A stretch of 61,753 bases of DNA from a virus (taxonomy: Duplodnaviria; Caudoviricetes). A program made the position numbers and the translations under genes. The notes under the pieces were generated by a model that worked only from the letters and a program-made list of their open reading frames with translations, made no database searches and was not told the DNA's origin. Positions 1 through 61,753 of this stretch are shown here, in pieces. Each line of letters starts with the position of its first letter. Within the stretch, counting starts at the first letter, position 1. The stretch spans positions 1-61,753 of IMG/VR virus record IMGVR_UViG_3300033233_000040; one strand, given 5' to 3'.

Positions 1-127
1 CTCGCCGACTCCTTCATGGACAAAGGGTTTCTTCATACGCTTCGCAGTCGGTCGCCCGAGTTTTTCAAGAAATTAATTTCCGCATTTATCGAGACCTACT
101 CAAGAATAATTCGCGCCTTTCGCGGTA
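1..127. repeat. 127-bp terminal direct repeat (copy 1); circular assembly overlap
   Basis: 1-127 is identical to 61627-61753 and lies inside a reading frame; 127 is a common assembler k-mer size. Confidence 0.95.
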
Positions 128-3100
128 AGTTTAAGGGGAGAACGCAGCCCGAGTGGTTCAAGAGTGTTGTTGCTATGAGGGACCGGATGGCGCGACTGAT
201 CCGCGATATTTATGTATCCGAGCATCAACAGGCGTCGGAGTCGGCGAGTAGAAAAATTATTGATGCCTTTATAGACGCCGTTAACAAGGACATGAAAGAT
301 AAGGGCGTCGTACCATCCCATGAGGGCGGCCCTGCCGAGGGTGCCTTAAAACCAGGGGAAGCGCAGTTTGCGCGCAACCCGAACCAGGTGGACATCTTTG
401 ACAAGACGCTGCCGGGCGACCTTTTTCAGGCAAAAGAAAGCGCGGGGAAAAGCAGGCCGGTAACAGAGAAGCTCGCGGTTCCCCCGGCCCCACCGGTTCC
501 CTCGGTACGCGCTGAGAGGGTTACTCGGGAACCGGCGCAGCCAAGCGGCATTACGGATTTCGGGGCGAAGATCGGGGGGGCGAAGAAAGACCTTTGGAAA
601 CAGCGCGGCCTGCAGGCAAGCGACATGACTTCCATGACGCAGCAGGAGAAGGAATCTTACGCCACCAAGGCCAATGTCTGGCCGGCAGCGGATTATGAGA
701 AAATGGTCGCGGATGGAATGCGGCCCGAGATTGCCTACCTGGTGAAGAAAGCCAAGGATGCAATTTCTCTTAAACCCGAGATTCCCCGGAACGTTCCGGT
801 TGAAGAGCGCCCCGCGAAATTAGAGCGGTACGTTACCGTGGTTTCCCGCCTTAAAGGCTACCTGGAAAGGGTGCGTTCCCTGGAGGACATCCGGGGCGTA
901 CAGCGCGAGGTTTTCCCGTCCGAGGGGTATCACTATACCAAACAGGCAAACGACGACGTATTGCTTCTTGGCGGGCGCGCGCTCTCAAAGGCGCTGCAGG
1001 CAGGACCCTATGAAATGGTCCGGGCCGAACGCTTTATCAAAGAGACCGGTTTCCCGGCCAAACAAGAAGCGTGGGAAAAACGCTTTGACATCCGCGAGAG
1101 CCCGGCAGGAATGACCATTTACGACAAGGGGCAGGAGCGCACCCTCACCGAGGGTGAATATTTTGTGACTAAAAAGGGCAGCCGATCAATTTTGTCTGAC
1201 GGGTTTAAGACCCGGGAAGAGGCTGTTGCCTGGGCGCGCGAGAAGGCCACGGTTGAGCGTGGAGAGCAGATTAACCGCCCCTTCCGGGAAAACATCACGC
1301 GGACCGGCGAAAACTACCGCAAGGGTGCCAACATTGAAGGCAAGGATTTGATGTCGCAGTTCGGGTTCCGTGGCGGCGAGTTCGGCAATTGGACCAATGC
1401 CGGGGACCGCCAGCAGAGCCTTAACGAGGCCTACGATGGCCTGAAGGACATGGCCGATGTTCTGGGCATCCCGGACAAGGCGGTCTCTCTTAACGGCGAA
1501 CTCGGCATTGCCTTTGGCGCGCGCGGATCCGGCAAGGCCCTTGCCCATTACGAACCATCCCGGATTGTCATAAATCTCACCAAGACCGGTGGTGCCGGCA
1601 GCCTGGCCCATGAGTGGGCGCACGCCATGGACGATTATTTCGGGCGCATGGCAAGCGGCGGACTCCCGGGACAATACCTTTCCGGCAGCGGCAAAATAGG
1701 CAAGGTCCGCCCGGAGATGGTCGAGGCCTATAAGAACGTGATGCGCACCATAGCCGAGAAGGCGGCCACGAAAGACGAGACCATCGCCCACGCAAAAACC
1801 CGATCCGTACAGTACGGAAAATATCTGAACAGTTGGCTTGAACCCATTCTTGAAAAAGGGACCCCCGACGAATACACGAACGACGTTATTTCAATGCTCC
1901 GGGACGAGAAGCCGAAGATGTTGAGCGGCGTTCGCGTTACCGCGGAAGAACTCTCCACGGCGCTCAAAAACCACCTGAAGGACAAATTTAATTACCGGGC
2001 CGAACCTGAACGGTTCAAGCAGATCGGCTGGAATGCTGACGCGGTTGAAAGGGCCAACGTCCAGATGGCCAAAGCAGAGGCCGGGGAGTTTTTGCTTTCC
2101 AACCAACCGACGAAGCTGATGAGGGGCTCGCTGCTGACGGACAAGGGCAAGGCCAAGGCGTATTGGTCCACCCCGCACGAACTCTTTGCCAGGGCCTTTG
2201 AAAGTTATGTTGAAGATCGCCTCAAAGACCAGGGGCAACAAAGCGATTACCTGGTCCATTCAACGGACGTGGGCGAGACCGAGGGATGGGGATCGGTTTA
2301 TCCGCATGGTGAAGAGCGGGTGGCGATCGGCAAGGCATTTGATAAGTTCTTCGAAACCCTGCAGAGTAAGGAGACGGACAAGGGCGTCGCGATGTTCTCG
2401 CGTTCGCAGGAGCCCGCCCCTACTTTCTATTCGGCCCTCGCCCGGTCCATCGAGAACGCCCCGGCGAAGCTGGACAATCTGACCGGCGCGCAGTGGAAAG
2501 GATGGCTCGACAGCAATGCGCCGAAGCTCGGCGTGAAAGCGGATGAAATCGAATGGTCGGGGATTAAGGATTATCTGGCCCTTAAAGGCAAAGAGAAGAT
2601 CACCAAGGCGGATGTTTCCAATTACCTGGCCCAGAACGGCGTGAAGGTACAGGAAGTGGAAAAAGGGCACGTTCTCAAGCAGTGGACAAAGGAGGGGAAC
2701 GCCCTAGTATCGGATGACGGCTATCGGATAACCCCGTTCGGAGAAAAGTCCGCGCAATTAATTTTCCCTGACAAATCGGACGGCGTTTATTCCAGCATGG
2801 ACGAGGCGAAAGAAGTGGCCGAAAGAACGCCGACAGGACCCAAATTTGAAAAGTATCAGCTTCCCGGAGGAGAGAATTACCGCGAGCTGTTATTGACCCT
2901 GCCCACAAAGGAAACGCGAATTCCGAATACGGTTTATCGCAAAAGCCAACCCACGAAAGAGAAGCTGATTCAACACATCGACTTTGACCCTATGATTGTG
3001 GACAGGAAGGGCAATCTTAAAAAGGGCCTGTATTACGGGCAGGACAAAAAAGGCGGGTGGAACGTATTTGAGGATACGATTGTCCGTAATGAACGCTTTC

Positions 3101-6100
3101 AAGCCGGTCATTTTGAAGAGAGCAATGTACTCGCTCATATTCGATTCAACGACCGGACCGATGCCGAAGGAAAAAGGGTGTTGTTCCTTGAAGAACTGCA
3201 GAGTGACTGGGCGCAAAAGGCGCGCAGAGAAGGATTTGTAAAGCCGAGACCAACACTGGAGAGGTTAGAAGAAATTAAGTCACGGCTGATTGAAATACAA
3301 AAGATTGCAAAACCCGCGGCGCACCGAGACAGCGGAGAATATCACGCCTTGGATGTTGAAGAAAGAATGCTACAGGATGAATTTAATGGGCGTGGCGGCG
3401 TCCCTGCTGCCCCGTTTGTTGGCGACACCAAAGCCTGGGTAGGGTTGGCGCTGAAACGCATGATCCGCTACGCCGCGGAGAACGGATACGACAAGGTGGC
3501 GTGGACCACGGGCGCGCAGCAGGTGGATCGCTACGATCTTTCAAAGCAGATCGGTTCAATAATGTGGGCGAAGCTTGCCGATGGAGATTACGGAATAAGC
3601 GCCTTTGGTTTGCGGGGCGCTGATATTCCCGGGTTACGAAACAAGAGAGTTGCCAAGAATGAACTTGCGGATACCATTGGGAAGGACCTGGCGGATAAAA
3701 TCATAAACAGTCCCGACAACAAGGGAGATTTTAAAGGTATTGATCTGAAGGTCGGCGGCGAAGGCATGAACGCTTTCTACGACAACATCGTGCCGCAGGT
3801 GGCCAATGACATTTTGAAAAAGGTTGGCGGCGGCAAAGTTTCCGATACGCCCCTTGCCTTTGAAAATGCCAACTTTGATCAGGGCGATACCGAGGACGGT
3901 GGAATGCCACCCGAAGAAACCGTTCAGACAAAGGGTTTTGAAATCACCCCTGAAATGCGCGAAAAGGTAATGAGTGAAGGACTGCCCATGTTCTCCCGCT
4001 CCCTGGATGACGCCGTTGAACAAACCATCACGGCAAAAGACAAGGTGCCGGCAACGGACGATAATGTTACCATTCCGAAGAGCGTGAATGCCGAGGCCGA
4101 GCGGCGCATGAAAGAAGCCAAGGGAATACAACTGACCCCCTTTTACCAGAAGATCGGCCCGGCGATTACGCGCATGGCGCAGGCGTTTACCCGCCATTAC
4201 CCGAACCTGGGGCCGGAAGATGCCAGGGTGGGCGATATTCTGAGGCAGTTCGAGGCGGTCCCGGAGTACGCGGAAGCCATTTCCATCAACGTGGTACATC
4301 AGATCGTCGGCAACCTGGGACCCCAGAAATACCGCCTGCTCACGCAATCCTTTATCTTGCCCGACCTGCTGAAAGACATCGATCGCGGCTTATTTGAGGG
4401 CAAAGACCAATTGCCGTTCGGGTACAAGGACCGCTCGGAAGTCCAGACCGACTTTGACAACACCATGAAGGCGGTCGCGGAAAACCCGGACGTGTCGGAC
4501 GCCATGCGGCGCAGACAGGAGTTTAACCTTGCGCTGCGCAACGACCTGGTGAAGCACAAACTCCTCCCCGACTCCATCCTCGAAGATGACGCTTATTACC
4601 ATCACCAGGTGCTTGAGAAGATCGCGGAGAAGGAGTTGTTCGGGAGGAAGACATCAGGCGGCGGGGATGCCAAGCTGCGCGCGGCAGGGTTTATGCGCGA
4701 GCGCATGGGTTCCGCGCTGGATTACAATACCGAGTACGTGGAGGCGGAGGGCGAGGTTATTTCCCAGGCGATCGAGAAGCTGGAAACCCTGCGCAAACTG
4801 CGGGAACTGCAGCCGCTTGTGGACATCTCCGAGACCTTGGCCGCGGAGGCCGCGAAAGAACACCGGTCCATGCAGATTCCCGAGGGATACACCGGATGGA
4901 GCCCAAAGCAGAACACCCCGTTCTACGCGGGGAAGACAATCCCAGAGAAGGTCATCGAGCAGCTCGTGAACCGGCAGCTCGACCAGGCGGTAACGGAGAA
5001 CGACATCCGGGAGATTTTGGCGGCCGGAAAAGCCCCGCAGTGGGTTGTTAAGGACGGCGTGGCCCGGACCCTGGATGAGATCAAGGCCCCGTCATCCGGC
5101 AACGTGCTCGACAAGGGGGCGCAGATAATTCAGAGCAAATGGAAACAGTGGGTATTGATCAACCCTGTCCGGATCCTGAAATACAACATCAACAACATGT
5201 CCGGCGACGCCGATATTACCATGGCCTACCATCCGGCCATTTTCAAAGGGTTTCCGCAGGCCGCGGCGGACATGTGGCGCTTCCTCGTGAAGAAGGAGGC
5301 CCCCACCCCCGAGATACTGCACATGATCAAGAAGGGTATTATCGGTTCGGGATGGTCCACGCAGGAAGTGCCGGACATCAGCAAACTCGCCTTTTTCCGT
5401 GCCGTGACCGGCAAAGAAGGTGGAAAACTCAAGCGGTTTACGGTTGGCGCGGTTGGCAAATACTGGGACACAAGCAAAAACCTCACGGAATGGCGCGAGA
5501 GTATTCTGCGGGTGGCCGCGTACCGGTGGTTTAAACAACAGATGGACGCCGGCAACAAGCTTTACGGCGTATCAAAGGCTGACGAAATCAACGCCATCCC
5601 GGACGGTGACGACCGCGCCGCGAAACTCTCCCGTGAGCTGCTCGGTGATTACGGTAACATCAGCGAGGCCGGTGCGTGGATGCGCACCAGGGCGTATCCC
5701 TTCTGGTCATGGGTTGAAATCAACGCACCGCGCTACCTGCGCCTGCTGAAAAACGCCAGGTTGGAAGGTAATTCCGAGGCCGCGGCAGCCGGGAAAGTGG
5801 CCGGGATACTGGCCGGGAAACTGACGAAGAAGGCAGCGTTCAAGATTGCAAAGGTCGCAATCGCCGCGAACGTGCTTTTTGTGATGATTAATCTGTGGAA
5901 CCATGTCTTTCATAAAAAGGAAGAGGAGGAGCTGGGGTCGCAGGGCACGAACCAGATGCACCTTATTCTTGGCCGGAATAAGCAAGGGCAGATTATTACG
6001 CTGCGCCTGCAGGGGGCGCTTTCCGACGTGCTAAATTGGGTTGATCTCCACGACTTTCCCCAGGACATATGGGAACTCGTGAACCATAAGAAAACAGCCA

Positions 6101-6735
6101 AGGACATGGCAAAAGAAGCGGGTATCAGTTTTCTATCGAAGCTGTACGGCGGCATCGGCCCCCAGTATAAGACGCCGGTGGAACTGATCACCAAATCAAA
6201 GGCCTACCCGAGCATCGACAAACTGAGCCCCATCCGCGACCGCATGGAATACCTGATGAGCGTTCTTTCGCTCGACAAACCTTACCGCATGTTGTCCGGA
6301 ACGCCGTCGCGCGGCAACCTGGATGAAGCGGCCAATGTGGCGCTTTACACAACCGATCCCGGGGAAGCGGCCTATTACGACATCAAGGACGCAGCGCGGA
6401 AATTTCTGGAGAAGAAGAGCGACTACGAAGTCCCGGCCGTGAGTCCGTCTGACAAATCGAACGTGCTGTATTTCTACAAGAAAGCCGTGAAGTACGGTGA
6501 CACCAAGGCGGCCCGGAAGTATTGGGACGAGTACAAGGCGCAGGGCGGCACGTATCAGACAATGAACCAGAGTGTAAAGAATATGAATCCACTGTCCGCG
6601 TTCAGCGGGCACAATTTCAAGTACCGCGCTGAATTTGTAAAGCAACTGACTCCCAGAGAGCGCGACGGACTGACGCGCGCCTCGGCGTGGTTTACGAAGT
6701 TGAAAGGTGAGACGAGGGAAGCGACGAAACCATAA
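1..6735 (+). CDS. C-terminal part of giant polyvalent (probably internal virion/ejection) protein; continues from 57754 across the junction
   Basis: ATG at 16 equals 61642, in frame with ATG 57754. Motifs: DFGAKIGGAKKD (LPD5-like); GGEFGNW...LAHEWAHAMD...YWSTPHELFARAFE (LPD1-like); LPGGENYRELLL...FLEELQSDW domain; helical LPD38-like C-terminus. Confidence 0.85.
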   Translation, partial: LADSFMDKGFLHTLRSRSPEFFKKLISAFIETYSRIIRAFRGKFKGRTQPEWFKSVVAMRDRMARLIRDIYVSEHQQASESASRKIIDAFIDAVNKDMKDKGVVPSHEGGPAEGALKPGEAQFARNPNQVDIFDKTLPGDLFQAKESAGKSRPVTEKLAVPPAPPVPSVRAERVTREPAQPSGITDFGAKIGGAKKDLWKQRGLQASDMTSMTQQEKESYATKANVWPAADYEKMVADGMRPEIAYLVKKAKDAISLKPEIPRNVPVEERPAKLERYVTVVSRLKGYLERVRSLEDIRGVQREVFPSEGYHYTKQANDDVLLLGGRALSKALQAGPYEMVRAERFIKETGFPAKQEAWEKRFDIRESPAGMTIYDKGQERTLTEGEYFVTKKGSRSILSDGFKTREEAVAWAREKATVERGEQINRPFRENITRTGENYRKGANIEGKDLMSQFGFRGGEFGNWTNAGDRQQSLNEAYDGLKDMADVLGIPDKAVSLNGELGIAFGARGSGKALAHYEPSRIVINLTKTGGAGSLAHEWAHAMDDYFGRMASGGLPGQYLSGSGKIGKVRPEMVEAYKNVMRTIAEKAATKDETIAHAKTRSVQYGKYLNSWLEPILEKGTPDEYTNDVISMLRDEKPKMLSGVRVTAEELSTALKNHLKDKFNYRAEPERFKQIGWNADAVERANVQMAKAEAGEFLLSNQPTKLMRGSLLTDKGKAKAYWSTPHELFARAFESYVEDRLKDQGQQSDYLVHSTDVGETEGWGSVYPHGEERVAIGKAFDKFFETLQSKETDKGVAMFSRSQEPAPTFYSALARSIENAPAKLDNLTGAQWKGWLDSNAPKLGVKADEIEWSGIKDYLALKGKEKITKADVSNYLAQNGVKVQEVEKGHVLKQWTKEGNALVSDDGYRITPFGEKSAQLIFPDKSDGVYSSMDEAKEVAERTPTGPKFEKYQLPGGENYRELLLTLPTKETRIPNTVYRKSQPTKEKLIQHIDFDPMIVDRKGNLKKGLYYGQDKKGGWNVFEDTIVRNERFQAGHFEESNVLAHIRFNDRTDAEGKRVLFLEELQSDWAQKARREGFVKPRPTLERLEEIKSRLIEIQKIAKPAAHRDSGEYHALDVEERMLQDEFNGRGGVPAAPFVGDTKAWVGLALKRMIRYAAENGYDKVAWTTGAQQVDRYDLSKQIGSIMWAKLADGDYGISAFGLRGADIPGLRNKRVAKNELADTIGKDLADKIINSPDNKGDFKGIDLKVGGEGMNAFYDNIVPQVANDILKKVGGGKVSDTPLAFENANFDQGDTEDGGMPPEETVQTKGFEITPEMREKVMSEGLPMFSRSLDDAVEQTITAKDKVPATDDNVTIPKSVNAEAERRMKEAKGIQLTPFYQKIGPAITRMAQAFTRHYPNLGPEDARVGDILRQFEAVPEYAEAISINVVHQIVGNLGPQKYRLLTQSFILPDLLKDIDRGLFEGKDQLPFGYKDRSEVQTDFDNTMKAVAENPDVSDAMRRRQEFNLALRNDLVKHKLLPDSILEDDAYYHHQVLEKIAEKELFGRKTSGGGDAKLRAAGFMRERMGSALDYNTEYVEAEGEVISQAIEKLETLRKLRELQPLVDISETLAAEAAKEHRSMQIPEGYTGWSPKQNTPFYAGKTIPEKVIEQLVNRQLDQAVTENDIREILAAGKAPQWVVKDGVARTLDEIKAPSSGNVLDKGAQIIQSKWKQWVLINPVRILKYNINNMSGDADITMAYHPAIFKGFPQAAADMWRFLVKKEAPTPEILHMIKKGIIGSGWSTQEVPDISKLAFFRAVTGKEGGKLKRFTVGAVGKYWDTSKNLTEWRESILRVAAYRWFKQQMDAGNKLYGVSKADEINAIPDGDDRAAKLSRELLGDYGNISEAGAWMRTRAYPFWSWVEINAPRYLRLLKNARLEGNSEAAAAGKVAGILAGKLTKKAAFKIAKVAIAANVLFVMINLWNHVFHKKEEEELGSQGTNQMHLILGRNKQGQIITLRLQGALSDVLNWVDLHDFPQDIWELVNHKKTAKDMAKEAGISFLSKLYGGIGPQYKTPVELITKSKAYPSIDKLSPIRDRMEYLMSVLSLDKPYRMLSGTPSRGNLDEAANVALYTTDPGEAAYYDIKDAARKFLEKKSDYEVPAVSPSDKSNVLYFYKKAVKYGDTKAARKYWDEYKAQGGTYQTMNQSVKNMNPLSAFSGHNFKYRAEFVKQLTPRERDGLTRASAWFTKLKGETREATKP

Positions 6736-6792
6736 GCCCCCCAAACCCCCCAAAGGGGGGCTTGAGGAAGGGGAAATTAAGAAGGAGAAAAG

Positions 6793-7287
6793 ATGCCGGA
6801 CATGGTAACAACGGGAGAGACAGCGGGAAAACTGATGGGAAATGGCACCCTGGCGGGCGGCCTCGGGGGGACCTTTGTTTGGTTGGTCAAGGAACTGATC
6901 GCCGTTATCCGTGGGAAGACTTATCCTACCAGACGGGAAGTTAAGAGGGCCATCGAAGAGTCTGAAGCGCGGGTGAAGGAAGCGGCGGGCGCTGCTGCAA
7001 AAGCATTGGAGGAAAAAACAGCGGAGGCGGCAAAGGAGATAAGGGAAAAAGCCGACGAGCAGGACATCAAGATTGGCATTCTGGAGCATCAGAAGGCGTG
7101 TTTGGCTGAACAGAAAGCGGACATGAAGGATTTTCAGGCGAAAATTGTAATGTCCTTTTCCGGCATTCAAGAGACGGTTTCTAAGATGCAGGAGAACCAT
7201 ACGGACAGCTTCAGGAGAATGCATACGCGGATTGATGAAGTGAAGAAGGAAATCATGGACATGGCGAAGGAGTTGGCGAAGAAGTGA
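6793..7287 (+). CDS. Membrane-anchored coiled-coil protein of the lysis module (holin- or i-spanin-like)
   Basis: SD AAGGAG; N-terminal hydrophobic segment then heptad-rich tail; directly upstream of endolysin. Confidence 0.5.
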   Translation: MPDMVTTGETAGKLMGNGTLAGGLGGTFVWLVKELIAVIRGKTYPTRREVKRAIEESEARVKEAAGAAAKALEEKTAEAAKEIREKADEQDIKIGILEHQKACLAEQKADMKDFQAKIVMSFSGIQETVSKMQENHTDSFRRMHTRIDEVKKEIMDMAKELAKK

Positions 7288-7370
7288 CTCACCCCCCTGC
7301 CCGGTCCGCTGCTGCGGCCCGTGGCGTCCCCCCTCTCTACGGGTAGAGAGGGGGGAAGAAAAGGCGAAAG

Positions 7371-7727
7371 ATGGCAAAGATCAAACTGAGCGTTCTGCAG
7401 GATAAGTTTCTGTGGAGCATCGCCAAGTTGATATTCTACGCGCACGAAGCGGGGTATACCGTAACGCTGGGCCGGGGAAAGGTGACGCCGGAAGAGAATG
7501 CGGCGGAAGGGGGAATCCCTGACAGCCTGCACCTCATCGGGCTTGCACAGGACCTTAATTTCTATCTGAACGGCGTTTGGCTGACCCAGACGGAAGATTT
7601 GAGGATATTCGGGGATTGGTGGAAAATGCAGGGGGCGGATTACGCCTGGGGCGGTGATTTTGTTGTGAACGGCAAGGCAAAGCCGGATGGAAACCATTTC
7701 TCTTATGCCTATGGAGGGCACAAATGA
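7371..7727 (+). CDS. Endolysin, M15-family (L-Ala-D-Glu-type) peptidase
   Basis: SLHLIGLAQDL and DGNHFS zinc-binding motifs typical of phage M15 endolysins. Confidence 0.85.
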   Translation: MAKIKLSVLQDKFLWSIAKLIFYAHEAGYTVTLGRGKVTPEENAAEGGIPDSLHLIGLAQDLNFYLNGVWLTQTEDLRIFGDWWKMQGADYAWGGDFVVNGKAKPDGNHFSYAYGGHK

Positions 7728-8284
7728 TCGACAAAAACAAACTCTGTATCGGCGATTACGCGCTGACCTCGGCCATGCACCCTTTCGCCCTGGCGGAACG
7801 CGCGAAGATTGCCGGGTGGCGGCATACGTTCGACCGGAAAATAGCGACCCATGCGGCGATCGTTTATTCGATCGATGGAAGCGAAGACCCGGCCTGCCTG
7901 TTTTTGGCCGAGATGGTGATACCGAGAATCCGCCGCGCTTCGTTTGAGGAGTATGAGCTGAACGGGTGGTTCGCGGGCGGCAAGATTATCATGATCCGGC
8001 GCAATCCGCTTTACGCGAGTCCGGATACCAGAAAGCGTCTCAACGACCGGATCCGCTACGACATCGAGCGCGGGGTGGAATACGACGAGAAGGGGCTGCT
8101 CGAATACATGTGGCCGAAGATTGAGGACCGCCCGGATGAATTCTACTGCTCGGAGTACCTGCGGCACCAGGCGCAGTTGGACGGCGGGGATATCATCCAC
8201 CCGAAGTGGCGCAAGGAAGACGATATCCCGCCGTACGGCGTTCAGACGGCCACGAACTGTGAAACGACATGGTCAAAATTTTAA
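7724..8284 (+). CDS. Permuted papain-like NlpC/P60 (YiiX/YebB-like) protein
   Basis: THAAIV histidine motif precedes YD...FYCSE cysteine motif (permuted order); ATGA overlap with endolysin. Confidence 0.7.
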   Translation: MIDKNKLCIGDYALTSAMHPFALAERAKIAGWRHTFDRKIATHAAIVYSIDGSEDPACLFLAEMVIPRIRRASFEEYELNGWFAGGKIIMIRRNPLYASPDTRKRLNDRIRYDIERGVEYDEKGLLEYMWPKIEDRPDEFYCSEYLRHQAQLDGGDIIHPKWRKEDDIPPYGVQTATNCETTWSKF

Positions 8285-8433
8285 TTGCCGCGGCGCTCTT
8301 CTTATGCGCCTGCACGCCTGATCCCGTGACCATGCGTGCGCGGAAAGAACAGACCATTGGCCGGCAGATTGTCGCGCACCCTGAAAAACGGGATAGTCTG
8401 AAAATGGAACTGGATAAAATCTGGGAGTTTTGA
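8269..8433 (+). CDS. Small lipoprotein (54 aa), possible o-spanin
   Basis: Own translation MVKILIAAALFLCAC-TPDPV...; lipobox-like LCAC; end of lysis module; below the ORF-track size cutoff. Confidence 0.55.
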   Translation: MVKILIAAALFLCACTPDPVTMRARKEQTIGRQIVAHPEKRDSLKMELDKIWEF

Positions 8434-8587
8434 GTCGGGCAAAGAGAAAGGCCGGGGTCCGCGAGGGGGTCTAACCCACTTTAATCGGTCCCCGGCCTTC
8501 ACCGGTTTTGGAGTTGCGCATAGGTCTCCTTAACAAATAAAATAAATTAACGGGTTCCGGATGTCAAGCCAAGTATGACAAAAGCTG

Positions 8588-8812
8588 TCATACCAACGGC
8601 AATACCATCTGTTCGGGTGGGTTCTTTTTCTTGGGATTACAATCATCACATAGAATGGTTTGCCTCCCTTTGCCCGTGCGGAAAAGGCCGTTCTTTCTGA
8701 AGACGTAAAACATTTTACCGCAGCCGCGGCAGGGGAAAGGTTTTATAGCCCCTCCGGAAAAGAGCGCAATTATTTTCCAGACCAGAGACCGTGTTTTAAC
8801 ATACCGTGCCAT
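8588..8812 (-). CDS. Small zinc-finger protein
   Basis: CRGC...CDDC; SD GGAGG upstream. Confidence 0.6.
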   Translation of the reverse strand: MARYVKTRSLVWKIIALFSGGAIKPFPCRGCGKMFYVFRKNGLFRTGKGRQTILCDDCNPKKKNPPEQMVLPLV

Positions 8813-8824
8813 TTGAACCTCCTT

Positions 8825-10948
8825 TTATTGTACCATCCAATCGTCCTTGCCCAGGTGAAGGGTTTGGGCGGGTTTACCGATCTCGTTTAATTTGTCCTGC
8901 TCCGCGAGTTTTCTGAGGTGCTCGTTATACTGCGTCTTGTCCGTTGAGTAATCCTGAAACATGGGCGTCTGTGGCTGCGTGTATCCGGCCTCGTTGAGCG
9001 ACGAGGCCATGAGGCAGAGCGCGCGGCAGAGGCCGTACCCGTCAGCCGGCGCTCCCTGTTTGATGTTCCATTCGGACATCTGGTACTGCAGGGAGCCGAT
9101 GCGCTCGTCCAGGGCCAGGGCCTTTTTGAAGATCAGGCGGGCGATGAAAAGGATCGCGCCGCTTTCGTCGTAGTGCTCGTTCTCCCGGATGAAGATGCCG
9201 TATTTCATGTAGAGCGACTTCATGTCGCCGATCTTGTCCGCGAAGAAGGCCTTGTTGCCGAACCACTGGAAGTCCTTCAGGTTGTGGACCACGCCTTCGC
9301 TGATCTCCCGGATAAGCAGCGTCAGCGCCGGGATGGTGATTTCCGTCTGCGCGTTCTGAAAAACCCGCTCTCCCAGAATAAAGAGCTTCATTTTGACGCT
9401 GTGCCAGAGGCAGACGAGGACCGAGGTTTCCATGTTTCTCTCGGTCCAGACGGAGACCAGGGGAATTACGTTCTGCGAGAGCGCCCCCCATTTCGGTTTG
9501 ATTTTGACGATGTAGTCCAGGTCCGTGGGGAAGAAATCCCAGACGGTCTTGGCGATCGCGCCGTTTGTAAAACAAAGGGTCAGGGCGTCGGCGTGGTCGG
9601 GTGAGGAACCGTGCCGCTTCTTGAAATTCTCCTTGGGTTCGATGCGCACCTTTTCGCGGCCATCAATGTCAACGAATTTGAACAGGCGGGAGGAAAGTTC
9701 CGCCACCATGTCCGGGTCATCGGGAAGCGAGATCTGACCCATGACGTTGCGCAATTCCCCCCACATGACACTCGGCACGTCGGCGTATTCGTCGTTGCCC
9801 GCGCCCGCGAAGTTGATGGCGATCGCCTCGATGTTGTCCTCTGTGTTCCGTTTGAGTTTATCGTAAGCGCCGGCACCGTAGCCGCCCGTGTTGTCGATCT
9901 TGATCCGGATCCGCTCCTTATAGAGCAGCGCGCCCCGGATCTCCCGGACCGTGTTGATGATGTGTTCGTAGATCTGGATCTCGTCGGTGCGGGAAAAGGT
10001 GCGGATGGGAAAGACCTTGAACCCCTTGCGCACAACAATGGTTGTAAGGTCGTTGCCGAAGCGGGCGCAGTCCACGCCGATTTCGATGGGGCCGTCTTTG
10101 ACGTTCTCCCGGCCGATAGCCTCCTCTATGCTGGAGAGGGTAATAAAAGCGTCCGGGTTGCCGAGCGGCGGCAGGCCGCGTATGCGAACGCGGACGTAGT
10201 CGCTGTTCTCGCCCCACTTGGCAATATCGCGCTTTATCTTTTCCTTGTTGGTAAGGGGGCTTTGTTCCGCGTCAAAAGTCAGGAGCGCGCCGAAAGGGGG
10301 CACCCAGAGGTTTTTGTCCCGGTGGAAAGCGTCGTGCGCGTATCCCGTGACGACCGTGGGGTTGCCGGCAAAGACCAGTTTGTTGTCGCCCTGCGTCATG
10401 GAGCCGATGATAACATCCCAGATAATGGGGTCCATGATGCCGTAGGCCTCGTCGATGAGCCAGAGCATGTGGGGTGCATGCTGGCCCTGCATATTGTCGG
10501 GTTTATTTGAGGTCCGCGCCAGGGCGTAATGTTCGCCTCCGACCGCCTCGCCGTGCGTTTTGTGGCGCACTTCGGTCTTCATCCAGGTGAGATCGGCTTT
10601 GATGAGGGAGATACTTAACCAACGGCTGATGGCCATCCAGAGGACATCGTGGAGCTGGTGGCCCGTGGGGGCCGTGCAGGGAACCCGGCAAGGACTGGGG
10701 CGGGTGATCAAAAACCAGATGGCAATCCAGGCCTCAAAGGCGCTTTTGCCCGTGCCGTGGCCGCTCCGGATGCCGACCTTTTCGTACTTGGAGATCGCGT
10801 CGAGCGCCTGCTTCTGCTGCCAGGAGATCTGAAACTCTTTCCGCACGTTCCAGAGGATCTGATATTTTACAAATTCGTAGGCGTTATACTGGTAATGGGC
10901 AAGGGCCGCGGCGTCGAGGGATTCCGTGAACTGGGGTTGCGGGCTCAT
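8825..10948 (-). CDS. terL: Terminase large subunit with ~240-aa C-terminal extension
   Basis: Walker A RSGHGTGKS, Walker B WLIDEA, AGNPT, nuclease motifs IGVDCARFGND and SPDHADAL. Confidence 0.92.
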   Translation of the reverse strand: MSPQPQFTESLDAAALAHYQYNAYEFVKYQILWNVRKEFQISWQQKQALDAISKYEKVGIRSGHGTGKSAFEAWIAIWFLITRPSPCRVPCTAPTGHQLHDVLWMAISRWLSISLIKADLTWMKTEVRHKTHGEAVGGEHYALARTSNKPDNMQGQHAPHMLWLIDEAYGIMDPIIWDVIIGSMTQGDNKLVFAGNPTVVTGYAHDAFHRDKNLWVPPFGALLTFDAEQSPLTNKEKIKRDIAKWGENSDYVRVRIRGLPPLGNPDAFITLSSIEEAIGRENVKDGPIEIGVDCARFGNDLTTIVVRKGFKVFPIRTFSRTDEIQIYEHIINTVREIRGALLYKERIRIKIDNTGGYGAGAYDKLKRNTEDNIEAIAINFAGAGNDEYADVPSVMWGELRNVMGQISLPDDPDMVAELSSRLFKFVDIDGREKVRIEPKENFKKRHGSSPDHADALTLCFTNGAIAKTVWDFFPTDLDYIVKIKPKWGALSQNVIPLVSVWTERNMETSVLVCLWHSVKMKLFILGERVFQNAQTEITIPALTLLIREISEGVVHNLKDFQWFGNKAFFADKIGDMKSLYMKYGIFIRENEHYDESGAILFIARLIFKKALALDERIGSLQYQMSEWNIKQGAPADGYGLCRALCLMASSLNEAGYTQPQTPMFQDYSTDKTQYNEHLRKLAEQDKLNEIGKPAQTLHLGKDDWMVQ

Positions 10949-11676
10949 TTTATCAGTTTTTTGAATAGGCGGTCGAGGTTCGGGGAGGCGGGAAGTTTGA
11001 GCAGCTCAAGGAAGGCCTTGTCCTTCTGCAGGGCTGTGAGAATGTCGGTTTCAAATTGGTCCAGGTCCAGGCGGGGGATCTTCCGGAACTTGCCGGCGTG
11101 GAGTCCGTGGATAGCCCATGGATGCGGGAGAAGGCCAGGCCAGGCCAGGTTGCTTTCGTTGATAATAGATAAAAGGGCTCGCTCATCCGCACCTTCAATC
11201 GCGTTCAATACAGAATGGCAGGCCTCAAGCATGTATCTCGCTTTCCGAGTTTTATCCCACCATTCCTTGGTAACAAAGTGAACACCCGGGCAGCGGTCGT
11301 CGCCCAACATGCAGTTGTCATAGCAGCCGGTGCCGTGCTTTTCCATGGACCGACAGTGCTGATCAACAATATTGGGGTCCTCCGGGCCGATCAGGATGTC
11401 CGCGTCCGTGATCAGGCAATAATCATATTTGGCGGCGATCTCCTCTATTTCCGGGCTGATGAACCGGACCAGGGCCGACACGTATGGCGGCATGTCCCCG
11501 AGATTGATGGTTCGGACATCGTATTCGGGATAGGCGCGCATGGCGCAATACTCAAACAGGGGCAACCATCCGGCGTAAGCGTTGTTGGCGGCCGCGATAA
11601 TGCACATGGAGCCCGGGTAGTGTTTGTCCACCAGGAGCCTATTTTGTTGCGCCGGCGTGAGCTTCTGCGAGGTCAT
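10945..11676 (-). CDS. Putative GT-A fold nucleotide-sugar transferase
   Basis: YDYCLITDADILI DxD motif; located in glycosylation cluster. Confidence 0.55.
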   Translation of the reverse strand: MTSQKLTPAQQNRLLVDKHYPGSMCIIAAANNAYAGWLPLFEYCAMRAYPEYDVRTINLGDMPPYVSALVRFISPEIEEIAAKYDYCLITDADILIGPEDPNIVDQHCRSMEKHGTGCYDNCMLGDDRCPGVHFVTKEWWDKTRKARYMLEACHSVLNAIEGADERALLSIINESNLAWPGLLPHPWAIHGLHAGKFRKIPRLDLDQFETDILTALQKDKAFLELLKLPASPNLDRLFKKLIK

Positions 11677-12607
11677 GGAGGTACCTTTGATAAGTGTTTT
11701 TATAACTCGGGGTTTTGTAGAGCGCGTGGGATTCGTCGAAGTCCAAGGGTAATTTGCTGGGCCACGGGACTTGGGGATGTTTGTCCAGCTTCAATTTCCG
11801 GCTGAAAGGGAGTGCTTTTTGGAAGGCTTGGACAATGGGGAGATCCCGGCAGGTTTCCGGCAGCTCGGTAAGCTGAACGACTTTGATGGCGTGCCATTGG
11901 TGTTCGTGGTTCTTGATTGGGAGAAGGTCCATGGCCGTGGGCAGCTTGTTCCATTTCTCGCGCACCCACTCGGCGGAGTCCACCATGGCGACACTCTCGG
12001 TACCGCAGGAGGTTTTGTGTTTCTGCAGAACATCGCGCAGGGATTTACGCACCGCGCAGAAGTGATGAAAATGCACGCTGGGCAGCATGGTCTCGGGTTG
12101 CGTTTTGCACCCGCGCACGCCTTGGTACCCGGAGCCGGTTTTTACGAACACTACAGGGCAAAGGGTGTCGAACTCCTGTGTTCGAAAGAACGGGGACTTG
12201 ATATACGAATACATGTTGCAGCGGTAAGCGTTCGCCGTGCCCTGCGGATCGAGTGTTGCCAGGGCGCGGATCAGCATGCTGTTTTCCCAGACCTCGTCCG
12301 TGTCGATGAACATTTTGAAATCGTAGTGGAAATTCATGTGAATATATTGCAAACCGTGCCCATACTGTTCTTCTTGGCTTTTTGTGTCCAGGTAGAGGTT
12401 GATGATTTTGTTGTCACGATCGTGCTCTTTCTTCCAGGCCTCAATAAGAGGCGCGACCGTGTTGGCACTCTTCTCCCCCAGCCAATTAATGTTCGAATGG
12501 ACGTAGACGATTTTGTACATATAATTGTAGATGGATTCGAGCGACGCTATGGCGAATTCCTCTCCCTTATGCGTCTTGGTGATGGAAATGACGCGCATCA
12601 ATACCAC
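11639..12607 (-). CDS. Glycosyltransferase family 2-like protein
   Basis: GT2-like N-terminus (SLESIYNYMYKIVYV), MFIDTDEVW DxD motif, HFHHF. Confidence 0.65.
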   Translation of the reverse strand: MVLMRVISITKTHKGEEFAIASLESIYNYMYKIVYVHSNINWLGEKSANTVAPLIEAWKKEHDRDNKIINLYLDTKSQEEQYGHGLQYIHMNFHYDFKMFIDTDEVWENSMLIRALATLDPQGTANAYRCNMYSYIKSPFFRTQEFDTLCPVVFVKTGSGYQGVRGCKTQPETMLPSVHFHHFCAVRKSLRDVLQKHKTSCGTESVAMVDSAEWVREKWNKLPTAMDLLPIKNHEHQWHAIKVVQLTELPETCRDLPIVQAFQKALPFSRKLKLDKHPQVPWPSKLPLDFDESHALYKTPSYKNTYQRYLHDLAEAHAGATK

Positions 12608-13623
12608 CCTTTCCAGGCGTTGTGAGGGTTCATGTCAAAGAGGTATCCCGGAGTGTTGATCTTTGACCGGTCAAACCATTCGGGTAGCTCCCCTTCCGTG
12701 ACCGCCTTCAGGCCAGCGCCGTCGAAGCCCGCGGCATACACCCTGTTCCATCCCCCGCAGTGCATGAAGAACGCGCACCTGTTGCAGGGTTCGCCCTGAA
12801 TGGCGACACTGCCGCCCATGCTGTTGACCGCGTAGTCCCATAGATCCGTGTCGCTCTTGCCGCAAGCGCCGTACTCCCATTCTGACGGGTCGTAGAGCAC
12901 GTACCGGGCGTTTACCACGTACTTCCAGTATTTGGGGTCAAGGTGGCACATAGGATGATACCGCAGGGTCGTGGACACGTTACAGTCGATGTAAACGTCC
13001 AGGGCCTTTTCAATGTGGGGACGCAGATCAGCGGGGTGGACGGCGACCTCCTTCAGGCGATCGCGCCATTCGTAGTGCGGCAGGAAGCCCAAGAGTACGC
13101 CGTGCCGGCAGCCGTGGTTTACCATATCCTCGGCGATGTCCGGCAGGGTGGTGTAATTCTCTTTCTGGAGGGTCGTGTTGGCCCGCCAGGGCGCTCCGGA
13201 GAAGCGCAGCCAGTCCTTGAGCGCCTCCTGGTGCTTGGACGCGATGGGGGTATCCATGATGGTGTTGAGCACGTTTCCGAGGCCGTGGGCGGACAGGTGC
13301 AGATGGTTGAGCCCGCGGACGTACAGGGCGGAGGCTTTGTCCGGGGAGACGATGCCGTTGGTGATGAGGCTGCAGGTGAAGCCGATCTCCCGGCAGTAGT
13401 CGATGAGGTCGTTTAGGTACGGGTAAAGGGTAGTTTCGCCCCATCCCACAAGAACGGCGTGGTTACAGCCGCGGGCCTTGGCCGCGGTGAGCTGGGCCTG
13501 GATGTCCGGGAAAGGGACATCATAGGCTTTGTTAAAGTCCGGGGAAAAGCGGTAAAAGCAGGTGCGGCAGGCGGCATTGCACCGGCGTGTCACATCGAGC
13601 CCGACCTTGCGGCAACGGTTCAT
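12598..13623 (-). CDS. Radical SAM enzyme with C-terminal SPASM-like cysteines
   Basis: CNAACRTC (CxxxCxxC), GWGET, ITNG, C-terminal CNRC...HCGG. Confidence 0.88.
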   Translation of the reverse strand: MNRCRKVGLDVTRRCNAACRTCFYRFSPDFNKAYDVPFPDIQAQLTAAKARGCNHAVLVGWGETTLYPYLNDLIDYCREIGFTCSLITNGIVSPDKASALYVRGLNHLHLSAHGLGNVLNTIMDTPIASKHQEALKDWLRFSGAPWRANTTLQKENYTTLPDIAEDMVNHGCRHGVLLGFLPHYEWRDRLKEVAVHPADLRPHIEKALDVYIDCNVSTTLRYHPMCHLDPKYWKYVVNARYVLYDPSEWEYGACGKSDTDLWDYAVNSMGGSVAIQGEPCNRCAFFMHCGGWNRVYAAGFDGAGLKAVTEGELPEWFDRSKINTPGYLFDMNPHNAWKGWY

Positions 13624-14246
13624 TGGGGCCTCCTGTAAATGTCGTTGATCTGGAGACGGATGATTTTCTCGTATCCCTTGCTCTTCATGAATTCCTCAAC
13701 CTCGGGGGTGTTGTAGTTGTTCTCGATGTCGAAGATGTCCACCGGATATTTCGCGAAATCGAGCGATCGCAGGGCGGGGAGTTCCGCCCCTTCCACGTCC
13801 ACGCTCATGTAATCGATCGGGCGCAGGTGAAACTTCGCGGCGTCGAGCGCGCTGTTCAGTGTAATGCAGGGAACCCGGATGGTGCGGAGCTGCTCGGGCG
13901 CGTGGCGCGCGCGGATGCGTTCGAGGTTTTTGTCCCCGAGGGTTTCGGAGAGTCCGCTTAAACCCGTCACGTTCCCGCATACCGTGAAATCCGCCACGCC
14001 GGGCTTATCGTAGATCGCGGCATTGAGGCAGACGGATCCGCCGCGGTTTACAACCAACTTCTCGAACTCAGACGGGTTTGCCTCGATGAGGAGTCCTTTC
14101 CATCCGAGTTCGCGCTCAAAGAAAAGGGTGTTGCTGGTGATGATGCCGTCGATCGCGCCGAACTCGACGAACAGACCGTCGCGTTTTCCCTTGAAGATAT
14201 TTTCATTCAACCATTGGTCCTGACCATGTTCCGAGTGGTACATCAT
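13620..14246 (-). CDS. FkbM-family methyltransferase
   Basis: SEHGQD, FVEFGAIDG...SNT, LIEANP, IDYMSVDVEGAEL. Confidence 0.9.
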   Translation of the reverse strand: MMYHSEHGQDQWLNENIFKGKRDGLFVEFGAIDGIITSNTLFFERELGWKGLLIEANPSEFEKLVVNRGGSVCLNAAIYDKPGVADFTVCGNVTGLSGLSETLGDKNLERIRARHAPEQLRTIRVPCITLNSALDAAKFHLRPIDYMSVDVEGAELPALRSLDFAKYPVDIFDIENNYNTPEVEEFMKSKGYEKIIRLQINDIYRRPQ

Positions 14247-15559
14247 GACTCCAGGGTTAAAGAATCCTGCATGTGGTGGTGGATGGCGTAAGCGCCCTTT
14301 GCAATCAACCGGCGCTGCTCTTCCGGGTCCGCTGCCGCGGCAACGGCCTCTTTCTTTCCAGCGATCGGGAGGATGCGCGCGGCGTCCGCGACGACGTAAA
14401 GTTCAGGGTGATCTTTATGGGCGGCGAAACAGCACCAGGTACCGTAATCCCACCATTCCGGCTTGGCGCATATCTTGGCCTTGATGACCGCGACGAGATG
14501 ATTGATGCCGGCTGATTCGGGGCGGCAGGCCAGGACGCCGTTGGCCACTATCTGTCGGTCGGCGGACGCGAAGAAAAGCATCTGGTCGCCGCTCAAACGG
14601 ATGTCTTCGCAGATGCGGCGGACCGGGACCAGGGGAAAGAAGTCCACGTCGAAATACCAACCGCCGTACCTCTTGAGTACGGACGCGCGGATAAGATCGG
14701 AGCGCATGGACCAGGTGTGCTGCGGGTGGTTGATGCGGTCGTAGGCGTCTTTGAACTCGGGTAAGAGCGACGACTCGTTGTGAATCCTGATTTGAAAGCC
14801 GGGGTTGAGCGTGCAGAACCGCTCGATGTTCTCCGCCGCCCACCGCGGCATATCCGGCCCGACCCAGACAAAATGAATGATCTGCGGAATGCCGGAAAAA
14901 GCGCCCTCTCTCCGCCCCTTCCATTTCTTTTCAAAATAGGCCTGGTTGTGCTCCGCGTATTTGCCGTGCTGGTTTTTTTGTTCGTTGGCGTGGATGAGGC
15001 GGCATTTGTTGTTGATGATGAAGCGGCCACTCGGATAGCGTTCCTTGATCTGGATGCAGAAGTCGTCGTCCTCGTAGCCGGAGCCGATGAAGTTTTCATC
15101 AAAGCGGATGCCGTCATTGCGGAACGCGATCGCGGCCGTGGGCGCGCGCGGGACATCGCAGTAGGGACCGGTGCTCTCGCCCTGGAACATCATGGGCGCG
15201 TTGCTGCCGTCCGGGTGGACAAGCCTGGCGGACACGTAGACGATGGATTTGTCATCGAGCAGAGGGCGTATAAGGTCGTTCATCCACCCCTCGTAAAAGC
15301 CGAAGATGTCGTCGTCAACCATGATCACGATGTCGGTTGTGGCATGGTTAAGGCCGATGTTGCGGTTCTTGGCCGCGCTCACGGGCTCACAGGTCTTGAT
15401 GATTTTATCGTTCGGGGAAAAGCCCTCGATCTCGCAGACCTGCGGGGCAATGGCGAGCGCGGATTGGCAGGTTGGGATGATGATATCTACCGCGGGATAG
15501 AGGTATCCGGGAGTGAGGGTGTAGGGAATCATGCTTCCTTCTTTTTGCACGGCAGGCAT
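14243..15559 (-). CDS. Two-domain glycosyltransferase (GT2 fused to GT32/DXD family)
   Basis: VDIIIPT...RNIGL...MVDDD...GYEDDDF (GT2) then IPQIIHFVWVG...SDLIRA..L.RYGGWYFDVD (GT32); start may be 15532. Confidence 0.85.
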   Translation of the reverse strand: MPAVQKEGSMIPYTLTPGYLYPAVDIIIPTCQSALAIAPQVCEIEGFSPNDKIIKTCEPVSAAKNRNIGLNHATTDIVIMVDDDIFGFYEGWMNDLIRPLLDDKSIVYVSARLVHPDGSNAPMMFQGESTGPYCDVPRAPTAAIAFRNDGIRFDENFIGSGYEDDDFCIQIKERYPSGRFIINNKCRLIHANEQKNQHGKYAEHNQAYFEKKWKGRREGAFSGIPQIIHFVWVGPDMPRWAAENIERFCTLNPGFQIRIHNESSLLPEFKDAYDRINHPQHTWSMRSDLIRASVLKRYGGWYFDVDFFPLVPVRRICEDIRLSGDQMLFFASADRQIVANGVLACRPESAGINHLVAVIKAKICAKPEWWDYGTWCCFAAHKDHPELYVVADAARILPIAGKKEAVAAAADPEEQRRLIAKGAYAIHHHMQDSLTLES

Positions 15560-15946
15560 TTACTCCCCTGAGTTTTTCTTGGCCCAGAAGATGGGCCATT
15601 GAATGGCGATTTCGGTTTTGAGGCGGATGATGTTCTCCCGGGCCTTGTCCACAACGACCTTCTTGGAGTGCTTCTCCACATCGAGCGCGGCCATCTGCTG
15701 GCGGAGTTTGCTGATCTCCCCGCGCAGCTCGAATTGTTTGCGCCGGACTTCATTGAGGTCCTGGGCGACAACAGCGTGCGCCTGGTTGGCGAGCTTCATC
15801 TCCTCTTCGAGCTTGCCGATGAACTCGCTGACAGCCGCGGAAGAGCGGTGGTCGGCGGGCGGCGGCGGGGAGTGCCCCACCCCTTTCCCCTCCCTATGAA
15901 TAGGGAGGGGCTCCTTGATGGATGGGATTTTAGTTTTCCGGGCCAT
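15560..15946 (-). CDS. Hypothetical coiled-coil protein
   Basis: SD AGGAGG; tightly packed in the leftward operon. Confidence 0.6.
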   Translation of the reverse strand: MARKTKIPSIKEPLPIHREGKGVGHSPPPPADHRSSAAVSEFIGKLEEEMKLANQAHAVVAQDLNEVRRKQFELRGEISKLRQQMAALDVEKHSKKVVVDKARENIIRLKTEIAIQWPIFWAKKNSGE

Positions 15947-16153
15947 TCAATCCTCCTTTTGGGGATGCGTGCTGGTGATGTGCGGGCCGAGTTCGCAGGA
16001 AAGGGCGGGCATCCACTCCTCGCAGTGGGAACGGGGAATTTTTAAACAGGTCGCCCCGCGCCGGCAACTTTCGCACAGCGGCCAGTAATCGTTTACGCCG
16101 CTGTGTATTTGCTCCTGGTCCTGAAGGTCGCGCTTGGGCAGCAGGTGTTTCAC
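15947..16153 (-). CDS. Small Cys-rich hypothetical protein (GTG start)
   Basis: CESC...C...C; GTGA overlap with the upstream ORF 16150-16347. Confidence 0.45.
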   Translation of the reverse strand: MKHLLPKRDLQDQEQIHSGVNDYWPLCESCRRGATCLKIPRSHCEEWMPALSCELGPHITSTHPQKED

Positions 16154-16347
16154 TTGGCATCCTTTATCCTTATGGCGCGGTTGCTCGCCCAGATTTGCTT
16201 GCGGATACAGTAGCGCAGCTCCATGAGGCAGGCGGGATTCCCCCGCGGGAGAGCCCGGCATGCACACTCGTTTGAGGGCGGGAAGGCCGCAAGGATCTGC
16301 GCCACCGTCATAATCTCCACGGGCGGGATTATTCCGCTTTCAGGCAT
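16150..16347 (-). CDS. Small hypothetical protein
   Basis: MPESGIIPP...; fills the gap between GroES and the next gene. Confidence 0.4.
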   Translation of the reverse strand: MPESGIIPPVEIMTVAQILAAFPPSNECACRALPRGNPACLMELRYCIRKQIWASNRAIRIKDAK

Positions 16348-16619
16348 CCGAGAACGTCCTTCTCGTGCATAACCAGGTAGACCTTGCCGCCGATGACGAT
16401 CTCCTGCCCGGCAAGCTTGGTAAAGACCACCTTGTCGCCGACCTGCAGGGTTGTGGAAACGAAGATGCCGTTGTCGTGCTGGCCCTCCCCGACCGCGATC
16501 ACGGTGCCCTGCAGGGGCTTTTCCTTGATGGTGTCGGGAAGGATGATGCCGCCCGCGCTCTGCGTGGGTTTGGCGTCGGCCTCGATGAGGACGCGGTCGC
16601 CGTTGGGTTTGAAAGTCAT
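16329..16619 (-). CDS. groES: Co-chaperonin GroES (96 aa)
   Basis: MTFKPNGDRVLIE...SAGGIILPDT.KEKP..GTVIAVGEG...VGDKVVF. Confidence 0.95.
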   Translation of the reverse strand: MTFKPNGDRVLIEADAKPTQSAGGIILPDTIKEKPLQGTVIAVGEGQHDNGIFVSTTLQVGDKVVFTKLAGQEIVIGGKVYLVMHEKDVLGCLKAE

Positions 16620-17080
16620 GGGGTCTCCTTGGGTTTTTGGGTTGATATGGACGGACCGTAATTTGCAAAAGCTTTTTGAATGAAGTCTAAAAACTCGCCG
16701 GACACTTTGATGATGTTCTGGATGTCCTCGACGGTGCGGCAGACGTTGTACCCGAGTTCGCGGTTGCGGATTTTCTGCTGGCCGTGGAGTTTGCCGATGT
16801 CGCTTTTGTTCTCGATCAGGGGGGACAGGCAGAAACTTACCCCTTTGTATTTGCCGATGGGGAGAAAGGGCATGTTGTCCGGCCAGGAGCGCAGCTCCGT
16901 AAGAAGGTTGATCTTCACCCCCTCGGAAAGACGGGGATGGGATTTGATGGCCCGGAACATGCCGTCCGGCAGGTGCAGGTGAACCCAGTGGTATAGGGTG
17001 AGCAGTTCGTCGGCGGCCCCCTGCAGACGGTCCTCGGGGGTGAGGGCTTTCTTGCTGGGACGCTTCTTGACGCGCTTCAT
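16616..17080 (-). CDS. VRR-NUC / PD-(D/E)XK nuclease (resolvase-like)
   Basis: WPD...IENKS..GKLHGQQK...GYNVCRTVED. Confidence 0.65.
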   Translation of the reverse strand: MKRVKKRPSKKALTPEDRLQGAADELLTLYHWVHLHLPDGMFRAIKSHPRLSEGVKINLLTELRSWPDNMPFLPIGKYKGVSFCLSPLIENKSDIGKLHGQQKIRNRELGYNVCRTVEDIQNIIKVSGEFLDFIQKAFANYGPSISTQKPKETP

Positions 17081-17115
17081 CTTGGGATGAGCCCGCCCGG
17101 CATAATCGGAACGGA

Positions 17116-17304
17116 TTACTCTTTCGAGCACGGGGCCTCCACGGGCATGGGGATTTTGTTCGCGGCCTTGCATTCGACGCGGGAATGCACAACCATTTGT
17201 GAGAGCGGGAGCCAGAAGGGCCTCGTGACGCCGACCGTGAGCCAGTGCTGAAAACATTCCTCCGAGGTAACGACGCCGCGGAGTTTGCAGTTAAAGATGA
17301 TCAT
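17116..17304 (-). CDS. Small hypothetical protein
   Basis: ATGA overlap with the DUF5131 gene. Confidence 0.45.
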   Translation of the reverse strand: MIIFNCKLRGVVTSEECFQHWLTVGVTRPFWLPLSQMVVHSRVECKAANKIPMPVEAPCSKE

Positions 17305-18011
17305 TGCAGCTCCTTCGGGAATTCGCGCGGGAGCCGCGGAGTAGTGCCTTTATAGAAGAACGGTACGCGGTACTCCTGGCATTGTTCGTACAGGGCTTTG
17401 GGCCAATAGGCGTTGCAGGCGCGTTTGCCCGCGCCGGTCTCCGGTCCGCAGATAACCCATTTAATTTTACCGGTCGCGAGGAAGGAGCCGATATCCACCG
17501 GCCCGAGCATGGGTTCGACGGACAAGAAAAAAGGAAAGCTGTTGCTGCTAGCTATGAGTTCTTTGCAGCGGGGGACGACAACGGCCTGGTTTTCAATGGA
17601 CGCGCCGATCCAGAGCTTTGATAGAGGAGTAGTGCCCTTCATATCGTACAGTTTCCGGACGATGTAATTATACAGATGCCCGATGATATTTTCCGGGCGC
17701 TTCGTGAGTGTAAGGAAAGTGTGCTGCGGATACTGCATTGTGGTTTCGAGGACTTTATAAAACCAGACCGGATCGACGGCGGGGTGAAACATGTCGGTCA
17801 TGGAGCCGAGGAAAACCTTCGAGAGTTTCTTGAGTTTGTCCAACTCCTTCAGGCGCTCGGGATGAAAGCGCAGCGAGAAGTCGCCCTTCATGAAGCGCTG
17901 GTGCCAGGTGTAGGCGAAGCAGTGTTTGCAGCCCTCGGAGAGCTTGGTGCAGCCCGTGATAGGGTTCCACGTGAAACCCCACCAGGAACTTGAATTTTTG
18001 ATTTTGTTCAT
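17301..18011 (-). CDS. DUF5131 / phage Gp37-Gp68 radical-SAM-like protein
   Basis: TWNPITGCTKLSEGCKHCFA, SMTDMFH, LTKRP, SVEPMLG, WVICGPETG. Confidence 0.9.
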   Translation of the reverse strand: MNKIKNSSSWWGFTWNPITGCTKLSEGCKHCFAYTWHQRFMKGDFSLRFHPERLKELDKLKKLSKVFLGSMTDMFHPAVDPVWFYKVLETTMQYPQHTFLTLTKRPENIIGHLYNYIVRKLYDMKGTTPLSKLWIGASIENQAVVVPRCKELIASSNSFPFFLSVEPMLGPVDIGSFLATGKIKWVICGPETGAGKRACNAYWPKALYEQCQEYRVPFFYKGTTPRLPREFPKELQ

Positions 18012-18032
18012 GAATGCTTTTCTCCTCCAAAT

Positions 18033-18069
18033 AAAAAAGGGCAACAAGGTGTAAGGCACCTCATTGCCC
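18033..18069 (-). terminator. Hairpin plus U-tract (family shared with 28349-28387)
   Basis: Minus strand GGGCAATG-A-GGTG-CCTTA-CACC-TT-GTTGCCC-TTTTTT. Confidence 0.55.
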
Positions 18070-18445
18070 GTGTCTGCTTTGCTCCCCGGCCAACGCTGTC
18101 ACATTGGACGAGGGGCGGCTTTGTTATCGAACCGTAATCAGCGTTTCTTTGAGCGGCCCCCCTTGGGTATTGGAACCTCGCCTACGACGCGGATCCGTCT
18201 GGAGATCGTTTTCCTGGCCGTCTTGATGTAGGCATCCATCTCGGCGCGCGCGGCGCTTCCCTTGGGTGCCAATCGGTTGATGTTGACCAGGACATTGCCT
18301 ACGACGCAGCGGCGGGGTTTTTTCACATGATCCTCGTTGGAAAAGGGGGTGGAACTATTTTCAGGGGCCACAGCAGGGGCCACAACTTCAGGGAAGAACA
18401 GGGTAAAGCAGGGTTTTCCGGGATTTCTCAAAACCGTGAAAAAAT

Positions 18446-18483
18446 AAAAAACGCCATTTCTAATTGAAAAATGGCGTTTTTTT
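18446..18483 (-). terminator. Intrinsic (bidirectional) terminator after the tRNA fragment
   Basis: AAAAAACGCCATTT-loop-AAATGGCGTTTTTTT. Confidence 0.8.
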
Positions 18484-18521
18484 GTGGGCGATAGAGGAGT
18501 TGAACCTCTGACCTCGCGCAC
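18484..18521 (-). tRNA. 3' half of a tRNA (probably tRNA-Val); attP core, not a full gene
   Basis: Minus strand GTGCGCGAGGTCAGAGGTTCAACTCCTCTATCGCCCAC: variable loop AGGTC, T-arm AGAGG-TTCAACT-CCTCT, acceptor strand ATCGCCC-A; no D-arm or 5' acceptor strand. Confidence 0.75.
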
Positions 18522-18546
18522 GGGAAGCATGGGAAAACCCTCGTTA

Positions 18547-19746
18547 TTAAGCTGATTCGGCCATTTTATGAGCCAAGGGGCCACACTCAGGGGCCACAAC
18601 TTTCCCCGCGCTCACGATCTTTTCCCATGGCCCCATAGCTTTAAAAGCGTCTTTGTGATAATATACCTTAATCATCCGCGCATCGTATTGAATGCCCAGG
18701 TTTTTCAAATCCAATTCGCTAAAACCATTATCCAACATCCACGTTACCGCGCAGTGCTTCAAATCGTGCCAGCAAAAGCCCTTTATCTTTGCAGCCTTAC
18801 GAACGGCTGTCCATTCCCTTTTGAAGCATCCCAGAGGATGCCACATGCCCTTGGCATCAAACCGGGGGAACAGCAGCGGACAATCGGCGGGCACTGATTT
18901 AAAATAATCCAATAGGGGCTTATCCAGGCAAATTAAATGCGCTTTGGCGGGCTTGTATCTTCCCGTTTTTTGCGGCAAAAAATGAATGTAGGATTTCAGC
19001 GGGTTGAACCGGTTATAAGAAAGACTGTCCTTTGTGAGGGCTTTCATGTCCCCGCGCCTTATGGGGTTCATACAGGAAAAGTAAAACGGCCAATAAAGCG
19101 GGGATTCCCGCTTGCGCAAAACCTTAAAAATTTCTTCCTTTTCCTTTTCGCTTAAAACCCGGTCGCGCGGTTCTTCCGGTTCTTTCTTAAAAAGCTTGAG
19201 GGGGTTTTCCTTGATTTTGCCGCGCCCAATTGCAAAGTTATAAGCGCGGTTGGCAACGTCCAAATAAAAATTCCGCGTCCGGGGCTTGAGGATATCCCCG
19301 AGTTCCCGTTTGATAGGCTTCTTGCCCTGCTTTACCCGTTCGATATTCAGGAGCCTTTGCCTCTCCCCGATCCATTCCCTTTGCCGCTGTTTTCTAAGAG
19401 CGTCGATAAAATCCCCAAAGCGTTCAGCCATTTCTTCGTTGCGGACGTTGCCTAAATCCGAAATCAGTCTATCTACGAAATGCTTAAAAGTGATTTTGGC
19501 CGTTGTCCGCTCAACCCAGAATTTTACGATATCGCCAAAGAGGGGAAGTTTCGACGCGGACGGGGTGAAGGACGTTACAGGGTTGTCCTTTTTTTCCGCG
19601 CCTATCTCTTTTGCCAGGTCCAATTCGGCGGCTTTCGCTTCAATCCGGGTGCCGGTAAAATACTTCTTCTTGCCTATCACCGTTCCATTGTTCCGCGCCC
19701 GGACACGGATAAACCAATAATTAGGGCTTATGTTTTTGATACTCAT
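18547..19746 (-). CDS. int: Tyrosine integrase (phage type, atypical catalytic residues)
   Basis: IRRGDM, PQKTG, WHDLKH, LGIQ...VYYH; N-terminal arm-binding-like segment; adjacent to attP. Confidence 0.88.
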   Translation of the reverse strand: MSIKNISPNYWFIRVRARNNGTVIGKKKYFTGTRIEAKAAELDLAKEIGAEKKDNPVTSFTPSASKLPLFGDIVKFWVERTTAKITFKHFVDRLISDLGNVRNEEMAERFGDFIDALRKQRQREWIGERQRLLNIERVKQGKKPIKRELGDILKPRTRNFYLDVANRAYNFAIGRGKIKENPLKLFKKEPEEPRDRVLSEKEKEEIFKVLRKRESPLYWPFYFSCMNPIRRGDMKALTKDSLSYNRFNPLKSYIHFLPQKTGRYKPAKAHLICLDKPLLDYFKSVPADCPLLFPRFDAKGMWHPLGCFKREWTAVRKAAKIKGFCWHDLKHCAVTWMLDNGFSELDLKNLGIQYDARMIKVYYHKDAFKAMGPWEKIVSAGKVVAPECGPLAHKMAESA

Positions 19747-19892
19747 GCCCGCCCCGCTTTCCTCTTCCGTGCCGCTTCTTTCTTTTTCCTTATCGCCCTG
19801 ATACGCCTATAATACTCAGAAGTCCCGCGCACCTTGCAAGCGCCCCCGGCCTTTCCGCCCTTTTTCCCCATGCTGGAGGGTGTCCATTCCAT
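19743..19892 (-). CDS. Small basic protein (49 aa, KGG-like motif) coupled to int
   Basis: Own translation MEWTPSSMGKKGGKAGG...; ATGA overlap with int; SD GGAG. Confidence 0.55.
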   Translation of the reverse strand: MEWTPSSMGKKGGKAGGACKVRGTSEYYRRIRAIRKKKEAARKRKAGRA

Positions 19893-19929
19893 GCTTATCT
19901 CCGTTTGTTAGGGTTTATGGCTCACCCTT

Positions 19930-19958
19930 AATATACACAAACGGTTGTGATATTGCAA
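19930..19958 (-). promoter_or_regulatory. Sigma70-type promoter for int
   Basis: Minus strand TTGCAA-17 bp-TATATT. Confidence 0.6.
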
Positions 19959-19970
19959 TCTTTCATTTGT

Positions 19971-20180
19971 TTACCTCTCCATGCGCGGCAAAAGCAAAAC
20001 CCCGGATAGCCGCGCCCGGTCAATTGAATCCCGGCTATATCGCCATAAGTGGCCGCACTTCAATTGCCCGGGTATGCGCCGATCCTGCGTCCAATTTGTA
20101 ATGGTCTTGATGGATACGTTCAACAGCTTCGCCAATTCGCGCGGCTGATAGTAGTCGGGGATTGAATTAACAGTTTCCAT
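19971..20180 (-). CDS. xis: Excisionase-like HTH protein
   Basis: YYQPRELAKLLNVSIKTITNW...IPG.LKCGHLWRY (HTH_17/AlpA-like); upstream of int. Confidence 0.8.
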   Translation of the reverse strand: METVNSIPDYYQPRELAKLLNVSIKTITNWTQDRRIPGQLKCGHLWRYSRDSIDRARLSGVLLLPRMER

Positions 20181-20185
20181 GATAG

Positions 20186-20452
20186 TTAGAAAAGGGACAA
20201 TTGAGGCCCGGTGTTGATCCGGTAGGTTGTGTATTCCAGTTTACCCAGGCGGCGCTTGCCGGATTCAATGATAAGGTCGGCGCGGACCAACTCCGCGACC
20301 CTCTTACGCGCGGACTCGCCCATAAGTTCGGTAATGTGCTTCTGGGTGCAGTTGGGGTGGTCGATGATAAAGTCGTAGACCCGACTCTTGAGGGTTCCGG
20401 CCAGTCCTGACTCGATTACGGATTTGTGGGCGTCGATGGATGTTTGTTTCAT
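20186..20452 (-). CDS. Winged-helix DNA-binding protein
   Basis: MKQTSIDAH...VYDFI...CTQKHITELM...RKRVAELV..DLIIESGKR. Confidence 0.7.
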   Translation of the reverse strand: MKQTSIDAHKSVIESGLAGTLKSRVYDFIIDHPNCTQKHITELMGESARKRVAELVRADLIIESGKRRLGKLEYTTYRINTGPQLSLF

Positions 20453-20465
20453 GGGGCCATCTCTT

Positions 20466-20720
20466 TTACAGTTTGGTTCCGCCGTTGAACAACGGGCAAA
20501 GGTCCGGGCACCCCTTCTCGTACTCCGTGTTATTAAGGATGGCTGCATTGTACGGGAAAAAATACTCACCTTTGCCCTTGGCAACGGCCCTTGCCCATTC
20601 AAAGACCGGGTGGTCGCACACCATTACCGGCCCTGGTCCGCCTCCGTCGTCACTCTTATGCGGGCACTGGGAGCAACAGGTTATAAGCTTACCTTTTACC
20701 GCTAACTCGCCGGTCTTCAT
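20466..20720 (-). CDS. Cys-rich hypothetical protein
   Basis: CSQCPH...CDHP...CPDLCPL; SD AAGGAG. Confidence 0.55.
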   Translation of the reverse strand: MKTGELAVKGKLITCCSQCPHKSDDGGGPGPVMVCDHPVFEWARAVAKGKGEYFFPYNAAILNNTEYEKGCPDLCPLFNGGTKL

Positions 20721-21279
20721 TGTTTGCTCCTTTCTTTATGGCGCTCTTGAATTCGACAACCCAAACCCACGGATTCTTTTCCCATCCAATCCCGCGTTTG
20801 TCATTTATAAAATTCCAGAAAATTGAAAAGGCTTTTCGATAGGTTGGCGTTGTGATGGGGCTAACTACAACCGTATCTTTCCCGCCAACGCCCTCTTCTT
20901 TCGCGTCTTCTTCTAAAATGTCTTGAAGCCGTTCAACCCGAAAATCGGTAACTTCCAAACTAATTCTAGACGCTGTGCGCGGCATAAAAATTGACGGCTT
21001 CCAACCATCATGCGCATAGGGTTCGAATGTAGGATAGTCGGCGCGATAATAGAATCTATCGTATTTATGGCGGTACACAAAGGTTTCGCGCACCCAAAGA
21101 AAATTGGATACGCTGCCATAGGGACAGTTTATTTCCGACATTATTTCGTACGAACCATACTGCGGATACTCTTCCAAAAACCATTTTGGAAGCTTCACGA
21201 TTCGCCGTGTTTGCGTTTTTCTTCCTTCGAGAATTGCCCGAACCATTGGGGCGCTAAAAAGGATCGGTTTTTCTTTCAT
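20689..21279 (-). CDS. ASCH/PUA-like conserved phage protein
   Basis: KPILFSAPMVRAILEGRKTQTRR, WVRETF, WKPSIFMPR, NPWVWVVEF. Confidence 0.8.
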   Translation of the reverse strand: MKEKPILFSAPMVRAILEGRKTQTRRIVKLPKWFLEEYPQYGSYEIMSEINCPYGSVSNFLWVRETFVYRHKYDRFYYRADYPTFEPYAHDGWKPSIFMPRTASRISLEVTDFRVERLQDILEEDAKEEGVGGKDTVVVSPITTPTYRKAFSIFWNFINDKRGIGWEKNPWVWVVEFKSAIKKGANNEDRRVSGKR

Positions 21280-21373
21280 CTTTTCCTTTGTCTTTGCGGC
21301 CCCGGATGGGCCACGGCCTTGCGGGCAAATAGCATGCAGGGGTCATTCGAAATACGAACCATTACGCCGCCTT

Positions 21374-21694
21374 TCATGCCTTGTGTTCGCCTTCAACCTG
21401 TCTTTTTTCCCTGTCCGCCGTCCGTTTGTTAAGCCACAGAAGAGCCTCTTCCAATTTCGTGATGGCGATGGCGTTTTCGCGACATGCGAATTTTGACTCC
21501 TGATAAAACTGAATGCGCTGCCGGGCGGCGTCAATCACGGTTTCCACGAAAGCACCGTTCGGCTCTTTACGTTCAACCCCGCGACCGAGAGGGCCATCCT
21601 GCCAGTCAATTGTAAGCCCCGTGCCCCGCACCGAACCTCCCGTTGGATTGAGGTCCGGGTCTGTGAAATTGGAAGCATTGTACTCTGCTAACAT
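21374..21694 (-). CDS. tad1: Tad1/Acb2-family anti-defence nucleotide sponge
   Basis: IDWQDG...NG...RIQFYQ..KFACRENAIAITKLEEALLWLNKRT.DR..R.VEG matches the Tad1 signature as recalled (FQ.G.F.SRENA.A.T..EEAL.W...R..DR..R.V.G). Confidence 0.75.
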   Translation of the reverse strand: MLAEYNASNFTDPDLNPTGGSVRGTGLTIDWQDGPLGRGVERKEPNGAFVETVIDAARQRIQFYQESKFACRENAIAITKLEEALLWLNKRTADREKRQVEGEHKA

Positions 21695-21785
21695 TTTGCC
21701 TGCCTTTCAGCGGCTTTACGCCGCGTTAATTGTTTTTAAAGGTTGCTGTGAGCGCCACCCCCTCCGAGTGATTGCGAGTCACCGG

Positions 21786-22202
21786 TTACTCCGAGCAAAT
21801 CTGTTTGAATAGTTCCTCGGCATCAGACAGCCACTTCAAGGCAAGGTCGTCTTTGCCTATTACGGATTCTATGCGCCTCTCCATAGCACAAAGTAGCTCC
21901 TGTAGGCGCTCTTCCATCCAGATTTTCTTCGGCTTGATCCCCATCGGTGGCTTGGGCCTCAGCGCCTCTTTCCCTTCCTCTTCCTCGACGCCCATTGCCC
22001 TGTAGATGGCCTTTTCAAAGTCAAATCCCGGCAGCATAGTGCCGCTTATATTGGCGGTGGCCAAGGCCGCCTGGTCAATGCAGGTGCGGCAAAGGGCTTT
22101 TACCTCCAGCATTATGAGAACCTTGCTGGTTTGCAGCTCAATTCCTTTCCGCAGTCGACAAGCCTTGTCTATAAGCGGTTGGCTCAACATAATTTCATCC
22201 AT
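21786..22202 (-). CDS. Hypothetical protein
   Basis: SD AAGGAGG; KPPMGIKPKKIW.EERL phage-type motif. Confidence 0.6.
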   Translation of the reverse strand: MDEIMLSQPLIDKACRLRKGIELQTSKVLIMLEVKALCRTCIDQAALATANISGTMLPGFDFEKAIYRAMGVEEEEGKEALRPKPPMGIKPKKIWMEERLQELLCAMERRIESVIGKDDLALKWLSDAEELFKQICSE

Positions 22203-22219
22203 TCAAAACCTCCTTCTGT

Positions 22220-22261
22220 TTTCAACGGCCTTGGCCAGAATCACCCCGCCGCTTGTTGCAT
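22220..22261 (-). repeat. Degenerate/truncated distal attC-like site A
   Basis: Minus strand ATGCAAC-AAGCGG...AAGGCC-GTTGAAA; only 42 bp, poor inner arms. Confidence 0.4.
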
Positions 22262-22280
22262 GAAGTAAAACCCCGCTGTC

Positions 22281-22616
22281 TTAAGATTTCATTGTTAAGA
22301 TTGCCGGATTCACAACCCCGCCCTTATCATCTTCCGGCTTGACTCCGTATTCCCCGTTCCACTTCTTCCGAAATTCTTCTCCCCGAGAATGGCAATGGGA
22401 AATAATTTGGGCGGCAGCGCCCGCCATGAAACTAGTAATCCCGCCAGCCTTTATTTCTTTGTCGGCCCTGCAAATCAACGCATGACAATCGAAGTCGCCG
22501 GGTTCTTCGTCAAGAATTTCCATTGCACGGCCCGCCAGTTTGACGATACAGGCACCGTAAGGGTCTTTGTTGATAGCAACCTGATTGTCGAAATCCGCTT
22601 GATTAATTATTGACAT
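22281..22616 (-). CDS. Cassette 1 hypothetical protein
   Basis: Flanked by GTTGCATGAAGTAAAACCCCGC (22255) and GCGGGGTTTTATTTTATGCAAC (22660-22681). Confidence 0.75.
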   Translation of the reverse strand: MSIINQADFDNQVAINKDPYGACIVKLAGRAMEILDEEPGDFDCHALICRADKEIKAGGITSFMAGAAAQIISHCHSRGEEFRKKWNGEYGVKPEDDKGGVVNPAILTMKS

Positions 22617-22674
22617 CTTTTTCCTTTCTTGCGGCCTTGGCCGCTCCCGCTTCTCTTCGGCGGGGTTTTATTTT

Positions 22675-22756
22675 ATGCAACGGCTGATGCAGGCTGAAGC
22701 GCGTAGCGTTTGGGAGAGCGAGCGTAGCCCGCGAACCAGCCTGCATTTTGTTGTAA
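22675..22756 (-). repeat. attC-like site B
   Basis: ATGCAAC..ATGCAGGCTG...CAGCCTGCAT..GTTGTAA. Confidence 0.8.
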
Positions 22757-22775
22757 GCTGTTTAAACCACGCCTC

Positions 22776-23039
22776 TTAAATTGTTTCCAGTTCTTTCATT
22801 GTTCCCGGTTGCCAGTCTCTTTTGAATTGGCGTTCAGTTCCCTTCCACTTGAAGAGCATGGCTTTATCCCAAAGATTGACCGTTCCGTTTCTCGATTGTG
22901 TGATCTCCATGACGATGCCGTGCTTCCGGTGTGTCCACCACGTGCACTTGAGCAAACTTTTAACAATGCTAACTTCGGGGTTTTTGCATTTGCATTTCTC
23001 GATTTTCTTTCCGCATGGATTGTGAATTATTTCTTTCAT
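22776..23039 (-). CDS. Cassette 2 hypothetical protein
   Basis: Flanked by GTTGTAAGCTGTTTAAACCACGC (22750) and GCGTGGTTTAAATTGCTTACAAC (23084-23106). Confidence 0.7.
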   Translation of the reverse strand: MKEIIHNPCGKKIEKCKCKNPEVSIVKSLLKCTWWTHRKHGIVMEITQSRNGTVNLWDKAMLFKWKGTERQFKRDWQPGTMKELETI

Positions 23040-23099
23040 TTTGTCCTTTCGGCACCCTTGGGTGCGTTACGCCTTTTGTATTGGCGTGGTTTAAATTGC

Positions 23100-23202
23100 T
23101 TACAACGGACCGCCGCAACTGACGGACAGTCCATAATCAATTTGCTCCGGCAGGTTCGCCGGAAGGCCCGGCTTCGGGCTTTACGGCTGCGGCTTGTTGT
23201 GC
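23100..23202 (-). repeat. attC-like site C
   Basis: TTACAAC..GCCGCAAC...GCTGCGGC..GTTGTGC. Confidence 0.75.
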
Positions 23203-23385
23203 GCTGGATTTTGCGATGCCTTGCGCCGCCTCTTTTAGGTGCTGTCTGGCACACCCAATCATAAAGCCCTGCTCCTTAATCTCCCTGCTTCTAATGGCGT
23301 TCTGATTGTATATGTTGTCTGCTATCATATCAAGACAGCCCTGGATACCGAAAAGCATATGGTCAATTTCGTTTACCGTTCTCAT
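23137..23385 (-). CDS. Cassette 3 hypothetical protein (stop inside its attC)
   Basis: MRTVNEIDHM... with SD; IR pair 23196-23216 / 23423-23443. Confidence 0.6.
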   Translation of the reverse strand: MRTVNEIDHMLFGIQGCLDMIADNIYNQNAIRSREIKEQGFMIGCARQHLKEAAQGIAKSSAQQAAAVKPEAGPSGEPAGAN

Positions 23386-23436
23386 TTTCTTCTCCCTGCC
23401 TTGCGGCGCTGAATTTATTTCCTCGCAAAATCTTGC

Positions 23437-23570
23437 GTACAACGGATGGCCGCACCGGACGGCCTATCCATAATCAATTATTTGCCGTCCGGTTCGGGTG
23501 CAGGCGCTCCAATACTGTCCGGGTCGTGGCAGAAATCTTGAGGGCGCTTGCACCCTGCGGCTTGTTGTAA
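23437..23570 (-). repeat. attC-like site D
   Basis: GTACAAC..GCCGCA...TGCGGC..GTTGTAA; shares TCCATAATCAATT with site C. Confidence 0.75.
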
Positions 23571-23714
23571 ACTGTGTTGGCGATGCCTTTTTATTCTACG
23601 CTTACAAACCGGGTACGGATGCAAACATCGTTCAATATTGTCAGATACTTGATATGACACGCAGAAACGATTGTGCGTATCGCAGATAAATTCATCAGAG
23701 TAATTATCTTCCAT
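23478..23714 (-). CDS. Cassette 4 Cys-rich hypothetical protein (stop inside its attC)
   Basis: MEDNYSDEFIC..., GAAAGG SD; IR pair 23564-23583 / 23725-23744. Confidence 0.55.
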   Translation of the reverse strand: MEDNYSDEFICDTHNRFCVSYQVSDNIERCLHPYPVCKRRIKRHRQHSLQQAAGCKRPQDFCHDPDSIGAPAPEPDGK

Positions 23715-23737
23715 CTTTTGCCTTTCGCCAACATTGC

Positions 23738-23831
23738 TTACAACGTCCGTTGCCATGCTGCAGGTGCCCTACAGGGCACTTGGGGAGAGTGGCGGAACTC
23801 CCGCCACGAACCGGCATGGCAATTGTTGCAT
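23738..23831 (-). repeat. attC-like site E
   Basis: TTACAAC..TTGCCATGC...GCATGGCAA..GTTGCAT. Confidence 0.8.
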
Positions 23832-23856
23832 GAAGTAAAACACCGCCGTCTTTCAT

Positions 23857-24069
23857 TTAGCTTGCTCCGCTGATTTCATCGTCTTCATCGTCGTTTAAAT
23901 GCGTACCCATTGCCACGAACACAACCCGGTCAAAACTTTTGTCTTTGGACAACATCCGGTTCACATGCTTAACCGAGCAATCCATTCCAGCGCTATTCAT
24001 GCAGGTGACGGGTAAATCGCCTGGAAGCGTTTGGAAATATTTGATTACGGCTGCAACGTCCATTGCCAT
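23857..24069 (-). CDS. Cassette 5 second gene, hypothetical
   Basis: MAMDVAAVIKY...; GGAG SD. Confidence 0.55.
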   Translation of the reverse strand: MAMDVAAVIKYFQTLPGDLPVTCMNSAGMDCSVKHVNRMLSKDKSFDRVVFVAMGTHLNDDEDDEISGAS

Positions 24070-24070
24070 A

Positions 24071-24238
24071 TTATTTCTCCGATGCTTCAATGATGTCCGC
24101 AGCGGCCCTGAGTGCGCTGGATTTGAGACGAAGGTAGCTAACGTAAGCTCCGAGCGCAGAACCCACGGCCCCGACGATTAAGGCACACATGAGCAACACA
24201 ATGGACAGATTCGGAACTGTGATTGAAATCGTTGACAT
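24071..24238 (-). CDS. Cassette 5 first gene, 55-aa membrane protein
   Basis: Own translation MSTISITVPNLSIVLLMCALIVGAVGSALGAYV...; same leader as cassettes 1 and 11. Confidence 0.6.
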   Translation of the reverse strand: MSTISITVPNLSIVLLMCALIVGAVGSALGAYVSYLRLKSSALRAAADIIEASEK

Positions 24239-24296
24239 CTTTTTCCTTTCTTGCGGCCTTGGCCGCTCCCGCTTCTCTTCGGCGGGGTTTTATTTT

Positions 24297-24419
24297 ATGC
24301 AACGGACGGCACAAGGCTGAAGGGCGGCACTCAAGGCGCTTGCAAGACACCGAGTATCCTCGCCGAAACGGGGCACGGGTACGCAAGAATGCCGCCTTTT
24401 AGCCTTGTGCTTGTTGTGC
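24297..24419 (-). repeat. attC-like site F
   Basis: ATGCAAC..GCACAAGGCTGAAGGGCGGCA...TGCCGCCTTTTAGCCTTGTGC..GTTGTGC. Confidence 0.85.
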
Positions 24420-24434
24420 ATAGTAAGCGCGCTC

Positions 24435-24611
24435 TTATTTTAAGGTGTCCTCAATGTTTTTCCCTATCGAAGCAATCCGGTCGATAGTCCCGAATGGCGT
24501 TTCTTTTTCGCTATCATTCATAGCCCTGGTCAGCGGAGTAATCATCGTTACATCGGCAACGATATTAACCGGCAGCAAGGCGATGTCTTTAATTAATCCG
24601 AAAAGTCCCAT
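24435..24611 (-). CDS. Cassette 6 hypothetical protein (58 aa)
   Basis: MGLFGLIKDIALLP..., SD AAGGAGG; IR pair 24413-24432 / 24638-24657. Confidence 0.7.
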   Translation of the reverse strand: MGLFGLIKDIALLPVNIVADVTMITPLTRAMNDSEKETPFGTIDRIASIGKNIEDTLK

Positions 24612-24650
24612 TGTCTCCTCCTTTTTGAATTTGTCTTGCGCGCTTATTTT

Positions 24651-24760
24651 GCACAACGCTACGCCAAAGGGGGAAGTGCGCGATTCAAAAATCTATTGTT
24701 TCGCGCATTTGGGCCGGAGGGCTTGGAAAAGCCCGTAGCCCCCCCTTTGGTTTGTTCTAT
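24651..24760 (-). repeat. attC-like site G
   Basis: GCACAAC..CCAAAGGGGG...CCCCCTTTGG..GTTCTAT. Confidence 0.75.
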
Positions 24761-24954
24761 GCAGTATGGCATTGGCGCTCTTCGTTTTTAATTCCCAGTT
24801 CCGTATTTTCCAAATCTTCAAGCCTCCATTCGCTCGGAACACCGGACAGGCTACAGTAGCCCCTTCTTTGAAACGTGCATGTACTACACCGCTTTTCAGC
24901 GCACCGCGCTTGAATCCTGGAAAGGGCTATCTTGATTCTGTTCGTTAGGCGCAT
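24757..24954 (-). CDS. Cassette 7 second gene, Cys-rich
   Basis: C...CSTC.F....C....P.EW; TAATG overlap with the upstream gene. Confidence 0.6.
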   Translation of the reverse strand: MRLTNRIKIALSRIQARCAEKRCSTCTFQRRGYCSLSGVPSEWRLEDLENTELGIKNEERQCHTA

Positions 24955-25205
24955 TACTCGGCTTTCGTGAAGTCAATGTAATATTGCTTGTCCAATTCGA
25001 ACTGATTCCCGGCTTCCGGGTTTACGGTAATCAATTCGATTTTTCCCGAAGGAGTGGCGGCGTAAAACTTTCCATTTTCAGAATCTTTGTTGTTGTCGTA
25101 GACCGGAGAGAGTTTTATGTTTTGAACTTCCTTCGGATTCCCAAAATATCCGTTGCCGGACAACCGCTCAATCGACATTACTTTGAATTTTGCTCTGACA
25201 CTCAT
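24954..25205 (-). CDS. Cassette 7 first gene, conserved small phage protein
   Basis: MSVRAKFKV...ENGKFYAATPSGKIEL...NP.A...F.....YYIDFTKAE; IR pair 24754-24778 / 25250-25274. Confidence 0.75.
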   Translation of the reverse strand: MSVRAKFKVMSIERLSGNGYFGNPKEVQNIKLSPVYDNNKDSENGKFYAATPSGKIELITVNPEAGNQFELDKQYYIDFTKAE

Positions 25206-25267
25206 TTTTCCCTGCCTTTCAGCGGGTTTACCCCGCGTTAATTTGATTTGCGCCAATGCCGTATTGC

Positions 25268-25382
25268 ATATAACGGCGGAGGCTTGGCGAAGTGCCTTGC
25301 CACCGACCGGGTTTATATATTTAAGGCAAGGCATTTGGGCCGACCGCGCTTGTCGCGGGAGCCGCCAAGCCTTTTGTTGCAT
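25268..25382 (-). repeat. attC-like site H
   Basis: ATATAAC..AGGCTTGGCG...CGCCAAGCCT..GTTGCAT. Confidence 0.8.
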
Positions 25383-25629
25383 GCCGTTCCGAGGCGCGGT
25401 CTTTGTTTTCGCTTGCAGACATCCATATCTCTCTAGCAAACCGCTTTATGTTGCCATTACAAAAGGATGCGTGCAGCTCCCCGTATTGATTCCAATATTC
25501 TTCAAAACCGATACATTCTTTTTTGATAATCCTATTCTCAAGCCACACCGAATAAGGAATGAATTGGTTCCCAACCATTCCCGCCATCTTTTTCAAAATC
25601 TTATATTCATTGTGCAACATCTGGTTCAT
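25321..25629 (-). CDS. Cassette 8 second gene (stop inside its attC)
   Basis: FEEYW...AREIW motif; IR pair 25376-25399 / 25825-25848. Confidence 0.55.
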   Translation of the reverse strand: MNQMLHNEYKILKKMAGMVGNQFIPYSVWLENRIIKKECIGFEEYWNQYGELHASFCNGNIKRFAREIWMSASENKDRASERHATKGLAAPATSAVGPNALP

Positions 25630-25630
25630 A

Positions 25631-25786
25631 TTATCTTTTGCCTTTTGTTTTTAAGACAATTACGTAGCAGTCCACCGGTTTAACGGTATCATCAAAGATG
25701 GATTCGAATGGCAGGTAGCTCATCTTGACGACTCTTTCGCAGGAGAGGCAGTTTGATTTTGCTTGCTGGTAAGTTTCGTATTTCAT
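25631..25786 (-). CDS. Cassette 8 first gene (51 aa)
   Basis: Own translation MKYETYQQAKSNC...; GAAAGG SD. Confidence 0.5.
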   Translation of the reverse strand: MKYETYQQAKSNCLSCERVVKMSYLPFESIFDDTVKPVDCYVIVLKTKGKR

Positions 25787-25841
25787 CTTTGCCTTTCAGC
25801 AGGCTTGCCTGCGTTAATTGTCTTCCGCGCCAAGGTATGGC

Positions 25842-25988
25842 ATGCAACGTGCTACGCAACGCCCGAAGACGTGCCGGTTAGTGTACACGGGGACGCCCCA
25901 CAATAATAGTCCTGATTTGTTCTATATAATTCGCAAACCTTACCGGGGTCGAAAGAAGGACACGTTTTTGGGCTTGCGTTTGTTGCCT
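25842..25988 (-). repeat. attC-like site I
   Basis: ATGCAAC..ACGCAACGCCCGAAGACGTG...CACGTTTTTGGGCTTGCGT..GTTGCCT. Confidence 0.75.
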
Positions 25989-26385
25989 GCTTTAAAACGG
26001 CGCTGTCTTCGATTGGTGGATAAAGCTGATCGCATTTCGGGCATTTCATAAATTGTTTGGTTGTTCCCGATTGAAGGAGGGGTTGTAACGGGCTGCCTTC
26101 ATGGATACGAATAAAAGCCGGAACAAGGGGCGAATCACATCGACAGAGAGGCTTTTGTTTTTCGGAATAACATCCGCCCCCATCTTTGAAATCCTCGTTA
26201 ATGCAGTCACCCATCCTGCCAAGTTCACAGGTTTCACAATCCCGCCAATACGCCGGTTCGCATTCCGGTAGTTCTCCGCTGTCACATGGTGCCTCCCCTT
26301 TACAGGCGCACTCACCCATCCGATTGAAAAGCCCATCAAAGCCGTGAGCCTTGAGATAGTCTTTGATTATTTCTTTGCAATTCAT
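25852..26385 (-). CDS. Cassette 9 Cys-rich protein (stop inside its attC)
   Basis: IIKDYLKAHGFDGLFN..GECAC; IR pair 25982-26005 / 26424-26447. Confidence 0.7.
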   Translation of the reverse strand: MNCKEIIKDYLKAHGFDGLFNRMGECACKGEAPCDSGELPECEPAYWRDCETCELGRMGDCINEDFKDGGGCYSEKQKPLCRCDSPLVPAFIRIHEGSPLQPLLQSGTTKQFMKCPKCDQLYPPIEDSAVLKQATNASPKTCPSFDPGKVCELYRTNQDYYCGASPCTLTGTSSGVA

Positions 26386-26440
26386 TCTTGCCTTTCCGAC
26401 CGCTTGCGGGCGGTCTTTGTTTTCAGCGCCGTTTTATTGC

Positions 26441-26614
26441 AGGCAACACGGTCAATGGCGATTTATTGCGCCACCAATCTCATATACGGTTGAAGCGCAA
26501 TATTTAGGCGCTCCAGTAGGTCGGTTAATTGGGGAGTCGAAAACTCATAGTCTATATTTTCTTCCCAATCCTGGACAGCATTGGCGAGCGCCGACGCCAT
26601 TGACCGTGTTGTGC
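26441..26614 (-). repeat. attC-like site J
   Basis: Perfect 17-bp IR CAACACGGTCAATGGCG / CGCCATTGACCGTGTTG. Confidence 0.7.
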
Positions 26615-26768
26615 GAAGTGCTTGCCCCTCTTTGTCTTTGGCGGGCGGTGATTTTTCGTCAAGTTCTCGCATCAAATATAGGGCTCGATTTGCTTTATGT
26701 CCCTGTCCGTTGGACTTATCGGTTTCAAGCCAGAATTTTAACGTCTCCCATTTTTCCTCCGCTTCCAT
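26463..26768 (-). CDS. Cassette 10 hypothetical protein (reads through its attC)
   Basis: MEAEEKWETL..., GAAAGG SD; IR pair 26608-26628 / 26798-26818. Confidence 0.6.
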   Translation of the reverse strand: MEAEEKWETLKFWLETDKSNGQGHKANRALYLMRELDEKSPPAKDKEGQALRTTRSMASALANAVQDWEENIDYEFSTPQLTDLLERLNIALQPYMRLVAQ

Positions 26769-26811
26769 TTTTGCCTTTCCGCCCGCCTCTTTGTCTTGGG
26801 GCAGGCATTTT

Positions 26812-26899
26812 GCACAACGGGCTGATGCAGGCTGAAGCGCGTAGCGTTTGGGCCGAATGGCGGAATCCCCGCCATGAGCCAGCCTGCATTTTGTTGCAT
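26812..26899 (-). repeat. attC-like site K (near copy of site B)
   Basis: GCACAAC..GCTGATGCAGGCTGAAGCGCGTAGCGTTTGGG...CAGCCTGCATTTTGTTGCAT. Confidence 0.8.
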
Positions 26900-26920
26900 G
26901 AAGTAAAACCCCGCCGTCTT

Positions 26921-27100
26921 TCATATTGTCACCGGCTTTGATTCTGATTGCCAAAAAATTGTATCCCCGTCTTCCATTACAAGATTTCCGTGAGCGACTT
27001 CGCGGCGTAACTGGTCAGCCGCGAGATTGAGAAGCGCGGGAACGCTGTCGATACTCAAAACTTCCACGGTGACGGATAGGGTTATTTTATTTGCTCGCAT
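26921..27100 (-). CDS. Cassette 11 second gene (59 aa)
   Basis: Own translation MRANKITLSVTVEVLSID...; SD AAGGAG. Confidence 0.6.
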   Translation of the reverse strand: MRANKITLSVTVEVLSIDSVPALLNLAADQLRREVAHGNLVMEDGDTIFWQSESKPVTI

Positions 27101-27109
27101 TTTTACTCC

Positions 27110-27277
27110 TTAATCTTTTATGAAATCGGGTATCGGGACGCTGCATTCTCCAGAAACGATTCGGGCGCTTGCGGAATCAATTATGATTTCCGTATGCGGG
27201 TTGTAGTTCTCGTTGATAAATTGAACCAACGGACGGGCCAGAACTTCAAAGGCTTCCCTCTTGTCTTTTGTAATCAT
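27110..27277 (-). CDS. Cassette 11 first gene (55 aa)
   Basis: Own translation MITKDKREAFEVLARPLVQFINENYNPHTEIIID...; IR pair 26893-26916 / 27317-27340. Confidence 0.65.
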   Translation of the reverse strand: MITKDKREAFEVLARPLVQFINENYNPHTEIIIDSASARIVSGECSVPIPDFIKD

Positions 27278-27333
27278 GTTTCCTTTCTTGCGGCCTTGGC
27301 CGCTCCCGCTTCTCTTCGGCGGGGTTTTATTTT

Positions 27334-27350
27334 ATGCAACTCCCTATAAC
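27334..27350 (-). other. Candidate attI-like entry site at the head of the array
   Basis: Minus strand GTTATAG-GGA-GTTGCAT: the core GTT of cassette 11 with no upstream attC palindrome. Confidence 0.4.
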
Positions 27351-27856
27351 GCGCCACCTGATTGCGCCATAGGCCCATTTAGATTGACTCTCGATAGCGG
27401 CCCCGCGACCTTCCCCGCGTTGTCCTTCTGGCGGGTAACAGTCTTGACCTTGCTGATCTGGAGATTGTCGGTTAAGTCCAGGAGTTTCATGGAGTCGCCG
27501 CCGGTCAAATGGTTCCGGGTGGTGCGAAGAAACTCTTCGAACTGCACCAGGGGCATCTTTTGACCGTTCTTGACCAGGAGATAATTGAGTATGGGGGCGA
27601 TGCTCAGTTTGCACGAGGCCACCGCAGCCGAATGCATGGTGGGCTCAAGAGTGTCAAAAGCCCGGCATTGAAGCATGTCAAAGAAGACGAAGACCTTCTT
27701 AACGTCATACGTCAGGTAGTCGATGAAGTCCTGAAGGGAGTCCGTGCTGAAGGTCCCTTTGGTTTCGTCCTTGAGTTCCTGCACGGGATTGCCGAGAAGT
27801 ACCTGGCCGGTCGGCCCCGCGGTTACGTTGATCTGGAGAGCTTTGTCGTTGTCCAT
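27344..27856 (-). CDS. DUF2303/YfdQ-like protein, probably C-terminally truncated
   Basis: SLQDFIDYL, QKMPLVQFEEFL, LLDLTDNLQI; only 170 aa and ends at the array boundary. Confidence 0.5.
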   Translation of the reverse strand: MDNDKALQINVTAGPTGQVLLGNPVQELKDETKGTFSTDSLQDFIDYLTYDVKKVFVFFDMLQCRAFDTLEPTMHSAAVASCKLSIAPILNYLLVKNGQKMPLVQFEEFLRTTRNHLTGGDSMKLLDLTDNLQISKVKTVTRQKDNAGKVAGPLSRVNLNGPMAQSGGAL

Positions 27857-27903
27857 GGGTAGTTTCCTTTCTTTTACCGAAGTTTACTGCGCTTTACCGT
27901 ATT

Positions 27904-28227
27904 TTACCGCTGGTTCCCGGGATGCCCTTCAGGGAAAAGGCTTGTCTGCAGGAGGCCGTCGATGGACTCGCCGTCACCGATGGCGTGGCCGGCCTCGTAT
28001 TCCGTTGTGTACTTGATGGATTTCTTGATCGGCATCGTGTGGGTGAGCGAGAACTGCGTTTTGCCGAAGTTGTCGCCCTCTGGCGGCGGCTCGATGACGA
28101 TCTTCATTGTCATGACAATCGCCTGCTTGCTTTCCATGGCGAGCCCCTGGCACTTTTCAAAAAGCGCCTGTGAATCCTGGGCGAACAAGCCCCGGCCGAC
28201 TTCAAAGAAAAGCTGTTTCCGTTTCAT
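27904..28227 (-). CDS. Conserved phage hypothetical protein (usual partner of DUF2303)
   Basis: SD AAGGAG; gene context. Confidence 0.55.
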   Translation of the reverse strand: MKRKQLFFEVGRGLFAQDSQALFEKCQGLAMESKQAIVMTMKIVIEPPPEGDNFGKTQFSLTHTMPIKKSIKYTTEYEAGHAIGDGESIDGLLQTSLFPEGHPGNQR

Positions 28228-28348
28228 CTGATCTCCTTTTTTATAATTATGGTCAACACCAGCCAGACCAGGGCCGCCGCCAGAAGGAGGCATTTGATTT
28301 CCTTATCGCTCATCATCAGATCCTCGATTTCCTTTCGTCCCGGCAAAG

Positions 28349-28387
28349 AAAAAGGGCAATGCGGTGATGTAGGCACCAACATTGCCC
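28349..28387 (-). terminator. Hairpin plus U-tract (family shared with 18033-18069)
   Basis: Minus strand GGGCAATG-TT-GGTG-CCTACAT-CACC-G-CATTGCCC-TTTTT. Confidence 0.55.
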
Positions 28388-28505
28388 CTTTTCCCGATCA
28401 GCGCGCCCCAAGTGTACAGCCCAAAGCGCGATGACTGCCAAGACTTAAAATGTGATCCATACCGGAAAAGTCCTTGTTTTTTTTGTCCATTCTGCCGTCC
28501 ATTGA

Positions 28506-29429
28506 TTAAGCTGCAATCTTTTCAATCTGGAGTCTGAACGCGCATTTAGCATCCCTTTTTCCCGTCAGTCGGAAATTTCCAACCAAGAGGTTGAGGCAAC
28601 CCTTCTCGTCCGCCGTCGCCTTCGCCCTTTCCCGGATCAAGTCGTACTCCTTGTCGCATTCGAGGGCGGTTTCTTTTTTATCCAGGTACGTTTCCAGTCG
28701 CTTGGCGAATATGGGGTCGTCGCTGATTTTAAGTTCGACCCCGAAATTAATTTCAGGGCAACACGTGAGTTTAAAGGGGCATTCTCGGCATTTTTCCAGA
28801 TCTCCTATTTTGTCGGGCAAGGTTTTTGCCGCGACATGTTTGTTGATTTCTTCGGCTGTTTTAAGACAAGCCTCGGCAAGTTCGTAATCCAGTGACACCT
28901 CAACCTGTTTGAGTTCGCCCGTGCTTTTGTTTTTCAGAATAAAAAGAGCAACGTCGATGTCTTTTGACAGCATATACAGCATGATCTGCGCCATGTACGC
29001 CCTGGTCCATGGCTTCTTCTTGAAGTCCTCGAAAGAGTTCACGCTTGTGAAAATATGCGGGGACATGCTTTTGATTTCGACGGGAACCGCTTTCCCGTCC
29101 ACAACAAGAACGCCGTCCAGGTGTCCCGTGATTTGTTGCGCGGGCAATTCGAAGGCGCTTTGTTGTTCGATGATTTGTATCCCGGCCGCCGCAAGATCCC
29201 GCAGAACAATTTGTTCCTGATTGTTGCCCTCGTCAAAGACGAGCTGAAGCCTCGCGTCCGGCAATTCCTTGTCCTGCCAGTTCGTGCGCTCGTAAACACC
29301 ACGGCGCAAGCATCCTTCCAGAGAGGAAACGAAATACCCCAAACCGGAGGCGCGGTTGGTCTTGCAGGGATAGCGCTTGATTTGGCCGGCCTTAAAGGCC
29401 AGGATGGCGTCAACGAGGTTGATAATCAT
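28506..29429 (-). CDS. Cas4-like PD-(D/E)XK exonuclease
   Basis: CLRR, ITGHLDG..V.....VEIKS, QIMLYM, C-terminal CRECPFKLTC. Confidence 0.8.
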   Translation of the reverse strand: MIINLVDAILAFKAGQIKRYPCKTNRASGLGYFVSSLEGCLRRGVYERTNWQDKELPDARLQLVFDEGNNQEQIVLRDLAAAGIQIIEQQSAFELPAQQITGHLDGVLVVDGKAVPVEIKSMSPHIFTSVNSFEDFKKKPWTRAYMAQIMLYMLSKDIDVALFILKNKSTGELKQVEVSLDYELAEACLKTAEEINKHVAAKTLPDKIGDLEKCRECPFKLTCCPEINFGVELKISDDPIFAKRLETYLDKKETALECDKEYDLIRERAKATADEKGCLNLLVGNFRLTGKRDAKCAFRLQIEKIAA

Positions 29430-30484
29430 TTTGCCTCCTTCATGGTTTTGACGATATATTCGCAAAGAGACTGCGTTTCTGTCTCGTTGCATTCCACGAG
29501 ATCTTTTCCGAGCGTGTCGCGCAAAAAATCGTCGGTGTGCTTGTTGAAGGTTTTGATGTTTCCGTTTTTCTCGGCCCGGGCCTTGTATTCGGAGAACTTA
29601 GTTTTCCATGGCGCGGGCTCGCCTTTCCCGTTCTCCGCGGCGGCTTTGTTGCGCTTGGAAGTCATCTCGTCGTGGTCTTTTTTTACTTTCTCGTAGATGA
29701 TCGGCACCTGCTTTTCGGAAAGCTGCTTTACAGAGTCTTTCCCGGGAATTTTCTTTCCATCGCCGTTTGTCCATGCCGTGTACGCGATGAGGGCTTGTTT
29801 CGCGGCCATTTCAACGCCGCCGCACATATCGAGAATCATATCCATGATGCCCTTGCGCTTTTCGGTCGTCTCGGGCGTATCGCTCCCGGCCTTGTCGTGT
29901 TCAACCTTGGTGCATTTTAATGCGGTGATTTTGCCTTTGGTGATTTCCGCGATCTCCTCCCACGTGAAAGAAAGACCGAGAAGGGATTTGAGGCCTCGAT
30001 TGAAGAAGTTTGTAAGCGCCTTCTTCTTCACGTCTGTCATGTCGATTTCAGACAGAGGCAAGAATGCGCCATGGGCTTTTCCGAAAAATGGGTCACGACT
30101 TGAGCCCGTACCAATCTCGGGGACAAACCGGCCCATATATGTGACGTTTCCAGAGCAGTGGAAAACAATGAACGCTCCTTTTTCGTCTTCGCCGGTTTCG
30201 CGCTCGAACGTCGGAGAGCCGTAAGAGACGCCGAATGTCTGGGCAATCTTACTGGCTCCCGCCCACTCCAAGTAGGGCTTTCCATCCTGGTCGATCCAAT
30301 CCGCAGCGGACGTGACGGTTAGCGCGAGTTCGCGGATCCGGCTGGCGAATTTGACGTACTTCTCTGCCTGGGCCAGCATGGCGTCAAAGTTTTGCCCAGA
30401 AATCACAGCTCCGCCTATGGTCTGAATGGGCTCGGCTACAGGAACGATGTCCGCGCTCTTTTCTTTTCCTTCTCCGTTTGCCAT
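29426..30484 (-). CDS. Probable single-strand annealing/recombination protein
   Basis: KPYLEWAGASKIA, DVKKKALTN; translationally coupled to the exonuclease. Confidence 0.55.
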   Translation of the reverse strand: MANGEGKEKSADIVPVAEPIQTIGGAVISGQNFDAMLAQAEKYVKFASRIRELALTVTSAADWIDQDGKPYLEWAGASKIAQTFGVSYGSPTFERETGEDEKGAFIVFHCSGNVTYMGRFVPEIGTGSSRDPFFGKAHGAFLPLSEIDMTDVKKKALTNFFNRGLKSLLGLSFTWEEIAEITKGKITALKCTKVEHDKAGSDTPETTEKRKGIMDMILDMCGGVEMAAKQALIAYTAWTNGDGKKIPGKDSVKQLSEKQVPIIYEKVKKDHDEMTSKRNKAAAENGKGEPAPWKTKFSEYKARAEKNGNIKTFNKHTDDFLRDTLGKDLVECNETETQSLCEYIVKTMKEAK

Positions 30485-30525
30485 GGTATTTCCTTTCGGT
30501 TTATTTTTCGTCTTTATTCTCAATC

Positions 30526-30819
30526 TCAGTCAGATAGACCTGCATGGGACCGCGCCGGAAACCTACCATGCGGATGCGCTTTGAAGGGGTATTCGGGGGC
30601 GTTGGTTTTTTCTCCGGTCTTTCGCAAATCTTTGCCATTCCTTTCCTCCTGTCGTTGGAAGTCTTCGGCCACCATTTTGACGCTAGAGGGAGTTAAATAT
30701 TTTGCGGCCAGCAAGAAGTCGGTTGGCAATTTATCCTTGAATTGCGATTCAATTTCGGGAGTGACGAGGTAGTCGGTCTTCTTGATGGCCTCGAAAAAAT
30801 CCTTGATTGTGGCGTTCAT
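30526..30819 (-). CDS. Hypothetical protein
   Basis: MNATIKDFF...; operon position. Confidence 0.45.
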   Translation of the reverse strand: MNATIKDFFEAIKKTDYLVTPEIESQFKDKLPTDFLLAAKYLTPSSVKMVAEDFQRQEERNGKDLRKTGEKTNAPEYPFKAHPHGRFPARSHAGLSD

Positions 30820-31133
30820 ACCCCGACCTCTTTGAATTCGACCAGATATTGCTCGCGGCATTCTTCGTGCGTTTTCATCGTGTGGTGCTCGTGCGCGCTT
30901 TTTTGCCAGCATTCAATACAACCTTCCTTGGTGACCGAGACTGGTGCGGCCGTGTGCAGGGAAAGCCAGTTGCAATGCGTGTGCGTGGTCATGCCGCCTC
31001 CCTTTTTGTTTTCAACAGCTTATTTACCCGTTGCCTTACTGAATTTAATTGAGCCTCCAACAGTGAGCGTTCTTCGACAAGACGATTTTCGCGGATCAAT
31101 AATCCGACCAGTTCCGCATCTTGGTGCTGCGTG

Positions 31134-32264
31134 TTAGATTTCACTTTTAACAACCTCCATCTCCCGATAGCGACCGTTTATTTTGTCATAGAAGAAATTG
31201 ACAGATCCCAGGCGTCCACGGATTTTAAATTTTATTTTCTGAATGTGAACGGTAACCGTATCGTTCTGGTTCCTGAACACGCAAAGGCAGTTATCGGCTT
31301 TGTTTCTCCAATGGGCGGACCCGGAAATATCATACGGTGACGGGACCGAGTACTCGCCGCTTTCTTTATCTTTGTATTGCTTGGATGGGTGCGCCACAAT
31401 CCAAAAGGCCACGTTTTGGCGGCGGGCAAAGCGCCGACACTTCATCAAAGACTCCCCGATATAATCCGTCTCACTCTTGCGGTCGGGCCGGTTATGCTCT
31501 ATCTCGTTCCACGGGTCAACGATTATGCCATCGACGCCGTATTCATCAATTGCTTTTTGGGCGAGACCGAGAACAGCATCGAGATGTAGCGCATCTTCCG
31601 CGGGTTCGATGAAAACGAAATGGCCTTGAATCCAACTCATGTAATAAGCCAATTCATCTTTCCGCATCCTCTCGGTCGGCCCCTGGTGGAAAGGTTTACC
31701 GGCCATTTTGGATAAAAGTTTTTCGCAGTGGATGGCGTACGGATAGTTCTCCGGAGAAAACACGGCGAGTTTCCATTTGTAATTTACCGCCATTTCAATC
31801 GCAATGGCGTCAACGAATTCAGACTTCCCGTGCCCAGGAATGCCGCTGACAACCGTCATCTCTTTCTTTGCTACACGGTAGTGCTCGCTGAAGCCGGGCC
31901 ATGACGGGAATGTTTTCCCCTCATCGTACCCGTTGACGTAGAAATCTATCACGGCCTGCGTAAGGCTTAGGGGTTGAATGAGCTTACCTTTTTTTATTCC
32001 GAGTGTGAAAGTTACCGCCTCTTCGTAAACCTGTGCCCATTGTTCCAGGGAGATCATAAAGGGCGGAGCGTTTTCTGAGTCGTCAAGAGCGGATGAAACC
32101 AACCGGATCCGTTCCGCCTTATCTCCGTAGCGCGAATCCAGTAGGATCACAAATTTGTTGACGGCGACCTTCAGGAACGGAAGAATAAATTCAGGCTTAA
32201 ACCCGCCAATAGAATTATCAAGGGCGATGGCCTCGGAAATAATTTGCAGGTTTTTTATATCCAT
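31134..32264 (-). CDS. SF4 replicative helicase (DnaB / T7 gp4 / Twinkle-like)
   Basis: SGIPGHGKSEF, FSPEN, IVDPWN, VAHPSK, ISGSAHWRNKADN. Confidence 0.9.
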   Translation of the reverse strand: MDIKNLQIISEAIALDNSIGGFKPEFILPFLKVAVNKFVILLDSRYGDKAERIRLVSSALDDSENAPPFMISLEQWAQVYEEAVTFTLGIKKGKLIQPLSLTQAVIDFYVNGYDEGKTFPSWPGFSEHYRVAKKEMTVVSGIPGHGKSEFVDAIAIEMAVNYKWKLAVFSPENYPYAIHCEKLLSKMAGKPFHQGPTERMRKDELAYYMSWIQGHFVFIEPAEDALHLDAVLGLAQKAIDEYGVDGIIVDPWNEIEHNRPDRKSETDYIGESLMKCRRFARRQNVAFWIVAHPSKQYKDKESGEYSVPSPYDISGSAHWRNKADNCLCVFRNQNDTVTVHIQKIKFKIRGRLGSVNFFYDKINGRYREMEVVKSEI

Positions 32265-32268
32265 TGGG

Positions 32269-32997
32269 TTAATAATGGGGAAAAAGTGGTGGTTCTTTTT
32301 TGGGATTTGTTGCAGAGGCGGGATCTTCGTCTTCCCATCTGCGGCGCTTTATCCATCGCTCGGGATCGACGATGTATTTCCCGTCCTCTTTGGTCCAATC
32401 CCTAGATTGCTTCTGCCATTCGAGGGTTTTTAGGCATTGAGCGAGGGGGGGGGGTATTTTCTGCCATTCAATCCAAGCCGACCCCTTCCCAACCTTTTTT
32501 GGGTATGCTTCCCAGAACTTTAGAAACTCGGTGGAGTATGTGTGTTCTGTTCTGTGTGTTCTGTGTGTTGTAGAGGGCAGTTTACCGGCACTTTCCCCGC
32601 ACGTATCCGGCAGGGATTCGGCACTTTCCCCGCAGTTTGGCGTTTTTGATTCAATTTCAACCGTTTCAAGCCAATCACAGCCCTCTGAGTTGCACATTAA
32701 GAGTGTTTTTTCAACCAGTTTTTCAGACTGCCGGACAACTGCGGCCAAAGTGCGGGGAGAGTGCGGGGAAAGTGCCGTTTGCCATAATTCGCCGCGATTT
32801 TTTGATTGAGCCGCGGCTTCCAGAATTGCGACGAAACACCCAAAAACAGCTGGTCCCTCCGCTTGCTGCATGAGGTGAACGTACCCGGGGCCGGAAAGTT
32901 TTACTGGAAGGGGTATCCAAGACATGATTTTCATTCCCCTGGTCCTGTTGTTTTCAAAATGCAAAGCCCAATCACGGATGCGGTAGAGAATTGCCAT
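32269..32997 (-). CDS. Replication initiator protein
   Basis: YRIRDW..HFE N-terminus; FLKFWEAYPKKVGK..A...W and P.RWI..RRWEDE C-terminus; internal iterons. Confidence 0.8.
   Translation of the reverse strand: MAILYRIRDWALHFENNRTRGMKIMSWIPLPVKLSGPGYVHLMQQAEGPAVFGCFVAILEAAAQSKNRGELWQTALSPHSPRTLAAVVRQSEKLVEKTLLMCNSEGCDWLETVEIESKTPNCGESAESLPDTCGESAGKLPSTTHRTHRTEHTYSTEFLKFWEAYPKKVGKGSAWIEWQKIPPPLAQCLKTLEWQKQSRDWTKEDGKYIVDPERWIKRRRWEDEDPASATNPKKEPPLFPHY
32586..32777. repeat. Iterons / probable replication origin inside the initiator gene
   Basis: CGGCACTTTCCCCGCA at 32586 and 32619, exact inverted copy at 32762-32777; TGTGTTC repeats at ~32539-32570. Confidence 0.7.
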
Positions 32998-33242
32998 TAA
33001 ACAGCCTTCCCGTTTTCTCTCCCAGTCTGCGGGAGGTTTTCGCTGCCCTGACAGTGGGGGCCGTGTTGAGAAAGGTCGGGTTGTTCGGCCAGTATTTTCT
33101 TGATGCATTCAGCTACCGGAGCCGACAGAGGGTCACCCTTGTGAATGGCGCGGACGTAGCCCATCCCGTAATTCTTGCCCATCCTCCGGTTAACCTCTTC
33201 GGTAAGGGCTCGGTAATTGAACTTTTGCTGAATGAGATTCAT
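32997..33242 (-). CDS. Cro-like regulator, first gene of the leftward operon
   Basis: Short basic helical protein directly downstream of a consensus promoter. Confidence 0.55.
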   Translation of the reverse strand: MNLIQQKFNYRALTEEVNRRMGKNYGMGYVRAIHKGDPLSAPVAECIKKILAEQPDLSQHGPHCQGSENLPQTGRENGKAV

Positions 33243-33243
33243 C

Positions 33244-33273
33244 TTGACACCCGTGTTAAAGGTTTCATATTTT
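33244..33273 (+). promoter_or_regulatory. Rightward promoter (repressor/lysogenic transcript)
   Basis: TTGACA-18 bp-TATTTT. Confidence 0.55.
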
Positions 33274-33301
33274 AGGCCGATGCTGTATTGGCGACAACAT
33301 A

Positions 33302-33330
33302 AATATACTCGATTCTTTCTGAGATGTCAA
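33302..33330 (-). promoter_or_regulatory. Leftward early promoter
   Basis: Minus strand TTGACA-17 bp-TATATT; adjacent palindrome ATTCTCA-N8-TGAGAAT at 33335-33356. Confidence 0.7.
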
Positions 33331-33365
33331 ATAAATTCTCATAATAATCTGAGAATAAAGGATTT

Positions 33366-33539
33366 ATGACTCCCAAAGAAGAGACAAACGCTTTACTTGA
33401 TGAGCTTCTTATTCTTTGTAAGTACAATACTGATACTGATTTACGATTATTTTTGTCTAAAAAACTACGAAAGAAAATAAGTTCTAGTCTTTTCTCTGGA
33501 TGGCGAAAAGAAGGATTAAAAACCTACAACAAGCTCTAA
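33366..33539 (+). CDS. Short CI-like HTH protein (57 aa), possibly a truncated repressor
   Basis: Own translation MTPKEETNALLDELL...TDTDL...ISSSLFSGWRKEG; divergent from the Cro-like gene. Confidence 0.5.
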   Translation: MTPKEETNALLDELLILCKYNTDTDLRLFLSKKLRKKISSSLFSGWRKEGLKTYNKL

Positions 33540-34065
33540 CCTCTCAGGAATATCAGAGATTATTTGTAATCTGCCCAACCCAACGCGTCTGCCGCTCGTG
33601 GTGGGGTGGATCGGGGCTCGGACGAGGCGTTACGGGGCTCAGAACCCAAACCGATTATAGCGCCTCCTGCGCAGCCGGGCGTAATGGAGCGTATAGAGGT
33701 GTTAATGGGTAGGATAGAGCCGGCCCTGATCCGCGTGGAGCGATTATTGAAAACCCCAGGGATCGAGCATGCGTGCGAGGAATTGGATTCTATAGGCGCA
33801 CTTGAAGTGTTACAACGGCACCAGTCACAGGACGCCAATGGCGGGCAAACGCCCAAAAACAGCCAAGGAAAACGAGGCGTAGCGTGATGCGCGGGTCAAG
33901 GTGCTGCACGTTCTCGTTATCGGCAGTGGCAACGCAAAACGTCAACAGTATTGAGTTGGTGCGGGTTAACAAATAGGCGCGGAAAATAGGTGTGTTTTTG
34001 TAGAACGAGAATATGTGTTGCAATTTGTGAAGAAATGGGTTAGGTTTGGAGAAAGAGAGGCAAAC

Positions 34066-34443
34066 ATGAAATCTTTTGTTACGGCATGCTTATTGGTTTT
34101 CGTTATTCTTCTGTTTGTCCCGTCCCAAGGGGAAAATCGGTATAATTATTATGCCGAATATCTTACATGGATGACGAGGGTTTGGAATAGTTATGCAATA
34201 AAAGACTATCAAAAGGTTTACAAAAATCAATATCCAACACCTTACGACTCTACCGGAGCGTATAGACCTTTTCTAAAAACAGAAATGGCGAACTATGTCA
34301 AAATGGCTTATGATGAGACCGGGATAACTCCTGAATATCGCAGAGCTCTTGACGTGACGTTCAATAAATTTTATTTCTTAAACGAAGACGGAACCTTTAA
34401 GGGGTTAGAGCCGGGCGAATTAATGTCAATTCTCGGGAGGTAA
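34066..34443 (+). CDS. Exported hypothetical protein (low-GC moron)
   Basis: MKSFVTACLLVFVILLFVPSQG signal peptide; SD GAGG. Confidence 0.65.
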   Translation: MKSFVTACLLVFVILLFVPSQGENRYNYYAEYLTWMTRVWNSYAIKDYQKVYKNQYPTPYDSTGAYRPFLKTEMANYVKMAYDETGITPEYRRALDVTFNKFYFLNEDGTFKGLEPGELMSILGR

Positions 34444-34444
34444 A

Positions 34445-34798
34445 ATGAAAAAGCTTTTAGTCTTCATGTTTTTGTTATGGAGCATTTCAGCTGCATACCA
34501 GTGCAGTATGTGTCGCGGCCGGGGCGAGGTTGTTTGTTCGTACTGCAAGGGTTCTGGTTGTGCGATGAGGTGTTTAACATGTAAAGGTACGGGAATCGTG
34601 ATGCAGAGATGCATAACCTGCAGAGGTTCTGGGCAATTGGCTTATGGGGCCTCCTGCTATTCTTGTGGTGGCATGGGTTTCACTCGGGAATCTTGTGGGT
34701 TCTGCAATGGGACTGGTTGTGGAAATCAGTGTTATACCTGCGGCGGAACGGGTGTTGTGTCCTGCACATTCTGCGCTGGGACTGGACAAAGAGAATAG
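34445..34798 (+). CDS. Exported protein made of eight DnaJ-type CxxCxGxG repeats
   Basis: Signal peptide MKKLLVFMFLLWSISAA followed by 8 CxxCxGxG motifs. Confidence 0.75.
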   Translation: MKKLLVFMFLLWSISAAYQCSMCRGRGEVVCSYCKGSGCAMRCLTCKGTGIVMQRCITCRGSGQLAYGASCYSCGGMGFTRESCGFCNGTGCGNQCYTCGGTGVVSCTFCAGTGQRE

Positions 34799-34827
34799 TT
34801 TTTCCATAACATTTTCAACGGAAAAGC

Positions 34828-34853
34828 AAAACCCGCCAAGGAGCGGGTTTTTT
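34828..34853 (+). terminator. Intrinsic terminator ending the lysogenic/moron operon
   Basis: AAAACCCGC-CAAGGA-GCGGGTTTTTT. Confidence 0.85.
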
Positions 34854-34871
34854 GTTGTTAAAAGAATATTC

Positions 34872-34901
34872 TTGACTTACCCGAAAATTAATCCGCATAA
34901 T
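34872..34901 (+). promoter_or_regulatory. Candidate late promoter upstream of terS
   Basis: TTGACT-18 bp-CATAAT, then SD AAGGAG. Confidence 0.55.
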
Positions 34902-34921
34902 TGTTGTAAAGGAGCCAGTAC

Positions 34922-35428
34922 ATGGCAACCGATAACGAACCGAAAAAGAAGCACCCCGGAGGCAGGCCGCCCGAGCCCATGACAAAGGCACAGCAGGACG
35001 CGGTGCTCGCCGCCATTGCGACGCAGGGCAGGTCGAACACGCGGATCTGTTTGGAGCTGGAAGTGAACGTGAACACGTTCTACAACCTGCTGGACTCGGA
35101 CGCGGAGTTTCTAAAGAAGTATCAGCTAGCCAAGCAGGCCCAGGCTGACGCGCTCTTTGACGAGATACTGGATATCGCGGATGATGCGAGTTCCGACGCC
35201 TATTACAACAGCAAGGGTGATCCGATCATTGACTTCGAAGTGGTTAACCGATCGAAGCTGCGGGTAGAATCCCGCAAATGGATGGTGGGCCGCCTGAATC
35301 CGAAGAAGTACGGCGACAAGCAGGAGGTCACGGTCCTGGACGGCGGCAAATCCGAGGCGCAGAAGGCCTGGGAGCAGAACAAGAAGGACCTGGGGCTCGA
35401 CAAAGCAAAGAAGAAAAAGAAGAAATAA
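34922..35428 (+). CDS. terS: Terminase small subunit (Sf6 gp1-like)
   Basis: GGRP, HTH, QADALFDEILDIADD, RSKLRVESRKW...LNPKKYGDK. Confidence 0.9.
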   Translation: MATDNEPKKKHPGGRPPEPMTKAQQDAVLAAIATQGRSNTRICLELEVNVNTFYNLLDSDAEFLKKYQLAKQAQADALFDEILDIADDASSDAYYNSKGDPIIDFEVVNRSKLRVESRKWMVGRLNPKKYGDKQEVTVLDGGKSEAQKAWEQNKKDLGLDKAKKKKKK

Positions 35429-35593
35429 AAAATGGGGAGTAACTTCAATTTTGCGGAAAGCGAGGTAACGACATGGTGACATAATCTTTATGAATTTCTA
35501 TTCTCGCACCGCAAAATGCGAGTTACTCCATTACCCCAAAGGCCATTCCAGGCCGGAAACGATCTGGAATGGCCTTTTGTTTTTGGAGCGTAA

Positions 35594-35839
35594 ATGAACA
35601 CATCGGCGAAATGGATCAAGCTGTTCTGCCGCGAGAAGGTGGGCGCAAAAAACCTGACCTGCCGGAACTATCTCGGGGACCTGCGCATCGACGTTCCCGG
35701 CACCTCGCGCCATTACTGCAAGAACTGCAACCACCTGATTGAATTCGAAGTCACCCCTTCGGGCGAAGTCTCCTTTGAAGTCCTGCCCAAAACATACCGT
35801 ACCGAGGCCCTGGACTCGGTCGCCATGGTGAGGAAATAA
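35594..35839 (+). CDS. Zinc-ribbon protein (Mu Com-like)
   Basis: C...CRNYLG...HYCKNC; TAATG overlap with portal. Confidence 0.5.
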   Translation: MNTSAKWIKLFCREKVGAKNLTCRNYLGDLRIDVPGTSRHYCKNCNHLIEFEVTPSGEVSFEVLPKTYRTEALDSVAMVRK

Positions 35840-38016
35840 TGGACCAACTCATTCAGACCGGCGCGAAGAACCCCGCTGACAGGCCGACCATGACCGAGCG
35901 GGTGCAGATGGTTGTCCAGAACTGGACCAGGGTAAAGCAGTATCACCAGCTCAACATCGACAATTCCATTGAGAACTGGCGGTACTACTTTGCGAAGAAC
36001 GCGGCGCAGGGGCTTGGCCAGTACCCCAAGAACGTGGCTGACATGCTTCTGGCCTCTTCGCGGCAGCTCCACCAGTACAACATCATCATGCCCACCGTGG
36101 ACAGCCTCGCGGGCGCGCTCCTGCAGATGAAGTTTGACCCTGAATTCATTCCCGTGAACGACCTTGCGACGAGCCTTACCGAAGCGGTTGAGAAGGCCTA
36201 CCACTCTGACAAAGAGATCATGGATTGGCCGGGAACCTGGCTTGATGTCGTCACCGGGGGCATGATCCACGAGGGTGTATGCAAGATGGTAATTTCGGAT
36301 AAATTTGACCCGCTCGGGAACATCGGCTTTGAAACCAGCCTGCCGGGCATGACCTTTTCCGATCCGACGTGGAAGAGTTGGAAATCCAGCGATTGTAAGA
36401 AGGTGTGGCACGAGGCCTGGTTGGACGCGGCGCAGCTCGTTGTCCAGTATCCCGAGATGAAAGCGGAGTTGGACTTTTACCTGAAACAACTCAAACTGAA
36501 CGGCATGGAGTATGGGCCGTTTTCCGGGGTTATTCCCTACCAGACCGGCACGGGCGTCTGGGGCAGCGCCTTCCGGATCATCGAGGAGTACGAGGTTGTC
36601 AGCGAAACGCGCAAGGTGGATTACGTGCTGACCCCGGACGGGTCCGTCATTATTCCCGCGGATGTGCCGGACATGGAAAAGATTGCATGGCTGAATCAGA
36701 ACGTACCGGATTGGCAGCCCGACCTTGTTCACGAAAAACCCATCAAGGAGGAGATCTGCTACATGCGCGCCGCGGCCCCGGAGATCAGCGGTCTCGATCT
36801 TCTGCAGGACAAGCCGACCGAAGTGCAGATTCAGGCGACGCCCTGGAAGTTTTATTCCGCGTCCAGGTTCAACGGGGAGCCCCATTCCGTCGTGGACTCA
36901 ATCAAGGACGCGCAGCAGAACATCAACTCGTGGGAATCCCTGATCACCTATAAGATCCAGGTCGAGGGCGGCGGGGGCAGCCAGTTCGCGGACGCCTCGA
37001 AGTTTCAGAGCGACAGCGTGTACAACGACTATGTGGCAAACAGAAATAATCCCAAAAAGGTTTTCCGCCTCAAACCCGGAGTGGATCCGGGCACCGTAAC
37101 CGCCCCTACTGTTAAAAGCCAATTTCCGCAGGAGGCATACAGTCATTTAAACCATATCCTGCAGGTCATGCTTCCGATGATCTCAAAGGTCACGCCCTCG
37201 TCGGTGGGCCGTTCGGAGGCCAACCAGCAGCAGATGAGTGGACGGCTGTATGAGATGATGAAGATTCAGTCCGACGCGCAGGCGTACACGCTCCATTACG
37301 GCCTGCGCATGTTCATGAACGACATCGCGGAGTCCTACCTCCTCCAGGTCCCCAAGACCTACAGCAACGAAGCGCAGCCCCGCTCGTTTCCGTTAAACGG
37401 CGGGAAAGAACGCATCACGCTCAACGAGCCCGTTGATCTTCCGGATGGGTCACAGGGTATCAAAAACGACGCGAGCCAGCTTGAGGTGCTGCGTCATAAG
37501 GTCATCATCAGTGAAAAACCGGATTCGCCGGCCACGCAGATGGACAACATCGACACCTTTACCAAGCTGATCACAGCCTTTTCTAGCAACCCGGACAAAT
37601 TTGTCACCATCAACAAGCTCCAGGGAAAAATCATCGAGAACCTGCCCCAACTCTCCCAGGAGGACAAGGAAGAACTGGAGGCGATCAACGCCAAAGAAAT
37701 CGAACTTGAAATAGTCACTCTTGAAGCGAGACTTATTAACGCGCAGATAGCACTTAAAACCGCCCAAGCCCAACTGCAGGCCATCGAAAACCCGCCCCCA
37801 CCCCCGCCCCCACCCCCTTCGAACGATCCCAAGATCCTCGCCGAACAGGCGGCAGCGGCCACAGGCGGTAAAGTGTCCATCTCGTTTGCGGCCGGGGGCA
37901 AACCCGGCGAGCAAGGAGCGCCTCAAAGTTTACCCATGCCCGCGGCACCGCCACAAGCGGCCCAGGCGCAACCCATAATGCCTAACGCGCCACAAGCGCA
38001 AGGAGCAGTCACATGA
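35839..38016 (+). CDS. Portal protein (P22-like)
   Basis: 725 aa; YNIIMPTVDSLAG, SVVDSIKDAQQNIN; coiled-coil and Pro/Gln-rich tail; position before scaffold. Confidence 0.8.
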   Translation: MDQLIQTGAKNPADRPTMTERVQMVVQNWTRVKQYHQLNIDNSIENWRYYFAKNAAQGLGQYPKNVADMLLASSRQLHQYNIIMPTVDSLAGALLQMKFDPEFIPVNDLATSLTEAVEKAYHSDKEIMDWPGTWLDVVTGGMIHEGVCKMVISDKFDPLGNIGFETSLPGMTFSDPTWKSWKSSDCKKVWHEAWLDAAQLVVQYPEMKAELDFYLKQLKLNGMEYGPFSGVIPYQTGTGVWGSAFRIIEEYEVVSETRKVDYVLTPDGSVIIPADVPDMEKIAWLNQNVPDWQPDLVHEKPIKEEICYMRAAAPEISGLDLLQDKPTEVQIQATPWKFYSASRFNGEPHSVVDSIKDAQQNINSWESLITYKIQVEGGGGSQFADASKFQSDSVYNDYVANRNNPKKVFRLKPGVDPGTVTAPTVKSQFPQEAYSHLNHILQVMLPMISKVTPSSVGRSEANQQQMSGRLYEMMKIQSDAQAYTLHYGLRMFMNDIAESYLLQVPKTYSNEAQPRSFPLNGGKERITLNEPVDLPDGSQGIKNDASQLEVLRHKVIISEKPDSPATQMDNIDTFTKLITAFSSNPDKFVTINKLQGKIIENLPQLSQEDKEELEAINAKEIELEIVTLEARLINAQIALKTAQAQLQAIENPPPPPPPPPSNDPKILAEQAAAATGGKVSISFAAGGKPGEQGAPQSLPMPAAPPQAAQAQPIMPNAPQAQGAVT

Positions 38017-39383
38017 GTCTAGTAAAGGACGAAAAGACCGAAAAGGTCACATTTAATTCTCTCGATGAGCTTAAAAATGCACTCAGGACCGACAAAGCCC
38101 TGGGCGCGGAGCTTATCGCGGATGAAAAAGCATTTTACGAGAAGTATCTGGCCAAAGCGGAGTCCGCGAGTGCGGACCCGAAAAAGCCGGAACCTCCCGT
38201 TAAACAGCCGGATGACGAAGAAATTACCGTCAAGGTCCGCAAGTCCACACTTGGATCCTACGCCAAGAACCGCACGCCTGAAGAGGCTGTTGTGGAACTG
38301 GCGCGGGGAAAGAGCGAATCGGACAAGACCATCGACTTCCTGAAGAACCACAAACTGCCGGGCGTGGAAGAGGAGAATATAAACCTCCGCGCCCAGACCC
38401 TCACCCTTAAGCAGGAGCTTGAAGCGTACAAGAAAAAGAAGGACGCCGCGCCCGCGGCGAAACCTGTCGAAGTCGCGCTTCCCGCTGACCTGGAGAACCT
38501 CGACCTTCTGGACCCTGACGCCCAGAAGAAGGTGATGGACACGTTAAAGCAGTTTTCCGCGGCCCTCAAGAGCACCCAGGAACAGAACCAGGCGCTTAAA
38601 AGCGAACTGGACGGCCTCAAAACTGACGTTACAAGCGCCAATGAGAGGACAAACGCCCGGGAGACTGAGGAGTCGCTCCGTAACAAGGTGGCAAGCGATC
38701 TGTCTGAAATCGACACAATCCGCAGACAGAACCCCGACCTATTCGTATCCCAGAGACCCTACGAGGCTATCCAGGGCGATTACGTCGCGTTTGTCGATGA
38801 TCTCTGCCTGATCGCGGGGGTCAAAGGGCCGGTCCGTGACGACAAAGGGGAGTTTACCCCGGAGGCGCGCGCGGCCTACGCCCTGTACCATGACGCGGAA
38901 AAGGGAAAGGAACTGAAGGAAAAGTGCGACAAAGAGGGCGTCGCCCTGCCGGAGGATTTCGCGGACATGATGCGCATGCACGAGATCCGGACGCAGAAGG
39001 TACGGATAATTAACTCGGCAACCGGTCGTATTGAAGAACACCCGCTCCCTCTCGAAGACGCGGTAAAGCAGTATAAGAAACAGAACGAACTTTCCCCGGA
39101 CAAGGCCCGGCTCGAAGGAGTCAAAAAGGGCCACGACGCCTATAATAAGGCCGTTGAAAAACGGGCTCAATTTGCCAAAGAAATACGCGCAAGCCAGGGC
39201 GCGTCGCCCGTGGACTTAAGCGCGGTGACTGCGGCGGAGGTTCGCGACATGTTTCTCGTGTATGACAACAGCGTCAAGAAGAGGAAGCCGGACCAAACCA
39301 CGAAACAAAAACTTGAGCACATTCTCCGCAACGTCAATCCGCCATGGAGCGAAGCGGATATTGCTGCTCGCTTAGGAGGCTAA
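38013..39383 (+). CDS. Capsid scaffolding protein
   Basis: Highly charged coiled-coil protein between portal and capsid. Confidence 0.65.
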   Translation: MSLVKDEKTEKVTFNSLDELKNALRTDKALGAELIADEKAFYEKYLAKAESASADPKKPEPPVKQPDDEEITVKVRKSTLGSYAKNRTPEEAVVELARGKSESDKTIDFLKNHKLPGVEEENINLRAQTLTLKQELEAYKKKKDAAPAAKPVEVALPADLENLDLLDPDAQKKVMDTLKQFSAALKSTQEQNQALKSELDGLKTDVTSANERTNARETEESLRNKVASDLSEIDTIRRQNPDLFVSQRPYEAIQGDYVAFVDDLCLIAGVKGPVRDDKGEFTPEARAAYALYHDAEKGKELKEKCDKEGVALPEDFADMMRMHEIRTQKVRIINSATGRIEEHPLPLEDAVKQYKKQNELSPDKARLEGVKKGHDAYNKAVEKRAQFAKEIRASQGASPVDLSAVTAAEVRDMFLVYDNSVKKRKPDQTTKQKLEHILRNVNPPWSEADIAARLGG

Positions 39384-39386
39384 CTT

Positions 39387-40733
39387 ATGGCAATCGTCGG
39401 AACCCCCACCGCGCTCGAAGCAACCGAGCTTCGAAAAATAGCGGTTGACACCAAACTGCAGTCGGACAGTGTACGTCCGAGTATTTTCACCGCTGTCAAG
39501 ACGGACTTCAAGTCCGTGGGCAACGAGATCATCATCACGAAACCCGGCCTGGTGCTGGACGTGACCAACGTGGGCAAAGGCCAGATGGGCCAGTCCGTCC
39601 GCATCGGTATGCGGCTCCCTCTCGACAAACGCGCGCGGTACGGAGACGAGACCGTTCTCTCCCACGAGGACGAATCCGTTCTGCTTTTCACCGAGGCGTT
39701 TTACAACGAGATCAAAAAGGGTGTGAAGATGACCACCTACGGGTACAACGCCAACGACGTGGCTCCGTACTCGTTCAACGAGGGCTACAGCGACCAACTC
39801 TCCAACTTCCACGCCGAGAACAACGACACGCGGTATCAGCAGGCGATTGTCCAGTCCTATTCCGAGGAACTCACCTACGCGCCCGTGTCCAAGAAACACC
39901 AGTTCAACAGCAACGTGGCGCTCCCGAACCAGGCGTACGCGAGTTATCCCGCGTGGGACAAGGATGACCTGACGCTCTCCGAGAGCGCGGCAGATTCCCT
40001 CGGGTACACGACCCGGACGTACAGCGGCGCGACCGCGTTTGCCGAGAACCTGGCCGCGGCCATGCTTGCCGCATCAGGGACCGGTGCCACGCCGAAGGCC
40101 ACGCTCACCGTGGACTTCCTCGCGGAAATCACCACGAACGTGGTGGACTACCACATGGTGGAGCCCATCATGCTCGACGGCGTGCCGAGCTACATCTTCA
40201 AGATTTCGCCGAAGGTGGCGGGATGGATGAAGAACCCGAACAACACGGGCTCGCTCGCGAAGTATTTCATGGACATCGCCGCGTACAAAAAGGGCGAGGA
40301 ACGGGATCTTCTGCCCGGCGAATGGGGCCGCATCTTCGAGCAGTTCGTGCTCATCGTGGACGCCAGGACCCCGACCCTGACCGTGGGCGGAACCGCGGGT
40401 TCGTACACGATCGTTCCCGGGTACATCTGGCCCGGAAACAACGACGACCGGAACAACGCGGCATGGAGCGCCGCTTCCGGTGCCACGAACTACGTGTTCA
40501 GCGCGTGCTCGATCCTGGGCGCGAACGCTGTCATGAAGTACACCCGCGACAACATGCGCGGCGGCCTCGTCGAAACGACCGAATACGACCAGATCAAGGG
40601 TATCTCCACCTACATGGGTGAAGGCATCATGATCCCGGCGTTCGACAAGCACACCCAGACCGACACAAGCCGCGTGTACCGCGGTTCGTGCCTGGTGCCG
40701 GTGAGCCACGCGACCATCGCGGCGCACAGCTGA
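39387..40733 (+). CDS. Major capsid protein (N4-gp56/DUF4043-like)
   Basis: 448 aa, strong codon bias, G..G.SV...RL..L.....GDE.V...E N-terminal pattern, followed by a terminator-like hairpin. Confidence 0.72.
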   Translation: MAIVGTPTALEATELRKIAVDTKLQSDSVRPSIFTAVKTDFKSVGNEIIITKPGLVLDVTNVGKGQMGQSVRIGMRLPLDKRARYGDETVLSHEDESVLLFTEAFYNEIKKGVKMTTYGYNANDVAPYSFNEGYSDQLSNFHAENNDTRYQQAIVQSYSEELTYAPVSKKHQFNSNVALPNQAYASYPAWDKDDLTLSESAADSLGYTTRTYSGATAFAENLAAAMLAASGTGATPKATLTVDFLAEITTNVVDYHMVEPIMLDGVPSYIFKISPKVAGWMKNPNNTGSLAKYFMDIAAYKKGEERDLLPGEWGRIFEQFVLIVDARTPTLTVGGTAGSYTIVPGYIWPGNNDDRNNAAWSAASGATNYVFSACSILGANAVMKYTRDNMRGGLVETTEYDQIKGISTYMGEGIMIPAFDKHTQTDTSRVYRGSCLVPVSHATIAAHS

Positions 40734-40752
40734 AGTTCGAGCGATTAAGGAC

Positions 40753-40789
40753 AAAGGGGGGCCGCCGGGTAATCCGGCCCCCTTTCTTT
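40753..40789 (+). terminator. Terminator-like hairpin after capsid gene
   Basis: AAAGGGGGGCCG...CGGCCCCCTTTCTTT. Confidence 0.6.
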
Positions 40790-40833
40790 AAAAACCAATA
40801 ACGCCAATACAGGCGAGAAAGAGAGAAACAAAA

Positions 40834-41910
40834 ATGGAACCACTCAACACGCTTACCAACACCGTGCCCTGGATGGACAAGGCCCACCAGGCGGTAATCC
40901 GGGCGGGACTCGGGCTTTTTGAACTACGCCTGCCGTTTAAGTCCATCCGCGACAGGCAGGTTTACGGACCCTTTGACGTGGAAGTGAACGAAGAAACCGA
41001 CAGGTCGCTCCGTTCGCGGTTCCGCGCGAAATGGTTCACGGGCGTGGATGCCTACGTGTCTTTCAGGGTGGACGACGACGGCAACGGGCTCGCGTGGCTC
41101 GTGGACGACATGTGGTGGCACAACCGCATCTACCTGATGGATTCGCCGCACCTTTTGAACGTGGTGAACCTGCACACGAAAAACGGCTTTATCCCCTCTT
41201 CCGTGGTGCTCGCCGAGATCGCGGCGCTCCGCCGTGCGCTCAAGGAAGAGCGCCCCATGTTCGAGATTTTCAAGGAGGGCAAACGGGAAGGATGGGACTG
41301 GGCGTGGACAAGGGAAGAGGCCGAAGCCAAGATCAAGAAAGAACAGTATGTAACCCCCCAGTTTGACCAGGCCACGGGCAAACTCGTTGCCATTCCCGGC
41401 AACGTCACGGCCTTTGAGATCAGGTCCGGCTCGCGTCTGGAGTACAAACCGAAGATCGCGGAACTCATCATGCGATACCGGCAGATGGAATTCGGCTGGA
41501 CCTCCTGCCAGGAGTTTCAGGAGATGGTAAAGGCCCCCGTGATCGAGGAAATGAAGAAGATCCGCACGGCCCTGAACGGCCAGCAGCAGGGGGGTATCAG
41601 CCCCGAGATGCTCGCTTCCTTACGCGAGTCCATCAAAGCGGACATCATGAACGAGATCGCCAAGGCGGGCGATGCCCGCGTTTCCGGGGAAGCCCAGACA
41701 GCGGCGGCTGCCGGCAGCGTACCCGAAACTACGAAAACCAACGCGCCCGCGGCGAATATCTACAAGCGCTGGGAACTGCAGAAGATGACCGCCCCCGCGC
41801 TTGTGAACCTGCTTGCCAGTAAGCAGATCGTGGCCACGGACATGAACAAGGCGGACATGATCGAGGCGGTCATGGGGTGCAACCCCAAGAACGAGGAGGA
41901 GGTTTCCTAA
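40834..41910 (+). CDS. Hypothetical protein with C-terminal HeH/Rho-N-like motif
   Basis: ELQKMTAPALVNLL......MNKADMIEAV. Confidence 0.6.
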   Translation: MEPLNTLTNTVPWMDKAHQAVIRAGLGLFELRLPFKSIRDRQVYGPFDVEVNEETDRSLRSRFRAKWFTGVDAYVSFRVDDDGNGLAWLVDDMWWHNRIYLMDSPHLLNVVNLHTKNGFIPSSVVLAEIAALRRALKEERPMFEIFKEGKREGWDWAWTREEAEAKIKKEQYVTPQFDQATGKLVAIPGNVTAFEIRSGSRLEYKPKIAELIMRYRQMEFGWTSCQEFQEMVKAPVIEEMKKIRTALNGQQQGGISPEMLASLRESIKADIMNEIAKAGDARVSGEAQTAAAAGSVPETTKTNAPAANIYKRWELQKMTAPALVNLLASKQIVATDMNKADMIEAVMGCNPKNEEEVS

Positions 41911-41911
41911 G

Positions 41912-42640
41912 ATGAGCATACCAGCCCTCATTGATAAGATCGCCCCCTATGCCAAGGGGTGGAACCGGACCGGAAACAAAAGCATCCTCGACCTGATCCA
42001 GCAGGGTCAGGATGAGCTTTTTGATTACGATTCTCCCTCCATGCTTTTTTACCCGACCGACAATGAGGGCTACCCTCCCTATCTCAAGACCGTGGACGGC
42101 ACGTTCCGGTATGACATCAAGGACGCGAATTTGTCCTCCCCTATTGCCGTCACGATCGGCGGGGCCAGCCGGTCGGTGCGCTGCCGGCGGGTGGAACGGG
42201 TTTTTATCGATTCCACCATGGCGGACTACACGGTCCAGGTGCAGGGCGAACCGTATGCCTACAACTTCCCGAACCAGTGCGGAAACAGTATCGCGCGCCT
42301 GCAGGTGGCGAACATTCCCATGCGCTCCTTTCCGGCCCTGGAAAGCACGGACGCCTATGTGCAGCTCCTTCACAATCCCGGCACCACCGCGGACAAGTAT
42401 TTCGTGGAATTTGTCTGGGAGCCCCCGCGCTTAACCGGCGAAGGGATGCCGCTCGTGATACCCCAGACCTACGAGAAGGCCCTGATGCGGTATGTTCTGG
42501 GCGAGATCCAGTTTTTGTCGAACGCCAAACCGAACGAACTCCAGCAGGAGTTTGAACTCATTTGGAAACCCCGCTTCCGCGCTGAGATGGGATACGGGGT
42601 GCAGCTTTCGAGCAATGAGACCACTCCCCGCTTAATGTGA
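41912..42640 (+). CDS. Head-tail adaptor-like protein
   Basis: LDLIQQGQDEL N-terminus, PLVIPQTYEKALMRY; position. Confidence 0.6.
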   Translation: MSIPALIDKIAPYAKGWNRTGNKSILDLIQQGQDELFDYDSPSMLFYPTDNEGYPPYLKTVDGTFRYDIKDANLSSPIAVTIGGASRSVRCRRVERVFIDSTMADYTVQVQGEPYAYNFPNQCGNSIARLQVANIPMRSFPALESTDAYVQLLHNPGTTADKYFVEFVWEPPRLTGEGMPLVIPQTYEKALMRYVLGEIQFLSNAKPNELQQEFELIWKPRFRAEMGYGVQLSSNETTPRLM

Positions 42641-42647
42641 GGAACGG

Positions 42648-45134
42648 ATGAGCGCACGGCGGAACTTTAACCCGGTTTCCGAACAGTTCAACAATCGCCA
42701 GATTGTGCGGGGAAGCAAGGGCTTTCCCAAAGGCGCGTTCGACGATATCCCCGGGCCGTCCATTCCTGAAGGCGGGATCAAGTACAGCGAGAACTACCTC
42801 CTCTTTCCCGATCGTGGGGAACCGCGGGGAGGCACCAAGCGGTGGTCAGATACTCCTTTACCATCCCTGCCCGGCCGCACCGGTTACACCCTGTCGAAAT
42901 ACCGCACGACCGTACATAAGACCGCGGGCGCGGCGTTTGTGGCCGGGGACGTGGGTAATTACATCGTGTATGACAACGGGAAGGTTGACCTGATAACGGC
43001 GTACCTCTCGGCGGACGAGGTGAGAGTCGCCGGAAGTGACCTGCGCCCGGACTCGACCGCGGCTTACGTGCGCGGCGCGAAGTACGGGTTCTTCCATCAC
43101 CCGGTGAAGAACAAGCTCGTTCTGCACATTGACACGCGCTTCTTCTGGGCGGACATCAACATCACCGCGTGGACCGAATGCACGCCGGGAAGTTCGGCGG
43201 TCCCCGCGAAATCCGCGAGTTCCGCCGCCATCCTGGGCGACAAGATGGTGGTGTTCAATGAGAACGGGATTTTCTCCATTGATCTTTCAACGAGCCCGTA
43301 CTGGTTTTACAAACTCAATACCCCGATCGCGAGGTCGATTACCCTCCCCTTTGACGAGTCCTTCAGGTCTTCCGCGAACGTGTACGGCTACCGGTATGTT
43401 TACACGCTTGTGCGCCTGGGCGGAACAGGACAAAACCGGCAGAGAACCGACAGCGGGGTGACGCTTGACGCTGAAAGCGCGCCGATCGCGCCGGACAGCA
43501 GCACCTTCCGGGACTACTGCGAGAAGTGGGAAGACATGCCCGTGGGCGCGGGCGAGGATAAGTGCGCGCTTCGCAGGGGACCTACGGCCCTTCCCGGGGC
43601 GTTTGATACGCTGACGGAACTTGCCGCCGTTGCCAACGGCCAGTTCGGCATCTCCATTACAGGCGGGGCGAGTACGAACATCCAGTGCATTTTTACGGGC
43701 ATCACCTCCTGGGACGAGGCCGCGGAGCGGATCCAGGCGGGCCTTCAGGACCAGTTCAGCTCGCTTCTTTGCGCCTGGCGGGGCAGTTATTTCGAGATCA
43801 AGGATACTGACATCGACAGCCAGATAACATCAATTGCGGCGGGCGCGAGCGGCACGGACATCAGCGGCCTGTTTACCGGCAGCGGGGCCTTGTCAACCCA
43901 ACCCTTCGTTGATGCGCCGCTGAACATGACGCAGAACGACGTTTACTGCCCGGGTGGCGCGGACCAGTTCACCCACTTTGGATTGTACCGCACCATGGAT
44001 CTGGGGGATAACGGGATTGATCCCATCAGCGGCGCGGCCAATAACACAGAGCTTTACGTCTGGGTGGCGGACGTGCCGATATGCAAGGCCGTGAAGGTAA
44101 CCGTCTCGGGAGGGGTTTGCAACGCTTCTGAAGGGGAGTTCCGCGCCGCTGATGTTGGAAGCGCCATTTATTTCAATACAGGAACAACGCCGAAAAGCCT
44201 ACTCATTACCGCGTACACGAGTCCGGCCAGCGTTATAGTACAAGGGGAGGACGTTATAACCGAAACCGTGGGAAGCATTGGGACCGGGTTTCCCGCGGCT
44301 GACCGCGAGTACGGCCACAATCTTGTGGGCTCGCAATCGGGCACGACCCTGACGCTTTCGGTAATGAGCGGATACGTCGGGGGGACAATCTTCTGGGCTG
44401 ATGGTACAAAGTCCGTTATCATCGCCCTGGCAAGCGACACGAGCCTGACGGTTTACCCGGCCGCTACGTTTACGGACAAGGCTGGGTGCTACTCTCCCAC
44501 CGTGCGCGCCTTCTCCGATACCATTTCAGACGCGATTTTAAGGGACCGGGCAAACGGCTTTTCCCTTTCAAACAGGCTTTGGACAAGCCTACCCACGGAC
44601 TCGCGCTGCGGGGTAATCGGCAGCGGATTTATGATCACCGCGCAGAGAGACAGCGGCACGGTCAATTACTGCCAGCTCCCTGACGGCGAGGAATATCTCG
44701 CGGGTTACAATTACGACGAAAAGCAGTTCCTCCGGGTGAACGACAATATCCGGGCGCTTCATATTCTCGGGGACATGCTCATTATTTTCTGCTCCCATTC
44801 GATCGTTGGCGTGGCGCTGAACACCTTCGGCGAGTACACCATTCCGAAGATCAATTTCGCGGTGATCACCCTTTCCTCGCAGAGCGTCATTTCCGATGAG
44901 CTGGGGTGCCATGATTACGGCAGCATCACGAAAATTACGAAGACGCGGGCGATTTTCCGGGCGAACGACCAGACCTGGCGGATGATCTCCTATGACGGCG
45001 CGGGGGTGACGATTTCGGATAATCTGGCAAAGGACAGGATTCAGAAAAGGCTGGATAAACTGGTTGGAATTACGGCGACCTGTTACGACAAGATCAACGG
45101 CCTCATGGTTTGGGGCTCAAACGTCAAAATATAA
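42648..45134 (+). CDS. Tail hub/stabilisation (P22 gp10-like) protein, N-terminal part
   Basis: Beta-rich; SENYL....GEPRGG, LIIFCSHSI, ELGCHDYGSI patterns. Confidence 0.55.
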   Translation: MSARRNFNPVSEQFNNRQIVRGSKGFPKGAFDDIPGPSIPEGGIKYSENYLLFPDRGEPRGGTKRWSDTPLPSLPGRTGYTLSKYRTTVHKTAGAAFVAGDVGNYIVYDNGKVDLITAYLSADEVRVAGSDLRPDSTAAYVRGAKYGFFHHPVKNKLVLHIDTRFFWADINITAWTECTPGSSAVPAKSASSAAILGDKMVVFNENGIFSIDLSTSPYWFYKLNTPIARSITLPFDESFRSSANVYGYRYVYTLVRLGGTGQNRQRTDSGVTLDAESAPIAPDSSTFRDYCEKWEDMPVGAGEDKCALRRGPTALPGAFDTLTELAAVANGQFGISITGGASTNIQCIFTGITSWDEAAERIQAGLQDQFSSLLCAWRGSYFEIKDTDIDSQITSIAAGASGTDISGLFTGSGALSTQPFVDAPLNMTQNDVYCPGGADQFTHFGLYRTMDLGDNGIDPISGAANNTELYVWVADVPICKAVKVTVSGGVCNASEGEFRAADVGSAIYFNTGTTPKSLLITAYTSPASVIVQGEDVITETVGSIGTGFPAADREYGHNLVGSQSGTTLTLSVMSGYVGGTIFWADGTKSVIIALASDTSLTVYPAATFTDKAGCYSPTVRAFSDTISDAILRDRANGFSLSNRLWTSLPTDSRCGVIGSGFMITAQRDSGTVNYCQLPDGEEYLAGYNYDEKQFLRVNDNIRALHILGDMLIIFCSHSIVGVALNTFGEYTIPKINFAVITLSSQSVISDELGCHDYGSITKITKTRAIFRANDQTWRMISYDGAGVTISDNLAKDRIQKRLDKLVGITATCYDKINGLMVWGSNVKI

Positions 45135-45165
45135 AGGCCATCAAAGGCCGGAAAGGCAGAAGAAA

Positions 45166-45642
45166 ATGAAAGCTACAATGACGCATGTGGCGGTGGACAA
45201 GCTGGTCTCGGGAATCAATGAGATCAACCAGGCGCGGGACGTGACCGCGGGCAAGGGGCAGATTCTATCCAACCCGGTAAAACTTCCGGCGAGATTCAAT
45301 TACGCTCTGAACCACACGCTGGCCCTTCTGAAACCCGCGCTCGATGCCATGCGCGAGACGAACAAGAAGACCTTCGCGGATTTCAACAAAGCCAAGGATG
45401 CGATCCAGAAGGAGTTTGAAGCGCTTCCGCCCGCGAACAGGGAAGACAAGAATGTCCAGGTTTCCTACAACGAACGCATTCTTAAACTCCAGAGCGAAAC
45501 GCACAAGGATAAGTTCGAGGAATGGAAGACCTTCATGGAGAGTGAGACCGAGGTTGATATTCACAAAATCAAACTTGCGGAAGTTCCGGACGCGCTCTCC
45601 GGGGACCAGATGGCCGCGATCTTCTCGCTTATCGAGGAGTAA
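45166..45642 (+). CDS. Hypothetical helical protein (possible fibre chaperone)
   Basis: GAAAGG SD; KLPARFNYAL...EVDIHKIKL. Confidence 0.55.
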   Translation: MKATMTHVAVDKLVSGINEINQARDVTAGKGQILSNPVKLPARFNYALNHTLALLKPALDAMRETNKKTFADFNKAKDAIQKEFEALPPANREDKNVQVSYNERILKLQSETHKDKFEEWKTFMESETEVDIHKIKLAEVPDALSGDQMAAIFSLIEE

Positions 45643-46725
45643 ATGGGTCAGCCAACCAACGTATCGTACCGCCTTGCCGTGGAGCCCGATCAGGGGACCG
45701 GATGGATTGAAAATACCGGCATGGACTGGCTATACCCAGAGGATGGGCCGTGCGCCGTTACCGTGTTCGACAGCGACGGCCAGGCGCATACGTTGGTGCT
45801 CGACCAGGACGGATACGCTTATGACGTGTCCGGGCGCGAAGGCGCGGCAGGCGGCATGGTGGCGAAGATCTGGAAGGATAAGATGTCCACCATCGGCGCG
45901 GGCGGCACCGCGGTTGTGCCCTCTCTCCTCTTTGCCGAGGACATGGGGACCTTTGAACATTACTTTGAGCGCCTGCTTGAGGGGCACCTGTTCTTTGATC
46001 CCTATGACCGCGGGAAAGCCGGCGCGGGCGGCTACGACGGCGTGGGATACCCTGACGGGCTGGAATTCGACGTTGACCTCTTTGTTGACGGTGACACGGA
46101 AGATGTGTCCGTGGAGGCGAAACATATCCCGCGAAACGGGGACCTCTGCTTTGACAAGGACCGGGAAGCCAACCGCATGCAGATCAAGCTTACCGCGAAC
46201 ATGGGCGAGCACTTGGTCCGCGGCAGGCTCTTCTATTACGAGTCGAGCGACCGCCCGGCCAACCCCGACGACCTCGTTGATACCGAGATGGACCACCAGA
46301 CCGCCCTTGCGGGGAACAACTTCAACCTGGTGAGCATAAACGGCGTGCGGTTGGACCGGTACGCCGGAAGCGTGGCCCTGGAAACGGGTGTCCCCGTGAT
46401 CGAGGTTGTGGCCGGCCCGGACGGGGCGGAAAGCGCCCTTTCGTTTACAGGCGCACAAGGCTTGTCCATAAACACACCAACCTACGCCGGGGATGTGACC
46501 ATCAATATCTTCCTGGGACAGGGGATTGCCTGCCCCTGCACGGTGCTGCAGTGGGCGGGACTGACCATCTCCGTGACGAAGTCCGGGGCGGTCTATTCGG
46601 TGGTCTGGGCGGATGGGGCGAACACGAAGACCCAGGCGCTTACGTGGAACGGAACAGGGTGGTGCCTGGTGGCGATCACGAGAAGCGGGATAAATTTGAT
46701 GTTCAGGGAAGGGAGCGGAGAATAA
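45643..46725 (+). CDS. Virion protein ending in the N-terminal half of a LamG-like domain
   Basis: Ends WNGTGWCLVAITRSGINLMF. Confidence 0.55.
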   Translation: MGQPTNVSYRLAVEPDQGTGWIENTGMDWLYPEDGPCAVTVFDSDGQAHTLVLDQDGYAYDVSGREGAAGGMVAKIWKDKMSTIGAGGTAVVPSLLFAEDMGTFEHYFERLLEGHLFFDPYDRGKAGAGGYDGVGYPDGLEFDVDLFVDGDTEDVSVEAKHIPRNGDLCFDKDREANRMQIKLTANMGEHLVRGRLFYYESSDRPANPDDLVDTEMDHQTALAGNNFNLVSINGVRLDRYAGSVALETGVPVIEVVAGPDGAESALSFTGAQGLSINTPTYAGDVTINIFLGQGIACPCTVLQWAGLTISVTKSGAVYSVVWADGANTKTQALTWNGTGWCLVAITRSGINLMFREGSGE

Positions 46726-46874
46726 TGCTGTGTTTGCGTGACCCCAAGCTCGCCGAGCGTCTCGGTGCCCGTTTTGACAGCGGGATACAGAAGATCATCA
46801 AATTCACCGAGGACGGGTCGACATATTCGCCACCCCGCCCATGCCCCGCCCGCGATGACCAGGAGGCGCGATAA
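46725..46874 (+). CDS. Small hypothetical protein (49 aa)
   Basis: MLCLRDPKL...; TAATG overlaps on both sides. Confidence 0.4.
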   Translation: MLCLRDPKLAERLGARFDSGIQKIIKFTEDGSTYSPPRPCPARDDQEAR

Positions 46875-47269
46875 TGCTTTACTTTACCGCTGATTTATCC
46901 CTTATCCCTGCCGGTACTCTTTGCCGCGTGTTCGGCCAAATCCATGACGGGCGCACTGTGGTTGAAGCTCGCGACCCTATCGCCGTTGACGGTCTTGAGC
47001 CGTGGGACGGTATGCAGGGCAACGGCATACCCATTGGCATTGACGACAAGACCCCTGGCAAGTGGGAGCCGTGGGAGAACAAAGAGGCGAAGGACGTTGA
47101 CGCTCGCATAGACAAGGCCGTTGAAGAAATAGCGGCACTGTCTTTTGTGTACCCTGCGAAAGTGTCTGCAAAGCTGAAAGGCGTGGTTGACAAAAATACC
47201 ACAGAGGGATTACTGAAAGCGGATGGCGCTGACATTACTATTAATGCGCCGAATGGGTGGAAGAAATGA
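46874..47269 (+). CDS. Hypothetical protein
   Basis: SD AGGAGG; coupled to neighbouring genes. Confidence 0.55.
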   Translation: MLYFTADLSLIPAGTLCRVFGQIHDGRTVVEARDPIAVDGLEPWDGMQGNGIPIGIDDKTPGKWEPWENKEAKDVDARIDKAVEEIAALSFVYPAKVSAKLKGVVDKNTTEGLLKADGADITINAPNGWKK

Positions 47270-50061
47270 ACCGCTATTGTAAGCTAGATTTACAGACAAC
47301 CGCCACGGTAACCACGTTTACCGATTTACGTAAAACCGCTACGGCTTTTGCAAAAATAGCGCAAGACTGGACTTCGGGCGTAACGGGTAAGTTCACGGGC
47401 GCTACTATCGCTATCCGTAAAGTGGGAGCGCCAACCGGAACATGCACTTTAAAAATCTATGCGGCAAACGCAGTACCGGAAGGCGGCGCTTTACTTGCAA
47501 CATCTGATACTTTTGACGTATCAACGCTTACAACCTCCGCTGTTCAGAGGGCTTTCTATTTCACATCCGCGCCATTTGCTATCACCGCTGCAACGCAATA
47601 TTATGTTGTTCTTGAAGGTACTTTTGCAGTATCCGCTACCGATTATGTTCAGGTTTGCGGGTCTGCCGCGTCCGCCTATGCGGGCGGTACGCTATGGACA
47701 CATAATAACACCTCTTGGAGCGCGGTTGCCAATAATGACATGAGCCTGTCCGTGTTTACCAACGCCGATGGCGGCTTCTTCGACCTTGACACATCCGTAG
47801 CCACCTCCGTCCTTCGCACGACCGTGAAGGGCGCGGCTATCGCGGCCACGGATGAAATTTGCTATTACAACGGCATCACGGTTACACAGGACGAAGCATT
47901 GACTTGTCTGATTACGCGGATGGGTAAATCCGTTGGCGCTACGGGTACGACCGTTGCGGATGCTACGAGCGGGCAGAGGTCCGGGATCTGGGACAATACG
48001 GCGGGATGGCCGACGACGTTCGCTGGTAACGCCACAAATACGAATAGTGGACATTCCAGCGCATTAACAGCGGCCGATGCAACAAGCAAGAACGGCATAC
48101 TGAAAATCTTGACAGCGACAACGCCATTGGCAACGAGGGCAACCGTGACCAATCTTGGCAATGCGCTTGACACAAATCAGAAGTGGACGATCAATTGGCC
48201 GAATGGGCAGGTCAAGATTTATAATATAGATGCGCTCTATTCTTATACTACGCCGTTTAATGCAATTGCAATGGATAGTTCCAAAACCGTGGGGGGGCCG
48301 GTTATAAAAAATGGGACTTATGGCGGGTTTATTGCCGGAGCACTCAATCTTATCGCGCTACCTTCGGGAGTTTCTATTGACCTTGCTTGCGATTTTAGAT
48401 TAAACAGCATAGATTTAACTGGTTTAGTTATGGGTGCATCTGCGTTTACTTACATTACTCGGGTGCTGGCATCAACCCTGACCACGGGTGGGTCAATTGC
48501 GCGAGGTGGGGTTAAAATACTTCCTCCCGCATCAGGCACCGGCGGCATTACTTTACTCACGATAATGCACCCCGCTTCTGGTGCGCTTTATGACAATGGC
48601 GATGTTCTTTCATTCGCTGATATTCGTCAAACCCAAATAGTTCCTACCGGCCTTGTCCTGACAAACCTCCAAAACGGCACAGCAAAAATTGAGGTATCGA
48701 ACATCGCCTCGGTTTCCGCTAATGACGAGTTGTGTCTATTCCTTGCCGATGGAACGCCACTATACAAAGTATCCCGCGCTAAATATGAAGCGGCACTTGG
48801 CGAGAAAGCGGCCAATAGCGGCCTTGTCGCGTCTTTGCAAATAGGCACGACTTACAGCGGCATCTACGCCAAGTACACAAGCGACCTTTCGACCTATGGC
48901 AACGCGTCTGCTGCGGCTGCCGATGTGACGGTGACGTATACCCCAGGCGTTGCGGATGCGCGGCCTATAGGGTATGGACAGGGCGGCAACAAATATACGG
49001 GCACCCTGGATAACCTCTTGGCCACGGACGGGGCGTATGTGACGCTGGAGGCAACGAGGAACAACATCCTTACCTTTGCCATTGGCAAGCTCAAGAGCGC
49101 CATACAGATTATGCTCAAGGGCACCACGTACACGGGCACGCGCACAGACGCGGCGGCAGGCAATGTGATAGCGGGTAGCGGAACTTACGGCGCGGATGGG
49201 ACGGAGTTTACGCCGAGCAGTGATAAACTCTACAGCGCGAGCGAGGAGGCGGCGAGGAATGTTGTGCTTGACCAAGGCCTTGCATTAGCGGGGCAAACGT
49301 GGAAGCAATTAGGCGCTAATAAGACCGGAACACTTGCGATTATCTTGGGCTTGGATATGCCTCGCGTTCCGCTTGCTGGTGCTGTAGAAGTAACCGCATT
49401 TGGTTATGGCTTTACAGGAAAGACCCAAGTGAAGATCGGCGGGTCTGGCGGCACACTTGCCACGGGCCTTAATGTGGTTTCAGACTATGTGATGAAATTC
49501 ACGGTCCCGGCAAAAGCGGAAGGGGCCTACGATATTTATGCCAGCGGAGGAGCCTTTGATGCGATTAATCAAGGGCCGATGATTGAATACATTGATACGG
49601 GCGTTCCCGCGCCCGATGCGCCGACGGGCCTGGACTGTACTGATGTGCGGTCAACGTCTTTTACTCTGATCTGGGATGCCGGACTGAACGTATCGAGCTG
49701 GGATGTTTACAAGGACGGCGTATTGTTCGGCAACAGCCTGACGAACAGCCTTTCCATTACGGGATTGGCCGGGAGTACCGCGTATGTGATGACGGTGATT
49801 GCGAAGAACAGCAGCAGCTCCCCCGCCTCGGAGCCGAAGACGGTGACAACAGCCGCGCCGGAAGCCGGGTCCCTGTCTCTTCTTGGAACGCAGGTTCTCG
49901 CGTCCGTGGTTTCGTTCGGCGGCGCGTGCAATGTGATGTCCCTGCAGACCGGGAAAATATTCGATCTGCGGTTGTATCCGTCAGCGCTCCCGCATGATAC
50001 GCAGGAGTATTATTACAAGGACGTGGTGAACAATAACGGCGGAGTGGTGATACCCAAATGA
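47257..50061 (+). CDS. Thr/Ala/Gly-rich virion adhesin or fibre with IPT/TIG-like and FN3 domains
   Basis: VTAFGYGFTG...V.SD....FTVP (IPT), PDAPTGL....V.STSFTL.W (FN3); start probably 47266. Confidence 0.7.
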   Translation: MEEMNRYCKLDLQTTATVTTFTDLRKTATAFAKIAQDWTSGVTGKFTGATIAIRKVGAPTGTCTLKIYAANAVPEGGALLATSDTFDVSTLTTSAVQRAFYFTSAPFAITAATQYYVVLEGTFAVSATDYVQVCGSAASAYAGGTLWTHNNTSWSAVANNDMSLSVFTNADGGFFDLDTSVATSVLRTTVKGAAIAATDEICYYNGITVTQDEALTCLITRMGKSVGATGTTVADATSGQRSGIWDNTAGWPTTFAGNATNTNSGHSSALTAADATSKNGILKILTATTPLATRATVTNLGNALDTNQKWTINWPNGQVKIYNIDALYSYTTPFNAIAMDSSKTVGGPVIKNGTYGGFIAGALNLIALPSGVSIDLACDFRLNSIDLTGLVMGASAFTYITRVLASTLTTGGSIARGGVKILPPASGTGGITLLTIMHPASGALYDNGDVLSFADIRQTQIVPTGLVLTNLQNGTAKIEVSNIASVSANDELCLFLADGTPLYKVSRAKYEAALGEKAANSGLVASLQIGTTYSGIYAKYTSDLSTYGNASAAAADVTVTYTPGVADARPIGYGQGGNKYTGTLDNLLATDGAYVTLEATRNNILTFAIGKLKSAIQIMLKGTTYTGTRTDAAAGNVIAGSGTYGADGTEFTPSSDKLYSASEEAARNVVLDQGLALAGQTWKQLGANKTGTLAIILGLDMPRVPLAGAVEVTAFGYGFTGKTQVKIGGSGGTLATGLNVVSDYVMKFTVPAKAEGAYDIYASGGAFDAINQGPMIEYIDTGVPAPDAPTGLDCTDVRSTSFTLIWDAGLNVSSWDVYKDGVLFGNSLTNSLSITGLAGSTAYVMTVIAKNSSSSPASEPKTVTTAAPEAGSLSLLGTQVLASVVSFGGACNVMSLQTGKIFDLRLYPSALPHDTQEYYYKDVVNNNGGVVIPK

Positions 50062-52757
50062 GCAATTTAGGCCGCGAAAACGTACCTCTTGACCGCAATA
50101 TGGCTATTGCGCAGCTTTGGCAGAAGGCCATAGACAACCGCAACGAGATCGAGCGGTTGAAGGGGGACGTGGAGCGGTTTAACAAGGTGATCAAGCCGCC
50201 CAATGAGGTAAAGACCAATACGGTGATACGGGGCAGTACGGCGGCGAGTATCACGTATACGGGCCTTTCTCCCATTACGATCGATGGTGACAACCGGATA
50301 ATGCTGGATTTGGCGTCCGTGAACCACAATTCCCTTGGAGGCCTTCAGGGCGGAAGCGAATCACAGCGCAACCATCTGTCTGACGGACAGATTACCCAAT
50401 TCAGCGCACCCTTTATCGCACCGCTGTATTATAACTCAGGTGAAGGGGTTCCCTATATCTACCTTTCGTATGACGGGTTTGATTTCGGTCTCGAAGGTGA
50501 TCCCGATGTCGAAAGTCTTTATATCAAGGATAGTGGAATAGACCATAACGCCTTGAATAATTATTCGGCGGATAGGCACTTTTTACAGACCAGTATCGAT
50601 CATGTTTCCACGGCACTCACAACCGGAATACTCAAAGTCACAACCGGGACCGGGGCGCTGTCGGTTGTTACCGACAATTCCGCAAACTGGAATACGGCTT
50701 ATGGTTGGGGCAGTCACGCGACTGCCGGATACGCCCTGGATTCCGCCGTTCTCAAGAAAGATGGTTCTGTTGCGTTGACCGCTGATTGGGATATCGGCGA
50801 TAATCGGATGATACAGGCCGACAAGATCCGAGCGCGTGACAATGCCGGATTGATGTTGTACGAAGATGGAGGCACCGGGATATTTATTCCGGATGCCAGC
50901 TCCGGCAGTGTTGGAATAAATAATACCACGCCGCGAGTAACGTGTTCGTATACCTGGTCCACGGGAACCCATTTAACGGTAAAAAATACGGAAAGCTATG
51001 GAGCCCATCTGAATGCGGAGGGCCAGGGCGCGAGATGCAGCCTAATTGATAGCGCGGCATCGGTTAATAGTAAATGGTGGAGCGTTTTAAGTTTGAGCGG
51101 TAATCTTACGTTTCAATTAATCAAGGATGATTCGAGCGGATTTACGGGGCAACCGCTTGTTGTTTCGGCTGGAGCCGTTAACGTCGTTGGAGAATTACGG
51201 ATCGGCGGATCGCGGAAAGATGCGAACTGGGATGCCGCCTATACGCACAAGAGTAATAACGGAACAGACCATTCGTATATCAACCAGGCCGTACTCACAA
51301 CGAGCACGCCGCAGTTTGCGAAACTTGGTATTGGCGCAGCCGTGGATGCCACGTATGATCTTTATGTAGCAAACCTGGCAAGCCATGATGCCGGAATACG
51401 GTTTGGTAATGACGTTTCAACTGGCGGGTATATTGTCCTCGCGTCGGCTGCTTTAGAGTTTTACACTGCGGCAACGAGAAGGATGTATATCACCGGCACG
51501 GGCGATGTAAATTGCTTATATGGATTGAGTGTTATTGGCACGGCTCAGATCGACAGGCTTGGCATAGGGCAGGCGGCGACAGCAAATGGTAATATTACCT
51601 CCGCAACCTCGGCGGCAAGCAACTACACCTCTCTGGATTGTTATTCGACCACTGATTCAGATTTGAGTGTTCTCTATTTCCGCAAAAGTTCGAATGCCGC
51701 GATTGGCACCATTGCCCAAACCGCGGCAGCAGAGGCATTTGGGCAAATCGAATTTGAAGGGGTTAACAGTTCCGGAGCCAGAGCGTCCGGTGGATTAATA
51801 AGCTGTGCGCAGGATGGGGATGCAGGATCTACCTATATCCCCGCGAAAATTCAATTTTGGACCGGAACTGGTGCGAGTGATGTGGCCAATAGAATGACCA
51901 TTTGGAGCACCGGCTATATCGAGACACATTCGGGGTTAGTCGTTGATGCCGCATCTGCGTCTGCCCGTTCTGATTTGATTATAAGTACATCAGGTGCAAC
52001 CGCCTATAGGGGCGGTCTCTTTATTACAAATGATGGCAGTGCTGTAATCGCCGGTACTGCCGGTGATCATTACGCCTTAAAACAGACAGCTACTTATTGT
52101 TCCTCGCCTTCCTTACTCGCATACCGCATGTCATGGGTTAAAGGAAGCGACACCGATACCGACATTGGCAGTGTTTTAACATTTGACAAGAACGGGTATT
52201 TAGTCTTAGGGGTTGCCGCTGCGGGTGATAGTCCATTGCATATAATAAAAGCCAGCGCCGGTACGATGGACTGTATAGCCGGATCACTCGTAACGCTTGA
52301 GCATGATAACAGCCTGTATTTGTCTATGCTTTCCCCGGCTGATAAATATGTGGGCTTGATCTCCGGTCAACCCGCCGACAACGACAACGGCAAACTGCTC
52401 TATTTCAACGGCACCACGCCGGCAGATCGGCATTGGGGGTTTACCTCGGACGCGATTAAAATAGCGGCTGTAGGGTCAACCGGCCTTGTTGTGGATACTG
52501 CCGGTGTATCCGCTGCATCGCCCACGTTTCCCGGCGTGATCAGTGCGATACAAAACGGGTCAGATGGTCAACGACCTGCCCTGTATTTGAAGCAATCGGA
52601 TACGGATTTTTGTATGATCCAGGCGATAGGGACAGAGGGGTCGGGCGCGGGAGTAAATTTCAGCACAACCGCCATCGGTGGATTTACCTATCAGGGAATG
52701 ATGCAGGTCAAGATTAATACAAACGTCAGATGGATTCCATATTACTTGGCATCTTAA
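50058..52757 (+). CDS. Tail fibre / receptor-binding protein
   Basis: NWNTAYGWG.H, NWDAAY.H, GSVGINNTTP, RMYITGTG.V fibre motifs; lower GC. Confidence 0.75.
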   Translation: MSNLGRENVPLDRNMAIAQLWQKAIDNRNEIERLKGDVERFNKVIKPPNEVKTNTVIRGSTAASITYTGLSPITIDGDNRIMLDLASVNHNSLGGLQGGSESQRNHLSDGQITQFSAPFIAPLYYNSGEGVPYIYLSYDGFDFGLEGDPDVESLYIKDSGIDHNALNNYSADRHFLQTSIDHVSTALTTGILKVTTGTGALSVVTDNSANWNTAYGWGSHATAGYALDSAVLKKDGSVALTADWDIGDNRMIQADKIRARDNAGLMLYEDGGTGIFIPDASSGSVGINNTTPRVTCSYTWSTGTHLTVKNTESYGAHLNAEGQGARCSLIDSAASVNSKWWSVLSLSGNLTFQLIKDDSSGFTGQPLVVSAGAVNVVGELRIGGSRKDANWDAAYTHKSNNGTDHSYINQAVLTTSTPQFAKLGIGAAVDATYDLYVANLASHDAGIRFGNDVSTGGYIVLASAALEFYTAATRRMYITGTGDVNCLYGLSVIGTAQIDRLGIGQAATANGNITSATSAASNYTSLDCYSTTDSDLSVLYFRKSSNAAIGTIAQTAAAEAFGQIEFEGVNSSGARASGGLISCAQDGDAGSTYIPAKIQFWTGTGASDVANRMTIWSTGYIETHSGLVVDAASASARSDLIISTSGATAYRGGLFITNDGSAVIAGTAGDHYALKQTATYCSSPSLLAYRMSWVKGSDTDTDIGSVLTFDKNGYLVLGVAAAGDSPLHIIKASAGTMDCIAGSLVTLEHDNSLYLSMLSPADKYVGLISGQPADNDNGKLLYFNGTTPADRHWGFTSDAIKIAAVGSTGLVVDTAGVSAASPTFPGVISAIQNGSDGQRPALYLKQSDTDFCMIQAIGTEGSGAGVNFSTTAIGGFTYQGMMQVKINTNVRWIPYYLAS

Positions 52758-53122
52758 CCAAAGGAGAGGGAAATGGAACGGAACTTAGCAAAGAAGAAAA
52801 AAGCGCAATCCTTGAGCGAACGATCAAGAGCCTTGAGATGCAGGGTTACGATCTGGAGATGCAGGGCAGGGCGGCGGGCCGGATCGGCAACGAGAAGGGC
52901 GCTTTGATTTATAACCACGCCCTGACCTGCCTACAGGTCACCGTTGAAACTGTGAATATTGCCAATTTCTATTCAACAGGCCTGGATGTGTCCGGCGCTG
53001 TTCAGTGCGACACTTTGCAGATTGACCAAGCGTTTGCGGCGGGAACAATAACGGCAACTCATACCATTCTGATAAAAGACCAGGACGGAACAAGCTGGAA
53101 GGTCCCGTGCGTGGCGGCGTAA
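52730..53122 (+). pseudogene. Chimeric remnant: small helical gene fused to an old fibre tip
   Basis: SD-preceded ATG at 52773 is out of frame by a GGAAC duplication; C-terminus resembles a fibre end. Confidence 0.4.
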
Positions 53123-53150
53123 AAGGATAATTTTGATAACGGAGGATATT

Positions 53151-55883
53151 ATGGCCAGACCTGCATGGCTGAAACAGCACCTTGAAACAAAACCGAAGTT
53201 CAAAGACCAGATCACGGTACTCCCGACAATGCCGCGCAACCCGCAGCGACCGTATTACACGGGTGCGGGTAAAGACGGCATTGTACAGCCCATGATGCCC
53301 GCGGCACAGGATCAGACGCAGGTGCATGAAGGCGAGGAAGTGATCCCGGCCAAGACCGTGGCCGAAGCGGGCGGCCCGCAGGCCGTGCGCAGGGGTGTTG
53401 AAATGATGACCAACAGGGCGTCCGGCGAGAATACCACGATGCCGAAGGTCACGGGCTACTGCAACGGCGGGGTTATCCGGAAATTCTCGTCCGGAGGCAC
53501 CATAACAACCGATCCCACAACCATGCCGTCAGTCACCAGTGATCCTGGCGGGGTGATGGCAGCGGCGGACGCGGCGCGGGTGGCCTCCAAGACCATCATG
53601 CCGCCCGTACAGACTCCCGAGGGAAGCAAAGCAACCATGCAGGCGAACAGGGCCGCACAGGACGCGGCTTTGGTCACACCGGCAGGAAGCAAAGCAACCA
53701 TGCAGGCGAACAGGGCCGCGCAGGACGCCGCAGCCGCTGCAAACCCCCTGACAAGCGATCCGGGCGGCCTTATGGCCGCAGGAGCGGCGTCCCGTGTTGC
53801 GGCGAAAACCGCCATGCCGTCAGTCACCAGTGATCCTGGCGGCGTTATGGCTGCTGCAGCAGCGGCGCACACCGCAGCGAAAGCAAACCCACCGACCGTT
53901 GTGGCCCAACCGGCCGCGGCACCGGCGAACGCGATGCCTGACCTGGTGGCAAACCAGATGCTCCGGAACACGACGGACATGGCAAACGGAAAGAGCCAGA
54001 TTCTCAAGAACATCGCGAACAACGCTTTCGCGACGCTGAACCCGCAGCTCCAGACGCAGATGACGCTTACCGCCATGAGGATAGCGAACGATCCGAACAT
54101 GACCGAGGGGGCGAAGCGGACCGCAATGGCCGAGCAGCTCCTCCGCAACGGCGTGGCGCAGTCTGACCTCGCGAACCAGATGGCCGGGAAGGCCATGGAC
54201 ATCGCGGTACAGGCCACGAGCGAGGCGTACAACATGGCGACCGGCGAGCGGAGCTGGAATTACCAGCAGGCCACGGACAAATTAAACGCCATGATCACCG
54301 CGAAAGACTACAAGGGGGCCGCGGCAGCCGCGAACGATCTTTACGGGACAAAGATTGATTACTCCGCCGCGATCTCTGACAACAACATCGCCACCATCCT
54401 GAACAGCACATCGGACCTGGCCGGACTCTTCCAGAGCGGCCAACCGGTTACGCTCGCCACACCCGCGGCAAGGATGATTCTGCAGAAGATGTGGGACGCG
54501 GACCCCGCGAACACCGGGAAACCCATGGACGAAGATTGGGCGCGGGGACAGCTTACGAACATCGGACAAACCATGAGCCCGGCCTGGCAGTTCAAGCGCG
54601 GTATCGACAACGAAGCCGCGCTCGGATGGTTCGGCGGGGACACAACGCGCCTTGACAGTTTCTCTTACGGCGGGCAGACAGGCCTTCCCGCGTTCCAGAA
54701 CGCCATGTATGCGTTCCACACGGGCGGGGCCGTGGCTCTCGATGCGAACGGAAACTTCACGTTCAACGATAAGTCGCCGATCTGGCAGACGTTTATGACC
54801 ACGATGGGGATGGGCGGAACAGGCGCAGCGGGAACAGGAACCGGCGCTGGAACAACGCCGGCGGCGGGCACCGAGGGACAGAAACGCGACGTCCTGATTG
54901 ACGGAGCCAGCGTGAACCAGACCTTTCATAACGGTGCATGGTACGCGACGAGCACGCTCCCGAAGTCGGTTACCGGCGCGGCTGCGGGAACCACCGGGAC
55001 CCCAAAAGCCGGCGACACGAAGAACATGAACGGCAACGTTTACAAGTTTGACGGCAAGACCTGGGTGAAGGATGCCGCCGCATCGAGCGCGGCTGCATCA
55101 AGTGCGGGGGCGTCGATTGCCGCGGCGGGACTCGGGACCAAACCTGATCAGGTTGCAACGGGATCTTTCTCGTTCAAGGTGCCGGTTGAAGGCAGCGGCG
55201 GAAATCTTTTCGTTACAGCGCCCGGACAACCCGTGGTGGACGCGAACGGGGATGCCGTGACCAATCCGGATAACGGGAACCCGCTTATCGTTAAGGATTT
55301 CTCGATGTCAACCGGAAGCAAAAAGCTCGGCGGTTATCTTGAGGATTCCAAAACCGGAGACGTGTTTAAGGTCTATCCCGACACGGGTGAACAGTCCCTT
55401 TATTCGTTCGAGGATTACCAGACGGACATCAAAACCGACCCCAACGTCTATAAGGTGCCTCTGCTTGAGGCGCTGCTTCGCAATGACCCCACGGACGGGG
55501 ACGCCTGGCAAGAACTCAAGGTTGTTGACGGCCTTTACAAACCGGACGGAACCACGGTTGACAATTCCCAGAAGTTCACCCCGAAAAACGGTATTGCGAT
55601 AAACACAACGGTTGACGCCCTCTTCGCCGAATACAATAGTTACAGCAAGGACCGGTACGGCGATGCGGGAAGAAACAAGGCTGCGGCGGCGATTTATGAA
55701 TTTCAGAACAACCGCCTTACCGCAATTCTCGACAGCTACAAAAAGTCCGGGGCGAGCGCGGCGCAGATCGAAGCAAAGCGTAAAGAACTCGATGATCTGA
55801 TGGGCGTGACCGACTGGAAAGGTCAGGCGGACGCGGGAATGCCGGCAAAGACAGTTAACATTCTTGGACATTGGACAAAATAA
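53151..55883 (+). CDS. Internal virion/ejection protein with Ala-rich repeats
   Basis: QVHEGEEVIPA motif; TSDPGG.MAA x3 and GSKATMQANRAAQDAA x2 repeats. Confidence 0.65.
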   Translation: MARPAWLKQHLETKPKFKDQITVLPTMPRNPQRPYYTGAGKDGIVQPMMPAAQDQTQVHEGEEVIPAKTVAEAGGPQAVRRGVEMMTNRASGENTTMPKVTGYCNGGVIRKFSSGGTITTDPTTMPSVTSDPGGVMAAADAARVASKTIMPPVQTPEGSKATMQANRAAQDAALVTPAGSKATMQANRAAQDAAAAANPLTSDPGGLMAAGAASRVAAKTAMPSVTSDPGGVMAAAAAAHTAAKANPPTVVAQPAAAPANAMPDLVANQMLRNTTDMANGKSQILKNIANNAFATLNPQLQTQMTLTAMRIANDPNMTEGAKRTAMAEQLLRNGVAQSDLANQMAGKAMDIAVQATSEAYNMATGERSWNYQQATDKLNAMITAKDYKGAAAAANDLYGTKIDYSAAISDNNIATILNSTSDLAGLFQSGQPVTLATPAARMILQKMWDADPANTGKPMDEDWARGQLTNIGQTMSPAWQFKRGIDNEAALGWFGGDTTRLDSFSYGGQTGLPAFQNAMYAFHTGGAVALDANGNFTFNDKSPIWQTFMTTMGMGGTGAAGTGTGAGTTPAAGTEGQKRDVLIDGASVNQTFHNGAWYATSTLPKSVTGAAAGTTGTPKAGDTKNMNGNVYKFDGKTWVKDAAASSAAASSAGASIAAAGLGTKPDQVATGSFSFKVPVEGSGGNLFVTAPGQPVVDANGDAVTNPDNGNPLIVKDFSMSTGSKKLGGYLEDSKTGDVFKVYPDTGEQSLYSFEDYQTDIKTDPNVYKVPLLEALLRNDPTDGDAWQELKVVDGLYKPDGTTVDNSQKFTPKNGIAINTTVDALFAEYNSYSKDRYGDAGRNKAAAAIYEFQNNRLTAILDSYKKSGASAAQIEAKRKELDDLMGVTDWKGQADAGMPAKTVNILGHWTK

Positions 55884-55893
55884 GGAGATTATT

Positions 55894-56499
55894 ATGGCCG
55901 GTACAAAAGTTGAAATGCCTGATCTGACAAGCCTGACGCCGTGGGGCGCGATCGCCACCGGCGCGGGCGGTATCATTAACGCCGTGGCCACCTGGTACGG
56001 CGCGAACGAACAGCGCAAGGAGAACGCGAAGACGCGCGCTTCGCAGGAAAGAATGTACAACGACCAGGCCGCGCGTGAAGACCGGCAGTACGCCGGGAAC
56101 ATGGCGTTCCAGCGCGAGACCGCCGCGACCACGGTAAAACTCACAAAGGCGCAGATGCGGCAGCAGGCGCGCGCGCAGGCAGCCGCGGACGCCCTGGCAA
56201 AGAAGCAGCTCGCGCTTTCCGAAACCGGCCAGAACGCGAACATCGCTCTTGGAAACCGGTCGGCCACATTGGCCGAGACCCAGAACGCGCAGAATTTTGG
56301 GCTCTCGAAAGAGGCGCAGACGGCGAACATCGCGCTCGGGAACCGGGGTATGGCCCTCCAGGAGAAGCAGGCCGAGACCGAGGCGTCGGCCAACAAGTTC
56401 AACCAGATCGCCCAGCTCATGACGAGCATGACGCAGTTTTACAATACGCCCGCGGCCCGGCAGAACCTTGCCGGTCTTTACGGCGGATACAGGAGGTAA
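55894..56499 (+). CDS. Ejection/DNA-transfer protein
   Basis: SD AAGGAG; Gly/Ala hydrophobic N-terminus, Gln/Ala-rich, ANIALGNR x2. Confidence 0.6.
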   Translation: MAGTKVEMPDLTSLTPWGAIATGAGGIINAVATWYGANEQRKENAKTRASQERMYNDQAAREDRQYAGNMAFQRETAATTVKLTKAQMRQQARAQAAADALAKKQLALSETGQNANIALGNRSATLAETQNAQNFGLSKEAQTANIALGNRGMALQEKQAETEASANKFNQIAQLMTSMTQFYNTPAARQNLAGLYGGYRR

Positions 56500-56500
56500 C

Positions 56501-57754
56501 ATGCCAAACGTCCCTATGCCTCAGCCCAATGATGTCGCCTCCCTGTACTCAAACGCCGGCAAGGCCGCGGGTGCGGCGGTACAGGACATCGGCACAGCGG
56601 TTGATACCTATAACGAAGTGCAAAAGTGGAGGGCCGACGAGAAGAAACGCGTTGAGTTGCGCCAAGCTCTGCTCACTGAGTACAAATTTAAGCCCGAAGA
56701 CATCCCGGAGAAGACCTCTTTTGACGAGTTGGCGCGGATTTCCCATAATCTACAACAGCTCGACGGCGCTCACGATAACGCCACGAAGAACGGCGCGACC
56801 GGGATTCCCGAGAAGCAGCAGGCGCGGATTTACGCCCTTGCCGACAAGGACCACTTTTACAAGGGACTCGGTACCTTGGAAGAGGCGGCGCAGAAGGCGG
56901 CGAAGGATAGGGCGACGCAGCAGGCACAGACCGGGAGCGCGGAACAACTCAAAGGACTTTCCGAGGGGTTGAACAAGGATATGCCCCCGGCCCAACCTAT
57001 TTCCATGGGAGCGGACAAATCCTTGTTCGCGGGTGCCGGATCCGGCGATCAAACCAGGATGCCGCAGCTCGTGGGGCAGGACGCCCGGAACGCGCCCGGC
57101 GGGAAGATCGGTAACGAGGTGCCAAGAGAGACGGCGCAAAAGGCCATGATGCAGGCGATCGACAACCCCGAACAGGTCGGCCCGCAGACGCAGGAGACCT
57201 TTCTTGGCCAGTACCGGATAAAAGACGAGATTCCCCAACCCAAACCCAAGCCCCGCAGCGGGACGGATGACAGCATCAAGGACAACCAGGTTGTTTCGTT
57301 TTACAACCAGGCCAGGCGCGACAAGGCGGGCATTGAAAAGACGATGAAGCAGACGAAGCTCGATATTGACAGCGCACAGGGCGAACTCGACCAGATCAAA
57401 TCGGGAACGCATGAAAAGATCGCGCAGACAGACACCGCCGCCATTGCCAAAATGACAGCCAAAGTCAACGACCTGAAGGGGGAACTTGAGGGATACCAGA
57501 ACGACTGGGGAACCTATGACTCCGAGTTTCAGAGTTGGGGCGAAGAGGCCAGGCGGCGCAATTTGCCGATCGGCAAACCCGTCGTGACCAAGAAAAAAGA
57601 GGCAGCAGCGGCAGCGGGTCTTGTTAAGCCGAAGTCCGGCGCAACACTCAGCCCTCAAGAAACGGGCGCGATTTCCTGGCTCAACGACCCGAAGAACGCG
57701 CAGGACCCCCGGTATGGTTCCATCCTCGATAAACTCAAGGGAAAGGTCGAATAA
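56501..57754 (+). CDS. Ejection/internal virion protein
   Basis: SD AGGAGG; coiled-coil; TAATG coupling to the giant gene. Confidence 0.6.
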   Translation: MPNVPMPQPNDVASLYSNAGKAAGAAVQDIGTAVDTYNEVQKWRADEKKRVELRQALLTEYKFKPEDIPEKTSFDELARISHNLQQLDGAHDNATKNGATGIPEKQQARIYALADKDHFYKGLGTLEEAAQKAAKDRATQQAQTGSAEQLKGLSEGLNKDMPPAQPISMGADKSLFAGAGSGDQTRMPQLVGQDARNAPGGKIGNEVPRETAQKAMMQAIDNPEQVGPQTQETFLGQYRIKDEIPQPKPKPRSGTDDSIKDNQVVSFYNQARRDKAGIEKTMKQTKLDIDSAQGELDQIKSGTHEKIAQTDTAAIAKMTAKVNDLKGELEGYQNDWGTYDSEFQSWGEEARRRNLPIGKPVVTKKKEAAAAAGLVKPKSGATLSPQETGAISWLNDPKNAQDPRYGSILDKLKGKVE

Positions 57755-60700
57755 TGACGTTCGATCCGGATGCGTTTCTGGCGGAGCCCGCGCCCGCGAA
57801 ATCTTTTGACCCCGACGCTTTTTTGTCCGGTGCGCCGGACAAGCCCAATCTCGCGGATGTTAAAATACGGTCCTGGTCCGAGGTTTCGCCGCCCGTGGGA
57901 AACCCCAAGCCCCTTACCGAAACCCCGCAGAGTACCGCGGTTGCCGGAACAGCGGCGTTTGATCCTGATCCTGACGCTTTTCTCGCGGACCGCCCGGAAG
58001 TAAAACCCTTCCCCGAAACCACCATTGCCGGTACCACCGAGAAGCCTTTAAAGGATTTCGAGAAGCGCATGCAGGATCCGAACGCTTTTATCACCAATCC
58101 TGACGGCACCATCAGCACGCATAAAATGGCGTGGGGACAGGCGGGAGGCAAGTTTATCGCTTTCCCGACCATTGTTCCGGTGGACGGAGAGCTTAAACAA
58201 TTGGGAGTCAACGACGCGGCGGACTTTGCGATCAAGAATAACGAGTACAAGAGTTTCGACACGGCCAAAGACGCGGAAACCTATGCCGCGGGCTCATGGA
58301 AAGAGGGGACGCCGTTTGCGAAGAGTCCGCAGCCGCAGGAAATTTTCCCCGCCAATGCGCCGGTTGAAACCGTCAAGGCTGAACCGCTGCCGAGCCCGGA
58401 AGAGATACAGACAAAGACGCCCCTTGAGATCGGAACGAAGTTTCTTAAGAACACCCTCTATGCCGGGATCGCCGGCGCGGGGGCCGCGGTTCCCGTGATT
58501 GCAAGCGCCTTCTCCTGGCCCGTGCGGATGGTAAATGGCGTGCAGGCCGTGGTTGATAATCTGCCCGGCTCGATATCCACCTGGCAGAACCTCAAAGAAA
58601 CGGCAGGTGCGGGTTTTGAGGGAACGGATGCGGCGCGCATGAAGGGTTTTGATGTGAACGACTTTGACTGGGCCGCGCAAAGGCTCGGCGAAATGATCCA
58701 AAACCCCAAGGACGCTGACGAGAAGTTCATTCAGCTCGGCATGAACACAGTGGTCAACCGCGTGGCAGAGGCCTACATTGCCCTGCAGACGGCGGGGCTC
58801 GCTTATAACGTGGGAAAGGCCGTTGTCACTCCCCTGCTCGGGAAAGCGACCGAGACGCTCGATAAGATTCTGACGGTCAAATTCTCGCCCGAGGACATGG
58901 CCGCGGTGAAACGGTCCATCCAGACGCTCGGCACCAAGGACGGCGAAGCGAACTTCCAGGGATTGAACGAGAAGCAGCGCACCCTGTTCAACGCGATTCA
59001 GCAGGACGCGCAGAAGCGCGACATTCTGACCTCCGGGAGGATGACGCGCGGCCAATATAAGCAGTACAAGCCCGGGGAACCGGTTGTTCCGGCAAAGCCC
59101 GGGGTATCCGGTGCCATTTCCGGCGAAGTGGCGAACCCGCCCGCTGCCGCCCCGGCTGAAACACCCCCTCCCGCCGCAGCGCCGGGCAAAACAGGCGAAG
59201 AGATCTACCGTTCCCTGGTCCCGGAGATCCCTGGGGAGCCCGTAAAGGCCTCTACAGGGCCGGATGTATCCCAATTGGGTACGGACGCAGCCATAAAGGC
59301 CGAGCCCCCCCTGGAACCCCCCTCAAATGACTCCAAAACGGGTTTAAATGAACCCGCCGCGATCGCCAAACCGGCAGAAAATGCCGCTTTGGCCAATCCG
59401 GACGTACCACCACAGGCCTTTCAGCGCGGAGTTACCTATAAAACCGGTAACGTGGAGACCCTTGGCGAGGACATGGACCACATGACCGGGGTTCCGGGCA
59501 AGAATATCAGCGTTGCGCGCGTGAATGCGGCCGCCAAGGGGAATCAAAAGCTCGTTCTCTACTTTGACATCGACAATTTCAAGGCCGTGAACGAAACATA
59601 CGGCCACGACGAGGGTAATAATGTTCTCGCGGCGCTCGGCGGGGCGCTCCAGGATTATTTCGGGCATGGAGAAATGGGCCGCGTGGGCGGCGAGGAGTTT
59701 TACGCGGCGATCGACAACTCCCCTGAAAATGTGCAGATGGCGCACGAGTTCTTAAAAGCCGTACCGGAGTTGGTAACGGTTCACGACCACCCGGTCACGA
59801 TCAGCGGCGGACTTGGAACGGGCGTGATCCCGACGCAAAAAGGCGGCGAGCGCCTCTATGCGGACAAGCTCCTGAACATGGCGAAAGAGGCCGGAAAGAA
59901 CCAGATTGTATTTGACAATCATGGAAAAATTGAGTACCTTAAAGGTAAGGAAGGACTGGCGAAACCTTATGTCGACCAATACGACCTACGAAGCCTGGAG
60001 GAAACGGCGGGACGAGTACTTGCTCGACCCGACCTTTCGGGACCCCAACGGACAGCCCTTGAAGGAGCCGTACAAGCCGTCCGTGAAAAAAGGTCTGGTC
60101 AAATACCGGGGCAAGGTGGTCAACGGGCCAATCTATCCGCCCCAGGTGGCGTCGCATCCGAAACCGTTCAGCCCGCAAGCGCAGATAAAGTAGTTCCGGC
60201 CAGGAAGCCCCCCGAAGCACCCCCAAAACAAACCGTTCTCGCGCAACCCAAACCCCCGGCTACACCCGCGCCCGCGTCGGCAATCCCCGCCCCCGTTGTT
60301 CCGCAGGACCTCTCCCGCCTTTCAAAAGAAGAGCTGCTCGCGCTCAACAAGCAGGTTGACCAGCACGTCAGCAAGGCCCCGGACAGCGCGCCCGCAGTGG
60401 CAAAGAGCGGCAAGCGCATCGTCTCCGCCCTGGAAACCCTCGGGTATGACCAGCGCGGAAAGCTCCTGCCCGTGGAGCGCGCGGTATCCAAGGCCGCCGC
60501 GGCGGAATATCACCGGCAGGCCGTGACCTGGCGCGAAAAGGCGCGGCAGATGTACCGGGTATTCGGCGCGGATCCGGCGAGCGTCCTGGTTTATAATCAC
60601 GGGCTCATTGAGAACGTGCCGGCGTCGCAGCGCACGGCCTTTGTGAAGAAGGTGTTCAACGTCTCAAAAGATGAGACCATGGACAAGGACTTCAGCATCC

Positions 60701-61753
60701 CGAGCCGCCTGGGTGTGGACAAAATTGCCCAGGATGAGGGGGTGGATTCTGAAAAGATGGTGAACGACGCAGTCTCATTTTATGAGACTGAGCGGAAAGC
60801 GCCTCCGAGCAGGGCCGGGGTGGCCCGCAAGATGGTCGAGGAGCAGAAGCAGGAAGAGGCGTACAATAAATACCTGGAGGAAAAGCAGGCGCAGCGGGAA
60901 ACGCCGGTCTCTTTTTCCCGGTGGCAGGAAGAGAATGGTTTGACAAACGGGCAGGATAAAGGTAGATTAGAGGGTGGAGGAGATCCCAATGCTGCCAGCA
61001 AACCTGAAAGAGTCGAACCTGCCGGAAAAGGAGTGGGTGAGACAATACCACGAACACCAGGACAGTCTCCGGGCTCCGATAAGTTGGGGTTGGTCCTGGA
61101 CCACAGAGGACTACAAGAACCTGGAGCGCAGGAGGCCCTTCAAACTTTCGAGGATGCACTATCTGTCGAATTACGTGGGCCTGTTCCAGCGAATCAGACT
61201 CAGATTGTCTCTCCTTCTGGCGTCAATGAAGAACCCATTCGCGCCCTTCAGGAAGTTTTCCCGCACTGGTCTATCCACGTAGTCAGAGTTTCCGAACCAC
61301 TCATTAAGCGCGTCCCCTTTGATGGCGTTGCGATCAAAGGGCAAATTTTCCTAAACGAATCATCCAAAGACCCAACATTCTGGGTTGTCGCCCATGAAGT
61401 CGGGCACGTCATAAAAAGCAAACACCCGGGACTCTATGCAAAAGCAAAGGCGGATTTTTTAAGCAATCTGTCAGATGACGGAAGGATGGAAATCAAACGG
61501 CGTGCGGTTGCGGAAAGCGTGGGGAAAAGATCCGTTAAAATGACGGATGCCCAAATCAACGGGGAGTTTGATAAGCTTTCTCCGTTCCGAAAAGAAATCG
61601 GAGAGGACGAGATTTTCTGCGATTCCCTCGCCGACTCCTTCATGGACAAAGGGTTTCTTCATACGCTTCGCAGTCGGTCGCCCGAGTTTTTCAAGAAATT
61701 AATTTCCGCATTTATCGAGACCTACTCAAGAATAATTCGCGCCTTTCGCGGTA
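57754..61753 (+). CDS. N-terminal part of the giant polyvalent protein (total ~3,535 aa), with GGDEF and zincin domains
   Basis: Open frame from ATG 57754 (MTFDPDAFLAE...) to the window end, absent from the ORF track; GGEEF at 59686-59700; HEVGH at 61393-61407. Confidence 0.88.
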   Translation, partial: MTFDPDAFLAEPAPAKSFDPDAFLSGAPDKPNLADVKIRSWSEVSPPVGNPKPLTETPQSTAVAGTAAFDPDPDAFLADRPEVKPFPETTIAGTTEKPLKDFEKRMQDPNAFITNPDGTISTHKMAWGQAGGKFIAFPTIVPVDGELKQLGVNDAADFAIKNNEYKSFDTAKDAETYAAGSWKEGTPFAKSPQPQEIFPANAPVETVKAEPLPSPEEIQTKTPLEIGTKFLKNTLYAGIAGAGAAVPVIASAFSWPVRMVNGVQAVVDNLPGSISTWQNLKETAGAGFEGTDAARMKGFDVNDFDWAAQRLGEMIQNPKDADEKFIQLGMNTVVNRVAEAYIALQTAGLAYNVGKAVVTPLLGKATETLDKILTVKFSPEDMAAVKRSIQTLGTKDGEANFQGLNEKQRTLFNAIQQDAQKRDILTSGRMTRGQYKQYKPGEPVVPAKPGVSGAISGEVANPPAAAPAETPPPAAAPGKTGEEIYRSLVPEIPGEPVKASTGPDVSQLGTDAAIKAEPPLEPPSNDSKTGLNEPAAIAKPAENAALANPDVPPQAFQRGVTYKTGNVETLGEDMDHMTGVPGKNISVARVNAAAKGNQKLVLYFDIDNFKAVNETYGHDEGNNVLAALGGALQDYFGHGEMGRVGGEEFYAAIDNSPENVQMAHEFLKAVPELVTVHDHPVTISGGLGTGVIPTQKGGERLYADKLLNMAKEAGKNQIVFDNHGKIEYLKGKEGLAKPYVDQYDLRSLEETAGRVLARPDLSGPQRTALEGAVQAVREKRSGQIPGQGGQRANLSAPGGVASETVQPASADKVVPARKPPEAPPKQTVLAQPKPPATPAPASAIPAPVVPQDLSRLSKEELLALNKQVDQHVSKAPDSAPAVAKSGKRIVSALETLGYDQRGKLLPVERAVSKAAAAEYHRQAVTWREKARQMYRVFGADPASVLVYNHGLIENVPASQRTAFVKKVFNVSKDETMDKDFSIPSRLGVDKIAQDEGVDSEKMVNDAVSFYETERKAPPSRAGVARKMVEEQKQEEAYNKYLEEKQAQRETPVSFSRWQEENGLTNGQDKGRLEGGGDPNAASKPERVEPAGKGVGETIPRTPGQSPGSDKLGLVLDHRGLQEPGAQEALQTFEDALSVELRGPVPANQTQIVSPSGVNEEPIRALQEVFPHWSIHVVRVSEPLIKRVPFDGVAIKGQIFLNESSKDPTFWVVAHEVGHVIKSKHPGLYAKAKADFLSNLSDDGRMEIKRRAVAESVGKRSVKMTDAQINGEFDKLSPFRKEIGEDEIFCDSLADSFMDKGFLHTLRSRSPEFFKKLISAFIETYSRIIRAFRG
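61627..61753. repeat. 127-bp terminal direct repeat (copy 2)
   Basis: Identical to 1-127. Confidence 0.95.

Follow-up and report, generated by a model that had tools for sequence, protein, structure and literature searches.

Can a phage deliver an active nucleotide cyclase into its host together with its DNA? The question is raised by a GGDEF domain inside a giant protein of an uncultured phage from a sediment metagenome, which is known from a single metagenome assembly; the window, meaning the whole stretch of DNA analysed here, is 61,753 nucleotides long. The hypothesis of an injected GGDEF domain is not new and was published by Iyer, Burroughs, Anand, de Souza & Aravind (2017, J Bacteriol; PMC5512222), who, in the portions of the article available to us, described GGDEF domains in polyvalent proteins on computational grounds (for example, WP_004096050.1 of Acetonema longum), noted that phage polyvalent genes adjoin virion genes, and proposed both injection with the DNA and interference with nucleotide signalling. 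Among the papers listed in our full-text literature search, there was no bench test of this idea. What is new here is a GGDEF subfamily that resides mostly in giant proteins and carries a C-terminal extension.

Gene layout and lineage of the phage

Bases 61627-61753 are identical to bases 1-127, and this 127-bp terminal direct repeat is an overlap left by the assembly of a genome that is circular or permuted and was cut within the giant gene. The 5′ part of the gene (57754-61753, plus strand) encodes aa 1-1333 plus one base, and the 3′ part (1-6735, plus strand) encodes aa 1292-3535 plus the stop, with the frame continuous across the repeat. The total is 3,535 aa, and the protein database holds the same single product, from a 61,767-b contig. 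A preliminary description of this DNA had placed a giant protein in a frame from 57754 that was missing from the ORF track. The frame is indeed missing there, since it extends past the 3′ end of the window, where the circular record is cut inside the gene; the giant protein is real as well, but the approximately 1,333 aa seen at the window end belong to a protein of the full length given above.

The ATG of the giant gene overlaps the TAA stop of the upstream gene (TAATG), and the two genes are translationally coupled. The upstream gene (56501-57754, plus strand; 417 aa), with ATG 56501 after AGGAGG as its probable start, encodes a charged, helical product without a family match in Pfam and profile searches. 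The portal protein gene (35839-38016, plus strand; phrog_156, E 1.5e-26) marks the start of the late/structural block, and the giant gene lies downstream of it, on the same strand, at the end of the late-gene block. The view that the giant gene is the last of four ejection-type genes was not confirmed, as the upstream genes match no Pfam or PHROG family except for one fn3 domain. The phage also encodes an integrase (phrog_1, E 1.2e-25), which indicates that it is temperate, and a role of the GGDEF domain in the lysogen is thus a live alternative; in a temperate phage, the domain could act from the prophage.

The portal had no tblastn match at 1e-5 in 50,697 phage records, and the phage lineage is therefore unplaced. 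Likewise, 17 ORFs of the window gave no tblastn match at 1e-4 to 80 IMG/VR loci, and none of the other structural ORFs of the window had a match near the related giant genes, so that a shared context with the loci of related giants cannot be argued. PADLOC returned 0 families for the phage genome, and no tRNA genes were found in it. In the sequencing-run search, the sole full match was probably the source sample (contigs), the others being the DIDxFK motif of unrelated GGDEF genes, and no RNA run carrying the sequence was among those listed. A genome-contig scan returned cellular GGDEF genes of the ordinary kind among the 600 stretches listed; at none of the loci listed did an ORF of 1,200 aa or more show a relationship beyond GGDEF, and the scan gave no host or prophage lead.

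Architecture of the giant protein

The giant protein belongs to the polyvalent proteins of phages and comprises the GGDEF domain, two HExxH motifs, an LPD1 domain, an LPD5-like region, and an LPD38-like tail. As in polyvalent proteins, several unrelated domains, including LPD, are joined in one large polypeptide, and the gene is placed among late genes. The N-terminal region (57760-57978, plus strand) carries three FDPD(PD)AFL repeats, at aa 3, 18, and 69; the N-terminus had no Pfam or PHROG match, podovirus ejection proteins of the T7 gp14-16 and P22 gp7/gp20/gp16 type included, and aa 1-560 gave weak atlas leads only, the best (0.80) to a P22 gp16 cluster. HExxH motif 1 (61393-61407, plus strand; aa 1214-1218) lies in a domain of approximately aa 1122-1395, a candidate zincin-like metallopeptidase, in which the H, E, and H together with a downstream Glu (E167 of the model) are invariant in four relatives. 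The AF2 model of this domain had a pLDDT of 71, the fold search gave no significant match (best VIA Z 4.3), and Foldseek gave no match at E ≤ 1e-3, with metalloproteases only among the weak matches.

Beyond the junction, an LPD5-like/CLCA_X-like region (1150-1647, plus strand; aa 1675-1840) with a weak LPD5 match contains HExxH motif 2 (1609-1623, plus strand; aa 1828-1832) and is followed by the LPD1 domain (2140-2370, plus strand; aa 2005-2081), which Pfam detected at 86-89 bits (cut-off 27). The C-terminal 1,436 aa (2425-6732, plus strand) resemble LPD38-bearing viral proteins (0.97; 195/256 features), and the last approximately 600 aa are strongly conserved with the 5,858-aa giant protein of locus L054 (494 bits). 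PDB sequence searches with aa 720-1333 and aa 1292-3535 returned nothing meaningful. An N4-like virion RNA polymerase, an idea suggested by the size of the protein, was rejected, as neither families nor folds gave an RNAP signal and the LPD domains assign the giant to another class. The N4 enzyme would share with the giant the concept of a very large capsid-packaged enzyme acting before phage gene expression. Phage P1 DarB is presumably a further giant capsid-packaged, injected enzyme; no sequence relationship of the giant to DarB or the N4 polymerase was found, and the enzymatic activity is different.

A further comparison is with Stx podophages of the 933W/phi24B type. The stretch of approximately aa 1671-2109, which includes the LPD5-like region, is 40.7% identical (E 6e-35) to the giant protein of 933W-type phages (ST933Wp72, annotated 'LPD5 domain-containing'), a similarity that spans about 440 of the 3,535 residues and leaves the GGDEF region outside. 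According to the accessible part of a preprint (10.64898/2026.04.10.717836), phi24B gp47, which is presumed here to be the counterpart of the 933W giant protein, is a 2,811-aa protein with LPD5, LPD1, and LPD38 that proteomics revealed in virions and for which a role as an encapsidated ejection protein was proposed. The 933W and phi24B giants and the present one have in common LPD5, LPD1, an LPD38-type tail, and a place at the end of the late block, as its last large gene. However, the former are approximately 2,800 aa long and have no GGDEF domain, and the N-terminal 1,670 aa or so of the present protein, with GGDEF and HExxH motif 1, are without a counterpart in them. With the polyvalent proteins in the consulted portions of Iyer et al. 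(2017), the giant shares the combination of GGDEF with LPD and putative zincin-like HExxH domains next to virion genes, whereas no SNF2 helicase, DNA methylase, or ART domain was found in it, and neither the extension of its GGDEF domain nor its Asn base reader is mentioned in those portions (PMC5512222).

Identity, fold, and motifs of the GGDEF domain

Pfam, AF2, and Foldseek together place the GGDEF domain at 59473-59904 (plus strand; aa 574-717). The ORF from 57754 matched PF00990 at 68.5 bits (E 7.6e-19; profile positions 3-161 of 161), compared with a gathering cut-off of 23.8 bits, TIGR00254 matched at 56.9 bits (cut-off 37.4), and 46 PDB GGDEF chains matched at E ≤ 1e-3; the match is well above chance level. 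The AF2 model of the region had a pLDDT of 93.4 and a pTM of 0.86, and its best PDB matches in Foldseek were all diguanylate cyclases, namely DgcZ, PleD, and WspR at E values of about 1e-9, with 3tvk, 9g86, and 3i5c among the matches (probability 1.00). The preliminary description had quoted a peptide at 59476-59910 (plus strand), regarded it as a full GGDEF domain of approximately aa 575-719, and suggested a PF00990 search and a structure prediction. Translation reproduces the peptide exactly, the profile is matched along its full length, and the predicted fold is that of GGDEF, in agreement with the claim.

The metal-binding DxD (D605-I-D607) and the GGEEF active-site motif (59686-59700, plus strand; aa 645-649) are intact, as had been stated. 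At the register of the inhibitory (I) site, where RxxD would stand five residues upstream of GG[DE]EF, the domain has FGHG (59659-59670, plus strand) and thus no I-site, again as first described. The metal-binding Asp is presumably the equivalent of PleD D327, and N613, which provides the Asn guanine contact, that of PleD N335. Lys is found where PleD has R446, a position at which the subfamily has either K or R.

PleD, WspR, and DgcZ share with the domain the fold and the catalytic residues, namely GGEEF, the metal Asp, the Asn that contacts the base, and the residues that contact phosphate (Lys and Arg/Lys). In contrast to these enzymes, the present domain has neither a sensory or N-terminal dimerising domain nor RxxD, carries Asn for the guanine-reading Asp, and is predicted to have its dimerising element on the C-terminal side. 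The module is a bare catalytic domain, with no sensor domain and no N-terminal stalk helix or dimerising domain, flanked on both sides by Pro/Ala-rich linkers.

A GGDEF subfamily with a conserved C-terminal extension

The subfamily comprises 32 clusters, 28 of which are proteins of at least 1,500 aa. RxxD was found in none of the 32 members, whereas an ordinary cellular match in the same set has RETD. Across 17 aligned giants, with a mean column identity of 17%, D575, D605, D607, K610, N613, H618, G645, G646, E647, E648, K711, and N716 are invariant, and the catalytic residues are probably under selection. This invariance bears on the reading that the domain is catalytically dead or irrelevant here and merely binds NTP, or acts as a spacer with a structural or dimerising role, in an ejection protein that mainly builds a conduit across the envelope. 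Such a role could be suggested by the D-to-N change at a substrate-contact residue, by the two hydrophobic segments in the giant protein (aa 235-253 and aa 3236-3254), and by the conduit role proposed for phi24B gp47, which has no GGDEF domain, in the accessible part of the preprint (10.64898/2026.04.10.717836). However, every metal- and phosphate-binding residue, as well as GGEEF, is unchanged over 17 highly diverged giants, which would not be expected of a spacer, and a domain that lacks the I-site has no known site for binding c-di-GMP; we give this reading a slim chance.

All 17 GGDEF giants carry GGDEF in Pfam searches, along with LPD38 (6), LPD1 (4), SLT (3), LPD5 (2), and, once each, ART-PolyVal, MuF_C, InPase, and Zeta_toxin. 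In one of their loci (L007), the GGDEF giant sits between a 'virion structural protein' match and a holin. It has to be considered that the domain acts in the expressing cell, either a lysogen or a late-infected cell, rather than after injection, and that raised c-di-GMP would favour biofilm formation and sessility of the lysogen or exclude rival phages via altered surface receptors. The integrase gene is consistent with this, and stand-alone phage GGDEF genes do exist outside virion modules, such as a small end gene of Acetobacter phiAX1 and several BFVD entries. Nevertheless, the present domain forms part of a late-block protein of 3,535 aa that is coupled to structural genes, and the large size of most subfamily members would make this a costly route to a 230-aa enzyme in a lysogen. 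Moreover, lysogens do not normally express late structural operons. Action in the expressing cell is therefore considered unlikely.

All subfamily members have in common an extension of approximately 65 aa on the C-terminal side of the domain. In the giant protein, this extension (59905-60093, plus strand; aa 718-780) consists of a beta-hairpin plus two helices, and its residues Y728, G731, and Y739 are invariant across the 17 giants. Homodimer prediction with aa 560-795 gave an ipSAE of 0.48, compared with a best value of 0.00 among three controls; this level was reached by 20 of 30 solved homodimers and 1 of 23 solved single chains, a rough calibration in which our own alignment was used. 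The homodimer runs agreed in at least 92% of contacts, with a partner pLDDT of at least 83. The interface was confined to aa 741-779, within the conserved extension, and the GGDEF cores made no contact. The extension is thus predicted to form a homodimer interface.

The base-reading residue

Alignment with PDB cyclases and the codon AAT (59617-59619, plus strand) both confirm Asn622 at the base-reader position, which is Asp in canonical diguanylate cyclases and which we take to correspond to PleD D344. Of the two guanine contacts of an active diguanylate cyclase, Asn is kept (N613) and Asp is replaced by Asn622, and because of this replacement the product is uncertain and c-di-GMP is not assured. 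The carboxamide of Asn can pair with N1/N6 of adenine. In the available portions of a study of Hypr enzymes (PMC6456294), the aligned GacA position 348 controls the choice between GTP and ATP and acts as a reader of the Watson-Crick face, with Asp conferring GTP use and Ser/Thr giving promiscuous Hypr enzymes that produce cGAMP, c-di-AMP, and c-di-GMP. Since the side chain of Asn has the same length as that of Asp, the 'Goldilocks' spacing relative to GGEEF would be expected to persist, as may be deduced from the same portions. The domain here and the Hypr GGDEF domains of GacA and Bd0367 both deviate at the base-reader position, but Hypr combines Ser/Thr exclusively with GGDE[F/Y] and the present domain combines Asn with GGEEF, so that, judging from these motifs, it is not a Hypr member.

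These observations allow for an active cyclase whose main product, owing to Asn622, is not c-di-GMP but 3′3′-cGAMP, c-di-AMP, or a mixture, and which could serve as a decoy or premature trigger of cyclic-nucleotide immunity or could signal to a further module of the phage. Asn recurs in 2 other subfamily members and in at least 9 of 210 motif-matched GGDEF domains (among the 150 matches listed), and is thus a recurring natural variant. However, the combination of Asn and GGEEF is not that of Hypr, a lone D-to-N change could simply weaken the enzyme, and Asp is retained in 29 of the 31 other subfamily members, on account of which the subfamily as a whole looks GTP-specific. A product other than c-di-GMP is therefore considered improbable. 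The copy with Asn622 may bind GTP poorly or may represent a recent single-base change from GAT to AAT, and, with one assembly only, an assembly error or minority variant may also be involved. In the literature accessible to us, no data on Asn at this position were found.

Proposed scenario

Considering these results, we propose the following scenario, to which we assign about an even chance of being correct: the GGDEF domain is a module of a late-made, packaged, and ejected polyvalent protein and acts in the host as an active, feedback-insensitive cyclase. After late synthesis, the giant protein would enter the capsid and leave it together with the DNA on ejection into the host. The beta-hairpin and helical hairpin of the extension, as modelled, would hold two copies of the GGDEF domain together, and the cyclase would be constitutively active and insensitive to its own product. 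In the cytoplasm, it might be released by the HExxH peptidase-like domains of the protein itself. From two purine NTPs, it would then form a cyclic dinucleotide ahead of phage gene expression. The most likely product would be c-di-GMP; specificity may be relaxed, as the guanine-reading Asp is Asn here. The second-messenger state of the host would move towards the programme of a sessile cell without motility, or signalling by nucleotides would be perturbed. It speaks against delivery of this kind that a folded enzyme must cross the narrow tail channel and then refold.

In a bolder and very doubtful version, the capsid-loaded, constitutively dimeric, feedback-insensitive cyclase would use ATP by means of Asn622 and release a flood of cGAMP/c-di-AMP-type product within seconds of DNA entry. 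This flood would jam, desensitise, or prematurely discharge CBASS-type immunity, or reprogramme the host, before transcription.

Implications

If the cyclase did use ATP in this manner, it would represent the first second-messenger synthase delivered by a virion and would define a natural Asn specificity class of GGDEF. To date, phage counter-defence that works through nucleotide signals has mostly been seen to degrade or sequester the messengers of the host, and a ready-made synthase delivered with the genome would be the opposite strategy, timed to the most vulnerable moment of infection. The locus and its approximately 30 relatives provide a compact test object, a readily expressible fragment of approximately 230 aa containing GGDEF and the predicted dimerising hairpin. 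The natural Asp/Asn pair at the specificity position bears on whether Asn marks a new product class of GGDEF domains, and the locus may allow a decision as to whether the 'cargo' enzymes of polyvalent proteins are truly active.

Results

The peptide that the preliminary description had read as a GGDEF domain is the exact translation of positions 59476-59910 (+), and the Pfam search and structure prediction it had proposed both agreed with that reading. Pfam matched a single full-length GGDEF domain above its cut-off at aa 574-717 of the giant protein (68.5 bits, cut-off 23.8, E 7.6e-19, profile positions 3-161 of 161), NCBIfam TIGR00254 concurred, and 46 distinct PDB GGDEF sequences were matched by the domain at E<=1e-3. 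The metal-binding residues D605-I-D607 and the GGEEF motif (645-649) are in place as described, and FGHG indeed occupies the register of the inhibitory RxxD site (I-site). An AF2 model of the domain with its downstream extension, built from a 28-sequence alignment, gave the GGDEF fold (mean pLDDT 93.4, pTM 0.86), and essentially all Foldseek matches listed from the PDB were GGDEF-domain proteins, mostly diguanylate cyclases, including DgcZ, PleD, WspR, and the Idiomarina phytochrome cyclase (E~1e-9). That this is a real GGDEF domain is thus virtually certain.

The frame of the giant gene starts with an ATG at 57754 and is open through the 3' end of the window, and the closed-frame ORF list omits it because it leaves the window end. 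IMG/VR lists the record as a complete virus with direct terminal repeats, and positions 1-127 and 61627-61753 are an identical 127 bases (unique length 61,626 bp), a sign that a circular or permuted genome has been opened within the giant gene, its largest. The frame carries on exactly into positions 1-6735, and the protein database holds an uninterrupted 3,535-aa product (P0003) on a contig of 61,767 bases.

From its N-terminus, the protein contains three FDPD(PD)AFL repeats without a family match (aa 3-75; 57760-57978, +), a hydrophobic segment (aa 235-253), the GGDEF domain, a conserved extension (aa 718-780), an HExxH-containing domain (about aa 1122-1395), an LPD5-like/CLCA_X-like region (aa 1675-1840) with a second HExxH, LPD1 (aa 2005-2081, 86-89 bits), and a C-terminal tail of 1,436 aa resembling LPD38-bearing viral proteins (atlas 0.97, 195 of 256 features), together with Pro/Ala-rich linkers. 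It is very probably a polyvalent protein, as Iyer et al. (2017, PMC5512222) termed this architecture. Lying in the first 75 residues, the repeats might act as a short linear motif that targets the protein to the capsid or portal. The part best conserved with the 5,858-aa giant encoded at 661-18237 of L054, a 98-kb IMG/VR contig, is aa ~2916-3523 (4876-6732; 494 bits); the last ~600 residues also hold a hydrophobic segment (aa 3236-3254) and may be a packaging or membrane-insertion module.

The H, E, and H of the first HExxH motif (aa 1214) and a downstream Glu are invariant in four sequences, and the model of this domain (pLDDT 71) had no significant structural neighbour in fold searches. The second motif (aa 1828) lies inside a region matched by NCBIfam CLCA_X at 151 bits, under the cut-off of 260, and also by PHROG 616. 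Zincin-like peptidases have been proposed to process polyvalent proteins (Iyer et al., PMC5512222), and self-processing that frees the GGDEF module from the giant protein is a plausible conjecture.

When aa 134-1333 were compared exhaustively by HMMER with 1.84 billion cluster representatives, 97,741 matches were obtained at E<=1e-3, because GGDEF is a huge family, and only nine at E<=1e-30. Among the 150 matches listed, 34 alignments, counting the query, reach beyond aa 750; two (P0129 and P0131) are ordinary cellular proteins and were excluded. The remaining 32 alignments, all among the matches listed, make up the subfamily; 28 belong to proteins of 1,500 aa or more, the longest having 4,425 aa. 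For all ten members looked up, the source is a metagenome or genome assembly and the contig measures 12-63 kb. Across 17 full-length giants aligned at a mean column identity of 17%, D575, D605, D607, K610, N613, H618, G645, G646, E647, E648, S684, G686, K711, G714, N716, Y728, G731, and Y739 are invariant. They include every residue of the catalytic set as well as three in the extension, a pattern that argues for selection on enzyme activity. RxxD occurs at the I-site register in none of the 32 members, and 31 carry GGEE-x. The GGDEF domain of the giant protein is moderately likely to be an active cyclase.

The AF2 model shows a beta-hairpin at aa 717-730, packed against the GGDEF core, followed by two helices (aa 738-756 and 763-780); no PDB cyclase was aligned over the extension by Foldseek (~160-178 of 228 columns aligned). 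Homodimer predictions of aa 560-795 gave ipSAE values of 0.48, 0.48, and 0.45, against 0.00 in each of three controls, the ipSAE mark being reached by 20 of 30 solved homodimers and one of 23 solved single chains (rough counts, made with our own alignment). Contact agreement between runs was at least 92%, partner pLDDT was at least 83, and the confident contacts all fall within aa 741-779. The prediction supports dimerisation via the helical hairpin of the extension.

Asn622 (codon AAT, 59617-59619) aligns with the canonical Asp of PDB cyclases, which reads the Watson-Crick face of guanine and confers GTP specificity (Hallberg et al., 2019, PMC6456294). AAT is one transition from GAT (Asp), and Asn622 has full read support only at the contig level, from what is probably the source sample. 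Hallberg et al. (2019, PMC6456294) associate Ser or Thr at this position with promiscuous Hypr enzymes, provided that the motif is GGDE[F/Y]; since the giant protein has Asn and GGEEF instead, its domain is not Hypr. Asn is found in three and Asp in 29 of the 32 subfamily members, and in nine and 201, respectively, of 210 motif-matched GGDEF domains in the 150 matches listed, a query-biased set. Six GGDEF proteins of 471-771 aa outside the giant subfamily (P0020, P0023, P0028, P0048, P0072, and P0110) also have Asn, mostly with GGEEF. Asn may represent a specificity variant that arises naturally in GGDEF enzymes and is as yet uncharacterised, and the product is uncertain because the literature searched, in its accessible text, yielded no data on Asn variants.

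The portal gene (35839-38016, +; phrog_156) is followed by an unbroken + strand run of ORFs, mostly without a family match, whose last member is the giant gene; its ATG and the stop codon of the 417-aa gene before it overlap (TAATG). The preliminary description had placed the giant gene last among four ejection-type genes; for the upstream ORFs of 934, 899, 130, 916, and 417 aa, Pfam and PHROG gave one match only, to fn3, and nearly all structural ORFs within 35839-57754 (+; 456, 448, 358, 242, 828, 360, 934, 899, 916, and 417 aa) had no match to either. A tblastn comparison of the portal with 50,697 phage records found no match, and the lineage therefore appears new; with nearly all structural ORFs also unmatched, it looks deeply novel. 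The minus strand encodes the large terminase (8825-10948), an integrase (18547-19746), which makes the phage temperate, a Cas4-like exonuclease (28506-29492), a DnaB-like helicase, and a replication initiator. Placement of the terminase far from the portal and on the opposite strand is an unusual layout. An adjoining radical-SAM protein (by PHROG matches) and glycosyltransferase (12598-15559, -) may be a DNA- or surface-modification module; the latter has two domains, matches to GT2 and a DXD-type Gly_transf_sug, and, over 25 residues, local similarity to the TcdA/TcdB glycosyltransferase profile. Positions 60202-60300 (99 bases) are identical to part of a 180-base contig from a second sediment-metagenome run of a different study, a weak hint that the same or a very close phage occurs elsewhere.

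Discussion

The giant protein is 40.7% identical over aa ~1671-2109 (E 6e-35) to a giant protein from 933W-type Stx podophages, in 933W a 2,806-aa 'LPD5 domain-containing protein' encoded by the last large gene of the late block. Bacillus podophage Dartukuta also encodes a matching protein, of 4,203 aa. In phi24B, gp47 (2,811 aa; LPD5, LPD1, LPD38) is presumably the counterpart of the 933W protein. Proteomics found gp47 abundant in purified virions, and its invisibility in cryo-EM maps accompanied the proposal that it is an encapsidated ejection protein (preprint 10.64898/2026.04.10.717836). Phage polyvalent genes adjoin virion genes, and injection with the DNA has been proposed (Iyer et al., PMC5512222). 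Pfam detected an SLT lytic transglycosylase in three and MuF_C in one of the 17 GGDEF-bearing giants, both virion-associated themes, and in the related IMG/VR locus L007 the giant gene is flanked by a 'virion structural protein' match and a holin. Packaging is well supported by analogy, and packaging followed by ejection appears quite probable.

GGDEF enzymes require two substrate-loaded domains. Canonical cyclases carry an N-terminal sensor or stalk, whereas the giant protein has a predicted built-in dimeriser at the C-terminal side of its GGDEF domain. Because two loaded domains are needed, such a dimeriser would turn the protein into a cyclase that has no sensor and is constitutively competent.

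Iyer et al. (2017, PMC5512222) had already described polyvalent proteins with GGDEF, giving as their example one from a prophage of Acetonema longum, and the injected cyclase envisaged in the preliminary description is essentially the same proposal. Among the papers listed by full-text searches on phage GGDEF with virion or ejection, and on phage-encoded diguanylate cyclases, none appeared to report an experimental test. For the combined statement, an active cyclase packaged and ejected within a polyvalent protein, we consider the chances to be about even. What the present study adds is a subfamily that has a conserved and probably dimerising hairpin on its C-terminal side, lacks the I-site throughout, and keeps its catalytic residues across very divergent giants; an Asn variant in the GGDEF copy of the giant protein; and a link to a protein class confirmed in virions by proteomics.
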